Position numbers and translations under genes: made by a program | Part shown: positions 1 through 64,000 of the stretch, piece after piece | Layout: the number at the start of each line of letters is the position of its first letter | Numbering within the stretch: the first letter of the stretch is position 1 | Assembly (NCBI GenBank): GCA_047495785.1 | Contig: JBLDXI010000033.1 | Coordinates: 1,674,001 to 1,738,000 of the forward strand | Direction: 5' to 3' | DNA length: 64,000 nt | Source: Lepidodermella squamata | Lineage: Eukaryota > Animalia > Gastrotricha | The notes under the pieces: generated by a model | What the model was told of the DNA's origin: nothing | Seen by the model: the letters and a program-made list of their open reading frames with translations, nothing else | Database searches by the model: none

Positions 1-642
1 GATCGTCAATTCCATATTGACGACGCGAATTCCCGTGAGTTCCAGATTTTCGAACCAGAAAACCAGCAATCGCTGCGAGAAGTCGAAATTTCGATCTCAG
101 GAACCGGCAATTTGCTGGTTCAGCTTTCGTCTCGCTACCACGTTCACACGGCTAATTCGAAAATTCTGGACTCGGGCGACTTCGAAACCAAGACTTCTTC
201 ACTTGACGTCGCGAATGATTTCTCATTAGCGCCCAAAGTTTGCATCAGGTATTTTTTAATTTTTTAATTACCTATTAATTAGTGATTTTACTCGAATTAC
301 AGTGCCTTGACTGATCGAGCTGAGCAGGGTGGCATGGTTCTGCTCGAACTGGAATTACCGACCGGCTACATCTCCGATCAATCTGATACCAAGTCAGTTA
401 ATCAGGCTGAATCCTTGCTGAAGCTGATCGAATTTCCAACCGAGCCTAAACAACGCAAGATTGTGTTCTACTTCAACAAATTGGAGAAAAATCGCGAGGT
501 TTGCGTGATTGCTGTCATGCGATCGGTTGCTAAAACTGGCGACGTAAAGCCGGCAATTGCTCGAGTTTACGCCTACTACTCGCCCAATGTCATGTTCAAA
601 ACGACGGATTACACCCCGATTTGGACCAGCGTCACCGCGTAG
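1..642 (+). CDS. 3' end of thioester-containing protein (TEP/CD109/alpha-2-macroglobulin family), receptor-binding domain; exons <1-248 and 303-642
   Basis: Frame from base 1 reads ...EVEISISGTGNLLVQLSSRYHV...KVCI; GT-AG intron 249-302 joins in frame to GMVLLELELPTGY...KIVFYFNKL...GDVKPAIARVYAYYSP, typical A2M receptor-binding-domain motifs; AATAAA near 763. Confidence 0.88.
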
Positions 643-2136
643 AACAATCTAATACATAGTGACTCTCTTTGAGTTCGACTCATCTTTTAATTTTCATGAA
701 CTTGAATGATTGATATCTTGAACTTAATTTCACTTCAAAAATGTTATGAACAGATCGTTTCAAATAAAGAATTCAGCTTGAAGGCTGGCTCATCCGAAAA
801 TGTAATGATTTTTAACGAGTTTCAACGATTTTGAGGCGCAGACATTCATCGGCTGGCCTGTGAAATGCTAAGGTTTCAAGCTGGACCTTGAGGTCGAAGT
901 CGAGGTCGAGGTCGAAATGTTACTGATCAAAGGTCCTGGCAGGGCCTTTTTGGAAAAATTGAGAATTGAGAATAAAGAACTGTTTCGACCTCCGAATTTC
1001 TCGTTATTTGAAAAAAATACAAATGCTCAAAATACCGCTCATCTACTTCATCCACAGGTGAGCTTAGTAAATATTTGACGCTGTTTATTAAACTGATCGC
1101 TCATCGTGGTTTCGATGTTTACCAATCCATAAAAACTGTGAGATTAAATCGATCAGGCACTGCTCCGCCAATTGTCATACCTTCGCATCAGTTGTATTGA
1201 ATGAAAAGTGAACACGCCGCATTCATCCATGCAATTTTTTTGAAATTTATGAAAAATATTCCGACCTTGCAACAACCACGACGCTAAGTCCTAATAGCTT
1301 TAACAGTAAAATCGAACAGTGCCGTTATCGATTTTGCTCTGTTGACAATTAATTAGAGAATCATTGATTTAAGGCTAATAGTTGGAAGCAGGAATCGCAC
1401 CTTTCCCAACTTGTAACTTCAAGTAAATTTTGGTGCTGGTTCTGAGTCATCCTCATCGAAGTTTCTAATACATTTTCCCGACTATCTCGGACTAATCACG
1501 TGATTTTTCTAGATTCCTCAGAATGTCGTCACGAAAATATATGTAGCATTATTATTTAAATCAATTACTAATACTTATAGCCATGCTCATTATGCCCTTG
1601 TAATCTTGTAATGCATTTTTAATATTATTTTTCTACCTCATCGTCTCTCGTCATCGTATTCTTCAAGGAAATAACGCTATAATATGAAGAGAAAGGACTG
1701 TGTAGCAAAAAATTACGACTCCCAAGAGTCAGGCTCCTCGTCTATTCATCTATAAATATTTTATGCAGATTAGTTTTCTATACTCGAGCGAAAAAAAACG
1801 AAACAATAATTGAATGATTTTCCGCATCGCCGGCGCTGCTCGCCGTATACTTGCGACATAGCGGCGCCTTATTCGGCACTGCGCCGGCCGCATTATTCCG
1901 GAAAACCGCTGTGTGAGAGAATCGAATGTATCGGGCGCGAAATAAAGGCGTGACAACGAATCGATAGCGGCATTTCATTTGTTGAAAAAACAGCGCAGAT
2001 TCTTTACATGCATTTTCCGACTCATCACATGACAGAAAAGTTCAGACTCATCCCATATACCACATATTCGATTTTGGAAGACTAAGCTCGTATTTTCTAT
2101 CACCGCTCTATAGGCTTATTTCAAGTTAATTTTATA

Positions 2137-3222
2137 ATGGCGGACGGAACTTGCTGGGCTGCCGGGAAGAAATCGTCAGCCCCGATAACTTACCCTCCAT
2201 TCGCAGATCATAACCGCTCATTAATGCGCAAACACCTCAGCCCAGAGCTGTTCGAGCAATTAAAGGACAAAATGACGTCAAAGGGCACAACACTTCGCGA
2301 CATTTGCGTCACCGGGGTCGTTAACCAGCATTCATTGGTTGGCATCTACATGGGCGATGAAGAGTGCTACCATGCTTACAAGCCTTTGTACGACCGGATT
2401 ATTGAAGATTACCATGCGCCTTATAAGGTGGCTGATACGCATGTGACAGATTTCAACCCAAGCCATTTGAAGGTCACTAACCCAGATCCGGAGGGGAAAT
2501 TCATCAGATCAACCCGAATTCGGGTAGCTAGAAACCTAAAAGGTTTCGGCCTGGCTTTAACCCTGACGACCGAAGAACGCCTTGATATCGAGAGGAGTGT
2601 CGTTACAGTTCTAGAATCTCTCGGCGGTGAATTCAAGGGCAAATACTGCCCATTGAAAGGAATGGATGAAGAAACTCGGAAGCAGCTGGTCGCAGATCAT
2701 TTCCTGTTCAAGAAAGAAGACAACTTCAAGGCATCGGCCGGTATTCTAGACGACTGGCCTGAGGGTCGAGGTATTTTTTTCAATGATAACAAAACCTTCT
2801 TAGTCTGGATCAACGAGGGCGATCACGTCAGGATCATCTCAATGCAACCTGGTGGTGACATTGAGGCGGTTTTCACCCGCCTGGCGACCGCGGTTAACGA
2901 GCTTAGCTCAAAGCTAGGTTTCCAGACTAATCAGCATCTTGGAAACCTGACTTCATGCCCGAGCAATCTCGGAACAGGAATGCGGGCTTCAGTTCACGTC
3001 AAGATCCCACACGCCAGTCAACACCCTGATTTTCAGTCTGTTCTAGACAAGTACCACATTCAAGCTCGGGGTATTGATGGCGAACACTCGGAGTCGAAAG
3101 ACGGAATCTACGACATTTCCAACCTACGCCGCCTTGGCCAATCAGAGGTTCAATGCGTCCAGGATATGTACGACGGCGTGACTAAGCTGCTCGAGATGGA
3201 AAAATCGCTTGTCTCGGCTTGA
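2137..3222 (+). CDS. Phosphagen (arginine kinase-like) kinase paralogue A, divergent active site
   Basis: Intronless 361 aa; STRIRVARN, WPEGRGIF, CPSNLGTG, RGIDGEH motifs; NEGDH instead of NEED(H/Q); HSLVGIY instead of DSGVGVY. Confidence 0.93.
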   Translation: MADGTCWAAGKKSSAPITYPPFADHNRSLMRKHLSPELFEQLKDKMTSKGTTLRDICVTGVVNQHSLVGIYMGDEECYHAYKPLYDRIIEDYHAPYKVADTHVTDFNPSHLKVTNPDPEGKFIRSTRIRVARNLKGFGLALTLTTEERLDIERSVVTVLESLGGEFKGKYCPLKGMDEETRKQLVADHFLFKKEDNFKASAGILDDWPEGRGIFFNDNKTFLVWINEGDHVRIISMQPGGDIEAVFTRLATAVNELSSKLGFQTNQHLGNLTSCPSNLGTGMRASVHVKIPHASQHPDFQSVLDKYHIQARGIDGEHSESKDGIYDISNLRRLGQSEVQCVQDMYDGVTKLLEMEKSLVSA

Positions 3223-3589
3223 AAAATTGAACCGGTTACCAGGAGGGAAGCCAGACATTGTATGCATTCTTGGTAAAAAAAATTACCTGTTGTTTTATAT
3301 GTTTGAAAATTTAAACTATTTTTATAACCAAATAATATATTTATTAATTCTTTCTACTATCATATTAAAATGATTAATTATTTTGTAACTCACATAATTG
3401 TGCCGTGAAATAGTGCAATATTTTAAACTGCCGTATCAATGGCCACATTGCTTTAGAGATCAAAATATGAGAAGTATTATTTTCTTATGACTCGCGCACT
3501 CGGTTTGAGAATAAAATTTCCTGTCGCAGTTTTGAAGTGATTATCCAAAAAGATACTGCTGCCTTTTGGTTGTTTATTTTTAATTAATT

Positions 3590-3980
3590 AGCGACAGGAC
3601 GCAAGGTATTGTACAATGTGATTCAGAAAGGGCGCCAGACCGGGCGCATCCTAAACAGGCGCGTGTTCGACATGGACACAGAAAAATTGACTTGGGTTTA
3701 TCAGTCTTGAATGAACTCGTTTCAGCCTCGTTCATTTTGACGTTTTTCATGGCGATTTACGCTTATTATGCCGATCACGCCGATTATGAGCATCGACTTG
3801 ACCACGCCAATTTAGTCGAAAAAGCTTGCCGTAACCATTCGAATTCGAGCATAAATTTAGGCTCTTCCAAGTTTTTCTAGGAGTATTGGCAGCAGCAGGG
3901 ACTGGGGACGTATTTAGTGAGTTTGGCGACCACAGTTTTAGGCATATTTACTCATAGATTTACTACCAGCATATGAAAAG
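3590..3980 (+). other. Possible small spliced membrane-protein gene or remnant
   Basis: Open frame through a hydrophobic stretch (LVSASFILTFFMAIYAYY); plausible GT-AG introns at ~3830-3880 and ~3917-3957 give ...EKACRVLAAAGTGDVFNLLPAYE; start and end not resolved. Confidence 0.25.
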
Positions 3981-6144
3981 TAATTTCCCTAAAGTAAAAC
4001 TGAACCAAAAACTGCCATGTTCTTCTACTTTTTACACCAAAATTCTTCTGCTCTAATATGCCTATGATTTAATGTCGATCTCGAGGAAGTAGTGGTATGT
4101 ATTCTTTTTTCAGATTTGTTAGATAAATGCTCGTCTTTTCTAAACTAAATTTCGACGACACATGCACGCGCCGACTCGAAAAAAAGAAAAAGGCGAAGAC
4201 CCTGCTCATGGTATTCGGGTGGCCTTTCCGAAATACTTTTTGAATTTTGTAATTTTAATAATTTTTTTATCAATCATTTCGGCAGTGCGGTCTTGGCATG
4301 GGATTTTACGAATTCGTTGAACGAACAAAACGTTGGTCTTATGGCACTTCAACCTTGCCTTCAACGTTAGAAACATGCATTTTCAGAAGCGAAAGCAGCA
4401 ATTTCAAGCCCCATTTTGTCTCAAATAAGATAGAATCTAAATTATTTTTTCTAAGCCGGTAGTTACTAGCGATTAAGGCGAATTAAAAGCATAATTAGCC
4501 TCGATTTTTTATTATCTGACGGCAGATTCTTGCCTTGTAGACTAATTCAGGATGTTACTTTCAGGGCGTATTGTTTTGTAAAGACATGGTATTGATCTAT
4601 ATACTGACGTCAACCTAAGCCTGTATATTATACCGAAATCAGTTGAACTGGCTTTATAGCTAAACAAATGCATCTGATACCAATTAATTTCAGCTTCATT
4701 ACAATTATTCGTCTCTCACCTGCAGATACAGTTGTGGGCGAGCGGCGGCCCACAAAAAGCAGTGAGTCGAAATAATAATAATAATACTATCGTAAAACTG
4801 GGAGATATTTCCGCGTATGATGGGCGCGGCTAGTTATAGTATAATATAACGAGGCCGCGCGCGCGCTACCTGTTGCGCATCACGGCGCACAGCGCAGACA
4901 CGCCTGGCGCGCAAAGCGCATTATTGCTCATGATAGCGCGGGAATATAATAGTAATAATCACCCACTAATATTATTATTATTATCATCATTCTGCCACGC
5001 ATTTGACGTTTAGCTGTTTGCTGCAGCGGCACGCGCCGGCGTGTTAAATCACCACATCATAATCGAGTACCAGCATATGCATATCCTATCTACACTCAAT
5101 CGTATTTGGCGGCAATTCACCGCGCTCAACGTCTGTTTTATATTTCACTTTTATTACCGCATTATGCAACGGGCGAGGCGGCGGCGGCCTGGCGCCCGAC
5201 ACCAATAGCCTATACCTTTCATTTTTATAAATCGCATATATATTGGTAAACCGCAGCAAGTGTATACCTCGATATCACACGTGATTTCAAAACGCAAAAT
5301 ATATGCGTATGAACCAGTTTCAATCTTGAAAAACTCATTTTCACCTGTTATTATTGCTCATTTTGGCCTCGCAGATTTGCATTGCCGGCGGTTGTTTTTA
5401 TGCCTTCGAATATGATGCGCCTCATTAATTTCTCTTACCGACTTTTTTTACTTGAAATCAGGTCAGCTAGGTATTTCACGTTGCTGGCTTTTCTTCGTCG
5501 AATAATACCATTTTACTAAATGAAACACGCCTTATCCAAGCCAGAAAGAAAATTGGAAAAAATCCTTAGTTCTAGAACATTTATTAGTGCTATTAGTCAC
5601 CCCTTTTGTGTGACGCAACAGAAAAAATACTTAACGATCTTTCAATTTCGAAATTTGTAAACCATGGCGAAATGAATTTGTTTTCCCGTTTTCGCTTTAG
5701 TATTCAGTTTCCGCTACACTGCGGCAAATGACGATGTACACTGTTTAAACACCTGCACAGTATCAAGTGAGAAAAGCGAGAAAATGCTTCACAAATCACA
5801 AATTTAATAAGCCAAGATTTCATTAAGCCAGGCGGTAAATCGTCCGTTTTTCATAACACGGGGTGGTCAGACTTGACAGGTCAAGAATTTGTTCTGACAA
5901 GATACTAGCCTTATCTACAACTATACGAAGTCCGGAAATTGATAAGATCGGAAAAAATTAGAGCAAGGTTAACCAATGTTCTACTTTGCTTTGTTTTATA
6001 TATACTGAAATGATATATAGTATTACCCTGTAGTATCCACTTCCGCTGTCTCAATTAGCTCTTATTCCGATTCTCATCTCTTATATCTGCTGCGAAATAG
6101 CGTTAATCGATTTCGTGTTTCAGTTTTTTGTAATAGATTCCTAT

Positions 6145-7193
6145 ATGCAATCAGAAACCGATTTATCATTCCCAGTTTGGGAAAGTTACTGTGATTCCTT
6201 ACTTCGAAAATATCTAACCAAGGACCTTTTCGAGCGGCTTAAGCATGTGAAATCATCGCAGAACTTCACGTTAGCTCAGGCTATAAATCCAGGCGTTAAA
6301 TTTCAGCAATGCAAGGCCGGCATTTTTCTTGGCGATGAAGACTGTTACCGAATTTTCATTCAACTCATCAGGCCTATTGTCGAGGAATTTCATCAACCTG
6401 CAAACATCGACGATTTGCAACCTATTGATTTCGATGCCAGTCGCCTGAGAATTGACGATTTAGATCCATCTCGAAATTACATCATTTCAACGAGATGTCG
6501 AGTTGCAAGAAATTTGAAGGGATATGCGTTAAATCCTGGCATTAATCGAGGTGAAAGGTTGGACGTCGAGCGTAAGATTGTATAACCCCTAAAGGACTAG
6601 ACGGTGAACTGTCCGGTGACTATTTTCGAATATCTGACTTGGACGAGTCTCTTAAGGAGAAACTAGTCAGAGAACATTATCTTTTTAACTGCAACAGTAA
6701 ATTCCTGGAGGCAGGCGGGGTAATGCGCGATTGGCCTGAAGGTCGAGGAATCTTCTTCAACAAAGAGAGAACACTTGTTGCATGGGTCAACGAAGAAGAT
6801 CAGCTTAGATTGATTTCCATGGATCAAGGTGGCGATATTGCGAGAATTTTCGCACGATTATCGGCAGCGGTAATACAACTCGAGGCTAAACTGGACTTTC
6901 TATTCGACCCTCATCTAGGCTACTTGACTTCATGCACGACAAATCTCGGGTCGACTGTGCGAGCTTCCGTGCATATTCGCCTTCCCAAGGCTGCTAAACA
7001 CCCTGAGTTTGAGGCTTTGCTGAGCCGATTCCAGTTGCAAGCCCGTGGTCTTGATGGCGAGTTTTCGAGTGGCTCGTCTTATGGCGTAATGGACATTTCC
7101 TTCAAGCGGCGTGTTGGCATATCCGAGGTCGATTGTGTCAACCTGATGTGCGATGGCGTAAAAAAATTAATTGAGCTCGAGCAATCGGTGTGA
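6145..7193 (+). pseudogene. Phosphagen kinase paralogue B, disrupted by a 1-nt deficit with TAA at 6583-6585
   Basis: ORFs 6115-6585 and 6639-7193 are the two halves of one kinase; only 8 nt (taacccct) lie where paralogue C has 3 codons; the second frame reads KGLDGELSGDYF from 6591. Confidence 0.8.
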
Positions 7194-7347
7194 AAATGAC
7201 GGCAATCGGTTCGAAAACTTGAAAATTCCTCCTTAATAACATGATGATTTTTCTTTAATTTACTTTGATTATTAACTCGATTTTTCACCTTCTTTCTTTC
7301 TTATAGATCTTATTTATTGATTTGTTGCCAAGATCTGAATTTTGACT

Positions 7348-8445
7348 ATGGGCTGCGCCAATAGCAAGACAAGTGATAGCGTGTCTAAGGGAGCCTTGAC
7401 CTATCCTAAATGGGAGGAATCTAACCACTCTCTCCTCCGCAAATACCTGACCGAAGAAGTCTTCAACGAGTTGAAGGACAAAAAATCGTCCCGCGGGGTC
7501 ACCCTGAAAGATATCATCAATTCAGGAGTTGTCAACCAAGATTCCGGCGTTGGCGTCTACGTCGGCGATGAGGAGTGCTACACGCTTTTCGGGCCTCTTA
7601 TCAACCCTGTTGTCGAAGATTACCACAAGCCGTACAAAGTGAGCGAGACTCATCCGGCTGATTTCGACCCAAGCCACCTCAAGGCGCCTAACCCTGATCC
7701 GTTTGGAAAGTACGTCAACTCAACTCGTATCCGAGTCGCCAGAAATCTCAAGGGCTACGGCCTGACCCCGACCTTGACGAAACAAGAACGGCTGGATGTC
7801 GAGAAGAAGGTTGTAGCAGTTCTGGAATCTCTTGGCGGTGAATTAAAGGGCAAGTACTACCCGTTGAAGGGCATGGACGAGGAGACGCGGAAGAAGCTGG
7901 TTGAGGACCACTTCCTGTTCAAAAAGGGTGACCGTTTCTTGGAGGCTGCTGGCATCAACCACGAATGGCCGGAAGGTCGTGGCATTTTCCACAATGACGA
8001 CAAGACCTTCTTGGTCTGGGTCAACGAGGAAGATCAACTGCGCATCATCTCAATGCAACCTGGCGGCGATATTGAAGCTGTTTTCAAGCGTCTGGCTACT
8101 GCTGTCAACGAGCTGAGCTCCAAACTTGGCTTCCAATTCAATGACCACCTCGGCTACCTCTCCTCCTGCCCGACCAATCTTGGAACCGGCATGCGAGCCT
8201 CCGTGCACGTGAAAATCCCCAACGCCTCGAAACATCCTGAATACCAGGCAACTCTTGACAAATATCACATTCAAGCTCGCGGTATCGACGGCGAGCATTC
8301 CGAGTCGAGCGACGGCACTTACGACATCTCGAACAAGCGTCGTCTCGGCCAGTCGGAGGTTCAATGTGTTCAGGACATGTACGAGGGCGTTAAGCGGCTG
8401 CTTGAAATGGAGAAGACGATGGCGGCTTCCGGCTCGAGTAAGTAA
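7348..8445 (+). CDS. Arginine kinase paralogue C with N-terminal MGCANSK acylation motif
   Basis: Canonical AK motifs DSGVGVY, KGDRFL, NEEDQ, CPTNLGTG, GEHSES; MGCxxS(K) fits N-myristoylation plus Cys palmitoylation. Confidence 0.95.
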   Translation: MGCANSKTSDSVSKGALTYPKWEESNHSLLRKYLTEEVFNELKDKKSSRGVTLKDIINSGVVNQDSGVGVYVGDEECYTLFGPLINPVVEDYHKPYKVSETHPADFDPSHLKAPNPDPFGKYVNSTRIRVARNLKGYGLTPTLTKQERLDVEKKVVAVLESLGGELKGKYYPLKGMDEETRKKLVEDHFLFKKGDRFLEAAGINHEWPEGRGIFHNDDKTFLVWVNEEDQLRIISMQPGGDIEAVFKRLATAVNELSSKLGFQFNDHLGYLSSCPTNLGTGMRASVHVKIPNASKHPEYQATLDKYHIQARGIDGEHSESSDGTYDISNKRRLGQSEVQCVQDMYEGVKRLLEMEKTMAASGSSK

Positions 8446-9322
8446 CTTTGAGAGGTGACACGCGGCGAGGGCTACTATATTTGAAAAAACAATCTTGAGT
8501 GATCTGAAAAAAATTTCGATTCATCAAAATCTTCTCGTTCCCGCTATGTTTGACGTGGTTTACATTAGGCCAGAATTTCACTGCCGTTGATTAATTTTTG
8601 GATTTTTTTCTGTTCTCTACCCCTTTGTGTCTAGGACAGTTTAGTAGCTTGCTTTACGTAACGCTGAATAGTAATACGTCTGAAAAGCGCGTTGAGCTTA
8701 CAATTTAGCGTGTCGGGAGGAAATAATGTAAGCGAATGGAATGAGCGTGTTCGCAACTAACATGAATGATGGTGAATGATATTGATATTAATCTCGGAAT
8801 ATACTGGTGCATTATATTCAAACAATTTCTCTGGCCTGAAAATATCTTTTACTTTCGAGTGATTTTCTATTATATTACACTACTTCTTGGAAAAAGCATC
8901 TCTCATTTTTTTGTTTGTGTTTTTGTTGAATTTTTTTTCTTTATTTTATTTTTTTGGTTTTACAACTGAATTGTTTTGAAGCTATATATGTTTGACCCGG
9001 GCGTCACCATACTCATTTTCAATCTCTATCTCTATACACCCTGCCTCTATGTTTGATTTCTCTACTTCAAAATTAATGATTTCAAATATTATATCAATTT
9101 TTTTTGTGTTCTCGACTTCAAAATGAGTATATATTGTAACGGGGAAGAAAATTTAATTGATGCTAATCAACAATAAAACATGAGATGGATCGTTTCGCTT
9201 TCTTTCGAACATTTTCATATATTATTTTGAAACTAACAAATTACATAACATGTAATCAAAGCAGGTTGGCACAATAATTGAAGGCACTAAAATTTTGCAG
9301 TGATTGCGAAGGACATTTTGTG

Positions 9323-10325
9323 TTAGATTTGCTGATGACCACCTCCTCGAATTTTGTGCACGATGAATAGCCAACCATCCTAAATAGTTGAGAAATGTGA
9401 AAAACGCCAAATAATTGTATAGTAAGGTTGCAATACCCGAGCCATGTAAGGTAGGTCCGCCCAGAACGACCGATGCGGGATGCGATCGACACCTTCTCGT
9501 TTCTGCACGAAGGTCATGAATAGGAATCCGCCGATAAAGTAGGTCCCAAGTAGTACGAAAAATCTGAAATTCCCAACAAATCATAAACTCAGATGTTTTG
9601 CCATGAGGCGTTTTACATGATCAAGAGAATAGATCCGCCGCTAAGACCGCCACCGCCGCTACCGCCAGCTCCAATGCATACTTGTTTGCCTCGGATTTCG
9701 GAGAACTTCAAAGGCAAAGTATAAAATTCGGATCTCTTTAAGAATTGCTTATGACCCTTACATAAAGCAAATATCCATCTGGGTCTGTATCGGCTTGATA
9801 TTTATCGGGATTAAATACGATGTCGGTAGTGTTGTCGCAAATTAAGAAAGCAACAGAACGCCTAATTTCGAAGTTATTTTCATCAGTTGGAAAATTAATC
9901 ACTTACACTTTCTGCGTTGCAGAGGTCTGAGTCACCAATGCAAGTCTCATGGTCGGATTTTGAGGCGTGTTTCGCATTTCAAACGTGGTGGTTGCAGGTT
10001 CGCCAATAACCGCGTCGTAGTTTTCACTCCAATCTGCCCATTGGCAAACGCTAGCTTTTTTATAGCAATCGGCATGTTCCGGTTTCGTGTCTAAAGCTGT
10101 GCAGAAGGTGAAGTCATAACTCCAGGTTTTGTCAGGATCGGCGCCTGATAGAATTTCGCCCTTCAGGTGCGAAAGATCAACGGTGCCAGTTCCGTCAGCG
10201 AGATCGCACGAGCAAGATCCTTGCTTGTAATCAGCCGTGCATGCCGAAGCTGCTGCTTCAACTGGCCGGTATGTCAGAGCGATTAAACTCAAGACAACGG
10301 CTAGAATGTGCTTCGGATTCACCAT
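9323..10325 (-). CDS. Single-domain MRH-like (CD-MPR/ATG27-like) type I membrane protein, isolated copy, 5 exons
   Basis: Signal peptide MVNPKHILAVVLSLIAL; C..C.C..DGTGTVDL, YDFTFC, SVCQW, RSVAFLIC, DPDGYLLY; GGLSGGSILLI + TM; tail EGVDRIPHRSFWADLPYMARDGWLF...GGHQQI*, matching the CD-MPR-family IP...FW..LP...DG pattern. Confidence 0.8.
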
Positions 10326-11672
10326 GTAAAAAAAATAGCTCAAAAACCCCAGGAAACAATTATTGTGGACTTTACAACAGCAGCTATGAAGGTCATAGTG
10401 AAGCCGGTGTATGGATATGACTTATCTTGTCTGCGCATTAGAAAGATATCGGCGAGATAATAGCCGTGATTCAACCCGGCGGTCCTGCCTTGTTTTTCGA
10501 CACAATTCTCGCCACTTTATCTTTGCCTTTATTTTTCGCACTCGACCTTGTACAAGAGATAGCGATCGCCGTAGATACATAAACTACCAGTAAACATTTG
10601 CGGAGTTTCATGATTGAATAGGACCTTAATATCCGATCCTTACCCAGCCCGAACATTTTTTACACCAATCAATCGATCATTAACTAGTGAAAAATGGAGC
10701 GTATTTTCTGTATTTTCCAGCATAGCAAAAATGTGTTGAGTTGAAGAGGGACGATCCTTGGTTTCGCTAGATGTTTCTAAACAGCTTTTCATTAGGATTT
10801 TGAATTTTCGAAATTTAGATCTCTAGGAGGCTCCCATCCATCTTAAAAGACGGTAAAACCAAAAAGCGTCGCCAAAGGCTTATCGTCTAAGGATGACGTG
10901 GAAGCATAACCATCATAATTTTGAATGTCTAGCAAGATTCCTCACTTCAGAATACCCCATAATACATAATATCTCGACTGCGCATAAGAAAGAACAATAT
11001 AATTTATTGCACTACGAATTATTTATCAATGCAATGAAAATTCAATTTTTTAAGCTTGCATTTTTTCGAAATTAGCGGATTTCACCCTCGAACTTTTTAA
11101 GCAATTTTCTCAGCAACCCTGACGACTGACGACTATCCACCTCTTTTTTATATCGCCCGACTCCTTGTTCATTGATTATGAAAGTGGCACCAAAATCTCA
11201 CAATGTGAACAATTTCCCAAACCCCACTTTTCACTTGTTAACGGTCAATTAAATTTTTAATGAAATTATTTAGAGTCCACGTCACCAGGGTGAATTTTCA
11301 CGCTTTGGATTCGTCATTCAATCGTTGATATATTGTTGGTTATTGGTAGACATTTTTGCCAATTTTTTCAGACATTTTTAATTTGCAGACAAAATTATTG
11401 ATCTGTTTGTATTCGCGATCGAATCGCGTGCAATTTACTGAAAAAATCTTACAAATTTCTCTCATATTATGAGATGTTAACAGGTTTTTCTTGATTCGAG
11501 TGGCCGAACGAACCGAATGATAAATGACAAGAGGTCTTTTTATTGGTTATAGCCTCAGGATCCGTGGATTTGCGATTTTCGACAGCTTTTGCCCACGAAT
11601 TCATGATTGTTTTGACAATTAATTTATTACTTTTTGTTTTCAAGCCTTTGAGATATTATATAAGATAACGTA

Positions 11673-12444
11673 ATGATGGCGGACCAACATGCGCCAGGGA
11701 CTATAACCTGCAAAGCAGCCGTGGCGTGGGAGCCCAACAAACCGCTGTCAATCGAGACAATCCAAGTTGCTCCACCGAAAAAAGGCGAAGTTCGCATCAA
11801 GGTGATGTCAACAGCTATTTGCCACACCGATGTTATCGTCCTCGATGGAAAGCCCATAGCACGGGGCGAGCTCAAATTTCCAATAATTCTTGGCCATGAA
11901 GCCGCTGGAATTGTCGAGAGTATCGGCGACGGTGTTACTTCAGTTTCGGTCGGCGATGTTGTGATCCCAATGCCACTGTGCCAGTGTTACGAATGCCCGC
12001 CTTGTAAGAACTCGGTGTCGAACATGTGTACAGCCAATGGTGAAAGCCGTGGGGCTGGATTTATGACCGACTTCACGAGTAGATTTACCTGCAATGGCAA
12101 GGTGCTGTACCACTTTCTAGGCTGTAGTACCTTCTCAGAATACACCGTGGTCTCCGAGTTATGCCTTTGTAAAATCAACCCAGAATCGCCTTTGGATATT
12201 GCTGCGTTACTTGGATGCGGTTTCCCGAGTGGCTACGGCGCAGCGGTTCAAGCTGCCAGGGTTTTTAGGTAGGTACAAGGTTCGCGATGAAATTCCGAAG
12301 TTAATGGACGAATACTTGGCCGGAAACCTTCCTCTTCAAGAGCTCATCAGCCACAGAATGGACTTCAGCCAAATAAACGAAGCTGTTGATCTGTCCCGAA
12401 AGGGTATTAGCATCCGAACTGCTGTTAAAATTCACGAAATTTAG
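11673..12444 (+). pseudogene. Zn-dependent ADH (class III-derived) with the NAD-binding domain deleted and a frameshift
   Basis: GYGAAVQAARV runs directly (~12260) into FLGRYKVRDEIPKLMDEYLAG in another frame; ~380 nt including GxGxxG missing relative to the intact paralogues. Confidence 0.85.
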
Positions 12445-13120
12445 TCGAATAAAATGTATCGACGTATAGATCACAAGTTCTGCTTTCTGTTCATTCGTGT
12501 TAGAATTTTTGATGCATTTTAAAATACACACTGAGTGTGGGCATTTCGGTTTGAAAAATATTTAGAGCTGCCTTTTTGGTTACAGTATTGAACGAATTTT
12601 TTTTTATTTACGAAGAATTTTCGGTCAGTTTTCGGATGTTAAAAAACTAGGCCTAGATCGTTCACAGAATCACGCCGAAATATCACCATGCCGATTCTGC
12701 ATCACAATTTTTTTTAAATGTGTAGGCAGGAAGCAGCAACAATCCTTGGAACCTATGCTACAATCTCCATTTTACCGAATTTGGATGATTATCCTACGTT
12801 TGCATCAACGGTCGATTTTAGGCCTCGAGAATTGTGAAATTAAATGTTGGGGACCTGGGACCAAAAGAAAATGGTTCACAGCTCGCAGTAACAAACAATG
12901 CTTTGAACTTGGAAATCGGATGCGTGACACTTGATTTTTGTCACCTTGATTTGATTGAAGAAATTGCGCATTGCTCCGTGTTTGAAATTGGTGACAGAAG
13001 TCGGTTTTTTTTTAATTTTTTTGCTAATTTTGCCCGCAACTCGGGCTATTCTCACTCAAACTGGACCCAAGTTTTCGAAAAACTCCACCTCGGTTTACGA
13101 ATTTCCGACAAGGATCAAAA

Positions 13121-14320
13121 CTGACCGATGAATCGTCCTAGTTTTCCTCAGGTGATTCCCCTTAGAGTGAAATAGCCACGTGGCCAAAAGATACCCAAGC
13201 ATCAGCCGAGTTATCCCATTTAATTGCGATCGATTTCACCTCGACTGAATAGATTTATTTAAAGAGTTTTTTTTACCGAGATTTGAGTTATCGCTCTAGA
13301 TTGAAACCCGGCCATACCACGATAGCTATGTCCGGAAAAGAATTCGAGTGTCGAGCGAGAACATTTCTGGGCAACTTCTACAAAACTACGTCGATCTTGC
13401 TTCAACTGGACAGGCCGAAATGCCGGTCTTTTTCCAGCTCTGCATGGTATAAAATTCATTGATAGGTAGTTAGTGAAATGCTATTTTCAATTTCCGAGAA
13501 ACGCGAAAACACAATATTTGAATGATAGAACCTGAGTAAAGAGCTCATATCTGAACGGAGCCGGCCAAGATTTACGAATCGGAACGAGTAGAAGACGAGT
13601 TGAGATGAGTAAATCGAGTAGGGCGACAACGATTTACGAATGTTATATCGTATAATATCGAATAGGCCAAGCTACTCGAAGTAAAATGAAATTATCGAAC
13701 CTTTATTTTCTATTCTCGAACCATTTTAAATTAAAGCGTCGGAATCATCGGAATATTTAATTTTCGTATTTTCAAAAAAACCATCGGAAAATTCAACATT
13801 TTATTTAATCCGATGGGTTAAGACACCTTATATTATTTCAAATGTTTGATGAAATTAATGAGACACGCGTTATAGCTACTCGGCCTATATAGCATGGTGT
13901 TTGTAAATTGGGCGAGAACATTCCTGGGCGCCCAGGCTACAACCTCCAATTTCCGGAATAATCGGTTTTTACATTGATTGGCATTACCAGCCTCGAAATT
14001 ATGGGTGTTATCTCAGAATTCTGGGAACTCAGAGCAATTGCCTTATTCCTCTGTGGCAACATTTACACTGAAATTTGGACTTTAAAATCTGTTACCGAAA
14101 TGTAGAGCTTCAGTCACCTGAATATTAAGGGGTAACTTCGCCGATTTTCCCGTGTAAACTGGCTCACTAAATTTTGCGCGTGAAGGCTGACCGGTGAATC
14201 ATCGTCCTAGTTTTCGTCAGATGGTTCATCGTTGAAAGAAATATTCATGCGTCCAAAAGTTACCCTGCCCTTTTAGTCCCGATCGCTTTTACCTTGATAG
14301 AGCAAATGATTGATTTAATC
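13121..14320. repeat. Two diverged direct copies (~130 bp) at ~13121-13260 and ~14187-14320
   Basis: ctgaccgatgaatcgtcctagttttcctcag...ccaaaagataccc versus ctgaccggtgaatcatcgtcctagttttcgtcag...ccaaaagttaccc. Confidence 0.55.
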
Positions 14321-14454
14321 GGTTTCAGGTTTGGGTGTTCACAATTTGCCGCACCGCCTCGAAATTGTCTTGGAAATGAGGTATTGTATCATTTAACTGG
14401 GCTAAAGGAGTGACCGCATGGCACTTTGGAACTATGGGCAAACATAACAACCCA

Positions 14455-14640
14455 AGATAAACGTGCAAATATCTCCCGGCTGCCCGTATCGCATATTCTC
14501 TAACATTAAAATAGAATTGTTGTGATAAAAGTGCGGCCGTGACGCGGTTTAAGAAAGGTTATCGTTTATCTATAGCAGCAATTAAACACTTCCAGGTGCC
14601 AAAATCGTGGCTGTTGGCTGGTATCACGGGCATATAAAAG
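14455..14640 (+). promoter_or_regulatory. GATA-site cluster and TATA box upstream of the FG-GAP gene
   Basis: AGATAA 14455, TGATAA 14523, TTATCT 14566; TATAAAA 14633-14639, ~55 nt before ATG 14691. Confidence 0.5.
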
Positions 14641-14690
14641 CCTGCCGGAACCACCCCTTAGATAGTTTTCGAGTTTTTCCCACTCCGAAA

Positions 14691-15984
14691 ATGTTTCAAA
14701 AAATCGTAGTAGCACTCGCTATTTTCGCCGCTGGGTCCATCGCCCAACCAGCTTATCGCCAACTTGGCAGCTTCAAAGTCGGAAGTCCGGCCTTCATCTC
14801 AATCCTACAGCTGAACGCCTCGACTGGGCCTGATCTTCTCATCACGTCATTCAAAGGCGTCGGCAGCGGGGCGGTCTACAATGTTCCAGATATTGGCTCG
14901 AAAATCAAAGGACTCATCAGCTCAATCAAGCCTGTCAGCGTAGCCGGTAATCAAAACTGTAAGTTGACTTGGTAAAACGAAATAGAAAAATATTAAATTT
15001 GTCGCAACATCAGGGCCAAACAACATTTTCCTCGCCCCGCCTGGCATCTGGTCTGATGCAACTGTAGTCTGGGCCGATGGATTTCTCGTCCCTGGCAAAA
15101 GCACCGGTACTGTCTTCGCCATGCACTACAAGAACGGCCAGTTCAGCAAGCCTGTTGCCCTCGCCAAGACAAAGAGCGGCTACTTCTACCACCAGGTCAG
15201 CTTCTACGACATGAACGGCGATGGCTGCGACGACATTGTCACCGCCCGCGTCAATGTCCCTGTCATCGGAACTGGTAAGGGTGAATTCTTGTGGCTCGAA
15301 TGCCCGACAGATCCGGCTGCTCGCGACAAAACGTGGGTCGAGCACGTTGTCATCGTCGGCGGGCCTGATGTCGATTTCTACCTCGGCGAGCTCGACAACG
15401 ACCCGTCAACCCTAGACGTCGTCGCCCCCATCTTCTTCGAAAAATCGCTGAACTACTACCAAATCAACAAAGCCGACCTGAGCCTCAAAGCGAAGACGAT
15501 CATTGACAACTCAATCGGCGCCCCCTTCTCAGTTGTAGTCGATGATTTCAACAAGAACGGCAAACGCCAGTTGTTGGTCCCGAACCACGAGGGCAAGCAG
15601 AAAGACACCGGCTTATTTTTGTTCGACATTCCCTCGGATTTGATCAACGGCGAGTGGACTCGGTACAAAATTGGCGGTGACTTTCCGATCTCAGCTTGGG
15701 GCCTGAACCAAGCGGCACCTGGTTTCGCCTATTCATCGACAGTCAAGGCAAACGCCAAGGATGAATTTCCGACCATCATGTTGGCTGGCGATGGCGCTCA
15801 ACGGGCTTATCAATTCACTCGAACTGGCGAAAATCAGTACACGCAAGAGGAAATCATCTATGCTAAAGGCGTAGTCGGTTCACTCGTTGTTGGTGATGTT
15901 GATGGCGATGGCTGGAACGAGTTCTTCATCCCGAACTACGATGGAGATCTCGTCTATGTCTACACCTACGCCCCGGCCGCGTAA
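14691..15984 (+). CDS. Secreted FG-GAP/VCBS-repeat beta-propeller protein; exons 14691-14958 and 15014-15984
   Basis: Signal peptide MFQKIVVALAIFAAGSIA; GTAAGT...CAG intron 14959-15013 restores NWPN in frame; Ca-binding-type motifs DMNGDGCDD, DFNKNGKRQ, DVDGDGWNE. Confidence 0.85.
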
Positions 15985-16229
15985 ATGCGTTATGACTTTT
16001 TGCTCTAATATCATTGACCCAATTTTCGAAATAAAACATTACGAGTATTTGCTACACGCAATTACGCAGATCTTTATTGATTCGTTTCCAACACATGAGC
16101 AAACGCATATGACATAAATTAATCAGCATGAAATGATCATGATGAAGGAAATGTTCTTCAAAGTTCTTAGCAGAGATTGATATTGTGGGTATAGTAATCA
16201 CGTTGTTTCGCTCATCTTAATCGTTTCGC

Positions 16230-17832
16230 TTAGGCGGTCTTGACGGTGACGGGCTTGACGTTGTTGACGGAGTGGTTGATCGAGTGGAAGCCACCGAAGT
16301 TGTGGACGGCGTTGTGGCCGGCGAAGGGCAGCTTGTTGTACAGCTCGGACATGATCGGCGACTTGGCGATCTCCTCGGTGGTCATCTTCGGCAGCTGGCA
16401 CTCGACGACGAGGTAGCCCTCCTGGGTGAGGCACGACTTGAGCTCAACCTTGGTCAGGTCGACCTTGGCAAGGGTCTATAGAAGATGAAGAAAATAATTA
16501 AGTTAAAGGTGATTGAAATATCGATGAACTACTCACCTCGGGCAGGACGAACTTGCGCGAGTACTTGCGGGCGATGTGGTGCTCCTTGCCCTCCTTGACC
16601 TCGTGGGCGGCCTCGACGACGACGGCGCGCTCGGCCTTGTTCAGGGTGACGGTGACCTCCTCAGGCTTGAAGCCCTTGAGCTCGAAGGCGAGGTACAGCT
16701 GGCGGTTGCCCTCGACGTCGATCATGCGGATCGGGTTGGTCAGGGTGTAGTGCTCGAGCTCGGAGGACGGGCGGAAGGCGATGTTGTACAGCTTGTCGCC
16801 GGCAACAGCGGCCGACTGGAAGGCAGCCGGGGTGTTGAACCAGTTGTTGCCGCCGAAGAGGCCGGAGTTGGCGAACGAGCCGTAGGTCGAGGCCGGGAAG
16901 GTGAGGCCGCCGAAGGACGACGAGGTCGGGTAGCCGTAGGCACCGGTCCAGTTGTTGGCGAAGCCACCGAAGGTCGAGGTCGGGTAGCCGTAGATGCCAG
17001 ACGACCAGGTGTTGTTGTTCAGGCCGCCGAACAGGCTCGAGGTCGGGTAGCCGTAGGTATTGAGGCCGCCGAAGACGTTCGACCAGGTGTTGTTGCCGCC
17101 GAAGGAGTTGTTCAGGCCAGAGAAGGTGTTGTTCAGGCCGGAGAAGTTGTTCAGGCCGCCGAAGACGTTCGACCAGCTGTTGTTCAGGCCAGAGAAGGTG
17201 TTCAGGCCGGAGAAGGTGTTGAGGCCAGCGAAGGTGGCGACGCGGGCGGCGATGACGTAGCACAGCTTGGCGCACAGCTCGGCGAAGACGACCGAGGCGA
17301 CGCTGGCGGCGTGCTGGGCGGTGTAGATGGCACCGAGGCGCTGGGCGAGGACGGCGCCGAGCTCAGCACCGCACTCGGCACCGAAGGAGTAGCACCAGCG
17401 GGCGCACTGCTCGACCGACCAGCCGTTGCACAGCTTGGCAGCGAGCTCGGCGCCGAGCTTGGCGCAGACCTCGGCGCACCACTGCGAGCCGATGCGGGCG
17501 GCGACCTCAGCGCCGAGGAAGGTGTTGAGGCGGGCGGCGATGATCGAGCCGAGCTGGGCACCGCACTCCTGGCCGTAGGTGTAGCCGCACTTGTAGCCGT
17601 ACTCGACAGCGGCGGTCTTGTTGAAGGTGGCGTCGAAGGCGGTCGAGTTGGCGAACGACGACGACGGGGTGGTGAGACCGGCGTTGATGAGACCAGCGTC
17701 GACGGCGCCGGGGTAGCCAGAGAAAAGGCCAGCCTTGGAGTTCAACAGACCCTGGACGTTGACCGGGACGGTGTTGAAGCCAGCGGCAGCAGCGCCGAAG
17801 GTCGAGGGGATCGAGGTGTATGAGCAAGCCAT
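16230..17832 (-). CDS. Small heat-shock (alpha-crystallin domain) protein, 513 aa, with long repetitive N-terminus; exons 17832-16537 and 16475-16230
   Basis: FELKGFKPEEVTVTL...AAHEVKE...YSRKFVLPE|TLAKVDLTKVELKSCLTQEGYLVVECQLP is an ACD; C-terminal VTV (IxI/V-type) motif; GTGAGT...TAG intron; TATA-like box at ~17946-17953; very strong C/G-ending codon bias. Confidence 0.88.
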
Positions 17833-19070
17833 TTTAGATTGGTAGGTGAAGAAACCGAAAACCGTGAATAAACGAAAGCGAGAAGAAGATTTGCTTTGAA
17901 TTAAGCGAAAGAGCGATTGATGATTTGCAACGGTGAAGGCGCCGGGTTATATACGCTGCAGGCACGCGCCCTTCGCCAACCTGTCAACAATGGAACAATG
18001 GATCGAACTTTGGCCATCATTGTGACTGAGGCGCAGCTTAGATTGGCACGCGTTATTCCATATCGCGTGTTTCATTTTCTGGCAGTGAATATTTCTTTTT
18101 CAAATCTGTTTTTTTTGTATTACAACGAATAATATATATCTTCAACTTTCTCAATGATCAATGAAAAACAGGCGAATATTAGCGGATTCATGAGGCTTCC
18201 GCCATTTGATGCGAGGGTGGCAAAACATCTCATCCACAAATTTTCTCCCGTCATCTCGGCCCACTTGTCGATTGGCTGATCAGATTACGATTCGGTGTTG
18301 ACTAAAAGCCCCTGTGTTCTAAATTCATCATGATCCGAAGTTGCCTGAAACTCTCGTTTTTGTAATAATAATTTTGGAATTTTATTCAGCATCGCTAATA
18401 GGCAATTCAATGCAAACATTTTCTTTGGAGATTCTTTTAGGTTATTTTAATAAAAATCTTGTGATTATTTTTTAACCTGATTTTAGTGTACGACATACAT
18501 ACCTACTCTTTTGCCGTTTCCTTATGAATGATTTTCCAATATAGCGAGTATTTCCCATTCCATGCCTGGTTATTAAGTCAATTTCCTTATCGGAATTTTG
18601 CGGTGAAAGTGTGAATAGACGGAATAACTCATAATTTTGATGATATTATTTGCTTGAGCCTTCCTGATATGTAATTGACGCTGCCGATAATTAGAGACGT
18701 GTGAGTCCAGTAAAATATCTCAGCATACCAGATCTACACAAAATATTAATATTTGGTAAAAGTTGTTGTCACGAAGAACGGAAACGCATAAAAAAACGGA
18801 TACAAGTGGATAAAAAATGCGCGCAGGTGGTTGAGCGGATGTTGAGTCTCGCGCTTCACTTACTTATAGCGAAGAGCTGCCGAACAAGGTACGACAAGCG
18901 TAGGGAAAACCGGAAGCACGAAATGCAGGTCGAGCATGTAATAAGCCTCCTAAAAAACAATGAGTTCCAATTATTGAAACCTATGAAAAACGTCCTCGTA
19001 AAGTAGCTTTTCTTAGAATATATAGTACGAGATGCGAAGCCGTCTCGGAAAATGCCTCATTCAGCGTGAA

Positions 19071-19583
19071 ATGAAGTTTGGAATAACTTTTATATTCGTA
19101 CTCATTTTTTGGTCGGTGAGTGCTGAATTGAGTCCTGACGACGACCGTGCGAAGCAATGGCATGCGCTCACTGGCGAACTTATGAAGCACAAATTCAAGC
19201 ACATAAAAAACAACAAGGGCAAAGCAACAACTACAGCTAGGCTCCCGATTGAAACTACGTTAAAAACTGTCACCCCAGCGCTAGCCGCTCAAATTTTGAC
19301 AGATGAGCAAGCCGAAGCCATGCGAGGTAACGCTAAATTTATGACTTCATATTAGCGAGAATCCTAGCTGTTTTTTTTCATTTTCATAGGTCACCTTAAA
19401 GTTTACATGAAAGATTTTATGAGGAAGTACAACGAACGAATGTTATTCGAGCTGCGTATGAAAAAATGCATCAGCATATTCGGATCGCGAGATATTTGTT
19501 CGAACAGTGCCAACTTTTACCTGTGGGCGCAAAAACTGGCCAAAGATATTATGAGCGGGAAACATGACGACGAACTGTTCTGA
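19071..19583 (+). CDS. Orphan secreted protein (~150 aa); exons 19071-19326 and 19390-19583
   Basis: Signal peptide MKFGITFIFVLIFWSVSA; phase-1 intron joins to GHLKVYMKDFMRKYNERMLFELRMKKCISIFGSRDICSNSANFYLWAQKLAKDIMSGKHDDELF*. Confidence 0.6.
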
Positions 19584-19932
19584 TTGTAGACAATTTTTTA
19601 GTATTTCATCGTTATTTCTAAACGACAGAAAATCCATATGTCATCTCGTTCGGAATGATTAAATTATGGTACGATTCGTAATTTTTATTCCGAATAATGG
19701 GCTACATTTATAGGATATATAATTCAAAAACATCTAATTAAATGAACATTTACATTGCCCAAAATATGCAGAAAACGGCAATTTCATATTTAGTTAAATT
19801 ATATGTGGAATTCAAAAGATCAGCTACAATTTCCCAGCAATTTCGAAAACGAGACGAAATTGATAATTTATTTTTATCATTCAAATAAATTCAAATGAAG
19901 AAAAAAAGTTAATTTGAATCAATCGTAGTTAA

Positions 19933-21063
19933 TTATTGGCCAACTTTAAGCGCAGTTCTAACGCATTCTGAAGCACCAGTCAGCCGGAAAGCTTCATTAA
20001 TATCTTTCAGCTCCATTCGATGCGTGATCAGAACGTCCATTGGCAATAATCCAGCCAGGTAATCATCCATTTCCTTCGGAAGGAAATCCCGTGGCTTAGC
20101 TCGCCCGATGTCAACACCTCTGATTTTTCGCCCAGTCAACAGCAGAGCAGTAGGTATGGAAACTTCACCCAAGGCGCCGGGCTGAACTCCGATGAGAATA
20201 CACTCGCCGTAGCCGGGGTTGCTGGCATTGAACGCGTCCAAAAGTGTCTGCGGTCTACCTACACATTCGAAGGTGTAATTGCAGTCTAATCCTCCGGTTG
20301 TCTTGTTGATAGCTTCAACGGCATTGGCAGCAGTTGGGTCGATGAAATCAGTCGCGCCCAATGATTTCGCAAGCTCCAACTTCGAAGCTTTCGGATCGAT
20401 CACGATGATTTTGCTGGCACCAGCTCGCTTACAGCCAATTAGGACCGATAGGCCAATGCAACCCAGACCCCAAATTGCGCAGTAGTCGCCCGGTTTGACC
20501 TTAGCAGCTAAAACAGCGGCGCCGTAACCAGTCGTAAATCCGCATCCGAGTAGGCCAGCAATGTCAAAGGGTGAATTTGGGCTCAATTTCGAGAGCTGAA
20601 ATTCATTGCAAACAGTATACTCGCTAAACGTACCGCAGCCGAATAGGGTCCAAACAGGTTGGCCCTTGCAGGTGAACCTAGAAGTGCCGTCGTCTAGGGA
20701 ACAATTCATCACGCTGTTAACACCGGCGGAGCAGTTGTTCGATTCAGGATGGCGGCAATCAGGGCACCTGTAGCACTGGCTCGAGTAGCATGGGACGACA
20801 ATATCGCCGGCGGCTAGTCCCGTCACGCCCTCGCCGACGCTTTCAACGACCCCGGCGCCCTCGTGGCCTAGAACGATTGGGAACTTGATTTCAAGGTACT
20901 GAATCGCGCCTGTTCTCGCTGAAAGATCGGTGTGGCAGACGGAAGTTGACTTGATCTGAACGCGAACTTCGCCGCGTTTTGGTGGGGCGACCTCGATTGT
21001 TTCGATCGTCAACGGCTGGTTAGCAGCCCATGCAACAGCGGCCTTGCAAGAGATGGTGCTCAT
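19933..21063 (-). CDS. Zn-dependent medium-chain alcohol dehydrogenase, class III-derived, copy 1
   Basis: CHTD, GHEGAG, four structural-Zn Cys, GCG, GLGCIG; intronless 376 aa. Confidence 0.95.
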   Translation of the reverse strand: MSTISCKAAVAWAANQPLTIETIEVAPPKRGEVRVQIKSTSVCHTDLSARTGAIQYLEIKFPIVLGHEGAGVVESVGEGVTGLAAGDIVVPCYSSQCYRCPDCRHPESNNCSAGVNSVMNCSLDDGTSRFTCKGQPVWTLFGCGTFSEYTVCNEFQLSKLSPNSPFDIAGLLGCGFTTGYGAAVLAAKVKPGDYCAIWGLGCIGLSVLIGCKRAGASKIIVIDPKASKLELAKSLGATDFIDPTAANAVEAINKTTGGLDCNYTFECVGRPQTLLDAFNASNPGYGECILIGVQPGALGEVSIPTALLLTGRKIRGVDIGRAKPRDFLPKEMDDYLAGLLPMDVLITHRMELKDINEAFRLTGASECVRTALKVGQ

Positions 21064-21959
21064 GCTTTATAAAATCTTGTAAAGGAGAAATCTTTTATAA
21101 TAAATGAACCAGTTATAAAGTTCCTAATGCTTTGTTTCCCGTGCCACGAGATTTTTTCGCGCGGGCGCGTGCCGTGACACAGCCCTATCATCTGGCTCCA
21201 GATTAATAAAATGTGATAATAAGGTCACCGCTTACCATGCCAAAAGTGGCGCGCCTGGTGACCGGTATTATCACGGATATTTCGTATACAAAGCAGCAAA
21301 ACGCGTGTAATCTTGTTTACAAGTCAACTAATATGGGGACGATTGAAGAATAAGGCTTGTCGCCTAAACGCCAACTTTCACACATGTAAGAGGCAAACGG
21401 AGGTCAAAGACGTGAAAGCCCTTATCTTCTGCAGCTACAGGGAAAATGCATATTTCGAGCTCGTTCGCACCTGGAGAACTTGCAAGTCACTGGCAAGTTG
21501 TTATCAATTACAAAGTTATCAAAATCTCTCGGTTTTTCTACGACATTATAGTCTAGCTAGTAAAGTCTAGTATAGTCTAGTATAGTGTAGCTGGCAGCTG
21601 AGAAAACCGCACAATTTCTCATTGCATAGCCGAGGATAAGCTTTTATCGCAGGAAGTACCGTCGTGTTTGAAGTATCGTTATACTAAACTTGTTCATCAC
21701 TTAAACAGTGTTGACAAATAAATTCGATTGGCGTAGTTCAATAATTCCCTTCGACTATCCCATTGAGACGACTCTTCTTCGTGATTTTTATTGCCTAACA
21801 CTTCACTATTTAATCGAAAATTTCACGAGTTTATCATTGATGGATTTGTTTACGTGTAAAGACAGTGTAAAGTCCTTTTAATAAATTACTCATAATCAGC
21901 GAGCTCATCTCGTGACCCTGAACTTCTTTACAGGTTTTCACGATATGCTTCGATATAAG

Positions 21960-23090
21960 TTACTCGCCCACTTTCATGGCAGCTCGGACGCATTCACTGG
22001 CAGCAGTCAATCGGAATGCTTCGTTGATGTCCTTCAACTCCATGCGGTGAGTAATAAGCTCTTCTAGGGGCAGTAGACCAGCGAGGTAGTCGTCCATCTC
22101 CTTCGGAATGAAATCTCTTGGCTTCGCGCGTCCCAGATAAACGCCTCGAATTTTACGTCCTGGCATTAGGATACTGGTTGGTATGCTGAGCTCACCCGCA
22201 CCGGGCAAAACGCCGATAAAAATGCACTCGCCATACCCGGCGTTGCTAGCATTCAAGGCGTCAAGCATTGTATTTGCCTTCCCAACACATTCAAACGTAA
22301 AGTGGCAATATTTTCCTTTAGTAAGTTTCTGTATCTCCTCAACGGCATTGACAGTAGTTGGATCGATGAAATCAGTCGCCCCTAATTTCTTCGCAATTTC
22401 GAATTTCGAAGCTTTCGGATCGATCACGATAATTTTGCTTGCACCAGCTCGCTTGCAGCCGATGAGTACCGATAGACCAATGCAGCCTAGACCCCAAATT
22501 GCACAGTAGTCACCTGGTTTGACTTTGGCTGCCAAAACAGCCGATCCGTAACCGGTCGTGAACCCGCATCCGAGTAGGCCAGCAATGTCAAAAGGCGAAT
22601 TAGGGCTCAGTTTAGCCAACTGGACTTCGTTACAGACTGTATACTCGCTGAATGTCCCACATCCGACCATTGTGTATACTGTTTGGCCTTTGCAGGTGAA
22701 TCTCGATGTGCCATCTTCCAAGGAGCAATTCAACAAGCCAACTAAGCCTGCTGGGCAATTGTTGGACTCTGGATGACGGCAGGCATCGCAGTTGTAGCAT
22801 TGGCCCGGATAACCGAAGGGAACAACAATGTCTCCAACAGCTAAGCTTGTAACCCCCTCTCCGACGCTTTCGACTACGCCGGAGCCTTCGTGACCCAAGA
22901 TTATTGGAAACTTAATTGGAAGGAATTGCAGAGATCCGCCTCTCGCAAAGATATCAGAGTGGCAAACAGATGTTGATTTGATCTGAACGCGAACTTCACC
23001 GCGTTTCGGCGGTGCAACCTCGATTGTTTCGATTGAAAGAGGCTCGTTAGCGGCCCAGACAACGGCAGCTTTGCAGGTAATTACGGACAT
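21960..23090 (-). CDS. Zn-dependent medium-chain alcohol dehydrogenase, copy 2
   Basis: CHSD, GHEGSG, GLGCIG; 376 aa, close paralogue of copy 3. Confidence 0.95.
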   Translation of the reverse strand: MSVITCKAAVVWAANEPLSIETIEVAPPKRGEVRVQIKSTSVCHSDIFARGGSLQFLPIKFPIILGHEGSGVVESVGEGVTSLAVGDIVVPFGYPGQCYNCDACRHPESNNCPAGLVGLLNCSLEDGTSRFTCKGQTVYTMVGCGTFSEYTVCNEVQLAKLSPNSPFDIAGLLGCGFTTGYGSAVLAAKVKPGDYCAIWGLGCIGLSVLIGCKRAGASKIIVIDPKASKFEIAKKLGATDFIDPTTVNAVEEIQKLTKGKYCHFTFECVGKANTMLDALNASNAGYGECIFIGVLPGAGELSIPTSILMPGRKIRGVYLGRAKPRDFIPKEMDDYLAGLLPLEELITHRMELKDINEAFRLTAASECVRAAMKVGE

Positions 23091-23777
23091 GACTGAACTA
23101 TTGAAAAATTTACAAAAGAAATGGTATGGTGGAAGAGAACGAAAGCATAGTGAAAGAGGGGTTATTATAGCGGCAATAATGGCAAGGAGAAATCAGGAGG
23201 AGCTTCTAATGTAAGGCGCTACAAAATGTTTATACACAAAAGCAAAAAAATTGCATTAAACCACTGGTCGGCTTTCTCTAAGTGCTGCAATGGAGAAGAT
23301 TCTTGTTTGAACTCGAAACTGGCACCAAGATTAAATTGGGCGATCCAAATTACACTTGTTACTTACACGAAAGCTAAAAAACTCCACTCATAGTGATAAC
23401 GACTTTGTTTTTGCCTTTTCATTTACGTAAAAAATGCGGACGCCGCTTTTTACTTCTATCTTCTATCTCCTATAACTAACACGAATCTGACTATTTCAAT
23501 CTGTAATGACAATAAAGAAAATGTCACCATAGAAAATTTAATAGTCGCAATTTTGCCAACACAATATTCCAGAAAATCTAGGATGCACCTGGTAAAGGGG
23601 CGACAGGCTTGCGACAGGCCCTTTCTAGGCAATAACAGTAGACAAAAGTGAAAGGGACACTTTTATTTAACGTGATTTATATGAAACATCCGTCCTTGAA
23701 TCAGGTGATTAGGGTGGTGAGTGGTGAGACTAACTAACTTCGGAATTTCTCAGCCCACATTTTTTGAAGCAGCGGTT

Positions 23778-25375
23778 ATTCTGATTCTGATTCTGATTCT
23801 GATTCTGATTTTATTATGCATTTTGTTTCACAACAGTTAGCAATAGGTTAGTTCTCGGCGCCTCACCTTAGAGGTCGTAAAATCCACTAGTTCATCTGAC
23901 TTAGATTTAAGATATCGCAGAAACACAGTATGAGAATTATTGACAATAGTTGAGGGCAGCCGGTTCCACGCTGCGCGCACACGCCTTGTGAAGCTGAACT
24001 GAGAGCTCGGATGTTCAAATCGTTTCATGACAACAGCATGAGCTGGTGAACGGGGATTTGAAGATATTTTGAAGAATGTAGAAAAGCTAGCATCCACACA
24101 GCCTAGGTACATTTTATGGCATAGCGCAAGGTCATGTTGAAAGCGTCTGATTTCAAGAGGACACAGTCCTAGTTTTTTACATCTTTCATAATACGAGGCA
24201 CCGTCAATCGATGAATAGTAGTCACTTCTATACAAAAGACGTTTAGTGAACCGGGCTTGAACCGCCTCCAGCTTGTCAATATCTGTTAAGTAGTACGGTG
24301 AATAGACCGAAGGGCAAAAATCTAACCGTGAAAGAGTGTATGTTTTGTACGCTTTTAAGCGGAGAGATTTCGATGCGAATGATTTGCATATCACGCCGTT
24401 AATCCTTTGGCAACGTGTAGACAACGCATTACAGTGCTCAGAGAACGTAAGGTGTTTATCAACAATAATTCCGAGATCTTTAACTGAATCGACAGCGTTT
24501 AGCTCAACATCTTTCACTTTGAACTGAAAGGGAAATGTGTTCTTTCCAAGACTGAGAACAACGCATTTTTTTGGATTAACGGATAAACCATGTGAATCAA
24601 GCCAGCTGATGATTTTATCGAGATCTGATTGAAGTTCGATGCAATCGGCAAGACAGCGAATAGCATGATACAGCTTCGTATCGTCAGCAAAGAATTTCGT
24701 GATCGATGATTTGATCAACGTGTTGACATCAGTCGTGAAGATCAGGAAAAGCAACGGTCCGAGCACCGAGCCTTGGGGCACTCCGGAAGTAACGGTCGAC
24801 CACGAGGACGTGCTGTTATTCACGGCTACTCTGAAATAGCGGTCACACAAGAAAGCTCTGATCCACGCGTGCACATTGCCACAGATATTGATGTCAGAAA
24901 GCTTAGATAATAACAAAGTAATCGGAACAACATCGAAGGCTTTCGAGAGGTCAAGATATATCACTATTACGTCAATTAGTTGATCAAGGAACTCTAACCA
25001 TTCGTTGACACACGACAACAACTGTGTTTCGCAACTTCTCCGTGACAGAAATCCAAACTGATTTTCTGAGATCAGATTGTTTCTATAAAGGTACAGTAGC
25101 ACATGATCCTTTACAATCGTTTCCTGAATTTTGCAGATCACACATGTCAGACTCACAGGGCGATAATTCCCAACACACGAGGCATCGCCGTTGCGTTTAA
25201 AGATCGGCGCGACATTCGCATGCTTCCAGACCACTGGGATCTCCCCTTGAGAAAACGAAATGTTGAAAATCATTGCCAAAGGTACAGCCAAGGAGAGAGA
25301 TAGCTTCTTTATAAGTACAGCCGGTAGATTATCGGCACCACCGATGGGTTTATCTTTAATACCACAGATCACATT
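23778..25375 (-). mobile_element. 5'-truncated non-LTR retrotransposon (CR1/L2-like), uninterrupted RT ORF 25372-23837, (AATCAG)n 3' tail
   Basis: NYRPVSLT, QFGF, YLDLSKAFD, SGVPQGSVLGPLLF, FADD, KDLGI; five ATTCTG units at 23778-23807 (+ strand) just past the stop; no endonuclease domain. Confidence 0.93.
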
Positions 25376-25698
25376 ATAGTTATCTAACTGTTAAGCTGAA
25401 GGGTCAAGGGCGTCGCATTCGCCAGCATGAAACTATATGGCGAGTAAAAGAGTCCGATTCTCGTTCGAAGATTCGCTTGTCTCGAAAATCGTGTTTCTCA
25501 GAGGGAGAAGGGCTTTTATATATTATCTTGATATCTGTAATACATTTGGACTTTTCGTAGGCTTTTTACATGGTATCATTTTAACTTTATTCAATCTACT
25601 TTGAAACGACGAAATGCTTAAACTGAATCACCATCATATTTCTATCATAATCTGTTATCTGTTCTATCTGGGTTGATCATTTAATAGAATGAGTCTCA

Positions 25699-26826
25699 TC
25701 ATTCGCCAACTTTCATGGCAGCTCGGACGCATTCACTGGCAGCAGTTAATCGGAATGCTTCGTTGATGTCCTTCAACTCCATGCGGTGAGTAATGAGCTC
25801 GTCCATGGGCAGTAAACCAGCGAGGTAGTCATCCATCTCTTTTGGAAGGAAATCTCGGGGCTTCGCGCGACCCAGATAAACGCCTCGAATTTTGCGGCCA
25901 GGCATTAGGATACTGGTTGGGACGCTGAGTTCACCCATACCCGGCAAAACGCCTACAAAGATACATTCGCCATACCCGGCGTTGCTAGCATTTAAGGCAT
26001 CAAGCATTGTGCTGGCTTTACCAACACATTCGAACGCAAAGTTGCAATCCTTTCCTTTTGTAAGCTTCTTTATCTCCTCAACAGCATTGACAGCAGTTGG
26101 GTCGATGAAATCGGTCGCTCCCAATTTCCTCGCTATGTCGAATTTCGAAACTTTCGGATCCATGACGATGATTTTGCTCGCACCAGCTCGCTTGCAACCA
26201 ATGAGTACTGATAGACCAATGCAGCCGAGACCCCAAATCGCGCAGTAGTCACCCGGTTTGACTTTGGCTGCCAAGACCGCTGCTCCATAACCAGTCGTGA
26301 AGCCGCATCCAAAGACACCGGCAATGTCAAAAGGTGAATTAGGGCTCAGCTTAGCCAACTGGACTTCATTACAGACCGTATACTCGCTGAAGGTCCCGCA
26401 ACCAAATAAAGTGTTGACTGTTTGGCCTTTGCAGGTGAATCGAGAGGTGCCATCATCCAGGGAGCAATTAATCACGCTTTTCAGGCCAGATGAGCAATTG
26501 TTAGATTCTGGATGACGGCAATCATCACAGTTGTAGCATTGACTCGTAAAGCAGGGAACCACGATGTCTCCAATGGCTAGACTCGTAACCCCCTCTCCGA
26601 CGCTTTCGACTACGCCGGAGCCTTCGTGACCCAAAATTATTGGGAACTTGATAAGAAGGAATTGAACAGCTCCGCCTCTTGCAAAGAGATCAGTGTGACA
26701 AACAGATGTTGATTTGATTTGAACCCGAACTTCACCGCGTTTCGGCGGTGCAACCTCGATTGTTTCGATTGAAAGAGGCTCGTTAGCAGCCCAGGCAACT
26801 GCAGCTTTGCAAGTAATTACGGACAT
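25699..26826 (-). CDS. Zn-dependent medium-chain alcohol dehydrogenase, copy 3
   Basis: CHTD, GHEGSG, GLGCIG; 375 aa. Confidence 0.95.
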   Translation of the reverse strand: MSVITCKAAVAWAANEPLSIETIEVAPPKRGEVRVQIKSTSVCHTDLFARGGAVQFLLIKFPIILGHEGSGVVESVGEGVTSLAIGDIVVPCFTSQCYNCDDCRHPESNNCSSGLKSVINCSLDDGTSRFTCKGQTVNTLFGCGTFSEYTVCNEVQLAKLSPNSPFDIAGVFGCGFTTGYGAAVLAAKVKPGDYCAIWGLGCIGLSVLIGCKRAGASKIIVMDPKVSKFDIARKLGATDFIDPTAVNAVEEIKKLTKGKDCNFAFECVGKASTMLDALNASNAGYGECIFVGVLPGMGELSVPTSILMPGRKIRGVYLGRAKPRDFLPKEMDDYLAGLLPMDELITHRMELKDINEAFRLTAASECVRAAMKVGE

Positions 26827-27165
26827 GTCTGTAGTTTTTCAGTTCAGCTGTTAATATTTCCCAACATTTTCCCAACGCATTAAGCTTTGTGTTAGCACAA
26901 TGTGGTCACACCTCACAGACTTCGCAAGAGATAAGACCCTACCGCACAAAAACGGCGATAACCAACCATGTGACTTGGGAAACCGCTACCTCCTTAAACA
27001 CGGATAGCTGGTTGGAAGGATTAACCACATCGTTAAATAAATTTAATTAGAAATGGTAACTACGCCTTACAAATTACACATTACACACAGCAAATCAAGC
27101 CCAAAACCGAAACACTATATTATTTAGATGTTATTTGTAGCTGGAGTCATCAATGCCACGGCCCA

Positions 27166-28479
27166 TTATCCGCAATTTCCAGTAGACTTCGGCTTGTAGC
27201 CCCAATTGCAGCAGTAAATAGTGCCTGGAATAGGTGGCATATTCACGGAGTCGACAGATACCCCACCGCAATCGTGAGCGTTCAAAGGAGGCGACCCGGC
27301 AGGAACCCAGCCTGAGGTAGTGGTGCTTTGCGTAGAGCCTGCTTGCGTCGTGCTTCCCTGCTGAGTTGAGCTCTTTGTCGTAGTGCTTCCGCCTGCAGGT
27401 GTCGAGGTAGATGTCGGAGAGACACACTTACCATCACTAGGTACGAAACCCCAATTGCAGCAATAGATTGTGCCAGGGATGAGTGGCATGTTGACTTCAT
27501 CAGACGATTGGCCGTTACATGTGTAGGCATTAGCAGGAGGGCCAGCTGCTGAGTTACCGCCACCGTTCGGCGATGGAGGAGCTAGGCCTGTGTCGCATGG
27601 GACGGGCCTAACAGCCGTGATATTGCAGCTACCTGACGAGCCAGATGTTCCACATAACTGATTGAAAGCTAAGATGTCTACGTCGAAATGAGGGTGGTTG
27701 TTACTTGCACACCAGTCGCACTTGTCGACAGTTATCGAGCAGCCGTATCCGGCGCATGTGTTGTACCCGAGTTGTGGCAAAGTTCCAGCGCATGGATTGT
27801 TTGGGAACAAATTCACCGAGTCGTAGCACTGCTGTTCACCGCATTCGTGGTACATAGTTTGATTTTTAGTGTCAGTCGAACCATCGCATCGGCAATATCC
27901 AGCGCATCGATCCGTAACTGCGACCGTTACTTTGCCGCCAGCGCCTGTCAGCTCGTAGCATAGACCAGAGGCATGCGTAAGACCGAGACCCCAAAGAGGG
28001 ACGTAACTGCCACTGCTGATGTGGGCAATTTGCGAGTTCCCCATAAGCATTGGCGACGTAGCGGCGATTCCAACGCAATTCGCTCCATTTCCTGAGCTTT
28101 TGCATAAAGGGATGTTCAAAGAAGCTGACGCATTTTTGGCCATGTCATAAACGCTGCCACCCAAGGCTCCGTTGCAGCCTCCAGTGGACAATTCACAGTA
28201 GTAAGTTGCTTTCGCCATTGGTGACGTCGCCAGTCCCTTGTAAGTACCGGTATAGTTGCAACGTCCATCGACGCATTGGCCAAGACCAGGTGGGCAAGTT
28301 TCAGGATTGCAGAATACAGGTGGCAGGCAAACTTGAATCGAGCTCGTTATGTTGACGAGGCTCCCGAGCTGTTGATAACCGCATGCTTGAGCGCCGACGA
28401 TTTGCGAGACAATTCCGCCTGGCAGGTCTGTAGCCAAGGTGACCGTAACTAGAACAGAACAAAATATGACGAGAAACAT
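27166..28479 (-). CDS. Secreted expansin/GH45-like (DPBB) protein, 437 aa, with S/T linker and two Cys-rich C-terminal modules
   Basis: ATG 28479 starts signal peptide MFLVIFCSVLVTVTLA, TATATA at ~28536-28542; ATYY...GGC, GLCYELT...VTVAVTDRC, HPHFDVDILAFNQLC fit the expansin/GH45 DPBB pattern; intronless. Confidence 0.72.
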   Translation of the reverse strand: MFLVIFCSVLVTVTLATDLPGGIVSQIVGAQACGYQQLGSLVNITSSIQVCLPPVFCNPETCPPGLGQCVDGRCNYTGTYKGLATSPMAKATYYCELSTGGCNGALGGSVYDMAKNASASLNIPLCKSSGNGANCVGIAATSPMLMGNSQIAHISSGSYVPLWGLGLTHASGLCYELTGAGGKVTVAVTDRCAGYCRCDGSTDTKNQTMYHECGEQQCYDSVNLFPNNPCAGTLPQLGYNTCAGYGCSITVDKCDWCASNNHPHFDVDILAFNQLCGTSGSSGSCNITAVRPVPCDTGLAPPSPNGGGNSAAGPPANAYTCNGQSSDEVNMPLIPGTIYCCNWGFVPSDGKCVSPTSTSTPAGGSTTTKSSTQQGSTTQAGSTQSTTTSGWVPAGSPPLNAHDCGGVSVDSVNMPPIPGTIYCCNWGYKPKSTGNCG

Positions 28480-28803
28480 GTTGATTTGGTAATTATCAGG
28501 AAGAGAAACATATTTAATGGCTGGAATCGTTCGGTATATATACCCTGGAAAACAGCTGGCTAAACTTGCACCGACGTCAATTTTTTCATCGGCGTCATCC
28601 ATGAGTTTCGGAAAAACTACTGTTCTATTTACTTGCACCGAGACAACGACGTTTACCTCGTTGCGATATGCGTAAAACGGAAATCTTATGACGCAGTTTT
28701 CAGAACGTTTTATTGATGCAAAATATTTGCTTATTCAATCATGTGATAATATATCATGTCCAAGTTTGATCAGTCGCCAATTTTCGTCGTTACCAGCCGA
28801 TGT

Positions 28804-31800
28804 TTAGTGGCCGCAGAACTGTGATCCCGAAATTTCCATATACTGAAATTGGCATTTTTTACAACAAATAGCGGAGATGTGCGAAGAAACTTACGTAAAG
28901 CAAAGAACCATCAGAATCTCGTTGGCCTTGGTAACCAAATGGCTCGAATTTGATCTGCTTCGATGAATCGCAATTAAGGAAAGCGACTGTTCGTCTCGGA
29001 GTACCATCGGCGGCCGACGAGTCAGAGACTAGAGCTAAGGCTGCCTTAGGATGCCGATCATTGCTTCGTAATTCGAACCGGGTTGAATTGGCAGAGCCAA
29101 TATCCATGTTATAAGTTAGCTGCAGGGAATACTCGCATACCTAAATACACGAAGAAAGCTCGAAGCTGAATCAAATGATGTTAAGGTGGTTCGTACCGAA
29201 GCCACTCCGTTGCATAACGGATAGCGATTATCGTAGATAGGTTCAAAGAATGAGTAATCGTAGGAGAAGCGCTCTCCAGTTCCCGATATTCTTGATTTAA
29301 TATAGTGGGAATTAAAGTGAGAATCTTGAGCGCTAGAGCTTAAGTTACCTGGTGCCAACCAGAGAAGTAAGTTCGACTGTTCCTAAGCCATTAGTTGTAA
29401 CACATACGGGACTTCCTCTCTCGTAGTTTTTACAAGCTGCATTGCCTATACATTTTCTTACAGAAGACAGATGTCATTGAAAAAGTCAGCTCACTTGGAT
29501 TTCGAATAGGGCAAAAAGTAGAGCCAGTGAATTCGGCGAACTGCAAAATTTAAAAAATTCAATAACAATTTACAATAAAATATGCTGCTTTTACATAAAC
29601 TTGGTATCCATCGGCGTCTTTAAGGTAGCTGCCGCCAGTGGTGGTGAAGTTGGCAACAGCCGGTGCATCTGGCTCACATTTCAAAAAGGCCACCGTGCGA
29701 CTCTTGGTCGCGCTGTTGTCGTTGACAAGCGCTAAAGTAGGGCCGTTATTGTTCGCATCGTATCTAAGCTCGAATCGTGTGTTCTCCGGTCTCCCAATGT
29801 TCGACTCCGTATTCCAAACCGTGCTGTATCTGCAAACCTAGAGAATTCATAGAGTGATGAAAAGGGTTCGAACGAAGTTCCACAGAAAGATCTTATATCT
29901 TATCAAGATGGCCGTTCATATTACAAGAAATTGAAATTAAACTGAGGGGGAGCATTATGGGAAGCAATTTATAGGGTGGTAAAAAGGGGCTCCTTTCAAA
30001 TAGAAAAACTTCCTTTCAAATAGCGACAACTTACCGCTGCCGATTCGAAGCAGAATGAGAAGCTTGGATCCTTATTTACGCCACAAAAGGTGTAGGCATA
30101 ATTGTTATCAAAGTCATCTGATGCGACGTATCTGCAACACGACAGATTATCATAAAAATGAAACGATTTCTAAACATTTCTCACGGGTGGTAATAGGTTG
30201 TTTCGACTAGCGGCGATAGATCAACTGTCCCTGTTCCGTCCGCCAATTCGCAAATGCACCATCCGCGTAAATCAGGGTTGCATGCGGGTTTACCTTTTAA
30301 GTCATCAAACCTTAATGTACAGGCGGGATGGAATGAAGCTAGCTTTTACCGGGTAGAAGTCGAGGGCAGAAGTCAGATCCGAACATTTGGAAATACTACA
30401 AGGAAAATTGCAACCAGGCGCTGAATTAAACAATTGAACTCACGTAAATATCGTAGCCATCGAAGTCTTTTTCCTCAATGAACGATGCAGGAAAGAATAT
30501 AGGATCAGGGAGGTCGAGACATAATGTGAAGACAATCGAGCGGCGCTTGGTGACAGGGCTTTCCGTTACGATGGCCAAAGCAGGATTAGGGCTGGTGGAG
30601 GAATAAGGGCTGTGCCGTAGCTCGAACCTTGTTCGGAGAGGATCGCCAATCAGCACGCCACCAGGAGCAGCATCGAAATATTGGCAAGCTGATGACTGTT
30701 TATAGCAGTTATAGTGGGATGCGTTGTTAAGATAGTTGCAGAAGGCGTAGTCGTAATGGTAGCCGTCTTCGTAGCCATGAAGAGGCTCAATAGCGGTTTT
30801 CTGAACTAGCCTCGATAGGTCGATATTGCCCCCGCCATTTGCAAGCATGCAGGAGCAAGAGCCCTCTTTCGAGCTTTCCTCGCAAGCCGGTTTCGGATCT
30901 GAGAAATGCTTAGAGAATTAATCTAATATCATTAAAATCGAGTTGTTTACAAGGGTATTGAGGGCAAAAAGCGGATCCAGTCAAATTTGCATGCTAAAAA
31001 TAAGAATACTAAACTTTGAATCCAATTGGAAAATACAAACTTACATATAATTCTTTGCCATCAGTATCCCGAAGGCCATCGTAGTCGAAAGGTGAGAAAA
31101 CTGGCTCAGTGATACTCGAGTCGCAGGAGAGGAAAATAACCATTCTTGCTTCATATCCAAACATGGCATCAGCGACAATAGCCAAATTTTGGCTAGAGTA
31201 GAACGACGACCCGGGGTACGTTCTATATTCAAAACGCATGGTCGCCGGGTCTCCAAATGGTAGACCTCCCTGAGTTGGAGGAACAGTCTTTTGATAACGG
31301 CAGATCGCTGCATTTCCATTGCAACGAAATAGGAAGGGATCATTATTCAAGGTGCCAAAGAGCGCCAAGTCGTAAGAGTAATGGCCGGAAGGATCAGTAG
31401 CCTGATACGGTCGAGTTCGAGTAGAATTAGCGATTGATGTCAAATTCATCCACAGGTAGCTTGAGGACGGATCAGAAAGCTGGCACTCACTGTTGCCAGG
31501 TTTGTAGTCTTCATTTTGGCAGGCGGACCTTGGTGACGCTGGTCAAACTCAAAATTATAGTATTTCATGAAATTCCTTTCTATTGCTTACGTGGTTGAAT
31601 GGCACATGCATCTGCGCCTTTGATGACTAAGTACTATAAACATTACAATCTCTGTCTGTATTTGTTATTTCATCACTTAGACTGATTACTTACCTTTAGC
31701 TCATATCCATCCAAATCATAGAAATTGTTTCCTGGTTGGTAAGATTTCAATTCCAGAGTACGCTCGATACCGCAAACTAAAAACGAGATTGACCGCAAGC

Positions 31801-32986
31801 GGATATCCGTGGACTCCATGACCATCGCAGGTTGAGGTGAATTGCTCGGAAATAACCCTATAGGCGGGACGCGGGCTTCGAAACGCGTAGTTGAAGGATA
31901 TGCCTCGGCCTGATTGTATCGCATCGGAACGTACTGACAAATGGATGCTTTGTTGTAGCAGTTACGCTGGGTGATATTGCTTCTCAAAGCTGAACAGAAT
32001 GCCAAGTCGTATGATACGCCTTGAGCATCTTTGGTGCGAAGAGGTGAGTATGGGGTGGTCATTTGAAGAGCTCGATAGTCCAAGTAAGATCCGTTTTTCA
32101 TGCGACAGAAGCAATCACCAATATCGTAATCCACAGTACAAATAACGGGATCTTGGGGTACGAGTTAAAAAATCATTGATTTTAAAAATTGCACCACCAA
32201 ATACTTACCGACTTTTTGAGGGCAAAAAGCCGCGCCGTAGAAGTCCATAAACTATAAAACATGCACACCTTCAGCATGAAACGTTTTTGGAAAATAACTT
32301 ACAAATAGGTAAGCTCCATCGGTGTCTTTTTGCATGTTGTACTTGTAGGCTTGATAAGTGACCGAATCATTAGTTGGATCACAGTTGAGAAAAGCAACGC
32401 TTCTGGATATTCCGAGATTGACTATAGAATATACGCCACAAGTTGATTTCCTTGAAGTATGGTAACGCAATTCTTACAATCGGCATTTTCCGCCACAAGA
32501 GCTAGAGCAGGCTGTGGGTGGTTGTCGCCGGTCCTCATCTCGAATCGCACGCTTGAGGGCTGACCGAGATTTCTGCTGAAATTAGGCAAGTCGAACCTGC
32601 ATGCCTGTTTTTTCGCACAAAAATAAGTATGCGCTGTTGTAATTGAAGTTATTAATGCTGCTCCTCACCACTGCCTGTCGCTCGCAATCTTCCGCTCCCG
32701 TGTTATTCATAGCTTCGCAAAAAGTATAGAAGAAGCGCTCGGTGCTTAAAACGTCCGACGCGTAACTGTGATTTCAAAAATGACATTAGTCACTGGTGGT
32801 GGAAACAGGTGGTTCTTCTTACGGGTTTGTTCTGCTATGGACCCGCAAGCCAGTCAAATCTATAACCCCACTGCCATCAGCAAGGTTGCAGGTACAAGTC
32901 GTCGATGGGTACGTACAAGGGCTATTCGCGGCTATTACGACCCCGAAGCCAAGCAATGACACGAGAAGGAATGATTTCCCCAGCAT
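28804..32986 (-). CDS. Secreted protein of six tandem MRH-like domains, no TM segment, multi-exon
   Basis: Signal peptide MLGKSFLLVSLLGFGVVIA; hand-splicing gives six repeats (D1 ~32930-32210, D2 ~32150-31590, D3 ~31540-30950, D4 ~30900-30350, D5 ~30290-29495, D6 ~29445-28804), each with RFE.R, AL/M.V, R(S/T/M)..F..C, D.DG and G...C; ends SQFCGH*. Confidence 0.75.
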
Positions 32987-33559
32987 TTTGATTTTGTACT
33001 GTTCCGTGGGTAATTTTCCGACGTAATATATAGCAGTGCAAAAATGTCAAGAAACAAGAGCAAGCATAATCCCGGACTGTGGTATTGATAACTCCCGACT
33101 GACATGATGATAGCGAACTATGCTATTGTGGTACTTCAACAGCGAGATAGGCGAAAGAAACCGCGGACAAGCCTGTGACAGTGTGGGAAGATTCCACAAA
33201 TTTAGAATGTGTCCGTTCTATTCATAATAAGCCGTCTGCAGGGCGGGCATTAGATATCACAAATTTTGGCCGTCTTGCAGCATGAATAATTTTTCATTTG
33301 AAAGCTAATTTGTAGTGTAAAAGGTTACCTAATTATGCATAAGAGATAAGAGTTTTATAAGATTTTAACCATTAACAATTATCAAAACGCATATGATTGA
33401 ACTCAAAAAAACTGCTTGAGCTGATTCCTCACCGTTAGCTATGAAAGCCAAAAGTGATAATGAAGAACCTCTCGATGGCATGTGACACGTATATGTGGAC
33501 GGACACAGAACTACCCCGATTCTTTTGCTTGAAAAGAGCAAAGAAGTTCATTATCTCGT

Positions 33560-34060
33560 TCGATTTATCATTGTATTGATGCAAAGGTTGGGCTAAATTT
33601 CTGAATACATATTATTCTTGTTTTGTGGCTCAGGCAAAAAATCGGGGTCATCCTGCGTCCGTTCACATTTACGTCACATGCTCGATGGTGCCCTAAATTT
33701 TCACAAAACTTTCATTTTTGAACTTCAACCACATACTCCGTCAATTTGGATCCGCGATGACACTTGGAGGGTTCAGCTCAAGCAGTTATTTGAGCTTACC
33801 CACATTACAGGTGCATGATAGGCCTCATGATAGATCCAGGAGACTTCATGGTTGAGCAGTGGCAAGTGCTTGAAGAAAGTATGCCACTCTAAGGTATGCA
33901 TATATAGGTAGCCTTGGCCTAGTGATTTGGCGCCAGAAAATAACCAAATAATAGGATAATGTCTCATGGATAATGGCGATACACAAAAATATGGTCATCC
34001 AATAACTTCTTTTATTTCTGTTATTTTGCACATCATTCAAGAAACTAAAGTTTGACATGT
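33560..34060 (-). pseudogene. Possible degraded His-box membrane protein (sterol desaturase/fatty acid hydroxylase-like)
   Basis: Fragments in different frames: hydrophobic WMTIFLCIAII, YMHTLEWHTFFKH...YHEAYH, and HHRACDVN; no clean gene model. Confidence 0.2.
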
Positions 34061-34068
34061 AAATTGAA

Positions 34069-35179
34069 TCAATGTTTTCCACACATTTTCAAACTGTTCC
34101 AAGCGAAAAAGAATCCATCCTGTAAATTGAGTAAATAATCACGTACAAATAGGATATTCTATGAAAAAGAACCTTAGCGGCTCCGGGGAGAGATGCCCAG
34201 AATTGGCTGTGAGGGATTCGATCAGCTCCCTCTCGCTTTTTCCCGAAGGTCAGAAATACAAATCCGCCAATAAAATAAACACCAGCTACGGAGAAAAATC
34301 TGAAGGAAGATCGAAATTTTGTATTACAATCTCATCTTTTAGCGGCAAAATCAAACATAATGAGGAGAATAGAACCTCCACTCAGTCCGCCCCCACCGCT
34401 TGGACCGACCCATTCAACCGGGCAGAAGTCTTTACCGTAAAACTCCATGTACTGAAAAGGCGATTCGTTGTCAATTCGAGACCGATAGCTATAAGTGTAA
34501 ACTTACATAAAGAATGTAGCCATCTGGGTCTTTGTAGCCCTCATTGCCAAAAGAGTCGTATTTAACCTGCGTTGAAGTCGTATCGCAGTTCAAGAAAGCA
34601 ACAGATCTACGAGATTTTCCTGTATTATTTTCGCAAACTTATCAAAACGAAAGCGAAAATCAGAAAAATTCACCGTCGGCATTTTCAGAATCTGCGACCA
34701 ACGCTACTGCTGGCTGAGGATGTTTGTTGCTAGTTCGCATTTCGAATCGAATCGTTGATTGCCGGCCTAAATTTGCACTGTAAATGAAAGACCCGGAATA
34801 TTCGCACACCTATAAGGCTTGAACGATTTCAATTTTCAAATTGGTTGAAATGGTGAAAAATTACTGCAGCTGTGCCGTCACAATTAGGATAGCCAGTGTT
34901 CTGAAGGGTGCCACAGAATTGGTAGATGTATTTGTATTGATTATTTTGAGCTCGAAATCTATGGAATTTTTGTAAAAGGCCCAGAACATTGTAACAAGGA
35001 ATAACTTACGGGGTTGAAACCGTTAATTCCACCAAGCTAGTTAAGTTGATAGCTTTTGACTCGTCACTTTTCAATTGACAGATACACGTGTCTTTCTGGT
35101 CTGACACGCAAGCATTTTCGGCAGCTTTTGCTATAGGGTTCGCTATGAGAAGTAGAACTGCTAAGATTATAGGAAGCAT
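34069..35179 (-). CDS. Single-domain MRH-like type I receptor R1
   Basis: MLPIILAVLLLIANP signal; VCEYS, RFEMR, RRSVAFLNC, DPDGYILY; GGLSGGSILLI-TM; tail EGADRIPHSQFWASLPGAAKDGFFFAWNSLKMCGKH*. Confidence 0.78.
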
Positions 35180-35317
35180 TTCATAATACCTATTAAGCAA
35201 GAAAACTCATCAGATTATCATATCAAGGAAATCTTTTTAATTTTTCATTATCAATTAATTTTATTTCGCGAAGCCGTTGGAATCTCGAAGCGATGATCTT
35301 AGGAAATTTGAGGTGAT

Positions 35318-36372
35318 TTACCGACTCCCACATCGCATTTTGATGCTGTTGAAAACGTAGAAGAATCCATCCTTTGCCAGACCGGGTAAGGAAGTCCAAA
35401 GCGTGACGTTAGGTACGCGTTCGGCGCCCTCCTTCTTTTTGCCGAATGTTAAGAACAAGAAGCCGCCGACGAAGTACGTGAAAATCAGGCAGAAGAAACT
35501 TGTAAAATAGTGTTCAATGTTGATGGAAGTTACTTGAAATAAAGAACTTACACAATGCACAAAATGGAACCGATACTGAGTCCTCCATCGCCACCTCCGG
35601 TTGAAGGGGTGGTCGGTCCTACCGGAGTTGTTGGTCCAACGGGGGTGGTTGTGCAGAAATCTTTCCCGGTGAAGTCCATAAACTGTAGTTCGTAAACTTC
35701 AAAAATTGTTGAATTTTTTTTATTGCAAATCATACGTAGAGCAAGTAGTTATCTGGATCTTTTGTGCCCGAGGATCCATAGGAATCGTACTTGATGTTTG
35801 AAGCTGACTGATCGCAGTTCAAGAATGCTACCGAGCGCCGTAGAGTGCCATCTATGTTATTCGAATCCGCGACTAACGCGATCGTCGGCGAAGTATGCTG
35901 AGCGCCTGTTCGCATTTCAAAGCGGAATGTCGCTGCCCGACCTAAATCCATGTTGTAGCCTGTTGAGTATTCGCACACCTGTAAGATTTTTTACAATAAA
36001 TTACCCGCTAATGTCCTATAAATTAGATGAAAAATACCGCTGCAGCTCCATTGCAGTTATTAAGCGACGGCTGAGTTGTTATGGTTCCACAGAAAACATA
36101 CCAATACTTATAGTTGGTATTGGAACCAGCAATGCTAGGAAATTCACATTGGTTAAAAAAATAGATTGAAATGGCTCGTCCTCTCACGGGTTTTGTTGCG
36201 TTGTCCTAGAAAGAGCCGTCAGGTCAAGAATTTTATTCGAGCCATCGGACAATTCGCAATAGCATTGACCCCTAGCGGTCGACTTGCAAGCGTTTGTCGC
36301 CATGGGTAACGCCAATGAGTTGACGCTGACCACGAATACTAACAGGAGTAAGGCGATTGATTCTGCATGCAT
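35318..36372 (-). CDS. Single-domain MRH-like type I receptor R2 (3' end uncertain)
   Basis: MHAESIALLLLVFVVSV signal; CEYS, RRSVAFLNC, DPDNYLLY; TTPVGP-repeat stalk; TM; tail EGAERVPNVTLWTSLPGLAKDGFF...CGSR. Confidence 0.78.
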
Positions 36373-36554
36373 TTTGCTGTCTGTTAAATTTACTATTCTC
36401 AACTCCTGTGATTATAATAGCTCAATGACAGTGGGATAAACGCATTTTTTTATCTTCATTTTTACCCCCATTAAACCAACCAACTGATAAGAAGTGATGG
36501 CAACGTCAAATTTATTCAGCTAAAATTAAGCGTATATAAGTAAAAATTGTGAAT

Positions 36555-37583
36555 TTAAACACTAGTATAGGACGAGCCACAGCATTTTTTCGCCTTGTGA
36601 TAGGTGAATAAGACACCTTCCTTAATATTGCCAGGTAAAGTTCTTGTCCAGAATTCGAAATGTGGTAGCCGTTCAGAGCCTTCCTTCTTCGAGTAGAACG
36701 TCAGGAAAAGGAATCCTCCAATGAAATAAGTCGATAGCAGCGTGAAAAATCTGATCGGAAAAGCCTGATTTAAGCATTGATTTGTTCGAAATTCAAAAAC
36801 TCACATGATTAGAAGAATTGAACCAGCGCTCAGGTCGTCTCTTGGTGGTTCACGCGCGCAGATATAAGCAGATGTTAACACCATGTTCTGAAATTCACCC
36901 TTAAACTTATGAAAAATGACCTTTTCATCGATAAACTAACATAAAGAGTATAACCATCTGTATCTTGCTGATTTCCTTTCATTTCCAATTTAGCTGACGC
37001 AGTTGCTGCAGGATCACAATGAAGGAAAACGACAGTCCTTTTTGTTATACCCGGGCTAGCATCCATCACAAGAGCAGCCATCTCCTCATTGTTCTGATCT
37101 TTTCGAACTTCGAATCTAGTTGTTGCCGGAACTCCTATGTCGTTACCGTTCTTGCTAGTTGTTGAATACTCACAGGACTGAAACGCGAATCTTTGGTATC
37201 ACTCTAATCAATCTCAAAACCAAGGCTTACCGCTGCGATATTATTACAAGCCGGCCATGTTGTTTTACCAGTGATAACACCGCATAAAACCAGGTAATAA
37301 TTATTCTTCAAAGTTTGAGCGAAGATCCTATTAAAGTTTCAGATTTATGCATGACAGCTTCATTTTATCAATTTTACGGTGAATTTTTCGATTGTTCGAC
37401 TAGAGTAGTGAGATCTACGACTCCAGTGCCATTAGCCAGGTTGCAGATGCATTTGGTCGGTTCAGTCACCGAATCACTTTTGCAAGCATCCAAATAGTCG
37501 CAATTAACGAGACAAGATCCGATCAGGAGACATGCTGCGAAAATTCGGATGATTCTAATGTAATCTATATCTAAACTAGTCAT
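36555..37583 (-). CDS. Single-domain MRH-like type I receptor R3
   Basis: CICNLANGTGVVDL, SCEYS, KRTVVFLHC, DTDGYTLY; TM; tail EGSERLPHFEFWTRTLPGNIKEG...CCGSSYTSV*. Confidence 0.78.
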
Positions 37584-37888
37584 CTTTAGGGCGTTTAATG
37601 CGTCGGGAAAATGCCTACTGAAGGCCATAAGTCTGGGATAACTGATAAGGGAGCCCAATTATCAGCCGAAGTTTCGACCCCTTTATGCTTCTATGACTAA
37701 TGGCAAAGGAAAACAAAAAAATAACCGTACACTTTTTTGCTTTATTGGCAAGATAGCTATAGATAAAGATGAGTGTGGTGAAAATCGAGGAGAATATACA
37801 CAGAAATGTTGTCATCATCTACTTCACATAAATTTTCAGGACATTCAAGTATACAACACGCCTAAACAGTTGATTTGAATACAGCTTG

Positions 37889-39076
37889 TCACTCTTTGTT
37901 GTAGCCGTAATCCGTTCCCATATCAGCGTCCTTGTAGCCAGTGTTCTCGAACTCCTGATACTGAGTTTGCGGCCGAAATCGAAAGCAAATGACATCGAAA
38001 CAATCCTTCACATTTAGGGATATATTTCACATTTCTGGAAAATAAAAAGAAATTACCTTGAACTTTTGATAGACAACGTCATGCCAGAAGGTATAGTTCG
38101 GAATGCGCTGCACGCCGGTATGCTTATAAACGATTGTCATTACTAGGAAACCCCCGCCAAAGTAGGCGGCGATGATGACGATAATCCTGTCATATCGAAG
38201 CATTTGAAAATTAAATGGAAATTGCGGTTTTCAACGTACACGATGAAAAATATTGCGACACCACTCGTTCCTTCGCTAGCTTGGTGATGCTGCTGAATGG
38301 TACGACCATAATTCGGACAGACAGGGGCACCTCGAAGCTCGGAATACTGTAAAAGAAATTGTGTTCGAGGAAATATTGAAACGCTTTTAGGTTATACATA
38401 AAGCAGGTAGTTATCGTGATCTCGCTCGCCTTCGTAGCCTCGAGCTGTAAACGTAAGGTGCCGTTGATTCTCATCACATGTCAGAAATATAAGGCTTCGC
38501 CTAAATTTATCGGTAAATCCGAATAATTAAGGGCATTTTTAAGCTGGCTCCTTACGCATTGGACTGCTGTGTCGATTCCATGACGAGAGCAAGCCGTGGA
38601 GGCACGTAGTAGTCGGTTGCTTTTGTTTTGTAAGTCCGCCACTCGAAGCGAGTCGTCGACGGCTCGCCGATGTTCAAGCTATAAGGCAGTGGTTTAGTCC
38701 GCGTTTCGCACAGAGACGCGGCCTGATTGCAGCCCTGAAATTGCGGGTTCTTCATCTTACCACATAGGACAAGGTAATACGTGAAAAACCCTGTCGCAGA
38801 AGTTATCCTGATCGAAATTAAAATCGTAAATCTATCGAAATTCCATGGGTTAAAAACTTACGGTTGTCGCGAAGTTTGATCAGCAATATGGCGCAGGTCA
38901 ATTTTGCCGGTTCCATCGGCCAAGTTGCAGACGCAATTGCCATGTCGAAACTCCTTATCGCAGGCTTTAACTGGGGCAGTTTGAATAATCTGGGCGTTGC
39001 AAATCGAGAAGAGGCTGAGGAAAGTTAAAGCTAGGGATCGGGCTTTGATTTCCCCTAAACTTTTGCCATCTCTCAT
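37889..39076 (-). CDS. Single-domain MRH-like type I receptor R4
   Basis: CVCNLADGTGKIDL, LCETR, RSLIFLTC, DHDNYLLY; TM; longer tail ...QRIPNYTFW...QYQEFENTGYKDADMGTDYGYNKE*; TATAAA on the minus strand at ~39129-39134. Confidence 0.78.
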
Positions 39077-39580
39077 TTTTTTAAGCACAGGTGATGGATG
39101 AGCCTAGCATATACAGTCAAGTCAAGGATTTATAGGCAGTCGATTTGACGCGCGGCGTAGTACCTAGCGAAATAAGTGTAAAATTAACGAGAAAGCCGCG
39201 GCTTCCGGCTCGCCAAAAGCTCGAACTGCAATTAGGTAAGTCTGCGCACAGACGGCGAATGGCTCTTTCGATTTTGAGCTTCGCAGTATAGGTAGATTGC
39301 GAACGAGCGAACGCATCGAAATTTTAATATTAATCGCTATCATCAACAGTATTATTAACATTCGGCTTGTCATAACCGCGAGCGTCACTTTGAAATTAAA
39401 AAAGATAAGCACTGGAACACGCAGGTATGCGTTATCGATTTTTCTTCATAAATTTCGAAGAAAATCAATACCTATTAGGATCATATCGGCGGAGAAAATC
39501 CGCTTTTTTCGCCCTGTATGGATATTTTTCAATGAAAAAGAGTTATATAACGGCAAAATAGTGCTTTATTTAGTTTTCAA

Positions 39581-40635
39581 TCAAACATTATCATAACCAC
39601 CGCGACCTACGCACATTGATTTCAACTTGTTAAAAGTGAACAAGGTGCCCTCTTTCGCCGCACCGGGTAGCGTTGACCAGAAGTTGTAGTGAGGAACTCG
39701 TTCTGTTCCTTCTTTCTTCATGCCGAAAGTCAGAATCGCCGTTCCGCCGACGAAATAAACAAATATTAGAACGAAAAATCTGGATTTTCGAAGTTATTGG
39801 TGATTTAAAGATCGATCATTCGAGAATAAAACTAACATTATCAGCATAATGGACCCGGCGCTTAGGTCGTCACTGCCTCCACCTGTATTCCCGCCATCAG
39901 TGCAAAAATCACCTCCTTTAGTCTCCATATACTATCACAGAAACAGGAATAGTAAATTATTGAGTTATATACGGGAAATCAAATTACGAATAGCTGGTAG
40001 CCATCCTTGTCCTTTTCATTATTATTGCCCCTTGCTGTGAACACGACGGTTGCTTGGTTCTCGACGCATGTTAGAAATACGACAGTTCGCCTGGAATTTA
40101 GTAAAAATGTTATGACAATTTTTAAAATAAATTTTAGAATATTTCTCACGATGGTGGTGTCGTAGTCGTGGTGTCGGCTACCATTGCTAATCGAGCCCGC
40201 GTTCCGGCTGGGTAAACTCGCATTTCAAACCTCGTAGTGGCGACATCGCCAACGTTGAAGTTGTAAGAGCCTGTATCAGGCATACGTGTTTCGCAAACGG
40301 CAGCTTTGTTGTAGCACTGCGTCCACTGTGGATTTTTGATTATTGGGTTGCAAAATGCTAGGTAGTAGTAGTTCTCTTGCTTGTCATCCAAGACTCCGAG
40401 TCTAAAAGGGAATAATCAGTGTCTCATGACAGAGAGTCAAGACATCTTACGGATTGTTCGCGGTTGACTTAGAGAGACTAGTCAGGTCTATAGTGCCTGA
40501 ATTGTCGGCCAGCTTACAAACACACGTCCCTTGCCTATAGTCGGCGGTACAAGCTGAAGGTTCTGCATTGGCATGGTGAATCAAAATCGAACTGATAACG
40601 AATAAAGATCTTAGAAGTAAAGACAGTCGCTTCAT
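39581..40635 (-). CDS. Single-domain MRH-like type I receptor R5
   Basis: MKRLSLLLRSLFVISSILI signal; VCETR, RTVVFLTC, DKDGYQLF; TM; tail EGTERVPHYNFWSTLPGAAKEG...CVGRGGYDNV*. Confidence 0.8.
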
Positions 40636-41014
40636 TTTACTCTCTGTCTTGATGTGTCTTATAGGTATATCATAACATGAAAAAAATAATAAATTATTTT
40701 TATCGCAGAGTTTATCTAATACACCGTTGGGTGGGGATGCTTGCGTGTGGGAGATAACCGGAAACTAATTTATCGGGTTGTGGTAAAAAAAAACTTCAGT
40801 TATTATTCTTTGGGTCTTAATACTTTTAGCTGAACCAAATAGTGGAATTATCATGGAATTATGGGCCTAAAACCAATTTTTTTTCAATTTTCCTTTGTTT
40901 TATTAGAAAAATCCGTTCACATGTTGTTAAATGCCAGCCCGAGGGCACCGAGCATTATATAATGTTAGTTAGTATCACGGTTATGAAACGGTAAGATAGC
41001 ACTAGAGTTAACAT

Positions 41015-41830
41015 TATCATCATTTCCATCATTTATCATCAGTTATTATTATTATTCGGCAAGGCGGGATAGGCCCGATTTTTATAGTCATTTCTCCATT
41101 TAAGAATTAATTTGAGCAAAGTCGCTAGATTGACGCTATTCGGGCTTTCACAGTTACACAGGGCATTCAAGAGTACAGTTTTATCGAAATCAGATTTTTT
41201 TCTATAATTATATGTACAATTGATTGTAGCAGCGCAGTCAAAGATTAGATGAGTTAGAAGGTTTACAGATTGAAGCGTTTCCTGTTCGCAAAAAATGCAT
41301 TTCATTTCACCTAAGACATATTGGAAAGGCTTAAATATAGAATTTGTACGAATTTTGGCCAAGGTTTGTGCCTCCGTGATATCAAAAACGTCAAAATATT
41401 CTATCCATCTCGAGAGTCGCTGTTCGATAAATAAATTTTGATTAGTGTAGAAGGAGTTCAATTTTTCGAAAATGTTTGATTTGTCTCTGTCGATCAGGTA
41501 GGTTTTATAGTTCTCAATCAACTCGGGAATTAGGTAACTCGGGGCATCGAATATATGATCGAAATTGTCTTTGGCGGTTTCGTCCCGGAGGTTTTTGTAG
41601 ATGTGGCGGCACAGCGTGTTATTATTTTCGAGTATGGTAAATGTTTCTTGTAGTAGGATGTTATTTTTACGAAATTTGAGGGAAAAATAGTATTTTAAGG
41701 CTGCTATGAGCAGTGTTATTTTAGGGGGTTCGATGTAAAATTCGCGAGCTACGAGCTCGTTTCTAGCACTTTTAGGTAGGTTTAGGACGGTTTTTGCAAA
41801 TAAAATGTTCAGTAGCGGCATCGAATTATC
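41015..41830 (-). mobile_element. 3' fragment of a non-LTR retrotransposon ORF2
   Basis: FAKTVLNLPKSARNELVAREF...LKYY resembles the post-RT region; C-terminal CIFC...HLIFDC knuckle; AAT/ATG-rich simple tail around the stop. Confidence 0.6.
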
Positions 41831-41880
41831 GGGCCTAAAACCACTTTTCGAAACTTTCAAGGATGTCATGATTGATCGGC

Positions 41881-42229
41881 CAGAGTTGTCCACGGGCCGG
41901 GTTTAGCACGGGCCGGGCCGGGCCGGGCCGGGTACGGGTCGGGTTCGGGTCTGACTTTTGAGACCCGTCGTCAGTGGTGCGGAACCTATAGGTAACTAGA
42001 TGCCACTGCTACACGTCCGTTTTCACCTCAAATGGCAGTATTCAATGATATAACAATCTAACGTTTATTGCTTAGTGTTGGGCGCTTTTTCCAGTACAAA
42101 TTTAGTTGAAAATTTCAACTTCTCACTAATTAAAATACAGCTAATTGTGACTACGGGCCGGGCCGGGTTTTCACATTCGTTCTTACGGGCCGGGCCGGGT
42201 TCCGAAAATTCGGCCCGTGGACAACTCTG
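41881..42229. mobile_element. Non-autonomous hAT-type MITE, 349 bp
   Basis: Perfect 19-bp TIRs CAGAGTTGTCCACGGGCCG / CGGCCCGTGGACAACTCTG; 8-bp TSD TGATCGGC at 41873-41880 and 42230-42237; subterminal CGGGC repeats. Confidence 0.93.
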
Positions 42230-43053
42230 TGATCGGCATAATTCAAAGTAAATTATCTCTCAATTCAGCCTAAAATTCTGTATAGGACTCATTCTTCACT
42301 ATACAATTCATACATTGCCTGAAATATTCGAAAAGCGACCTTTGGCTTATCTAGAATTTGGTTCCGCGACACTCAAATTTGGTTCCGCTAAAGATATTCT
42401 GTTATTATTTTAATTCAAGAATCGCTTTATTTTCAATTCACTTTAAATTTGATAACGCAGTGAAATCGGTCATTTAGGAATTCAGCTATAAATAATTCGC
42501 CGCATATTATCGAAGTCAATTTGCCTAAAATTGCGTGTCAAGGAATGTATCAAAATTTTAAGACATTCCAATGCGAGGTCAAAGCGAAAAACTTCAAGCC
42601 TTGAAAACTAATGTTGCTGAAGAGGTTCGATTGTTCCAGAAATCAAAATCTAGGTATTGGCAAACCCATCAAACGCATCAATGAATCATTCATCTCAAAT
42701 AATTTATTCCAAAATCAATTTGTTCCAACCATGCATCATCTTTTGAAGGTGCGAGAAGGCACTCGAAAGCTTTTTTTTTTATCAAAGAATAGTATTTTTC
42801 CAAGATAGAAATCATGTGTCCACAATTAGCTAAAACATAGTTTACAAATCATTCGGGAAAATCATCATTCTATTAGTCTCGATTGCATATTACTTTGGCT
42901 TTCAACGAGATGCCAACAAATATATCTTCTCTCGAAAAGAAACCGAAGGAGTTTTTGATAGTTATCCATCAATTTAAAAAGAAACAAAAAGAGGAAGGCC
43001 TCGCCGCTAAAGTCCATGTTCGAGATTTATCGTAATTAAATACCAGATTTTTT

Positions 43054-44756
43054 TTACAATATTGAGCATACTGCCGATTGTTTGCCATTACCAGTTCCCG
43101 GCCTCCGATTCCGGGCAGAGCGTTGGCCTTTCGCGACGGCGCCGTTGGACACTGATCGAGGCAAGCACGAGCCGATATCTTCCACCATGTCAACCGTGCT
43201 CTCAACTTGATAGTCGTTTTTTCGGCCAGATTTAGGAGCGTCCTTACTTGTGTGATAAGACGCGGCTCGATGCGGGTTAGCTACAGCAATAACATCGCCG
43301 CTGCTGACGCGATACCGCTGAGGCTCGTAACCGAGGTTGTAGAGATGGAAAGGAAAGTCATGAACTTCAGGCTCGCCCGAATGCGTCTTTTCGAGGCGGT
43401 GAGTAATTATTCGATAGCAGCCATTCACCGGGCTCCATACAGATTTGTCCTTCTCTTCATCGAGCCGTGTTTGATCGATACCTATTTCTCCGAGCATTTG
43501 AACGGCAAGCCGCTGGCGTTCGGCTCGCCACGTAGTGTCTGTTAGATGATCGCTGACGGCTTTCGACGGCAGCGGCACGCCCTCGAGCCATTCGTGATTG
43601 GAAATTTCGTATAGACTAGGCCTACTCTTCGGAGTTTGGTTCAGCAATTTTGCGATCAAATCGCGGCACGGGGACGGCAGAGCTTCTGGAATTCGAAATC
43701 TAAATCGACAAAAAATTATTAAAATTAATTAATAAATTTATTTAATTGATAAAATTGATAAATAAAATTTAAAAAATTAATTCGAATTTTTATTAATTTT
43801 TTTTAAACATGAAAATTGATTTTTACTTACCTTCCTTGAGTGATCATTTTTCGAAGTTCAGCAAGATTGCTGCTCCTGAAGGGCAGCATACCGGTAACAA
43901 TGAAATAGAGTAGAACACCTAACGACCAGATATCGGATAGAAAGCCGTCGTATTGATCGTCGCGATATAGTTCAGGCGCGGCATAAGGCGGTGAGCCGCA
44001 GAAAGTTGTCAGCATTTCGTCGCGGGATTTCACCTTGGTCGAGAAGCCAAAATCACCAAGTTTTACCCAGTAATCTGACGACGAGCTGAACATCACATTT
44101 TCAGCTTTAAGATCCTAAATTTTTACCCGAAAATAAACTTGAAATTTCTTGGAATTTGTTAATCAACTAACCCTGTGAATGACAAGCTTGCTGTGTAGAA
44201 AGGCTATTGCATCAACGATTTGACGGAAGACAATGCGGGCCGTGTTGTCGGGTAGCCGGCCCTCATCAGCCACCTTGAAAAATAGCTCACCACCCCCAGC
44301 AAATTCCGTTGCCATGTACAACCGAGTTGGCGTTTGCACGGCCTCGTAAAGCCGAATTATGTGCGGGTGTTCCAGTTCACATTGATTGGCTATTTCAGCT
44401 AGAGCCATTTCGTACGCCGCCGGTTCCAACTTGTCTTTCATGAACACCTTAACCGCAACTTTTTCTGTAAAAACAAAATTTTTGAAAAATTGAAAAAGGT
44501 ATTTATATAAAATCTCACCATTTGTGAGCTCATGAATAGCTAATTTGACGAGCGAAAAATTTCCGGTTCCAAGTTCGCCTCGCATGCGGTAAAGATTGAC
44601 GCGTTTGAAGAGCATAACATCTCTTGCATAGGACCGGTTTGAATCGAGTTCTTTCATGAACTCATCGAATTGCTGCTTTTTCACCGGCGGCTCGTTCACC
44701 GACAGCTCGTTCAAGTTGCCCGGCGCGGTTTGATTTTTGCTGTGAGATTTAGGCAT
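43054..44756 (-). CDS. NIM1K: NIM1-like Ser/Thr kinase (AMPK-related), 4 coding exons
   Basis: YRMRGELGTGNFSLVKL, IHR|DLKAEN, DFGFST, TFCGSPPYAAPELYRDDQY, NGCYRIITH and C-terminal CaaX CSIL, as recalled for NIM1K. Confidence 0.85.
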
Positions 44757-47574
44757 ATCGATGAAATGGCTCAGCAACACGCAGTCACGTCATTCTTCCC
44801 GCAATCTAGGGTAGCGCGCTATTATTCAATCAAAATCATGAGAAAAAAATAAATTCACAAAAAAACTAGAATAAAATAATAAAAAATACCATGAAACAAT
44901 TCTGTATTAGAAAAAAACGTGCGAGTTTGAAAGCCCAAGGGAAATGTAAGATGACCCTGTGTCTCGCATGACTCTTGGTAGAAAAATGTAAGCGATCGAT
45001 CGCTCTGCAATTTTATACCATAGTATTAGGAAGTGATATGAACATGATGGTGCCAAAAAACTACTAGGCAATACATATACAGCGAATCTTGCCATTAAGA
45101 CGCAAAAAACTGACAAGGGATGAGCGCGCGCTTAATTTACTCGATGAAATCCGCAATTAGAGACGTCATACTTCCTTTTTGTGTCTACTAATCCCGCAGA
45201 GAACAATTTGTGCCCGTGGGCTAATCGAAAAAATGATAATAAGTTCTCTTCAAGACAAAAGGAATTAAAGGCTGGAACTTTCTTTTTCCCACGTGACTCT
45301 ATGTTATTTACTCCGGCTTTAACTAGTTGTCCCTAAAATCATTGAAGCAAAACCGAGACAGGAAATAGTCGCTGGCGGAAATCGACGACATGGTATAAAG
45401 CAGGTTGTCGAGCGTGAAGAAATCAATGAAATTTCAAGGAAAGAAATGTGAACTACCTAGGGACATATCTTGAGGCGGCACGCGACTGAATTACACGCAA
45501 GATTCAACGGGATCAAGGTATTTTTTGTGTGTTCTTTGATCGAGTGGGTGAAAAGCTGCATTGCGTGTTTGGCAGGATTTTTTTCCTGTTCGGCGGGTTG
45601 TTTTATTCGTCTAACGCGCCTTTCATTTATTCACATACATGCGAATAGCGGTTTTTTGCGTCGGATCGCTTAGATAACTAAATGCGAGCAGTGATATAAC
45701 GCGCAAGTGGCGGAAAGACTGCGCGCATCACCGACCGTATCATCATCACTAAAAAAACAAAGGCCAGCAGAGTGCATTCATCGCCAGTGTTGCGTTGCGT
45801 CAAAAAACTGAAGAGGCCGCTTCCATATTTTGAAGGTATGCCAACAAAAAGCGATTAAAAGCTAAAATTCGCGAGTGTTAACGAAAAAAGCGGGCGGTGT
45901 ATAGATTGACGAAAGCATTTTTTTTATTCTATTATAACTATCACTTTATTCAATACAGTAGTTTCATTAATATTATCGCACGCTGTTATGCAAATATTAC
46001 TTTCTCGCTATTTGAAGGATGAAAGTTTTACAGCCTTTACAGTAATACAATGTTGGGTGGGTATTGGGGAAAACTATGATGGCTATAATATTATGTGCTT
46101 TTTCCAATAGTGAATAAATAATGTAGAGCGATTTTGCGCGCGCCCTTTGGCAATCAATCATTTATTTCTCTAAGCAACCCGCGCGCTGCTCGCACAAACT
46201 ACACACGCGCATCTCATCGAACGGGCCCCCATAAATGAAGCAGCAAAGAACACGCCTGGCGATAATATTTGGTTGTAATCAACGATTTTTTGCTTATTAT
46301 TCCAAGATATATTCGGGAAGAACAGACGCGGCTGCAATATACGGCAGCACGAGAAAACGTAATCACAATGAGAGCACAATACCAACAAACATATATACAG
46401 ATAATTCTGTCAAAGAAAAGGATTTTAATGAGTATTGCGCCGCTTTGTTATATGTAATATGAACTCATGGATGAATCCATTCTCTTCGCGTGTTTCAACA
46501 GCTGTAAAACCGGCGCGATTACTCACGGCGGGCGAGAAAATTAACGCGCGCGCACGAATCCCGACACGACGTTTAGGGTTTTATCATTATCTGCCTTTAC
46601 GATGTAACAACAAAGGTCGAACAACAAAAAACAATGAAGATTTCATAGCGGCATTGTACCCGAAAGAAGAGCACGAGAAAAAGGTAACTCTTTGCGCGCA
46701 AAATTTAGCGCGGCGCATTGGGAAAAACTAATAATTTCCGTATTCAGCCTATTGAGCCGCGTCAAGCCGGCAGCAGGTCAAGAGCGGAAACTGAAAAAAT
46801 ATATACAAAAATTTAGAAAAAATATAACTCGATTCACATATATACTAGTTGTACCCACGCCTGTCGGTAAGTATTATACGAAAAAATAACGCAGCAAAAA
46901 GGCTTGCTTGTTAGCAGCTGCTAAAAAAATTGCCTGGATTTATTTGCACAGGTGTCGGTCGATAAAGATTTCAACCAAGATGGCAAATAAGCCAAATTTA
47001 TAACCAACTTTCAATTTCACGGTAGATTTGACAAGCGCAGCTGTCGAGAAACTGGATTTACACCGGTTATGGGTAGCCACTTTACAAAACTTGTGTTTTA
47101 AGGGAGATTTTTCGATCGCACAACTGCAGTCTCATTTCGCATCGGCTTTCAGTGCTTTGAATTGAAAAAAATAACTGATGAAAAAACAAGTCCAACCGGT
47201 TTTTTAAGGTAGCATTTGGAATGATGCCGCGCTTTCACTCAAGCGTGACGCACCGACTACTGCAAGCTGTTATTTTCATCATTTCATCGCATCAAAATTT
47301 GTTCAGAAAAAAAGATAACATCATGGACATATTATTTTATTGTCAGGTAAATTACTTCATAGTACTAAGAAAATACCGCGGCTTCGCGTTTTTTGTCGTA
47401 TTTTTTAATATAACTAATAATTAATTTTTTGCTGCGGGCTGAACACGAATTTTTGTTGACAGTTTTTGTCTCGGTTCTACTCCGCCCTAGCTATGGACTA
47501 TTCGCAACCCCGAGCGTGAATGTAAGCTTTGAAACATTGGCAACGCCAAAAAATGATGACTAATTAACGGACAG

Positions 47575-48219
47575 AGCCTGTTGCTGAGCGCCCAGTTCGG
47601 AGAAACGCACAATGTTCGGAAAATTCTAGATTCCGAACTAGTCGATGTCAACGCACGGGATCGATGGTACGGACATACTGCTCTGTTTGAAGCCGCTATT
47701 TACGGCCATGCGGAAACAGTTCAGCTATTATTAGATCGAGGTGCCTTGCCAGATGGTAGCCAAACGTATGGCGATAGATTTTCACCTCTCGTTGTAGCAG
47801 CATATGAAGGCTATTCGGAAATTGTCGAAATCTTGCTAAATACTACTATCGATATTCATACAACAGACCTATTCGGAATGTCGGCTCTTCACGCCGCTGG
47901 ACTTAATGCCCATCTTCGGCAGCTTTTAGGTCAGGACGAAATCAAAACAAAGCGAGACTGCGATACGACTTTAATGCTTTCAAAGGCTGTTAAACGTAAT
48001 TTGGACGTAGCGAAAGATTTCAGTAAAAATTCGGTCGATGCCGGTTTCTTGGTTGCGCACGGCGTGTGCAAATCGGGATATGAAGCTGCGTACAATTTAC
48101 TGGTGAGTCGCGGAGCTGGTTGGCTGAGCCCTAAGGATGGATCGACGGCCGCTTGTACTATCAAGCCAAAGTTCCTACTCAGCAGAATGCTTATTCATCG
48201 CTTCAGACAAGTTCAATAG
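47575..48219 (+). CDS. Ankyrin-repeat protein (5' exons unresolved)
   Basis: GHTALFEAAIYGHAETVQLLLDRGA, SPLVVAAYEGYSEIVEILL, GMSALHAA. Confidence 0.75.
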   Translation, partial: SLLLSAQFGETHNVRKILDSELVDVNARDRWYGHTALFEAAIYGHAETVQLLLDRGALPDGSQTYGDRFSPLVVAAYEGYSEIVEILLNTTIDIHTTDLFGMSALHAAGLNAHLRQLLGQDEIKTKRDCDTTLMLSKAVKRNLDVAKDFSKNSVDAGFLVAHGVCKSGYEAAYNLLVSRGAGWLSPKDGSTAACTIKPKFLLSRMLIHRFRQVQ

Positions 48220-48350
48220 AATCCAGCAGAAATAATTTTACTGTCATTTACAAAATATCACAGAAAATCCTGACAGATCCAACTACTAATACTTCATATA
48301 ATATCAACAGCGAAATAAGCTTTGTCAATTTTAGATGAAATATTTTTGGT

Positions 48351-48860
48351 TTAATAAATTGAACTGGTTATCTTTTGCCCGTAAGATTTCGCTTGGCGCC
48401 AATATTTGAAGAAAGATTTTGAAACAGGCTCGTAGAATTCGTAGAATTTCTCGCCGAAATCTTGCGATATTGGCGCGAGGCGTCGAAACAGCAGGGCAAC
48501 ACTTGGGTACAGGTAATCAACGACGCGAATCAGCTGGTCGTACATGTAGTTGATGGATTTGATGACTGGTTTATGCAAATTAGCTTTACGAAACCACTTC
48601 ATCGTCGTTGTTCGCTCGTAGTTGCACCTGGATGATAGCATGTCGCAGCAGAAGGCTACGAATAACAGAAAAATGGAAATTCGAAGGACGAAGAAAAAAT
48701 TGCTCCAGAATGACGACGCTTTCTTTGCTGGTTTTGTTTCAACTTTATTCGCAGCAGCCGCAGGTGATGGCGCTTTTGTATCGGCTAATGCTGAAGGTTT
48801 TTCAGGAGATCCTTCCTTTTTCGCCCGCTTGCGGAGCTGCGACTCACTGGTAGCCGACAT
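48351..48860 (-). CDS. Small single-pass membrane protein (~169 aa)
   Basis: Basic N-terminus (QLRKRAKK), TM FFFVLRISIFLLFVAFCC, aromatic amphipathic C-terminus; convergent with the ankyrin gene. Confidence 0.6.
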   Translation of the reverse strand: MSATSESQLRKRAKKEGSPEKPSALADTKAPSPAAAANKVETKPAKKASSFWSNFFFVLRISIFLLFVAFCCDMLSSRCNYERTTTMKWFRKANLHKPVIKSINYMYDQLIRVVDYLYPSVALLFRRLAPISQDFGEKFYEFYEPVSKSFFKYWRQAKSYGQKITSSIY

Positions 48861-49148
48861 GGCAATTTTGGCTAAAAATACGAAATTTTTCAAGTCGTGC
48901 TGCAATATATGCGTATATGCCTCAGAATAAAATGCATATGTTGTGATTCATGGGTAATTTTCGGAGGGTGTCTCTAAGAGACAGGTGTAAATAAAGCGAG
49001 GTTTCTAGAAAAGACTCGTCTTTACCCCATTCATTCATAGAAAAGAAAGCAAGCGTGTCAATGTAAAAGAATCACCTTAGCGTCGAGGAAAGGCGGCAGC
49101 CGTCAATTTTGAAACTTGAAAAATTTAAAATCAAAGAATATAGATTAG

Positions 49149-49435
49149 CAGAATATCTTTTAGCGGAACCAAATTCACGGTGAGCGTAACCTAATTTGCA
49201 TATTGCGGAAATGTGCCAAATTGTGATTTTAAAATAATTTTAAGAATTTGGGCGATTGCTGATATCTAAAGTGAACGCTGCGTCTTGCACAGAATTTTAA
49301 GCTGAATTTTAAAATAATTTAGTCAGAATTACGAGAGCTTATAATAACATATTTGAAAGTTCTTTCAGGCCCAAAAATTGGTTCGCTTATACAGGCAACT
49401 TTGGTTCCGCAACAGAAAATTAGGTTCCGCAACAG
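49149..49435. repeat. Degenerate palindromic repeat, related copy at ~42355-42402
   Basis: cagaatatcttttagcggaaccaaatt at 49149 is a near reverse complement of tttggttccgctaaagatattctg at ~42378; ggttccgc recurs inverted at 49400-49432. Confidence 0.5.
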
Positions 49436-52400
49436 GAGGACCCATAGACATGTCAACTGACAGAGCTTTTCAGGTAGCGGGCAGCGGATATCATTTTTGA
49501 CTGAAAGCATCGTTTTGCCGGTTTGAGAGCAGAGTTTACAACAATCGGTTTCATAATATTCATAATGTGTCCATAACATTTTTTTGATTTTCCGATGTTG
49601 AGGAAACCGAAGTCGATATACTGCTTGAAGAGCAAACAATACGTCTGTGGATAGTTGATCAATTTAGGTCCAATGTGTGTCTCATCCATTCCGAGGAATT
49701 TATTTACAATTTATTTACAGTTGATCTTCAACATTTTTCTGTAAAAAACACGTTATTCCCTTTGCCAGTATAGGGGCGTTTCATTGGGTAGCGTACAAAT
49801 TGCTCCAGACTAGCATCGGCCGAAGCTGAATAGATTTATTTCTAGGTAAAAAAACCAAACGACGTAATTTAGCTATTTTTCCGACGCCCCTTTGACGCAG
49901 ATTGTTTTTTTTACATTTTTTGCAACTGCGCACTTTGGCTGCTTCTGATTGATATCTGGCTAATTTTTTTTTACTTTGGGATACCCCTTTCATTTTTTAT
50001 TCCCATTTTCGACCCCAGCACGCAAACATTGCTTTGTAGGGAATTCTACCTTCCTACCTCATTGATTTTCGTCGCTGTTCAAGCCGCCATCGTCTTCGCT
50101 TGAGAACTTACTGCCATGAATAATTAATAGCATTTCCTGCCCTATTCGATGCAGTTGAGTCCACGCGAGAAAAATATATTATATACAAGCAAACAAGCAA
50201 GTAGGTATATTTTTCCCTTCCATGATCGATGCTCATAGCTGTTGTGAATGCTCTCACCTGTGCCAAGCAACAAGCCCCGTCCTCCGGAAGCTATCGTTCC
50301 TGAAGTCCACGGAACCTAATTAAACGCAACTTCCTTCTCCAAATTAGAAAAATATTTTTATACAAGTCGCATTTATATACCAATCAATAGCTTTTTGTCG
50401 CGAAACTTGCGGTTATATAACAAAAATGATTTCGGAAGCCGAACTTAACAGCTTGCCGTTGACAATAACGACAATACCAGCCGGAAATCATCGTAAGACA
50501 AATAAATTGTTACGAAAATATCATCTCAGGCCTTCTGTTTTAGTAACCCAGCTCGGGATGTTTCCAATCTATCCATTCCAAACGCAACTGGCCGAAGAAG
50601 CACGAGCCCTGGTAACGATATTTTTTATGGGTAAAGTATGGCCTATCATTCCTTAATATACAGGCTGTCGGCCAAAACCCTCCATCATTTTACAACTGTG
50701 AAGCGATCAAGACAAATGGCGATTATTCGCATCACTATCAAAGTTTAGGTAGATGGCTCAATTTCCACTGAAATCGCTCACTTTTTGCTAATTTTTTCAG
50801 CGCGCCTCGATGACTGGCGTCAAGAAAGACCTGGGCAATTCGTTTTGAGGCAGACCACTGTCGGTCACTATGCGCAGAAATTTTTGACGGACAACCCGAA
50901 AGGCCAGCCATTTGTTACTTACGATTCGAATATCGGAAAAAGCTCGAACAACGCTTGCTATTAACGCCATCGCGTGATAATTGAAGTCTTTTGTTTTTTT
51001 TCAGCTGCCGTGATTTATAATTTCAGGATTTTTTTATTTTGCAAATAACCACCTGTTTTTGAAACGCGTGATATAAAAAAAAAAGGCGGAATAAATCGAG
51101 AGTCTCGCACTTTTTACTTTTGTATGTTCTGTTTCTGCTGCATCGTGTATGAAAATAATAATATGCTCAGTCTAATATACAGTAGTTTTGTAAATTTCAT
51201 CCATCATCCATCATCAACATCGCCATAAATAGATTTTTACATACTGAATGATGTTGAAATAATAACGACGGTTAAAATGATAAAACAATATAATGTTGTT
51301 GATTCTTCAAGTTAGAAGTTAAATATAACTGCGATAAATATATAAATGAATTGTTTCAACAAACATAACACGCGCGTATACAGTCGTTGGTAGTTATTTG
51401 TCATCTCGATCACTAGAGAGCGCAAGAAAAGTTTTAGATAACAAGGCGATTTTTACTAAATTTGAAAATATATTGGCGCTTTCTTATATTATCACCTCGT
51501 AAATTTACGTCTCCTATGCACCTGTTTTAACGATTTCTATTCATTTTTTTATTCCTCTATATAGTCAGGGTGGCCAACAAATTCTCAAATTCGTGCGTAT
51601 TTTCAGTGTGAGCGCTATAAATTGTTCTGCCTAAAATTTTATAGATGACGAGGCAGAAAAAAATTCATGTCTTATAATTTTTCTCGAATCAAACAAAATT
51701 TTACAGTGAAGAAGTTATCAAACAGCAGGCAGGAGGTCGCAAAAGTTTGCAAATGCTTGAGATTTGCTTGAAAAAAGATGATGGCCTAAAAAACATGAAC
51801 AAGTTGAAATTGAGACGAAGAGATGAAATAGGTAGGCATGAACAAAAAGGCCGGAGGTATCGGCTACATTCAACTTATATTTCCGTGCGAAGCAACACTG
51901 GTGTTAGTTAATTTTTTTTATATTTAGAGAGGCAGCGAAATTTCATTCTGCTAAAATATAAGTTTTTTTGTTAAGGATCTGGAAAACGTTATTTATTTAA
52001 TAGTAAACGGATTTTCATAAAATCAATCACACCTTATAGGACTGTTTCGCGAATATCATCTTCGACTTGCTATCGACACGTTTGATTCAAGATAAAACAG
52101 TCAACTATGAGACGAAAAATTTTAATTTTTTTTCAATGTATAATGAATTTTAACGAAAGACGTCTATTATTATATCGTGCGCTGATATAATTATTTTTTA
52201 ACGGTATTATTCTCTTTCTCTCTTCAACTAAAACTGCTTCCGATATTTTTTTCGTCCGATCTTCACGATTTTTTTCACACATTATGAGCTGATGATATTA
52301 TAGACTTTAAGAGATGAAAAAAACTAAGAAGTAATGACGTACATGATGTTGCGGAAGCCCCAATAGTGTACGCGTGTGTATATAACAAAGCGTTTGCGAA

Positions 52401-52946
52401 GACTGAATATTATATAAGTACAAGATTTTTTGTTGTTGTCCACAAGTGCGCGCGATTTTCTTCGTATACTATATAAACGGCCGTGTGTTTTTTATTCATC
52501 ATCTCTTAAATCGCGCCCGTAACCAGCAGCAGCAGCAGAACGTACACTGAAACATCGTTATCATGATAAGGCCGATGAAACAAATCAACCGTGAAATGCA
52601 ATGGAGCGAGAAAGTAGAGGATTGAAAAATAGGGCGAGTAGTTGTTATTATATTATTTAAATATAACCCGGTTAAATTTAGCGTAGTGTAGCATACTTTT
52701 TTTTACAATCATTTCTTCTGTGCTATAGAAATTTTATTGTAGTAGTATTAGTAAGTTGTAATAAATTTTCGAAGAAGAAGAAGAAGACGTGATAGCGAAA
52801 AGCAATTTTGTATTAAATATGACGTAGTTGTTAAATTTGTCTAGCGTAAACTGATTCCAACTCAATTCAGCGTGCGATCGATATCGAATTTGTTGACTGG
52901 GTGCTCACGTGTGCTCTCCGCGCGGATGTAATAAAAAGTTGTTCAA

Positions 52947-55900
52947 TCAATGCTGGTGCGGATTCGGGGTCGGCGTCACACTGCCGTCCTTCGCCTCTTG
53001 TTGCTGCTGTGACTGCTGCTCCTCCATCTGCGAGTGGTAGTAATTGCGGTTCTCCTCCAGCTGGTCGAGTATTTCCTGCGCGTCCGGCTGCACCAGCTCG
53101 GCCCACGTCTCCCACAACGGGTGTACGATGTAGTCGATGAAGCCGACCTGCGACTTTTCAACGTTCGCGTTGTGCCGGTCGCACATCGGGCTGATTTCGA
53201 GCTTCAGCCGCCGCTCGACGTCGCCCTGGTTCCAGAACTCGTTCATGATGCGCCGCACCCACTCCTTGTATATCACGAGCGGCTTCGTCGGATTGCTTAA
53301 ATCGCCGCAGTGTATCAGATTTTGCAGCACGGTCATCTTGTCCGTATAATTGTCGAGGATGATCACGCCCGAAGAAGTCACCTTCTTCGTCTCCACCATA
53401 GTCTTGAGATCCGCCAGCAAAGACATGTGCTAAAAAATTAAAATAAAAAAGTTAATAAAATTTAAATCTTGAAAAAGGTTCAACATTGAAATTTCAAATT
53501 TCAATAAAAATTCAAAGAAATTGAAATTGAAATAAAAAATCCACTAAAATTTCAGAAAATTTCAAAAACTTCAAAATTTAAAATTAAGGAAGATTTCACA
53601 AATAAATATTTTAAATTTTAAATTTTCAAATATTTTTCCAATTTTTTGTTAATTTTCAAAAATTTCAAATTTAATAAAAAATTAAAGAAATTAATTTAAA
53701 TTAAATTAAAAATTGGGTGTGCCAACTGCACCTACCTAAATAAAGACTCCAGCACTAAATTTGGAGCTCCAGCACTAAATTTGAAAGTCGCTCCCACTAA
53801 TCCTATTTAGGACTAAATAAGCAACTCTAGCACTAAATATACAAAGCCACCACCTAATTCATGGATAGGAATGCCATCATGTCGCACTGGCGAGGCCGCT
53901 GGATAGCAGTTACTTCGAGGATCAGCCAAGCGACCGGGGGCCTATTCCCTGTACCCTATCCCCAAGCAAGATGAATCAACCATGAAAAATTCCACACTAA
54001 GTAACCACAAATTTGGTTGTAATGTTATTCCGCCGCTAATCGCAAGCAGGTTCACGCATCACTGGCAGGTCAAAGGTCAAAAGTTTGCCAGGCCGTAAAA
54101 AATAAGCTCCTATGCAAATAAGGCAGGGTGTTGAAATCTAAGTTACGTTGAGAAGGCCTCTTTTAGGAGGGAAGCATTAGTCTACCATAGTCTACCATAG
54201 CCATGGGCAAATACTATTTTAGTCTTTGCTACTAGCCGCTCGCCTCCTGCAGAAACGCGACGTGGCAAATCATGACAGTCCCATCTCTATCCTATCCATT
54301 TCATAAGGTAAAAGCCGTCTGTTACCATTATTGCGCAACGCCTAACCTTTAAACAATGACTGCGATAATAGAGATTGCAATGTCTCAATTAGCTCTAAAT
54401 ATATTATTGAAGCTCTGATAAGTTTTCGGAAGAAGCCACCGAAATACAGTCCATACTGTAACTCAGTGTCCCACCATGATGGTCCCGCGTAAAAGAGCCA
54501 ATGGCGGCGTTCGGAGCAAAGTTGTCGGCAGTGAGCAAAAGAGTGTATCATAACGCGATGCTAATCTCAACGTCATGGCTCATTTGCATAATAGGCCTTA
54601 TTTTCATGTCTGGCATTAAGCACTCAAGCTAAAATTTCAGAATCTTCATTTTTATTTAAAGTTGAATTTCTCAAAACGGATATAGAACATGCATATAGAA
54701 CGCGAGCTGCTCTTTCTCGTGGTACAAGATTTGAGGTAGGCAACCCAACTGTTGTGACGATACAAAAACCGCTTTTTTACTACGATTTCATTTATTTTGA
54801 TGAGATCAAGACTGAGGAGCAATTGCCCACCTCAAATCTTATATATACCACATGAAAGAGCAGCTCGCGTTCTACATGCTTTCAAAATTTGTTGAACAAT
54901 GGAGAAGCGCTCAATATAATAAGGCAAATGAAAATTTCAGCTTGAGTGCTTATTCTGGTGACTTTTTCTCTATGGGAATAAGGTAAAACCCTAAGCATGC
55001 ATGGTCTGAAGACGCGTGGTCGAGAATGCCTGAGAGCCTCACCTGGTCTTAACAGCAGTAATAGACACTGAATGCTGATATTTAGTGCTGGAACTCATAT
55101 TTAGGTGCCCAAATAATTTAGTGTAAGCTGTTTGCAAATTAGGTAAACGTACTCTCAAATTTAGTGCTGGAACCTTATTTTAGGTGGTGCACTTATTTAG
55201 ACCCTTAAAAATTACCTTTGACATATCGGTTGCCAGCACCATATCTATCGTGAGCTTTCGAATTTGTTGGCGCTGTTTCGTGGTCAATCCTGTAAAAATA
55301 TCACAGCCGTCCTCGCGCAGAAGAGCGAACGCCACCGCGAGATGGTGGTTCTCCAACACGGAGATGTCATTATATAAAATAGCGAGATCGTGGCCTAGAA
55401 TGCAAAAAAATGTGTTGAATAAACAATAATTGATGGAATAATTGCTCAAGTTTGGCTTACAAGTGTTCACCAGGTATTGATTAATGAGGCCCGGATGGTC
55501 CACATCGTGAATGGCGCTAGCAAATAGCACAGCCAATATTTCGATATCAAAGAATACGTTTTGCAATGCATCGGCATTTAACAAGGCATGAACGGTTTGT
55601 AGCACGTCGGCAGCATGTTGGCTGTTGTGATAGGCGACGGCCGTTTCAGGCCGGTACCGATCCTCAAGGCGCGTGATAAATTGAAGAAAGCGCGTTGGCA
55701 GAATCGCAAACTTTGTCAGCAAATCTCGCTTCTGTAATTGACAAAAAAATCACAAAAATTATTAAAAAAATAAACTATAATAAAATAATTTAAAATTAGA
55801 ATTGATTTATTTTTATTTATTCTAAATTCCGAAATTCAAAAAATAGAAATAAATAATTCCTTAAAATTTCAAAACTTCAAATGTTGAATAAATCAGAATT

Positions 55901-58900
55901 CAGGCCAAGGGAAAACTGAGTTCTGATTTCATGTTAAATCTCTCTATATTATTGAACAACATCGTTTTCCGTTCCCTCAAGGAATTCTCATCGAGAACGA
56001 GAAAAAAATTAGCCATTTAGCCTATTGGTTTTTTTGGCACGCAGCATGAATTATTGATGAATCCAAGTACAACAAAGTCTGATAATCCATTCACTAGTAA
56101 TATCCCTTGTACCTAGGCCTATTTTTAGCATTTAATGGGTTTTTGTTTAAATAAAGACTTCCTCTACTGCTCGTGTAAGATTAGTTTCGGTAAAAATGGA
56201 AAAAATTAAAAAAAAAATTAAAAACCTTGAAAATGTGATAGGAAGCAGCAGTAAGTGGTCGACCGGCAGCGCACTTGGAGAGGCTGAAGATATCGGGCCC
56301 CCATCTGTCGAGCGTAGGCAGCAGCTCCTCGAGCTGTGCCATTTGAGCCTCGCTCTCGAACTGAATGCCGAAGCGCGCGATGCTGTTCGACACGAGCGTC
56401 ACCGAGGGCCGCGACGCGATCGACTGCGGCGCCGGCGTCGCACTGGCGGCGCCCGACGACGCGCCCGACGACAGGCCCTCGTCGGCGCTGCTGTTCGTCG
56501 CGTCGAGGTCGTTGTTCGTCTCGAGGAATGTCGACACGATGTAGTTGGTCACCTGGTTGCCGGAGCCCTGGTTGCCGCCGCCTTTACTCGAGAAGTTGGA
56601 CAGCTCGCGGTTCAGCATCTGGCGGAACTTGACCGTCGCCATGTCGGCGACGCTGCGCCGCGCGTGCACCTGCTCGAGCTGCTCGAGACACCACTGCAGC
56701 TCGTCGAACGTCTCCGCCGCCGTCGCCAGGTACTCGTCGTCGATGAGCACGGAAGTGTTCAGCGGGTCGGCCTGCGGGCACTGCGACGGGTCGATGTGCG
56801 ACAGCTGGCCAACGGCCGTAGCACCGCCTTTCAGCGCCTGCGCCTGCCGCACGCCCGACTTGGTGCGCCCGAGCGGCAGCCGCGTCAGTTGCATATAGTT
56901 CGTCCGCACGTTGCGCAAACTCGCCAGAATCTGCGCGAACGGCGTCACAATCAAGTCGTCCCCATGCCTGCACAATAAAAAAATGCCACGCGTTAACAAA
57001 ACCACAGAAAAACGAAGAGACAGGAGGTTAGTTGGGTTGGCTATTTTTTAAGGAGGATTTTTTATTAGTGCTATTTTTTCTGTTTTACTCCTATCCTCGC
57101 GCTAAAACCTAAAATCACGCCCGAGCCTTGTCCTGGACTTGCCAATGGGAGTCGGGGTCATTAGGATCAAACCCGTGGTGATGCGTTGACGGCATGTCGT
57201 GCATCTCGCGGTGCATCTGCTGCTGGGCGCCCGAACTGCGCGCCAACGCGGCCCGGTCCGACACGAAGATGGTCTGGCGACGGCGCCGCATCGCCGCATT
57301 CCGATCGGCTGGCGCGCCCAGGGCGCCGGCGAACCGCGACGGCACATCAAGCGCCGATGAGCCAGCCGGCGATGTCGGCGCTTCCGAGCTGCGGCCCGGC
57401 CGGAAGAAGAAGTCTTTGCGTGGGGTCGGCGGGCTCTTCTCCGACGCTTTGTCGTCGTCCTCCTCGTTATGCGAGTCCTCGTCGTCGTGCGGCAACGGCA
57501 GCAGCGGCCGCCGTTCCGCGTTTAACGACGGCGACATCGAGGTTGGCGGCGTCCTAGCGCCCTGTTTGATATCTTCAGCCCGGCGGTGTTTTAAAATACC
57601 GGTCGGCGCAGGGGTGGCAGTTGGTGTGACTGTTTCTGAAGGCGGGGACACCACCGCCGGCTTACTACTACTTTGAGCTGGCGGCGGGCCACCTTGCAGT
57701 AACCGAGAGGCTACGTTACCGGCTCCGGACATGGCTACAGTAGCAGGGTGTCCGGTGATAGCGCGGCTAACGCGATTGTTCAGCAGAGGCGATGAGTTTG
57801 GCGAGGGTGAGCCAGAAGAGCCCAGAATCGATCGAATCGGCGTGAAAACCGGGGGAGAAGGCGATTTATTACTATTGTTATTACTACTAAGAGCAGTTTT
57901 GTTGCTAGGCGACGGCGAGACGGATCCCACCGAAGACGAGCCTGTTGTCGTGAAGGTCGCCGAGATTCTCGACGACGTCGACGAAGAGGCTGAGGCTGAA
58001 GTAGAGGCGGGCGTTGCCGGCGGTCTGCTGTCAGCAGGCGTCGTTTGTAGAATGCTGCGAATAGGCGGTGGGCGATTTGGCACCGGCGCCGGCGATGATG
58101 ACGACGACGGCGGTCCCTGATCGCCGTTCATAGCAGCTAGTGACTAGATTATACGGCCCTATGGTTGGTTACTGGCGTTATGCAAAACTCAATCGCAATG
58201 GATGTCTTGGTATCGACACGAAATAAATATGTAGTAAAGGATAGATGTACGACACGAAAAAAATTCCCGCGCGGCGCTTCGCTGGTGTTCTGGCGCTTGT
58301 AGTGTTGTGTATAAACACGCAGCAGCCGCAGCAGCAGCGGTCAAAAATGAAGACAACGACGACGCCGACGACGACGAGAGTAATCGCAGGCTAGGCCTCG
58401 TCGATGAGTTGCCGAGCTGATTGAGGCAGCGTCGTTCGATGCGAGTGCTCTCTCTCTCGCGCTCGCTCGCTCTCGCTTGGCCTTTTTTTATTTCGTATTC
58501 GGCGCGCGTGTATTTCGCAGTCCCGTGTTGTACACGCGGCGTTTATCTGTCAATTTTTCTCGCTAATATATTTTTTTTGCTCCACAGTATAAGCAGCGAG
58601 TGTTATTATTCTATTTCGCCGCGCCCGATATCGATTGATTGGCCGTATTGCAGAAACGGCAGTGAGGCGAGTCGTCGTCGTTATTGTAGTAGAAGACGAA
58701 GTAGTAGCCTGGCGAGGAGCGGAGGAGACGCGCCGCAGCAGCAGGCACAATGGCGATACGACAGCGATACGGGCGTAGAAAAAACGAATGGCGACTGATT
58801 GAGTGACTGACTGACTGACTGACTGCAGCGATCGCGCAGTCCTAGGCCGACGATTGCGCCAACGAGCGAACAGCGGCACCAGTAACGGCGGCGCCGGCCG

Positions 58901-60254
58901 CGGCGCTGCTGTGATCAGCCGACTTTGTGTTCGAAAACGCCATCATCGTGATCATCGTAAAAAATAAGCGGCTCTCGGGATATAAATAACTTCTAATAGG
59001 GTTATTTTTATTTTTCTACTCGACACATAAAAGTTTTTTAAAAGCTGCGGATCGACATATCCAGAACACACGGACATAGATAGATAGAGATACACAGAGG
59101 GTAGCCAGAATCGCGTTATCGAATATATGCATCTTCAAAATCTACCAGTGGCGCGTGAAAAACAACGCAGTGTCAAATGATCAATGCGGAAATGCGGCGC
59201 TAAAGAGTCGCGCTGGTAAACACGCGACTATCACGTTAAATCTTCGATACCAGAAAAATAAAGCAGAAGAAGAATGATTGCGCGGGGTAGATTTGCCCAA
59301 ATACGGCTAAAAACACGCACCTATTTTTGCGGGCCGAAAAAATTCTTATGATGGCCTGCGCGGAAAATATGATTTTTTCAAGAAAATTATTCGTGTTATT
59401 ATACGCAAACACGAAAGCAGCAACCACTCGATTTTCTGGCCGAGCGTATTATTATAATGAAAACAAGACGCGCGCTAGCCTGTTAGCGATACTTATAGGC
59501 GTGCCCTTCTAAATTGGAACGTGTTCGCGGGTTAAAATGGCCCGCCGCATTACGGCGTCATCGACGGAGCTTTCACAGCCACTTTAATATAGGTATCGAT
59601 ATAGTTTCAATAACAGCAAAAAAATAAGCAGGCTTGGATCTGTTACTTCTCCTGCCTGAGAATGAGTGGTAGGGAACAAGACGAAGACGCGGATCAGGCA
59701 TGAGCAGGGGAAGAACGCGGCGGCGCCTGAAACGCTAAAAAGCACCACCACGATCACCACACGGCGGCGGCTCGGCTGCTGCGAAACTGAAATGTAATTA
59801 CTGCGGCGCTTTTGTTTTGCATCACTAAGTGGCTGATCGTCGGAAGTCGATTCGGCGGCGAAGAAGAAGAAGAAGAAGCCGCAGCAACAAGAAAAAATGC
59901 GCGCACGCCAATTCTTTCGCGATAGAAGAGGAGTACGAACGTAGTATCGAAGTATGGAGGTGTGCTTTACATATCGTTATTAAACACCGCAACTCTATTG
60001 GACCGAGTTTTCGCTATAATATTGTTTTCGCACACGGAGATTTCTTTAATAAAAACTGGGAAATAATAAATCGTAATATTTTTTAGTGTATTAACAATAG
60101 CCCAGTGTGGCGAGGCTTTCCCAAATAATAATAATAAATAATGCGGTAAAATATATACGTATAATACATGTGATGTATAAATTCAACCGCGAACTGCAGC
60201 AGCAGCGAATGAGTGAGAACCTCTACCGTGGCCGTAGTAGTCTCCGTAGTAGAT

Positions 60255-60288
<34 letters not shown>

Positions 60289-63200
60289 AACTACTAGGAC
60301 TACTACTACAACTGCAACCACGGGTCTACGGGTGATGGTCGATTCTTCCGCTTGCGCTCTCATTATAACGTGTGCGCATGTGTGTGGCTATTTTTTGCGC
60401 GCGAGCGTATTCAATAATAACACGGAGCCATTCTGCGGAAAGTGAAGGCTGTTTTTTCTCCTTTTGCCTTTCTCACCGCATGCAAAAGCCGCGCGCGCGG
60501 TGAAACAGGCAGCAACCGCTCCCGGTGGGCGCGTTTTATACGCGGATTATAGCCGTGATTAGTCCGCTTTTTTGCCATGAGACGACGTTATGAGATGTGC
60601 CCAGTGTATACTATTTTATTTGAGGCGCACAAAAAAATGTATAACGCCAGGCATGCAGGCAGGCAGGCACGCGCGCATGAAAGCGCACACATTCGCATTA
60701 TAGGCGGCTACCTATTATACTATGGCCAGGTAATATGTTGTATCTGCTACTCCGTTTCTGTACCAGAATATAATTGGGCAAGTCAGCGAAGAACATAATA
60801 ATATTATTGCGCGTCGTAATAAAAACTATATTGATATAAACAAGGTATGCAAAGTAGCAACGACGGTTTAAAAAAACCATTACGATTGGTTATTTTTACA
60901 CTCAGTTTCCTCCATTAGGCTAGTTATATAAGCGAGTTAATTTGAGAAGTTTGGTTAGTATCAAACCTATATATATAATATGTGTGTGTATATATCATAA
61001 TACCGAGGCGTGTTTTTCCAAAACTCGCCCGCCTCCTGTTGTGCCTATAAGTAGTATGATGGTACTTCATAATTTCCCTGAAAATAAGAGCTAGAGGTAG
61101 GCATGGCAATACGTCTCGTGATGACGCGTAGAGTGAAGTCGGCAAAATATTTATACAGGCGATCACGTACTTGAGGTAGATGGAATCCTGCATGGCGGCG
61201 TTGCCGCTGTTGCTGGTACCAGTGTTGCTGCTGCTGCTACTGACAAACATGAGCGCGTCGTTTTTTGTGTGTGCTAATAATCGAGCTTTAACTGCTTATG
61301 AATTATTATTATGCAATACTATAAAGTCCTCTGCTTGGCATGCGGTTGTTGGTACTTGACGGGCGCCGATAAGTCGCGCAGTCGTTCGCTAAATCTCGTT
61401 ACGCGGAAAAATAGCCGCTAGTTCTAGCTTTTGATGTGACTCGAGCTCTGCGTACCAGGTTGGTTTCCGGCACGCGGCAATATGCGAACCAGCGAATGAA
61501 TATAATATATAGGAGAAAAAACCTCGAAAAATACTACGACAATAGCTGCTATAAGCGATCGATACTTCATGCTGACTCTGTATCAATCGCTGTTGTTGAT
61601 TGGTGGCCGCCGATTTCGAACGATCATGATAATGATGACGCCCCGAAATCTTATTAGCGGCGTCTCTGCCGGATGTGTTACAAGCATTCCCCTACAATCT
61701 CATCTGTAAATGGCCCGCTCATCCACGACCCTCTTCAGCTAGCAACAGCTATTGACTCTGTATTGAAAAGCTAGCGCGCACACACGATGAAAGAAAACGC
61801 ACGGCGGGCTGTCACTTTTCAAAAAAGTCGAGACACGCGCGGCCGCAAAAAAACGAGTAATTTTTCACCCCCTGAAAATCGCGAAAAAAAATTGACATAC
61901 TCTGGCGATGAAGGATGGTGATCATCGGTGAAGCTGTGCCCCGTCCACCACGCGACATGGTGCGGCGGGGACATGGCGTGAAGACGGTGGTGAGGTGAAA
62001 TCATGGCGTTGTTAGTCGGTGGCGGTCTCATCGGGCCGGGCAGGCAAACGGTCGACATGCGCCTGACCCCGGCCGAACCAGCTCGTCGCCCTTCAGTTCC
62101 CGGTCTGCTACAATTTTTCGGATCAACTGGCATAAGACGGTTGCACTCTATGAGTTGTCTCAGCTTAGGCGCTGATGTAGATGATGACGACGATAAAACT
62201 ATAACTGGCGACGGCGCCGAGGCCGTTCTCGCTTTATGGTGTCGCCGCATATTTCCCGGCGACTAATCGAATTATCAGAAGAACAAACTCTCGCGCAAGA
62301 ATGCTATGCTTCGTTAGTTTGAGCAGGGTAAAAATAAGGGGCAAACAATTTTGTTAGAACGATCGCAGGGAATTCCTAGGGAGTTGTTGGGCAATCGATG
62401 TAAAACTAACTTGCGCCAGAACGAAAACACATCCCGGCGGGCGCGCTGGTGCGCGGCAGTCGGCGTCGACGTCATGGCGCGTTCCAGTTGCATTTGCATC
62501 AGCATTTTCTCGGCGGCCGTCGGCGACGACTCACCGGCCACATCAACGCCGCTCATCGACGAGGCAGAGCGGCTCGGCGGCACGCAAAACCCGAGGTCGG
62601 GCAAACTGCTCAGCCGCACGCGCCGCTTCGAACCAGCAGCGGCGGCGGGCGAGACGCTTTGGCGCAGGGCCAATTCGAGCGCATCCACGTTATGGCTCCC
62701 CAGCCTCGCCCCGGGTACGTAACTGTGGCACCGAGGCAAACGGCGGGCAGTCGCCTTACTAACATCGCCCTGGGAGGGTGACGACGGCGGCGCAGCGCCC
62801 GGGTCATAGCGCCCGGGTGCTCGCAGGATCCCGTGTAAAGTATCACTCGCTTCCTCGGCGTGGATCTGCGCGTCGTCTGGATCTTCCGATGACGCATCGC
62901 TGTTCTCCTCCTCCTCCAACTGGGCGAGTTCTGAATCATTCGATTCGTTATCATCCTCGCTAGATGACTTGGAAGACGAGCCCTCGTCATCTTCATCAGG
63001 TCGGTTATTACTAATCGACTCACTCATAATCGCAAAATATCAGGTTGGAAAAATGTAATTTGGTGCTCTGTTCTGTAACTGGCTCGTGTTTTGGGTTTTG
63101 TGAGCTGGAAATAATAATGCAAATGAGGCGTTTCCACGCTCGACGACTAATCCCTGCGATATATGATATACACACACACACAAACGATTTAAAAATAACG

Positions 63201-63563
63201 GCGTGAAAATCGCACTTGTTGTTGTTAGTAGTAGTAGACTGGTTATTTTTGGTGATGGTTAGCTGTAATAGCTCACCTTCCGAAAGGCTGGCCGCCTAGC
63301 GCCAGGGCGCCGCGAACAGCGCCGGGCGAGTGCGCGCGCCGTTTGACGGTGAGCCGCGCGTCGTGCACGCCCGCCGCTTCCGCGTCCTTTGTAACGACGA
63401 CGTCGGGCGGCGTCGGCGACCACGACTCGCCGCCGCTGTTCGACCGCAGCCGCATGGCCGCGATCAGGCTGGCGGCCTCGCGTGTGCTCAAAAAACTGGC
63501 GGCCGGATCTATGCCAGTGCCGTCGGCGGAGCGCCACGGCGGTTGTAAACGCGCCTTATCCAT
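52947..63563 (-). CDS. PDE4: cAMP-specific phosphodiesterase 4 (dunce); common exons 56967-56226, 55731-55461, 55394-55216, 53429-52947 plus candidate alternative first exons
   Basis: [18 protein letters not shown] (UCR1), [10 protein letters not shown]...[11 protein letters not shown] (UCR2), [56 protein letters not shown]. Confidence 0.95.
53727..55191. mobile_element. Non-coding TIR element in a PDE4 intron, with subterminal (CTCC)AGCACTAAAT repeats
   Basis: tgcacctacctaaataaagactccagcactaaattt at 53727 is an imperfect inverted repeat of aaatttagtgctggaaccttattttaggtggtgca ending at 55191; TSD not resolved. Confidence 0.65.
54617..54952. mobile_element. Hairpin MITE nested in the element above
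   Basis: TAAGCACTCAAGCT / AGCTTGAGTGCTTA termini plus inner arms tagaacgcgagctgctctttc...agatttgagg versus cctcaaatct...gaaagagcagctcgcgttcta. Confidence 0.75.
60257..60312. repeat. (ACT)n microsatellite
   Basis: Imperfect ACT trinucleotide run. Confidence 0.9.
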
Positions 63564-64000
63564 TTAAAAAAGCTGTCGCCGGCCAAAGTTATCCATCGAC
63601 GACAAAACACAACTTCGCTTCTTTGTTGAGACTCGCGATAAAACTCGTTATTATTATGCTAAAACTACTGTGCAAGCAAGAAACCAGCGATTTTTTTTCG
63701 CCTCAGCCAAGTCGCGCTTTGATCGGTGCGTGGCGTGCGTTCAATAGGCCAATGGCTTTTCAAAGGTTGCGAAGAACGACGCGATAGAGTGCGCTTGTTT
63801 ACGCGAATATAATTTGCACGCGATGAAAAAACCTGTGTCGCTTATATACTGTGTTACGCGAACTTTTTCTGGCTTGCCCAACGAAGTTTCGCCTATTCAG
63901 ACGGCGCCAATTGACGGGCGCAATTTAGCGCACAACGAAAGAAAATGGCGGAGGAAATTAGAAAAAAACAGCAGCTCTTCAACGCGAATATATTATTATA

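Follow-up and report, generated by a model that had tools for sequence, protein, structure and literature searches.

Our study identified in the gastrotrich Lepidodermella squamata what is probably a true gene of the host, present in one copy and expressed but foreign in ancestry, encoding a secreted, disulfide-rich and likely glycosylated protein in which a predicted glycan-acting double-psi beta-barrel (DPBB) core is combined with an insert, a linker and small modules. The gene lies within the window (the whole 64,000-nucleotide stretch of DNA that was analysed, from whose first letter all positions are counted), and its sole close relative is a protein, P0001, of Plasmodiophora brassicae, the clubroot parasite of cabbages, with 55–62 % identity, soil myxobacteria coming next. 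The protein is a member of a separate, unannotated DPBB family and is neither an expansin nor a GH45 enzyme. The type of event is not new, because gains of wall-degrading genes by small animals are well known, with GH45, GH9 and expansin-like genes in nematodes, rotifers, springtails and molluscs; what is new is the family itself, which brings together Myxococcota, a slime mould, an animal and the clubroot pathogen, and the fact that the animal gene has its only close relative in a protist.

Gene structure and transcription

The gene was found as a single uninterrupted reading frame of 437 codons on the minus strand (27166–28479), with no stops or frameshifts inside, as judged from the sequence and the list of open reading frames (ORFs). 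The full minus-strand ORF runs over 27166..28638; position 28479 holds the first ATG that opens onto a signal peptide (MFLVIFCSVLVTVTLA, then TD), and translation from there gives the 437 aa protein. A tblastn search returned one copy of the gene in the 64-kb window. RNA-derived contigs of run X2 span about 27083–28445 and contain no joints that skip the gene interior, while contigs of the same run have GT..AG joints in the adjoining lectin gene. The unbroken ORF and these contigs bear out the earlier claim, made by a reading of the sequence only, that the gene is intronless. X2 depth was zero in the intergenic bin 26896–27082 and started at 27083; the region 28446–28578 was without an X2 contig, and the start codon and 5′ UTR were placed from the sequence alone. 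The features of the locus and of the protein are listed in Table 1.

A separate 5′ exon, or a spliced leader, joined at an AG at 28449, near which an X2 contig ends at 28445 with 25 letters unaligned, was set aside as the less likely structure because the contiguous ORF gives a proper signal peptide that is collinear with the P. brassicae protein, and because X2 has other strand-flip artefacts.

Around the gene lie a LINE-like RT, ADH genes and MRH-lectin genes that are spliced, and its tie to the adjacent MRH-like lectins is one of adjacency only. The sequence-only reading had also taken the missing introns as a mark of transfer, but this is weak evidence of foreign origin, because the ADH and arginine-kinase ORFs of the neighbouring host genes are likewise uninterrupted.

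Table 1. Coordinates of the gene, its candidate signals and the parts of the encoded protein within the window
Feature	Position	Strand	Basis or remark
Complete single-exon CDS, 437 aa + stop	27166..28479	-	Stop codon 27166-27168
Candidate TATA box, TATATATA	28535..28542	-	56-63 nt upstream of ATG; read from sequence
Candidate poly(A) signals, AAATAA / AATAAT	27118..27136	-	30-50 nt past stop; X2 depth begins 27083
Predicted signal peptide, about residues 1-17, MFLVIFCSVLVTVTLAT	28429..28479	-	Read from sequence
N-terminal Cys-rich subdomain, residues ~30-86 (CGY...CLPPV.C..ETCPP.LG.C..G.C)	28222..28392	-	Invariant Cys columns; small beta hairpins
Predicted DPBB core, residues 88-299, with T92, TDRC 189-192 and HPHFDVD 262-268	27583..28218	-	Fold searches, residue conservation
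Family-specific Cys-rich insert, ~69 aa, residues 193-261, between TD and HFD strands	27697..27903	-	Alignment
C-terminal Cys module 1, residues 316-356 (...C..PGT.YCCNWG...C)	27412..27534	-	Alignment; model pLDDT 92.7; no fold match
Ser/Thr-rich linker, residues 357-398, probably O-glycosylated	27286..27411	-	Composition; pLDDT 30-38
C-terminal Cys module 2, residues 399-437	27169..27285	-	Sequence comparison

Protein architecture and fold

The protein contains 33 Cys residues, five N-glycosylation sequons and a Ser/Thr-rich linker within its 437 aa. The signal peptide and the Cys-rich N-terminal domain that had been proposed were both found in the sequence, the latter with invariant Cys columns, and the mature end, LPGGIVSQ, is common to the animal protein and its P. 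brassicae relative. In the AlphaFold model of the protein (pLDDT 82), the N-terminal subdomain has strands at E39–76 with a pLDDT of >90.

Comparison of this model with known structures placed the core in one fold class. The 14 best matches among 48,161 chains in VIA alignment were all DPBB proteins (Z 5.3–7.5, 87–123 residues aligned, model range 88..299), led by expansin domain 1 at Z 7.5 (rmsd 2.0–2.3, 96–98 residues aligned) and including cerato-platanin (6.6), barwin (6.5) and GH45 (6.3–6.4). The top 44 Foldseek matches were GH45, expansin, kiwellin, barwin, cerato-platanin and related DPBB proteins, and the Atlas structure search returned expansins, EXLX1, barwin and cerato-platanin. As scores these are only moderate (Z under 8, Foldseek E 0.04), and the assignment is convincing only because every top match shares one fold. 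The model and all three fold searches thus agree with the DPBB-type core bearing TDRC and HFD motifs that the sequence-only reading had proposed, and support a core that is predicted to be a six-stranded DPBB of the barwin-like endoglucanase superfamily. The TDRC motif corresponds to residues 189–192 (nt 27915–27904) and HFD to residues 264–266 (nt 27690–27682).

Sequence profiles gave a fainter signal at the same places. Pfam DPBB_1 matched residues 238–275 with 19.1 bits against a cut-off of 28.8, and NCBIfam EXLX1 matched residues 168–197 with 15.7 bits against a cut-off of 100; each of these weak matches covers one flank of the insert, and the two are collinear and fall on two expansin domain 1 motifs. 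No match above a curated cut-off was found in Pfam or NCBIfam for the query or for 73 family members, and the family profile found nothing among PDB sequences. By hhalign, the protein was related with 98 % probability to P0239, which carries Expansin_C.

Past residue 300, the model has short strands only, in two modules of approximately 40 aa. A sequence word search with the C-terminal module alone gave no candidates, and fold searches with its model (best Z 2.3, Foldseek E 2.5) left it unclassified. A carbohydrate-binding role for these modules, which are without a structural or sequence match, is a guess, and the module is a candidate new binding module.

Relationship to expansins, GH45 and other DPBB proteins

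The gene had been described as expansin/GH45-like, and this was found to hold for the relation of fold class but not for actual membership of either family, as the protein has no CBM63 and no PF02015 match and its scores are sub-threshold. Profile searches against DPBB_1, expansin and GH45, which had been suggested as a check, went against the description: DPBB_1 and EXLX1 stayed below threshold and PF02015 gave no match at E<=1 in the query, nor any among the 73 members scanned. The protein is not an expansin, because it lacks the second domain (CBM63/Expansin_C; no Pfam match at E<=1 in the query) and reaches only the above score for EXLX1, and it is not a GH45, because it lacks a PF02015 match and apparently also a conserved base position, that position being guessed from the motif. 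Residue 96, which follows ATYYC, is D or E in 24 of 51 divergent members, its equivalence to the GH45 base coming from motif alignment rather than a residue-level superposition. The groove positions are far more constant among the same 51 members: T92 is conserved in 50, D190 in 48, H264 and F265 in all 51, and D266, the HFD Asp at the position of the GH45 catalytic acid, in 49.

Expansins (plant EXPA/EXPB and the microbial EXLX1 proteins of Bacillus subtilis, Clavibacter michiganensis and Streptomyces) provide the best structural match through their domain 1, and they share with the animal protein both secretion and the collinear TD...HFD groove motifs. They differ from it in their CBM63/Expansin_C second domain, whereas the animal protein has a core split by the 69-aa Cys-rich insert, an extra Cys-rich head and two novel C-terminal modules of 37 aa. 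A patchy, transfer-prone distribution has been described for microbial expansins (10.1101/637728).

GH45 endoglucanases, above all those of subfamilies B and C (mollusc Cel45A/EG27II and Phanerochaete PcCel45A), were the top Foldseek matches, and their HFD Asp is the catalytic acid, but the insert and module architecture of the animal protein differs. The apparent lack of a conserved classical base recalls GH45 subfamily C, and some animals are known to have gained GH45 genes horizontally. Loosenins, cerato-platanins and barwin (Z 5.8–6.6) are stand-alone DPBB proteins without CBM63, as is the animal protein, but they are of approximately 100–130 aa, lack the insert, head and C-terminal modules, and do not match at sequence level. 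Binding or loosening of chitin or cellulose has been reported for these proteins.

An unannotated family centred on Myxococcota

A search of 5.8 billion proteins gave 166 matches at 90 % clustering, and a scan of 1.84 billion representative proteins gave 110 at 50 % clustering. Those members that bear a name, a minority, are Myxococcota, and most members are lipoproteins from Myxococcota MAGs, with a lipobox in 53 of the 95 members that start with Met. Other members lie on AT-rich contigs or come from the slime mould Ceratiomyxa, where the domain is fused to a GH18 chitinase, and one member carries CBM_2. The Myxococcota lipoproteins (among them the Labilithrix and Polyangiales MAG proteins P0006 and P0010) and P0001 form the true family of the animal protein, with 43–62 % identity over head, core, insert and modules (E 1e-61 to 1e-139), and the full architecture, including one or two C-terminal modules, is already present in bacteria. 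The bacterial members have lipoprotein signals and six-Cys modules, whereas the animal and P. brassicae proteins have eukaryotic signal peptides, four-Cys modules and extra insert residues.

The bacterial neighbourhoods (10 flanking ORFs) were not conserved, comprising malic enzyme, a two-component system, a glycosyltransferase, ThiI and others, and offered no functional clue. A scan of IMG/VR with the family patterns returned no relative and so gave no support there for a virus-borne copy; the single virus-like setting, that of P0140 on contig L021, is no more than suggestive. The family is compact and strongly conserved, lies outside Pfam, NCBIfam and PDB, and has no member with a studied function.

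Host integration and evidence for a foreign origin

The gene is physically part of the host genome, and the evidence for this also bears on the possibility that contaminant DNA or an assembly chimera was placed within an animal scaffold. All relatives of the gene are microbial, and none of the Logan contigs of run X1 reaches by itself from one end of the stretch to the other, as might be expected of contamination. However, the gene sequence was found in two independent studies (2015 and 2024) and two runs, host genes lie within 150–350 nt on both sides, and the same two haplotypes continue at about 1:1 depth from the gene into the lectin and ADH genes beside it. The GC3 of the gene (0.51) is that of its neighbours (0.45–0.55) and not the 0.78–0.90 of four high-GC Myxococcota-type homologues, although two other MAG homologues have values of 0.58 and 0.24, and TATA-like and poly(A)-like signals are present at the gene. 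We therefore regard contamination as highly improbable. The gene is transcribed, being covered by RNA-derived contigs, and is under purifying selection: all 18 allelic differences listed for the CDS are synonymous, third-position changes.

Foreign origin by horizontal acquisition, which had been put forward as a candidacy, is well supported. No close animal relative was found in 5.8 billion proteins or in an exhaustive scan of the 1.84 billion representatives, databases from which the host's near kin are absent, and among the animals sampled the broad vertical distribution that would speak for descent within the animals was not seen. No close relative of the animal protein turned up in a scan of metagenome contigs. 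The contig that carries P0001, L001, also has a PRELI gene whose product matches a P. brassicae protein at 100 % identity. The animal gene and P0001 form a clade with support of 100/99 and have in common their indels, their mature N-terminus and the loss of the same Cys pair, a disulfide, in both modules. The phylogenetic check that had been proposed was only partly in favour: the sister relationship to P. brassicae was firm, but nesting within the bacterial clade was not seen in the free tree, in which the animal gene and P0001 fall outside a 23-row bacterial clade (98/98), and an AU test did not reject joining them to it (p 0.234).

These data are compatible with more than one route. The animal and P. 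brassicae genes probably descend from a derived ancestor common to both, with a Myxococcota-centred family as the ultimate pool and either a bacterium or a protist as the direct donor. Alternatively, a myxobacterium would be the direct donor, and P. brassicae would have captured its own gene separately from that unsampled bacterial lineage. The predominance of Myxococcota lipoproteins in the family, the occurrence of the whole architecture in bacteria and the AU result are in keeping with such parallel captures, which we consider possible but somewhat doubtful, as the free tree places the two eukaryotic genes outside the bacterial clade and both encode a eukaryotic-type signal peptide followed by LPGGIVSQ. 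Together with the same indels and lost disulfide, these common traits are easier to account for with a single eukaryotic ancestor than with two separate captures. As the only close relative of the animal gene is a protist gene, the question of eukaryote-to-eukaryote transfer is opened.

Proposed function

The predicted parts of the protein, a DPBB core resembling expansin domain 1 and GH45, a Cys-rich insert, a Ser/Thr linker and two small Cys-knot modules, suggest a layout like that of a catalytic domain joined by a linker to carbohydrate-binding modules. The open groove of the DPBB would be lined by the near-invariant T92, D190 (of TDRC) and H264-F265-D266 (HFD), alongside the family-specific D255, H262 and D268, and may bind a beta-1,4-linked structural glycan such as cellulose or chitin. 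It could act either by prying chains apart without hydrolysis, in the mode of expansins and loosenins, or by inverting cleavage without a classical base, in the mode of GH45 subfamily C, while the terminal modules may tether the protein to the polymer. Secretion, most likely into the gut or onto food, would then allow algal, fungal or plant walls to be opened. Wall digestion can reasonably be inferred, and chitin may be as likely a substrate as glucan. The family readily lends itself to testing whether a DPBB that has TD and HFD, but no evident classical base, hydrolyses or merely loosens.

Two other functions were weighed against this proposal. An RlpA/MltA-type lytic transglycosylase acting on bacterial peptidoglycan could aid prey digestion in a bacterivorous animal; the sole Pfam match, DPBB_1, is described as ‘lytic transglycolase’, the bacterial members are lipoproteins like RlpA, the RlpA-like PA4485 was matched at Z 5.3, and myxobacteria are predators. 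MltA-type structures reached only Z 2.7–3.6, whereas those of expansin, GH45, barwin and cerato-platanin reached 6–7.5, both the HFD motif and the Expansin_C-bearing relative point towards the expansin/GH45 branch, and the domains fused to family members are CBM_2 and GH18 rather than peptidoglycan-binding domains, so that we consider this function quite unlikely. Slightly less probable again is a non-enzymatic binder or inhibitor on a DPBB scaffold, whether an adhesive or elicitor resembling cerato-platanin, a blocker of the kiwellin or papain-inhibitor type, or a structural protein of the animal's matrix. Within 1.5 Z units of the best match are cerato-platanin, kiwellin and the papain inhibitor of Streptomyces, and a very Cys-rich protein with a mucin-like linker would suit such a role, but T92, D190, H264, F265 and D266 are expansin/GH45 groove positions that an inhibitor would not need, and they are kept in 48–51 of the 51 divergent members.

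A bolder reading of the proposed wall-active function, which we regard as unlikely though conceivable, is that the family represents a mobile new class of wall-active DPBB proteins with the signature D-W-C...H-P-H-F-D-L-D and a new miniature carbohydrate-binding module, which passed from one eukaryote to another (between an animal and a phytomyxid-like protist, whichever way, or by means of a vector common to both) and also between eukaryotes and Myxococcota. In papers on the genome and secretome of P. brassicae, no pathogen protein of expansin-like or DPBB type is mentioned. If such a mobile class exists, the P. brassicae version would be an unrecognised wall-opening factor in a crop pathogen.

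Residence and expression in the host genome

The DPBB gene is transcribed and unspliced. Its stretch was present in two public sequencing runs from different studies, X1 and X2. Run X2, labelled only as 'RNA?', contained six minus-strand joints with GT..AG ends in the lectin gene, each skipping 48-197 nt, showed no coverage in the intergenic bin 26896-27082 and yielded contigs over the DPBB gene from ~27083 to 28445, which together indicate that it is RNA-derived. As no skipping joint was seen inside the gene, its transcript is unspliced, and the absence of introns claimed in the sequence-only reading is borne out. As evidence of origin it is weak, because the adjacent ADH and kinase ORFs are also uninterrupted. 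The region 28446-28578, which includes the start codon, had no X2 contig, and the ATG and 5' end are thus not RNA-confirmed. One X2 contig breaks off at 28445, leaving 25 letters unaligned, immediately 3' of a pyrimidine tract and AG (28461-28449), which may reflect an alternative 5' end, a divergent allele or an artefact of assembly.

Run X1 looks like DNA, and its two haplotypes have roughly the same depth over the gene and its flanks. The haplotype differences listed within the coding sequence all fell at third codon positions (18/18) and were all synonymous (18/18), which is strong evidence that purifying selection acts on the gene. Its GC3 of 0.51 is like that of neighbouring genes (0.45-0.55), compared with 0.78-0.90 in four high-GC Myxococcota-type homologues and 0.58 and 0.24 in two from other MAGs, and the gene has therefore long been resident in the genome.

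Features of the DPBB gene, its surroundings and its nearest relative (window positions unless a contig is named)
Feature	Position	Strand	Details
ORF containing the DPBB gene	28638 to 27166	-	from ORF list
DPBB gene start ATG	28479	-	opens 437-codon frame
Candidate TATATATA box	56-63 nt upstream of ATG	-	from sequence
Candidate poly(A) motifs AAATAA / AATAAT	30-50 nt 3' of stop	-	from sequence
Class-III-type ADH genes, tandem	19933-21063, 21960-23090, 25699-26826	-	uninterrupted, 375-376 aa; third copy flanks DPBB gene (window ORFs)
ADH_N-only ORF (ADH fragment)	11673-12272	+	
LINE-like RT ORF	23837-25372		between ADH copies
MRH-lectin array	from 28804		spliced; other flank of DPBB gene
Arginine-kinase-type (ATP:guanido phosphotransferase) ORFs	2137-3222, 7342-8445	+	361 and 367 aa
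P0001 gene	L001:292-1806	+	intact, orthologue-like; 504 aa, signal peptide, two modules, long Ser/Pro linkers

Protein architecture and fold

At its N-terminus the protein has a signal peptide of typical eukaryotic form, read from the sequence as MFLVIFCSVLVTVTLA|TDLPGG, and it contains 33 cysteines, five N-x-S/T sequons and a Ser/Thr-rich linker of 42 residues. A Cys-rich head (residues 30-86) precedes the DPBB core (88-299), which holds a large insert (193-261); the TDRC and HFD motifs noted earlier were recovered at residues 189-192 and 264-266. The sole Pfam match was DPBB_1 (E 0.0015, 19.1 bits against a cut-off of 28.8, residues 238-275) and the sole NCBIfam match expansin_EXLX1 (E 0.007, 15.7 bits against a cut-off of 100, residues 168-197). 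These weak matches coincide with the two strands that are conserved in expansin domain 1, in the correct order, with a 69-residue Cys-rich insert between them.

An AlphaFold2 model built from a 73-sequence alignment had a mean pLDDT of 82, and only the signal peptide and linker were poorly modelled. When it was searched against 48,161 PDB representatives, the best 14 chains were all DPBB proteins. Matches comprised bacterial, fungal and plant expansin domain 1 (Z 6.7-7.5, rmsd 2.0-2.7, 96-102 residues aligned), cerato-platanin (Z 6.6), barwin-like proteins (6.5), GH45 of mussel and Phanerochaete (6.3-6.4), kiwellin and the Streptomyces papain inhibitor (6.0), loosenin (5.8) and PA4485 (5.3); MltA-type transglycosylases reached only 2.7-3.6. 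The top 44 Foldseek matches came from the same DPBB families (best E 0.04), the ESM-Atlas structure search returned expansins, EXLX1, barwin and cerato-platanin (TM by target <=0.61), and a language-model search gave leads only, all within the same clan. With middling scores and unanimous matches, the model supports a DPBB fold.

The expansin/GH45-like label of the sequence-only reading holds as structural kinship, and a putatively similar mode of action, with domain 1 of expansins and with GH45 proteins. It does not extend to membership, as the protein lacks a CBM63 and a PF02015 match and scores under all curated cut-offs; the DPBB family to which it belongs is unannotated and lies outside both expansin and GH45.

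Family membership and C-terminal modules

A word-indexed search of 5.8 billion proteins found 166 relatives, the best 120 of which (E 1e-61 to 1e-139) had no Pfam domain. When 1.84 billion cluster representatives were scanned exhaustively with HMMER, only 110 proteins reached E<=0.001, and the family is therefore small and compact. Among the matches listed, the few named relatives were Myxococcota, Polyangiales or Labilithrix MAGs. Across 185,579 prokaryotic species genomes there were 16 family loci, with 12 titled Myxococcota, Myxococcales, Polyangiales, Polyangiaceae or Labilithrix and three Deltaproteobacteria; the remaining prokaryotic loci were in one 'Kapaibacterium' and one 'Rickettsiales' MAG. 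A lipobox was present in 53 of 95 Met-starting members, so most are bacterial lipoproteins. No conserved gene neighbourhood was found among bacterial members, and a scan of IMG/VR with family patterns found no relative.

Thirteen positions were invariant or nearly so among 51 divergent members (T92, Y94, C95, D190, R191, C192, D255, W256, H262, H264, F265, D266 and D268). The distant tail of the family includes eukaryotic proteins that bear EGF modules. P0203, from the slime mould Ceratiomyxa fruticulosa (EukProt), joins EGF and the family DPBB to a GH18 chitinase domain (hhalign probability 99.6%), and P0239 (L019:164-1228) carries an Expansin_C domain (98%); these two proteins bridge the family to true expansins.

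The module, of 37-39 residues with the pattern C..SF.C...VPGT.CCCN.....DG.C, occurs in one or two copies in 76 of the proteins collected and is usually C-terminal. Modelled alone it gave a confident fold (pLDDT 92.7). Fold searches gave no match (best Z 2.3, to TIL-type inhibitors; best Foldseek E 2.5), and a word search found no sequence relatives outside the family. Its position after a Ser/Thr linker is, by analogy, the one in which secreted glycanases carry a carbohydrate-binding module.

Origin of the gene

The candidacy for horizontal transfer proposed from sequence stands, as no animal relative was found in any search, including the 5.8 billion proteins, the 1.84 billion representatives and metagenome contigs. 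A foreign origin of the animal gene is well supported. The only close relative was P0001 (482 bits, 52-62% identity depending on alignment; next best 300 bits), whose only source in the protein collection was a Logan assembly with no name attached. Its contig (GC 0.60) also encodes Rpc4, WD40, Armc9 and PRELI proteins, and the PRELI protein is 100% identical to one of Plasmodiophora brassicae and 73% identical to one of Spongospora; P0001 is therefore a gene of this clubroot pathogen. It may be a secreted factor, and the P. brassicae genome and secretome literature examined made no mention of it.

In a 51-row tree (IQ-TREE, LG+C20+F+G4 by PMSF), whose root is not known and in which long branches are in play, the animal gene and P0001 grouped together (100/99) at the end of a long stem. 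All named Myxococcota lay in a 23-row clade (98/98) that excluded this pair, and the AT-rich membrane-anchored and EGF-bearing eukaryotic groups branched elsewhere. Joining the pair to the bacterial clade was not rejected by the AU test (p 0.234). In both proteins LPGGIVSQ follows a eukaryotic signal peptide, the insert has the same extra residues, GCNGALGGS replaces the GCHGVTQ of bacteria, and the two modules have each lost the same cysteine pair. Because of these shared derived features, one common eukaryotic (or very specific bacterial) ancestor of both genes appears likelier than two independent captures.

P0140 (L021:3226-4425), binned as 'Candidatus Kapaibacterium', offers no more than a hint of a viral carrier. 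Its contig (GC 0.37) has small, mostly unannotated genes, two HNH_3 genes, an alginate lyase and a faint Pox_A32 (A32-ATPase) match, and could be viral or eukaryote-associated and misbinned; contig L008 was noted alongside it. A well-supported AT-rich subclade (P0160, P0162, P0167, P0171, P0172 and P0180) has an N-terminal membrane anchor without signal peptide or lipobox, and its host may be a protist or a large virus. On one of its contigs an HMG-box gene adjoins the member.

Likely function

The family keeps groove residues of expansin domain 1 and GH45, namely the first-strand Thr, the TD-strand Asp and the HFD Asp, and adds D255, H262 and D268 as invariant residues of its own. Residue 96, which takes the place of the GH45 base by motif alignment only, was acidic in 24 of 51 members, and on this alignment the classical base is not conserved. 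GH45 enzymes of subfamily C are described as performing inverting cleavage without that base. With the base not conserved, the protein may loosen walls without cutting, in the manner of expansins and loosenins, or alternatively may cut by a base-less inverting route like that of subfamily C. A CBM_2 in one bacterial member, the GH18 fusion and the central place of chitin in P. brassicae biology (PMC4471660) leave cellulose and chitin as equally possible substrates. A microphagous animal would plausibly release such a protein onto the walls of its food. Adjacency is the one link seen between the gene and the neighbouring lectin genes. The adoption of a microbial wall-active gene by an animal is a well-known kind of event. 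No description of the family, of its architecture or of the animal-plasmodiophorid link was found in the literature searched, and all three appear new.

Other genes in the window

A tblastn search found no second copy of the DPBB gene within the window. Further along lie a LINE-like RT ORF, extra ADH copies and two arginine-kinase-type ORFs. The three full-length ADH genes are S-(hydroxymethyl)glutathione dehydrogenase-like, and the copy nearest the DPBB gene was covered by RNA-derived X2 contigs. These copies may stem from retroposition, tandem duplication or foreign acquisition. The kinase-type ORFs, 4 kb apart, are both uninterrupted, and the window mixes several intronless genes with lectin genes bearing many 48-197-nt introns.

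What the first reader, a model, noticed from the sequence alone, without database searches (positions are those of the whole stretch)
28804..40635. Diversified MRH-like lectin array: five membrane receptors plus a soluble six-domain form
Seen: six head-to-tail minus-strand genes, fragmented in the ORF track by tiny introns, encode 11 copies of one ~150-aa domain (a 12th at 9323-10325). Five are signal-domain-stalk-TM-tail proteins; one is secreted with six domains. Established: the TM/tail pattern is that of CD-MPR/ATG27-family P-type lectins, low-copy lysosomal sorting receptors in model animals. Inference: a lineage-specific glycan-recognition system in which a multivalent soluble agglutinin/opsonin and endocytic receptors of varied specificity capture food or microbial glycans. 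MRH-like expansions may exist in other invertebrates, so novelty must be tested.
Basis: partly seen in the sequence, partly recalled or inferred. Interest (0 to 1): 0.85.

Follow-up and report, generated by a model that had tools for sequence, protein, structure and literature searches.

The report
Expanded mannose-6-phosphate-receptor-like gene array
An unidentified small invertebrate has seven clustered, intact genes related to the lysosomal sorting receptor CD-MPR, one a secreted six-domain form with spliced RNA; animals usually have one or two such genes, and what these bind is untested.

Summary
On the minus strand at 28804-40635 lie six intact genes with ~50-nt GT-AG introns. Five (A-E) encode a signal peptide, one ~160-aa Cys-rich domain, a stalk, one TM helix and a short tail. 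One (F, 1019 aa) has a signal peptide and six domains but no TM. A seventh gene (G, 10325-9323) adds the 12th domain. tblastn finds no further copies in the window.

Spliced RNA-type contigs confirm 14 of F's 18 introns directly.

The domain is a true MRH (P-type lectin) domain:
- A profile built only from window sequence hits CI-MPR in the PDB at E=5.9e-10.
- An AlphaFold model (pLDDT 91) matches CI-MPR and CD-MPR structures at Z 9.6-12.9.
- The TM/tail exons hit Pfam Man-6-P_recep and ATG27.

All 12 domains, with fragments from metagenomic relatives, form one clade (100/97). It is sister to other invertebrates' ATG27/CD-MPR-like proteins.

The canonical Gln-Arg-Glu-Tyr sugar-binding tetrad is altered in most domains, so mannose-6-phosphate binding cannot be assumed.

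I read the family as CD-MPR-type trafficking receptors with diversified luminal pockets plus a secreted multivalent form. It is a new variant of a known kind. This scan also noted gene F separately (s1-422067).

The parts
39581..40635 (-). Gene A, 5 exons (40635-40451, 40401-40150, 40090-39988, 39931-39837, 39779-39581), 277 aa: signal, one MRH domain, Gly/Thr stalk, TM, tail ending in YDNV
   Evidence: tail exon hits ATG27 at E=7e-5 and Man-6-P_recep at E=4.5e-4
37889..39076 (-). Gene B, 6 exons (39076-38862, 38807-38556, 38500-38398, 38346-38240, 38186-38057, 38005-37889), 307 aa: signal, MRH, TM, longest tail with DCFDVIC and YQEF; the last intron is uncertain
   Evidence: the TM/juxtamembrane exon hits Pfam Man-6-P_recep at 29.4 bits, above the 25.4 cut-off; the orthologous intron-less ORF P0003 is colinear across junction 1
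36555..37583 (-). Gene C, 5 exons (37583-37378, 37327-37231, 37177-36941, 36887-36805, 36750-36555), 272 aa: signal, MRH, TM, tail ending in YTSV
   Evidence: tail exon hits Man-6-P_recep at 25.2 bits; orthologue P0002 is colinear across junctions 1 and 2
35318..36372 (-). Gene D, 5 exons (36372-36188, 36134-36038, 35978-35736, 35682-35552, 35498-35318), 278 aa: signal, MRH, Pro/Thr stalk, TM, tail
   Evidence: tail exon hits Man-6-P_recep at E=2e-5 and ATG27 at E=3e-5
34069..35179 (-). Gene E, 7 exons (35179-35010, 34958-34865, 34809-34674, 34619-34507, 34451-34357, 34299-34173, 34119-34069), 261 aa: signal, MRH, TM, tail
   Evidence: X1 contigs cover 34100-34699, and one contig ends its fit exactly at the predicted last acceptor, 34118/34119
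28804..32986 (-). Gene F, 19 exons, 1019 aa: signal peptide plus six MRH domains, no TM, no ER-retention motif. Domains 2-4 are each one large exon plus a 43-nt mini-exon for the last strand, and the domain boundaries are phase 1
   Evidence: 14 introns are seen directly as joints in X1 contigs and 3 more as loose ends
9323..10325 (-). Gene G, 5 exons (10325-9907, 9861-9762, 9705-9617, 9563-9437, 9379-9323), 263 aa: signal, MRH domain that keeps the canonical Gln (VCQW), TM, tail. It lies beside an arginine-kinase gene, as its orthologue does in a relative
   Evidence: orthologue P0004 is 55% identical; synteny with AK in L001

Best explanation
This is a lineage-specific, tandemly duplicated family of CD-MPR/ATG27-type P-type-lectin receptors. 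Six genes (A-E, G) encode type-I membrane proteins with one luminal MRH domain and a conserved CD-MPR-like TM and juxtamembrane tail. A seventh (F) encodes six MRH domains in a row behind a signal peptide, so it is released into the secretory or endolysosomal lumen or outside the cell. Shown: the gene structures, intact frames, splicing and expression of F, the MRH fold and homology, the CD-MPR-type tail, monophyly of the family, and faster divergence of the luminal domain than of the TM/tail. Inferred: the membrane forms cycle between Golgi, endosomes and plasma membrane through their tails. The relevant tail features are the G-x-E-x-[IV]-P...FW...LP...DG block, cysteines where CD-MPR is palmitoylated, and YxxPhi in A, B and C. 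Each form would carry a different glycan-bearing cargo set, because the residues that line the sugar pocket in solved MPRs differ between paralogues but are kept between orthologues. F would act as a multivalent soluble binder of the same ligand class. Mannose-type glycans are the most likely ligands, but mannose-6-phosphate specificity is not predicted for most domains.
For: Spliced RNA-type contigs cover F, and X1's word share is similar for A-D. The window-only profile A1 hits 56 proteins among 1.84 billion, many of them 2000-2600-aa proteins with 7-14 matched stretches; the one scanned against Pfam (P0005) is CI-MPR-like (CIMR, 18 stretches) and is hit at E=1.1e-23. A1 also hits CI-MPR in the PDB at E=5.9e-10. 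The model of F domain 4 has pLDDT 91.3. Its top 40 structural matches are all MRH proteins: Z 12.9 at 2.2 A over 120 residues for IGF2R, Z 11.9 for CI-MPR domain 3, Z 9.6 for CD-MPR. The Atlas best match is the 'ATG27/Man-6-P receptor' cluster at TM 0.70. Tail exons hit PF02157 and PF09451, and B exceeds the curated cut-off. In the tree all 12 domains plus relatives' fragments form one clade at 100/97, with orthologous pairs C-P0002, G-P0004, B-P0003 and E-P0007. TM/tail identity is 50-65% among A, C, D, E and G, against 33-53% for the domains. The residue at the canonical-Gln position is kept between orthologues (E in B/P0003, C/P0002 and E/P0007; Q in G/P0004) but differs between paralogues. 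Two cysteines (C2 and C4) are lost together in F3 and F6, as expected for a real disulfide pair under structural constraint.
Against: No binding, localisation or cargo data exist. Pfam does not recognise the luminal exons on their own, and single-sequence searches against the PDB find nothing. The canonical Q-R-E-Y tetrad is complete in no domain. Gln is kept only in G, F2 and F4. Arg at the canonical position (8 residues before the Cys) is present only in D, E, F4 and F6. The acidic residue is Asp, not Glu, in all 12. No acidic-cluster dileucine (DxxLL) signal is present, and D, E and G lack YxxPhi. The high-confidence model used an alignment that included CI-MPR domains, so it is not independent of the homology call; the shallow-alignment model reached only pLDDT 64. 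Whether this genome has the enzymes that make mannose-6-phosphate could not be checked. Transcription of A-E and G rests on indirect evidence.
Confidence: 0.6

Rival explanations
1. Extracellular non-self or food recognition. F is a secreted multivalent agglutinin or opsonin, and A-E and G are endocytic surface receptors that take up microbial or food glycans.
For: F is secreted-type, hexavalent and expressed. Pocket residues are diversified between paralogues. The luminal domains evolve fast: 45-55% identity to a relative whose arginine kinase is 86% identical. YxxPhi endocytic motifs occur in A, B and C. Tandem expansion is typical of invertebrate recognition families.
Against: No P-type lectin described in the papers I found acts in immunity. 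The tail is the CD-MPR sorting tail, which in the model receptors serves mainly Golgi-endosome traffic. There are no expression-site or induction data. Paralogues are old and kept as orthologues, not recently churning.
Confidence: 0.2
2. Glycan-independent MRH proteins. The domains have lost lectin activity and bind proteins or act in membrane traffic as such, like IGF2R domain 11 (which binds IGF2) or yeast Atg27 in Atg9-vesicle traffic.
For: Canonical Gln is replaced by Glu or Arg in 9 of 12 domains, and canonical Arg is absent in 8 of 12. The tails score about as well against ATG27 as against Man-6-P_recep. The best structural match is a non-lectin IGF2R domain.
Against: An Arg one position away is invariant in 12 of 12 domains, an Asp at the Glu position is invariant, and the Tyr is kept in 9 of 12. 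That pattern suggests a retained, modified pocket. Seven paralogues and a six-domain soluble form are hard to explain by an Atg27-like housekeeping role.
Confidence: 0.15
3. Decaying duplicates or an annotation artefact: the array is a set of pseudogenes or mis-joined ORFs.
For: None beyond the fragmentation of the raw ORF track.
Against: All seven frames are intact across 48 introns with consensus splice sites. RNA contigs are spliced. Orthologues are kept in a relative. Cysteines and motifs are conserved.
Confidence: 0.02

Closest known systems
[quoted passage not shown]
   Same: Type-I membrane protein of about 270 aa with one MRH domain, one TM helix and a tail whose juxtamembrane part is recognisably homologous (FW diaromatic motif, cysteines at the palmitoylation position). 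The fold matches at Z 9.6.
   Different: There are seven genes rather than one. The disulfide pattern differs: extra N-terminal C-x-C cysteines are present, and the C106-C141-type pair is absent. Gln is replaced in most copies, Asp stands for Glu, and there is no DxxLL signal. Sequence similarity of the luminal domain is detectable only with profiles.
Cation-independent MPR / IGF2R and Drosophila LERP (tandem CIMR repeats, PF00878)
   Same: F strings MRH domains head to tail. The window's domain profile aligns best with CI-MPR repeats, especially the M6P-binding domain 3.
   Different: F has 6 domains rather than 15 or 5, and no TM or tail. Its domains belong to the local CD-MPR-like clade, not to CI-MPR repeats.
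Uncharacterised invertebrate 'ATG27/Man-6-P receptor' proteins (for example Limulus XP_013790814.1, Tubulanus XP_074655141.1, Atlas clusters from molluscs and cnidarians)
   Same: Same architecture and the same N-terminal CxC...DGSGxIDL motif. They are the sister clade in the tree.
   Different: They pass the Pfam cut-offs, whereas the window's luminal exons do not. They lack the family-specific TxRFExR and DxDGYxLY motifs. A long stem branch (1.2 changes per site) separates the two groups.
Expanded MPR family of Trichomonas vaginalis and other parabasalids (bioRxiv 10.64898/2026.10.22.760878)
   Same: Lineage-specific expansion to 5-12 MPR paralogues with one to five MRH domains. That paper reports paralogue-specific hydrolase cargo.
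   Different: That expansion is in a protist lineage and arose independently. All the Trichomonas vaginalis MPRs described there keep a TM. Here the expansion is in an animal, is tandemly arrayed, and includes a TM-less six-domain form.

Membership tests
MRH domain (P-type lectin fold) superfamily | Flattened beta-barrel MRH fold | tested here: met
   The model of F domain 4 has pLDDT 91.3. VIA-align gives Z 12.9, 11.9 and 9.6 to IGF2R, CI-MPR domain 3 and CD-MPR, and the top 40 rows are all MRH proteins. Caveat: the alignment used for the model contained CI-MPR repeats.
MRH domain (P-type lectin fold) superfamily | Statistically significant sequence homology to known MRH domains | tested here: met
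   The profile of window sequences alone hits CI-MPR in the PDB at E=5.9e-10. It hits P0005, which carries 18 Pfam CIMR stretches, at E=1.1e-23.
MRH domain (P-type lectin fold) superfamily | Conserved Gln-Arg-Glu-Tyr sugar-binding tetrad | tested here: not met
   Mapped through the HMMER alignment to CI-MPR domain 3 and the 12-domain alignment. Gln is kept in 3 of 12 domains (G, F2, F4). Arg at the canonical position is kept in 4 of 12 (D, E, F4, F6), with an invariant Arg one residue later. Asp replaces Glu in 12 of 12. Tyr is kept in 9 of 12.
CD-MPR family (Pfam PF02157 Man-6-P_recep) | Score above Pfam's curated cut-off | tested here: inconclusive
   Only single exons could be submitted. 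B's TM exon scores 29.4 against the 25.4 cut-off, which is met. C scores 25.2, D 24.2 and A 19.8, all below it. The luminal exons give no hit. Full-length spliced proteins were not tested.
CD-MPR family (Pfam PF02157 Man-6-P_recep) | Single MRH domain, one TM helix and a cytosolic tail with the FW motif | tested here: met
   FW is present in A, B, C, E and G, and LW in D.
CD-MPR family (Pfam PF02157 Man-6-P_recep) | C-terminal acidic-cluster dileucine (DxxLL) GGA-binding signal | tested here: not met
   None of the six tails contains DxxLL. The motif definition is from established knowledge of CD-MPR.
CD-MPR family (Pfam PF02157 Man-6-P_recep) | Binding of mannose-6-phosphate and sorting of lysosomal hydrolases | not testable with these tools
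   This needs binding and trafficking experiments.
ATG27 (Pfam PF09451) | Score above Pfam's curated cut-off (27 bits) | tested here: inconclusive
   Tail exons of D and A score 24.4 and 23.2 bits, below the cut-off. Sister-clade proteins P0045 and P0055 pass.
CI-MPR/LERP-type tandem MRH receptors | Tandem MRH repeats anchored by a TM helix and sorting tail | tested here: not met
   F has six repeats but no TM or tail. Only 166 nt separate its stop from the next gene.

The most novel reading that the evidence does not exclude
P-type (MRH) lectins, known in animals only as intracellular sorting and ER quality-control lectins, have here been co-opted into an extracellular glycan-recognition system. 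In it a secreted hexavalent MRH protein cross-links foreign or dietary glycans, and a battery of membrane MRH receptors with different pockets internalises them.
Probability: 0.15. Interest if true: 0.8.

Novelty: new variant of a known kind. Interest (0 to 1): 0.55.

Why it matters
To my knowledge, model animals carry one CD-MPR and one CI-MPR, and Drosophila carries only LERP. A recent survey of 53 eukaryotes calls the seven MPR paralogues of Trichomonas vaginalis the largest set it found (bioRxiv 10.64898/2026.10.22.760878). One 31-kb stretch of this animal genome already matches that number. It also adds a TM-less six-domain form, and its altered pocket residues are paralogue-specific yet kept between species.

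If the domains bind different glycans, the family would be a natural panel for learning how the MRH pocket is retuned. It would also show that cargo sorting by P-type lectins can diversify in animals. If the domains act outside the cell, that would be a new role for this lectin class.

Tried and rejected
- **Pfam on luminal exons:** no hit for any luminal-domain exon. The domain is too diverged for the curated models when cut at exon borders.
- **Word-indexed protein search:** a 21-row alignment (A2) that included short exon fragments found nothing. The fragments were probably misaligned (mean column identity 19%), and the window's own spliced proteins are not in that collection.
- **First AlphaFold run:** with the 15-row window-only alignment it gave pLDDT 63.7, and Foldseek found no significant match, although the top rows were already MPRs.
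- **Single-sequence searches against the PDB:** phmmer with F domain 4 and with the homologue P0045 gave only chance hits.
- **Naming the organism:** the arginine-kinase neighbour's best match is an unnamed metagenome contig (86%), and named hits reach only 69% or less (sponges), so the taxon stays open. Notes from other windows guess a rotifer; I did not verify this.
- **Full-length spliced proteins:** they could not be given to Pfam, structure prediction or the database tools, because they have no single reference and I did not type them.
- **dN/dS against the relative:** not attempted, because 45-55% protein identity means synonymous sites are saturated.
- **Pseudogene or artefact reading:** rejected (see rivals).
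Full report
**1. What is in the sequence**

The minus strand between 28804 and 40635 is broken into many short ORFs. I chained them with GT-AG introns that keep the frame. This gives six complete genes lying head to tail.

Introns are 45-64 nt, apart from one of 197 nt. Donors are of GTAAGT/GTGAGT type.

Genes A-E (277, 307, 272, 278 and 261 aa) share one layout:
- a hydrophobic N-terminus
- a Cys-rich domain of about 160 aa
- a Gly/Pro/Thr-rich stalk
- one strongly hydrophobic helix
- a tail of 45-72 aa

Gene F (1019 aa, 19 exons) has the N-terminal signal-like segment and six copies of the domain. It has no second hydrophobic segment, and only 166 nt separate its stop from the next gene.

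The '12th copy' at 9323-10325 is a seventh complete gene, G (263 aa, 5 exons), with the same layout as A-E. tblastn with all 12 domains finds these 12 copies in the 64-kb window and nothing else.

**2. Expression and support for the models**

Two public runs hold the F region. When laid on 28700-34699, the contigs of run X1 skip 14 of F's 18 predicted introns exactly, with CT..AC ends on the plus strand. Loose ends match three more introns.

X1 has zero depth in the intergenic stretch 33100-33500, so it behaves as a transcriptome assembly. The joints include every domain-to-domain boundary that could be seen, so F is one spliced message.

One X1 contig stops fitting exactly at the last predicted acceptor of gene E. 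X1 holds 0.44 of the sampled words of the A-D region against 0.43 for F. That fits transcription of A-D, but it is indirect, because only one laying call was allowed.

Independent support comes from a relative. Intron-less ORFs P0002 and P0003 on metagenome contigs align colinearly, without gaps at the junctions, to my spliced C and B proteins.

**3. What the domain is**

Pfam finds nothing in the luminal exons. A single domain finds nothing in the PDB by sequence.

A profile built only from window sequences (alignment A1) is a different matter. It hits just 56 proteins among 1.84 billion representatives. Many of them are 2000-2600-aa proteins with 7-14 matched stretches.

The one scanned, P0005, carries 18 Pfam CIMR stretches, so it is a CI-MPR-like protein; the profile hits it at E=1.1e-23. 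The same profile hits CI-MPR chains in the PDB at E=5.9e-10, aligning best with the mannose-6-phosphate-binding domain 3.

I then added homologous domains to the alignment (A3). With it, AlphaFold models F domain 4 at mean pLDDT 91.3. The window-only alignment had reached only 63.7.

The structural matches are consistent:

| Comparison | Result |
|---|---|
| Foldseek, top 42 rows | all MPR or Elapor MRH structures |
| VIA-align, IGF2R | Z 12.9, 2.2 A over 120 residues |
| VIA-align, CI-MPR domain 3 | Z 11.9 |
| VIA-align, CD-MPR | Z 9.6 |
| ESM Atlas, nearest cluster (263-aa 'ATG27/Man-6-P receptor', mostly molluscs) | TM 0.70 |

The model is not independent of the homology call, because the alignment held CI-MPR repeats. 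Profile and fold nevertheless agree.

**4. What the tail is**

The TM and juxtamembrane exons hit two Pfam families, Man-6-P_recep (PF02157, cut-off 25.4 bits) and ATG27 (PF09451, cut-off 27 bits):

| Gene | Man-6-P_recep (bits) | ATG27 (bits) |
|---|---|---|
| B | 29.4 (above cut-off) | not hit |
| C | 25.2 | not hit |
| D | 24.2 | 24.4 |
| A | 19.8 | 23.2 |

All six tails share the block G-x-[ED]-R-[IVL]-P-x-x-x-[FL]-W-x-x-L-P-x-x-x-[KR]-[DE]-G (B departs from it after the Trp). Most then have a cysteine. From my own knowledge of CD-MPR, this corresponds to the segment with the Phe-Trp late-endosome retrieval motif and the palmitoylated cysteines.

A and C end in YDNV and YTSV, and B contains YQEF; all are YxxPhi motifs. 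None has the acidic-cluster dileucine signal of vertebrate MPRs.

**5. How the family relates to others**

In a maximum-likelihood tree, all 12 window domains group with ORF fragments from unnamed metagenome contigs as one clade. Support is 100/97 and the stem is long, 1.2 changes per site.

The sister group holds uncharacterised proteins:
- a nemertean protein, 289 aa
- a horseshoe crab protein, 215 aa, auto-named 'ATG27'
- a calcareous sponge protein with two domains
- an oyster protein, 934 aa

Inside the clade, C, G, B and E each pair with a fragment from the relative. The paralogues are therefore older than that species split.

One 24-kb contig of the relative carries orthologues of A, B, C and G within 8 kb. 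G again lies beside an arginine-kinase gene. These orthologues are only 45-55% identical, while the neighbouring arginine kinase is 86% identical.

Among the paralogues, TM/tail identity is 50-65% (A, C, D, E, G) and domain identity is 27-53%. The luminal part is the fast-evolving part.

F's six domains do not group together. F1, F5 and F6 lie near D and E, and F3 lies near B, but support for these placements is weak.

**6. The putative sugar pocket**

I used the HMMER alignment to bovine CI-MPR domain 3. In the chain's numbering, the essential Gln, Arg, Glu and Tyr are Q392, R435, E460 and Y465. The identity of these residues is from my own knowledge of the MPR literature.

I mapped the four positions onto the 12-domain alignment:

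| Canonical position | State in the 12 domains |
|---|---|
| Gln | Q in G, F2, F4; E in A-E and F6; R in F1, F3, F5 |
| Arg (8 residues before the conserved Cys) | R only in D, E, F4, F6; an Arg one residue later is invariant |
| Glu | Asp in all 12 (motif DxDGYxLY) |
| Tyr | Y in 9, F in 2, K in 1 |

The residue at the Gln position is the same in each orthologous pair. It is E in B/P0003, C/P0002 and E/P0007, and Q in G/P0004. So it is a constrained, paralogue-specific feature rather than drift.

The cysteine pattern also differs from solved MPRs. There are three N-terminal cysteines (C, then CxC). The pair that corresponds to C429-C463 of CI-MPR domain 3 is absent. F3 and F6 have lost the second and fourth cysteines together, which suggests those two form a disulfide.

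**7. Interpretation**

The anatomy shows a diversified set of CD-MPR-type receptors plus a soluble multivalent relative. The conserved tail argues for adaptor-dependent cycling in the Golgi-endosome-surface system. The divergent but constrained pockets argue for different ligands.

Whether the ligands are phosphomannosyl tags on the animal's own hydrolases, other mannose-type glycans, or foreign glycans cannot be decided here. I rank them as follows:
- Cargo sorting with diversified specificity: about 0.6.
- A glycan-independent role: about 0.15.

**8. Novelty**

Full-text searches found no paper on an MPR-like expansion in rotifers or other invertebrates. A 2024 review of tandem-repeat lectins lists only CI-MPR as an example of the P-type class (PMC11186620).

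A 2026 preprint reports seven MPR paralogues in Trichomonas vaginalis as the largest set among 53 eukaryotes, and 5-12 in other parabasalids. It finds TM-less homologues only in three protists (10.64898/2026.10.22.760878).

The present array is thus an independent, animal case of the same phenomenon, with its own sequence signature. It is a new variant of a known kind.

Notes from other windows of this genome guess a rotifer; I could not confirm that.

Noticed in passing
window 27166-28638 (-): An intronless 490-aa ORF lies directly downstream of gene F. It has a weak DPBB_1 (expansin/GH45-like) Pfam hit and two C-terminal Cys/Trp-rich 'YCCNWG' modules behind Ser/Thr-rich linkers. Another note of this scan (s1-422122) flags it as a horizontal-transfer candidate.
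   Followed up: partly
window 2137-3222 (+) and 7342-8445 (+): Two intronless arginine-kinase-type genes (ATP-gua_Ptrans). The second is 86% identical to a gene on the relative's contig L001, where it also neighbours the G-like MRH gene. The best named matches are sponge arginine kinases at 69%.
   Followed up: partly
window 19933-21063, 21960-23090, 25699-26826 (-), with 23837-25372 (-): Three intronless ORFs of about 375 aa; the two scanned against Pfam are zinc alcohol-dehydrogenase paralogues (21960-23090 was not scanned). A reverse-transcriptase ORF (RVT_1) is inserted between the second and third.
   Followed up: no
window 32318-32584 and elsewhere in 28700-34699: Run X2 holds two contigs over the same stretch, one identical and one with 23 differences in 267 letters. 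16 of its 44 laid contigs are only 90-95% alike. This points to a second divergent haplotype, homoeologue or strain of the MRH array.
   Followed up: no
window 32416-32478: X1 has a second joint in gene F, from 32416 to 32478, with AT..AC ends and five extra letters (GATGG), at about the same depth as the regular joint at 32421. It could be an alternative acceptor or an allelic form.
   Followed up: no
L001 6742-7925 (-): In the relative's contig a protein-kinase gene sits between the A/B-like pair and the C/G-like pair. In the window these genes are arranged differently, with A-F together and G 19 kb away, so the array has been rearranged since the split.
   Followed up: no
P0013 (ENA contig, 7.2 kb): An unrelated organism encodes a 1019-aa protein with six nearly identical MRH-like repeats followed by a TM helix. 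It happens to be the same length as gene F but is not its orthologue, and looks like another unexplored MRH expansion.
   Followed up: no

What the first reader, a model, noticed from the sequence alone, without database searches (positions are those of the whole stretch)
28804..32986. Secreted six-domain MRH-like protein built from phase-1/phase-1 modules
Seen: all five inter-domain introns are phase 1 (G|AT, C|CG, T|AT, G|GT, A|GC); there is one signal peptide and the frame stops at FCGH* with no TM. The single-domain paralogues have no introns at these boundaries. Established: class 1-1 modules drive exon shuffling; the known multi-MRH receptor (CI-MPR) is membrane-bound. Inference: independent origin of a CI-MPR-like repeat architecture, as a soluble protein, from local single-domain genes.
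Basis: partly seen in the sequence, partly recalled or inferred. Interest (0 to 1): 0.75.

Follow-up and report, generated by a model that had tools for sequence, protein, structure and literature searches.

The report
Soluble six-domain mannose-6-phosphate-receptor-like lectin
A small, unidentified invertebrate has an intact 19-exon gene for a signal-peptide-bearing, anchor-less protein of six mannose-6-phosphate-receptor-type lectin domains; it was built inside a lineage-specific family of single-domain receptor genes, independently of the 15-domain vertebrate receptor, and its function is untested.

Summary
One coherent minus-strand model (32986-28804) has 19 exons, 18 GT-AG introns and 1019 codons. 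It encodes one signal peptide, six ~165-aa Cys-rich domains and no transmembrane segment. All five inter-domain introns are phase 1.

The domains have the P-type lectin (MRH) fold of the mannose-6-phosphate receptors. The AF2 model of domain 4 has pLDDT 94. It aligns at Z 12.9 to IGF2R, about 10 to CD-MPR and about 7 to OS-9. A family profile hits bovine CI-MPR at E 7e-57.

The domains belong to a lineage-specific clade of at least 32 domains in this genome (support 100/99), separate from CI-MPR repeats. The membrane members keep a CD-MPR-type membrane span and tail.

- The six domains are not one clade (AU p 0.0017). D1, D5 and D6 belong to one sub-lineage and D2-D4 lie outside it.
- The gene is not unique. 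Anchor-less 2- and 3-domain paralogues exist elsewhere in the genome, and one shares the same phase-1 junction.
- Independent arrays of such domains also occur in other animals.

Only D4 keeps the canonical sugar-binding Gln and Arg.

This scan noted the same stretch before (s1-421997). There is no transcript or ligand evidence. I rate it a new variant of a known kind, of moderate interest.

The parts
32209..32986 (-). Domain 1 with the signal peptide. Exons E1 32986-32823, E2 32765-32669, E3 32604-32478, E4 32421-32303, E5 32251-32209. Internal intron phases are 2, 0, 1, 0, the same pattern as neighbour R1.
32152..32208 (-). Inter-domain intron D1|D2, 57 nt, phase 1 (G|AT)
31591..32151 (-). 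Domain 2: large exon E6 32151-31694 plus last-strand exon E7 31633-31591
31539..31590 (-). Inter-domain intron D2|D3, 52 nt, phase 1 (C|CG)
30951..31538 (-). Domain 3: E8 31538-31045 plus E9 30993-30951. It has 6 Cys; two of the eight conserved positions are missing.
30899..30950 (-). Inter-domain intron D3|D4, 52 nt, phase 1 (T|AT)
30350..30898 (-). Domain 4: E10 30898-30444 plus E11 30395-30350. The E10 product was folded (pLDDT 94.4). D4 is the only domain with both the Gln348-equivalent and the Arg391-equivalent residue.
30294..30349 (-). Inter-domain intron D4|D5, 56 nt, phase 1 (G|GT)
29495..30293 (-). Domain 5: E12 30293-30185, E13 30131-30035, E14 29837-29595, E15 29540-29495. Includes the one long intron (197 nt).
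29446..29494 (-). Inter-domain intron D5|D6, 49 nt, phase 1 (A|GC)
28804..29445 (-). Domain 6 and the stop codon: E16 29445-29349, E17 29290-29197, E18 29140-28895, E19 28842-28804 (TAA at 28806-28804). The protein ends directly after the last beta-strand, ...YMEISGSQFCGH.
28709..28714 (-). AATAAA polyadenylation-type hexamer about 90 nt after the stop. The next same-strand ORF starts at 28638.
   Evidence: read directly; ORF
34060..40635 (-). Tandem array of five single-domain paralogues: R1 35179-34060, R2 36372-35300, R3 37583-36540, R4 39076-38000, R5 40635-39570. Each has a signal peptide, one domain, a membrane span and a CD-MPR-like tail. Their 3' ends are approximate.
9380..10325 (-). 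R0, a sixth single-domain membrane paralogue. Its tail exon 9383-9580 passes Pfam PF02157 Man-6-P_recep (29.4 bits, cut-off 25.4).

Best explanation
This is one real, intact gene. It encodes a 1019-aa soluble protein of the secretory pathway: a signal peptide, then six P-type lectin (mannose-6-phosphate-receptor / MRH fold) domains, with no membrane span, tail or retention motif.

It belongs to a lineage-specific expansion of CD-MPR-like genes, with at least 32 domains in this 121-Mb genome. The membrane members keep the CD-MPR membrane span and tail.

The array was assembled from at least two domain sub-lineages. D1, D5 and D6 are of the R1/R2/R3 type, and D2-D4 are of another type. Each junction lies exactly where single-domain genes have the end of the signal peptide on one side and the start of the stalk on the other.

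The origin I think most likely (inferred) is fusion of tandem same-strand neighbours. The stalk, membrane span, tail, intergenic DNA and next signal peptide were either deleted, giving fused exons as in the 2-domain paralogues, or spliced out as a phase-1 intron that later shrank to the genome's ~50-nt minimum. A 1-1 unit, once formed, could then be re-used.

The function I think most likely (inferred) is a multivalent glycan-binding protein, either in the secretory or endolysosomal lumen or outside the cell. The pockets have diversified. Only D4 keeps the canonical Gln and Arg of mannose / Man-6-P binding. The others have Arg or Glu at the Gln position.
For: Gene model: 19 exons, all GT-AG, open frame throughout. 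D2-D6 have no start codon or signal peptide of their own.

Fold: the AF2 model of the D4 exon has pLDDT 94.4. The top ~40 Foldseek hits are all CI-MPR or CD-MPR. VIA-align gives Z 12.9 (IGF2R d11-14), 11.9 (CI-MPR d3), about 10 (CD-MPR), 7.5 (GNPTG) and 6.8-7.1 (OS-9), then drops to 3.4.

Sequence: family profiles hit only CI-MPR in the PDB, at E 2.4e-24 and 6.8e-57. The profile search of 1.84 billion proteins returns CI-MPRs and CD-MPR-like single-domain proteins.

Phylogeny: the local family is a clade at 99 and 100/99, and CI-MPR repeats form a separate clade at 98. D1-D6 as one clade is rejected, p-AU 0.0017.

Intron pattern agrees with the tree: D1 matches R1, D5 and D6 match R2 and R3, and D2-D4 lack those introns.

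Soluble: no hydrophobic span beyond the signal peptide. No tail or membrane-span exon lies downstream on the strand. AATAAA sits 90 nt after the stop and the next ORF starts 165 nt after it. The 3-domain paralogue L001 ends the same way, YMELTGNEFCATK-stop.

Constraint: Cys counts are 8, 8, 6, 8, 8, 6, so losses are in twos. The 3-domain homeologue pair has dN/dS 0.20.

Pathway context: the genome also has a canonical CD-MPR orthologue with the same intron splitting its membrane span and a GNPTAB-type Stealth_CR2 gene.
Against: No transcript, protein or ligand data exist. Splicing is inferred from sequence only.

Pfam does not recognise any single exon product of the gene. Homology needed a family profile or a structure model.

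Only one domain was folded, without its last strand, and the model's coordinates could not be inspected. The pocket assignments rest on sequence alignment.

Five of the six domains lack the canonical Gln + Arg pair, so sugar binding may be altered or lost.

The fusion-of-neighbours origin is a scenario. The domains are old (27-36% identity) and the short introns keep no trace of it.

No orthologue of the six-domain gene was found in another species. Only single-domain-like fragments turned up.
Confidence: 0.72

Rival explanations
1. The protein is membrane-anchored after all. An alternative or unrecognised 3' exon would supply a membrane span and tail, as in its paralogues and in CI-MPR or LERP.
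For: All six single-domain paralogues in the window carry a membrane span and tail. There are no transcript data to exclude alternative splicing.
Against: tblastn with all six tail exons finds no match on the minus strand between 28.8 kb and R0's own tail at 9.4-9.6 kb. The stop codon directly follows the last strand. AATAAA lies 90 nt downstream and another gene's ORF begins at 28638. The 3-domain paralogues L001/L003 and the single-domain gene in L010 end in the same anchor-less way, and no tail exon was found in L001-L007.
Confidence: 0.07
2. The array arose by serial internal tandem duplication of a single 1-1 domain module. On this view the five phase-1 introns are copies of one ancestral intron.
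For: The five junctions are at homologous positions. The last-strand exons are 43-46 nt, and each intron lies 3-5 codons before the next first Cys. D2-D4 share one exon layout and may be a local triplication.
Against: D1-D6 as one clade is rejected (p-AU 0.0017). D1, D5 and D6 sit in a clade (94/96) with R1-R3 and L001 d2/d3, and D2-D4 lie outside it. Intron content differs between the two sets. Partial re-use of the junction, for example within D2-D4, is not excluded.
Confidence: 0.12
3. It is a decaying or non-functional gene fusion: a read-through artefact of a tandem array that has no selected function.
For: There is no expression evidence. Five of six domains lack the canonical Gln + Arg pair. 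One family member elsewhere, L002, carries an in-frame stop.
Against: The 1019 codons are open across 18 correctly phased canonical introns. The core motifs and an even Cys count are kept in every domain although the domains are only 27-36% identical, which implies long-term constraint. The soluble 3-domain paralogue pair has dN/dS 0.20.
Confidence: 0.06
4. It is a truncated or derived CI-MPR / LERP orthologue rather than an independent array.
For: PDB sequence hits are exclusively CI-MPR. Most domains have 8 Cys, as in CI-MPR repeats (by my recollection). No canonical CI-MPR was found in this genome with PF00878 or P0004.
Against: CI-MPR repeats form their own clade (98) apart from the local family (99). 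The family's membrane members have the CD-MPR-type span and tail (PF02157) and share the span-splitting intron with the canonical CD-MPR gene. The negative CI-MPR searches are exon-by-exon and weak.
Confidence: 0.03

Closest known systems
Cation-independent mannose-6-phosphate / IGF2 receptor (CI-MPR) and Drosophila LERP
   Same: Tandem array of P-type lectin (MRH fold) domains behind one signal peptide. Best structural matches (Z 11-13) and the only PDB sequence matches. Most domains have 8 Cys.
   Different: Six domains rather than 15 (LERP has 5). No membrane span, cytosolic sorting tail or FnII insert. The domains fall in a separate clade, so the array is of independent origin. Only one domain keeps the Gln + Arg pair.
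Cation-dependent mannose-6-phosphate receptor (CD-MPR, Pfam PF02157)
   Same: This is the lineage the family most likely comes from. The single-domain paralogues R0-R5 have a signal peptide, one domain, a membrane span and a tail that passes PF02157. They share the span-splitting intron with the genome's canonical CD-MPR gene. Fold Z is about 10.
   Different: The six-domain protein has lost the membrane span and tail and is multi-domain. The lumenal domain has 8 Cys (by my recollection CD-MPR has 6) and is too diverged for Pfam to see.
Soluble MRH lectins of the ER and Golgi: OS-9, XTP3-B/erlectin (two MRH domains), GNPTG, glucosidase II beta
   Same: Soluble lumenal proteins with one or two MRH domains. 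They show that anchor-less MRH proteins function as glycan readers.
   Different: Clearly lower structural similarity (Z 5.6-7.5 against 10-13). No ER-retention motif here. Six domains. The family affiliation is with the MPRs, not with OS-9.
Independent multi-MRH arrays in other organisms
   Same: Repeated, independent multiplication of MPR-type domains. Examples are P0011 (six near-identical repeats ending in a hydrophobic C-terminal stretch that I read as a membrane span), P0029 (four), the Pinctada protein P0028 (three), and Trichomonas MPRs with 1-5 MRH domains (bioRxiv 10.64898/2026.10.22.760878).
   Different: P0011 ends in a hydrophobic C-terminal segment and the Trichomonas MPRs carry a membrane span; I did not check P0028 or P0029 for an anchor. 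P0011 and P0029 have recent, near-identical repeats. Here the six domains are old, of mixed descent, and anchor-less.

Membership tests
P-type lectin / MRH fold (MPR superfamily) | Flattened beta-sandwich MRH fold | tested here: met
   AF2 model of the D4 exon has pLDDT 94.4. VIA-align Z is 12.9, 11.9 and about 10 to IGF2R, CI-MPR d3 and CD-MPR. All 39 top rows are MRH proteins, then Z drops to 3.4.
P-type lectin / MRH fold (MPR superfamily) | Detectable sequence homology to MPR domains | tested here: met
   Pfam on single exons finds nothing. Family profiles hit CI-MPR only: E 2.4e-24, 6.8e-57, and 1q25 at 1.4e-13.
P-type lectin / MRH fold (MPR superfamily) | Canonical sugar-binding Gln, Arg, Glu, Tyr | tested here: inconclusive
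   The Gln348 column is the residue after the 6th Cys (HMMER alignment). D1-D6 read R, Q, R, Q, R, E. The Arg391 column, 8 residues before the 7th Cys, holds R only in D4 and D6. Glu and Tyr could not be placed without coordinates. An invariant D-x-D-G and a mostly conserved Tyr lie in that region.
CI-MPR / IGF2R orthologue | Domains group with CI-MPR repeats; about 15 repeats, a membrane span and a sorting tail | tested here: not met
   Separate clades at 98 and 99. Six domains and no membrane span.
CD-MPR (PF02157) | Single lumenal domain, membrane span, and a cytosolic tail matching PF02157 | tested here: not met
   Not met by the six-domain protein, which has no span or tail. Met by its paralogues: R0's tail exon scores 29.4 bits against a 25.4 cut-off, and further tail exons are found.
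OS-9 / XTP3-B type soluble ER lectins | MRH domain of the OS-9 type; ER residency | tested here: not met
   Z is only 5.6-7.1 to OS-9, XTP3-B and Yos9, against 10-13 to the MPRs. The C-terminus is ...FCGH, with no KDEL/HDEL.
Exon-shuffled class 1-1 module | Module flanked by introns of the same phase | tested here: met
   Five of five junctions are phase 1 at homologous positions.
Exon-shuffled class 1-1 module | The same intron-flanked module is found in otherwise unrelated genes or in the presumed donor genes | tested here: not met
   The single-domain genes have no flanking introns. L005, L006/L007 and L001 d1/d2 have no inter-domain intron. Only L001/L003 d2/d3 shares the junction. No non-family gene with the module was seen.

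The most novel reading that the evidence does not exclude
This could be a genetically encoded, secreted, six-site P-type lectin, which I have not found described as a class. It would have evolved independently of CI-MPR by fusing tandem CD-MPR-like genes, and it carries Gln, Arg or Glu variants at the key pocket position. It would then act outside the cell or in the gut or lysosomal lumen as a multivalent binder of phosphomannosyl or other glycans. Possible roles are recapture of lysosomal enzymes or recognition of microbes and food. In that case the expansion to at least 32 domains would be a new lectin-based recognition repertoire of this animal lineage.
Probability: 0.3. Interest if true: 0.65.

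Novelty: new variant of a known kind. Interest (0 to 1): 0.45.

Why it matters
MPR-type domains are mostly known as membrane cargo receptors (CD-MPR, CI-MPR, LERP) or as one- or two-domain ER lectins. An intact, anchor-less, six-domain form of mixed descent shows that the CI-MPR-like tandem design can arise again from single-domain receptor genes. It sits next to its single-domain relatives, so the steps of domain accretion can be studied: fused exons in some paralogues and phase-1 introns in this one.

If it binds glycans, it would extend P-type lectins to soluble multivalent recognition. The alternation of Gln, Arg and Glu at the pocket position offers a natural series for specificity studies. 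The interest is limited by three things: no expression or ligand data, an unidentified host, and independent MRH arrays already known elsewhere.

Tried and rejected
All later work used coordinates only.
- Pfam on six exon products of the gene found no MRH family. Pfam on R0's lumenal exons also found nothing; only its tail exon hit.
- The word search with the D4 exon found nothing. Its length filter excludes the full protein.
- The first AF2 run, with a 4-row alignment, was unusable (pLDDT 49). It was replaced by the 38-row run.
- A profile of the C-terminal half found no PDB sequence match, so the Glu and Tyr pocket residues could not be placed by sequence.
The syntenic 24,237-nt ENA contig could therefore not be fetched.
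- The arginine-kinase search meant to name the organism gave no close named relative. The host stays unidentified. 'Rotifer' is only a guess from earlier scan notes.
- PF00878 and a CI-MPR protein found nothing in the own genome. I treat this as 'not found with these queries', not as absence.
- My first dN/dS run used out-of-register coordinates. It was corrected.
- Rejected readings: CI-MPR truncation, one-domain internal duplication, a hidden membrane-span exon, and a pseudogene array. See the rival explanations.
Full report
**Observation**

Reading the minus strand from 32986 and fixing exon ends by coordinates gives one coherent model. It has 19 exons, a 3060-nt CDS and 1019 codons. All 18 introns are GT-AG; 17 are 48-64 nt and one is 197 nt.

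Each junction lies 4-5 codons after the last Cys of one domain and 3-5 codons before the first Cys of the next. The small exons that carry the last beta-strand are 43, 43, 43, 46 and 46 nt. A second periodic set exists: a phase-0 intron before that last strand in all six domains.

The protein starts MLGKSFLLVSLLGFGVVIAA... and ends ...SGSQFCGH-TAA (28806-28804). Hydropathy shows only the N-terminal signal-like segment (Kyte-Doolittle, 19-residue window, 2.04). Nothing else exceeds 1.5, whereas the paralogues' membrane spans score 2.3-2.75. D2-D6 begin in phase 1 and have no start codon or signal peptide of their own, so separate genes are not a coherent reading.

**What was left out or closed**

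Those tools were given single exons by reference. The joined model was built only inside local scripts, for coordinates, hydropathy, alignment, a local HMM and trees.

**What the domain is**

Pfam sees nothing in single exon products and the word search found nothing. A profile of family members hits only CI-MPR chains in the PDB:
- a 4-row profile gave E 0.013;
- a 13-row profile gave bovine CI-MPR at 2.4e-24;
- a 38-row profile gave 6.8e-57, and the N-terminal three domains (1q25) at 1.4e-13.

The 1.84-billion-protein profile search returned 136 hits. They are CI-MPRs with 10-16 matched repeats, single-domain proteins of about 250-290 aa that carry Pfam Man-6-P_recep/ATG27, and short unannotated fragments of close relatives. 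Named single-domain hits come from Mercenaria, Nematostella and Tubulanus, and a two-domain one from Branchiostoma.

With the 38-row alignment, AlphaFold2 models the large D4 exon at pLDDT 94.4. A 4-row attempt had failed at 49. The first ~40 Foldseek hits are all CI-MPR or CD-MPR. VIA-align gives:
- Z 12.9 to IGF2R d11-14;
- Z 11.9 to CI-MPR d3;
- Z about 10 to CD-MPR;
- Z 7.5 to GNPTG;
- Z 6.8-7.1 to OS-9;
- then a drop to 3.4.

The fold is therefore the P-type lectin / MRH fold, closer to the MPRs proper than to the ER lectins.

**Family context**

The window holds six single-domain paralogues on the same strand: R1-R5 in tandem just upstream (34.06-40.64 kb) and R0 at 9.38-10.33 kb. Each has a signal peptide, one domain, a Gly-rich stalk, a membrane span split by a phase-2 intron, and a tail of the form GGFLF.TF.KKEG.ER.P...W..LPG. 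R0's tail exon passes Pfam PF02157 (29.4 bits, cut-off 25.4), and further tail exons match.

The genome (121 Mb, 151 contigs) holds at least 32 such domains. It also has a canonical CD-MPR orthologue on another contig with the same span-splitting intron and a GNPTAB-type Stealth_CR2 gene. PF00878 and a CI-MPR query found nothing. I read that only as 'not found with these queries'.

The six-domain gene is not the only anchor-less form:
- L001/L003, apparently a diverged duplicate (homeologue) pair, encode three domains and end YMELTGNEFCATK-stop.
- L005 and L006/L007 encode two domains.
- L010 holds a single-domain gene that ends right after the last strand.
- No tail exon occurs in L001-L007.
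- The L001/L003 pair has dN/dS 0.20 over 281 codons.

**Descent of the six domains**

In a 92-row domain tree the 38 local rows form one clade (SH-aLRT 99). These are D1-D6, R0-R5, the genome paralogues and fragments from related species. CI-MPR repeats form another clade (98), and the other animals' single- and multi-domain proteins a third group.

A careful tree of the family gives 100/99 for the family. It also gives a sub-clade (94/96) that holds D1, D5, D6, R1-R3, L008/L009 and L001 d2/d3. D2-D4 lie outside it with the R0 and L001 d1 type. Holding D1-D6 together costs 36 log-likelihood units (p-AU 0.0017).

Intron content agrees with the tree:
- D1 has R1's exact pattern (phases 2, 0, 1, 0).
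- D5 and D6 have the R2/R3 pattern (2, 0, 0).
- D2-D4 have one large exon each.

The domains are 27-36% identical to each other, no closer than to the R genes at 27-44%. The array is therefore old and of mixed descent. D6 is most like L001 d3 (48%), and both are chain-terminating domains.

**The phase-1 junctions**

The single-domain genes have no intron at either domain border, so they cannot be donors of ready-made 1-1 modules.

In L005, L006/L007 and L001 d1/d2, the last strand of one domain and the start of the next lie in one exon. The L001/L003 d2/d3 junction is different. It has the same 46-nt last-strand exon (YADFYGRAFCPQKNT, compared with D1's FMDFYGAAFCPQKV) followed by a phase-1 intron. 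The junction type is thus older than this gene and confined to the family.

The acceptors lie where single-domain genes have the signal-peptide cleavage region, and the donors lie where the stalk begins. My inference is fusion of same-strand tandem neighbours. The intervening stalk, span, tail, spacer and signal peptide were either deleted, giving fused exons, or spliced out as an intron that later shrank to the genome's ~50-nt norm. The 1-1 unit may then have been re-used, possibly within D2-D4. The uniform phase is what an in-frame array requires. It is not five independent events.

**Soluble status**

tblastn with all six tail exons finds nothing on the minus strand between 28.8 kb and R0's own tail at 9.4-9.6 kb. 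AATAAA lies at 28714-28709, and the next ORF on the strand starts at 28638. An earlier scan note calls that ORF an expansin-like gene. There is no KDEL/HDEL and no hydrophobic C-terminus. Whether the protein is secreted or stays in the lumen cannot be told from sequence.

**Function (inferred)**

HMMER aligns the residue after the sixth Cys with the Gln of CI-MPR domain 3 (VCQ). By my recollection of the literature numbering this is Gln348. D1-D6 read R, Q, R, Q, R, E at this position. The membrane paralogues read E, except R0, which has Q.

The Arg391 column, eight residues before the seventh Cys, holds Arg only in D4 and D6. An invariant Arg sits one residue later in all domains. Only D4 therefore keeps the canonical Gln + Arg pair. 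An invariant D-x-D-G and a mostly conserved Tyr precede the last strand, but I could not place the Glu and Tyr equivalents without coordinates (one search gave no sequence match).

Cys counts are 8, 8, 6, 8, 8, 6, so losses come in twos, as expected if a disulfide pair is lost together. The most likely role is a multivalent glycan binder with diversified pockets.

**Comparison and novelty**

Independent arrays of MPR-type domains are not rare:
- P0011 has six near-identical repeats and ends in a hydrophobic stretch that I read as a membrane span.
- P0029 has four repeats.
- A Pinctada protein has three.
- A 2026 preprint reports Trichomonas MPRs with 1-5 MRH domains and a few protist MPRs without a membrane span (bioRxiv 10.64898/2026.10.22.760878).

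Two literature searches turned up no description of an anchor-less six-domain MPR-type protein. I file it as a new variant of a known kind, and not as a member of CI-MPR, CD-MPR or the OS-9 group.

**Limits**

- No orthologue in another species was found. Close relatives appear only as fragments, several on one 24,237-nt ENA contig that also carries the neighbouring arginine kinase at 70% identity.
- The JGI metagenome scan found nothing.
- The organism is unidentified.

Noticed in passing
window 2137-3222 (+) and 7342-8445 (+): Two intron-free arginine/phosphagen kinase genes lie in tandem. The closest relative (70% identity) sits on an unnamed 24,237-nt ENA contig; three family-related fragments (P0002, P0006, P0138) also list a longest contig of exactly that length, so I take it to be one syntenic contig. 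The nearest named hits are a sponge (Dysidea avara, 65%) and bacterial phosphagen kinases (about 55%).
   Followed up: partly
window 19933-21063, 21960-23090, 25699-26826 (-), and 23837-25372 (-): Three tandem 375-376-aa ORFs; the first is a zinc-type alcohol dehydrogenase by Pfam and the other two were not scanned. A 511-aa reverse-transcriptase ORF (RVT_1) is inserted between the second and third.
   Followed up: no
L001 (G000:C54:248500-254500) vs L003 (C23:1181500-1187500); L006 (C46) vs L007 (C29); L002 (C54) vs L004 (C23): Family members occur as diverged duplicate pairs on different contigs, about 91% aa identity and dS about 0.2. This looks like homeologous (ancient duplicate) chromosome segments. 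The window's own cluster has no such partner in the assembly.
   Followed up: partly
L002:2060-2587 (-): A single-domain family member has an in-frame stop inside the domain (QWAE*SSS), which its partner L004 lacks. It may be a pseudogene or an unrecognised short intron.
   Followed up: no
L010 (G000:C33:1480000-1485000), 1718-2330 and 2502-3150 (+): Two adjacent separate genes of the family lie about 190 kb from the window. The first ends ...AAVCPVKIRRNGH-stop right after the last strand, so it is an anchor-less single-domain form.
   Followed up: partly
L012 (G000:C12:331500-335500), about 1446-2640 (+): Canonical CD-MPR orthologue, with QQRRRTMIMISC, CHYMFEIETRHIC and the tail ...NLVADGCDFVFR. 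It is distinct from the expanded family but has the same intron inside the membrane span.
   Followed up: partly
window 16000-18000 and 56000-58000: Two GC-rich islands (0.58-0.59, against about 0.42 for the window) carry long overlapping ORFs on both strands.
   Followed up: no
P0011 (ENA contig of 7198 nt): An unrelated organism encodes a protein that also happens to be 1019 aa. It has six near-identical MPR-like repeats and a hydrophobic C-terminal stretch that I read as a membrane span. This is an independent, recent array.
   Followed up: partly
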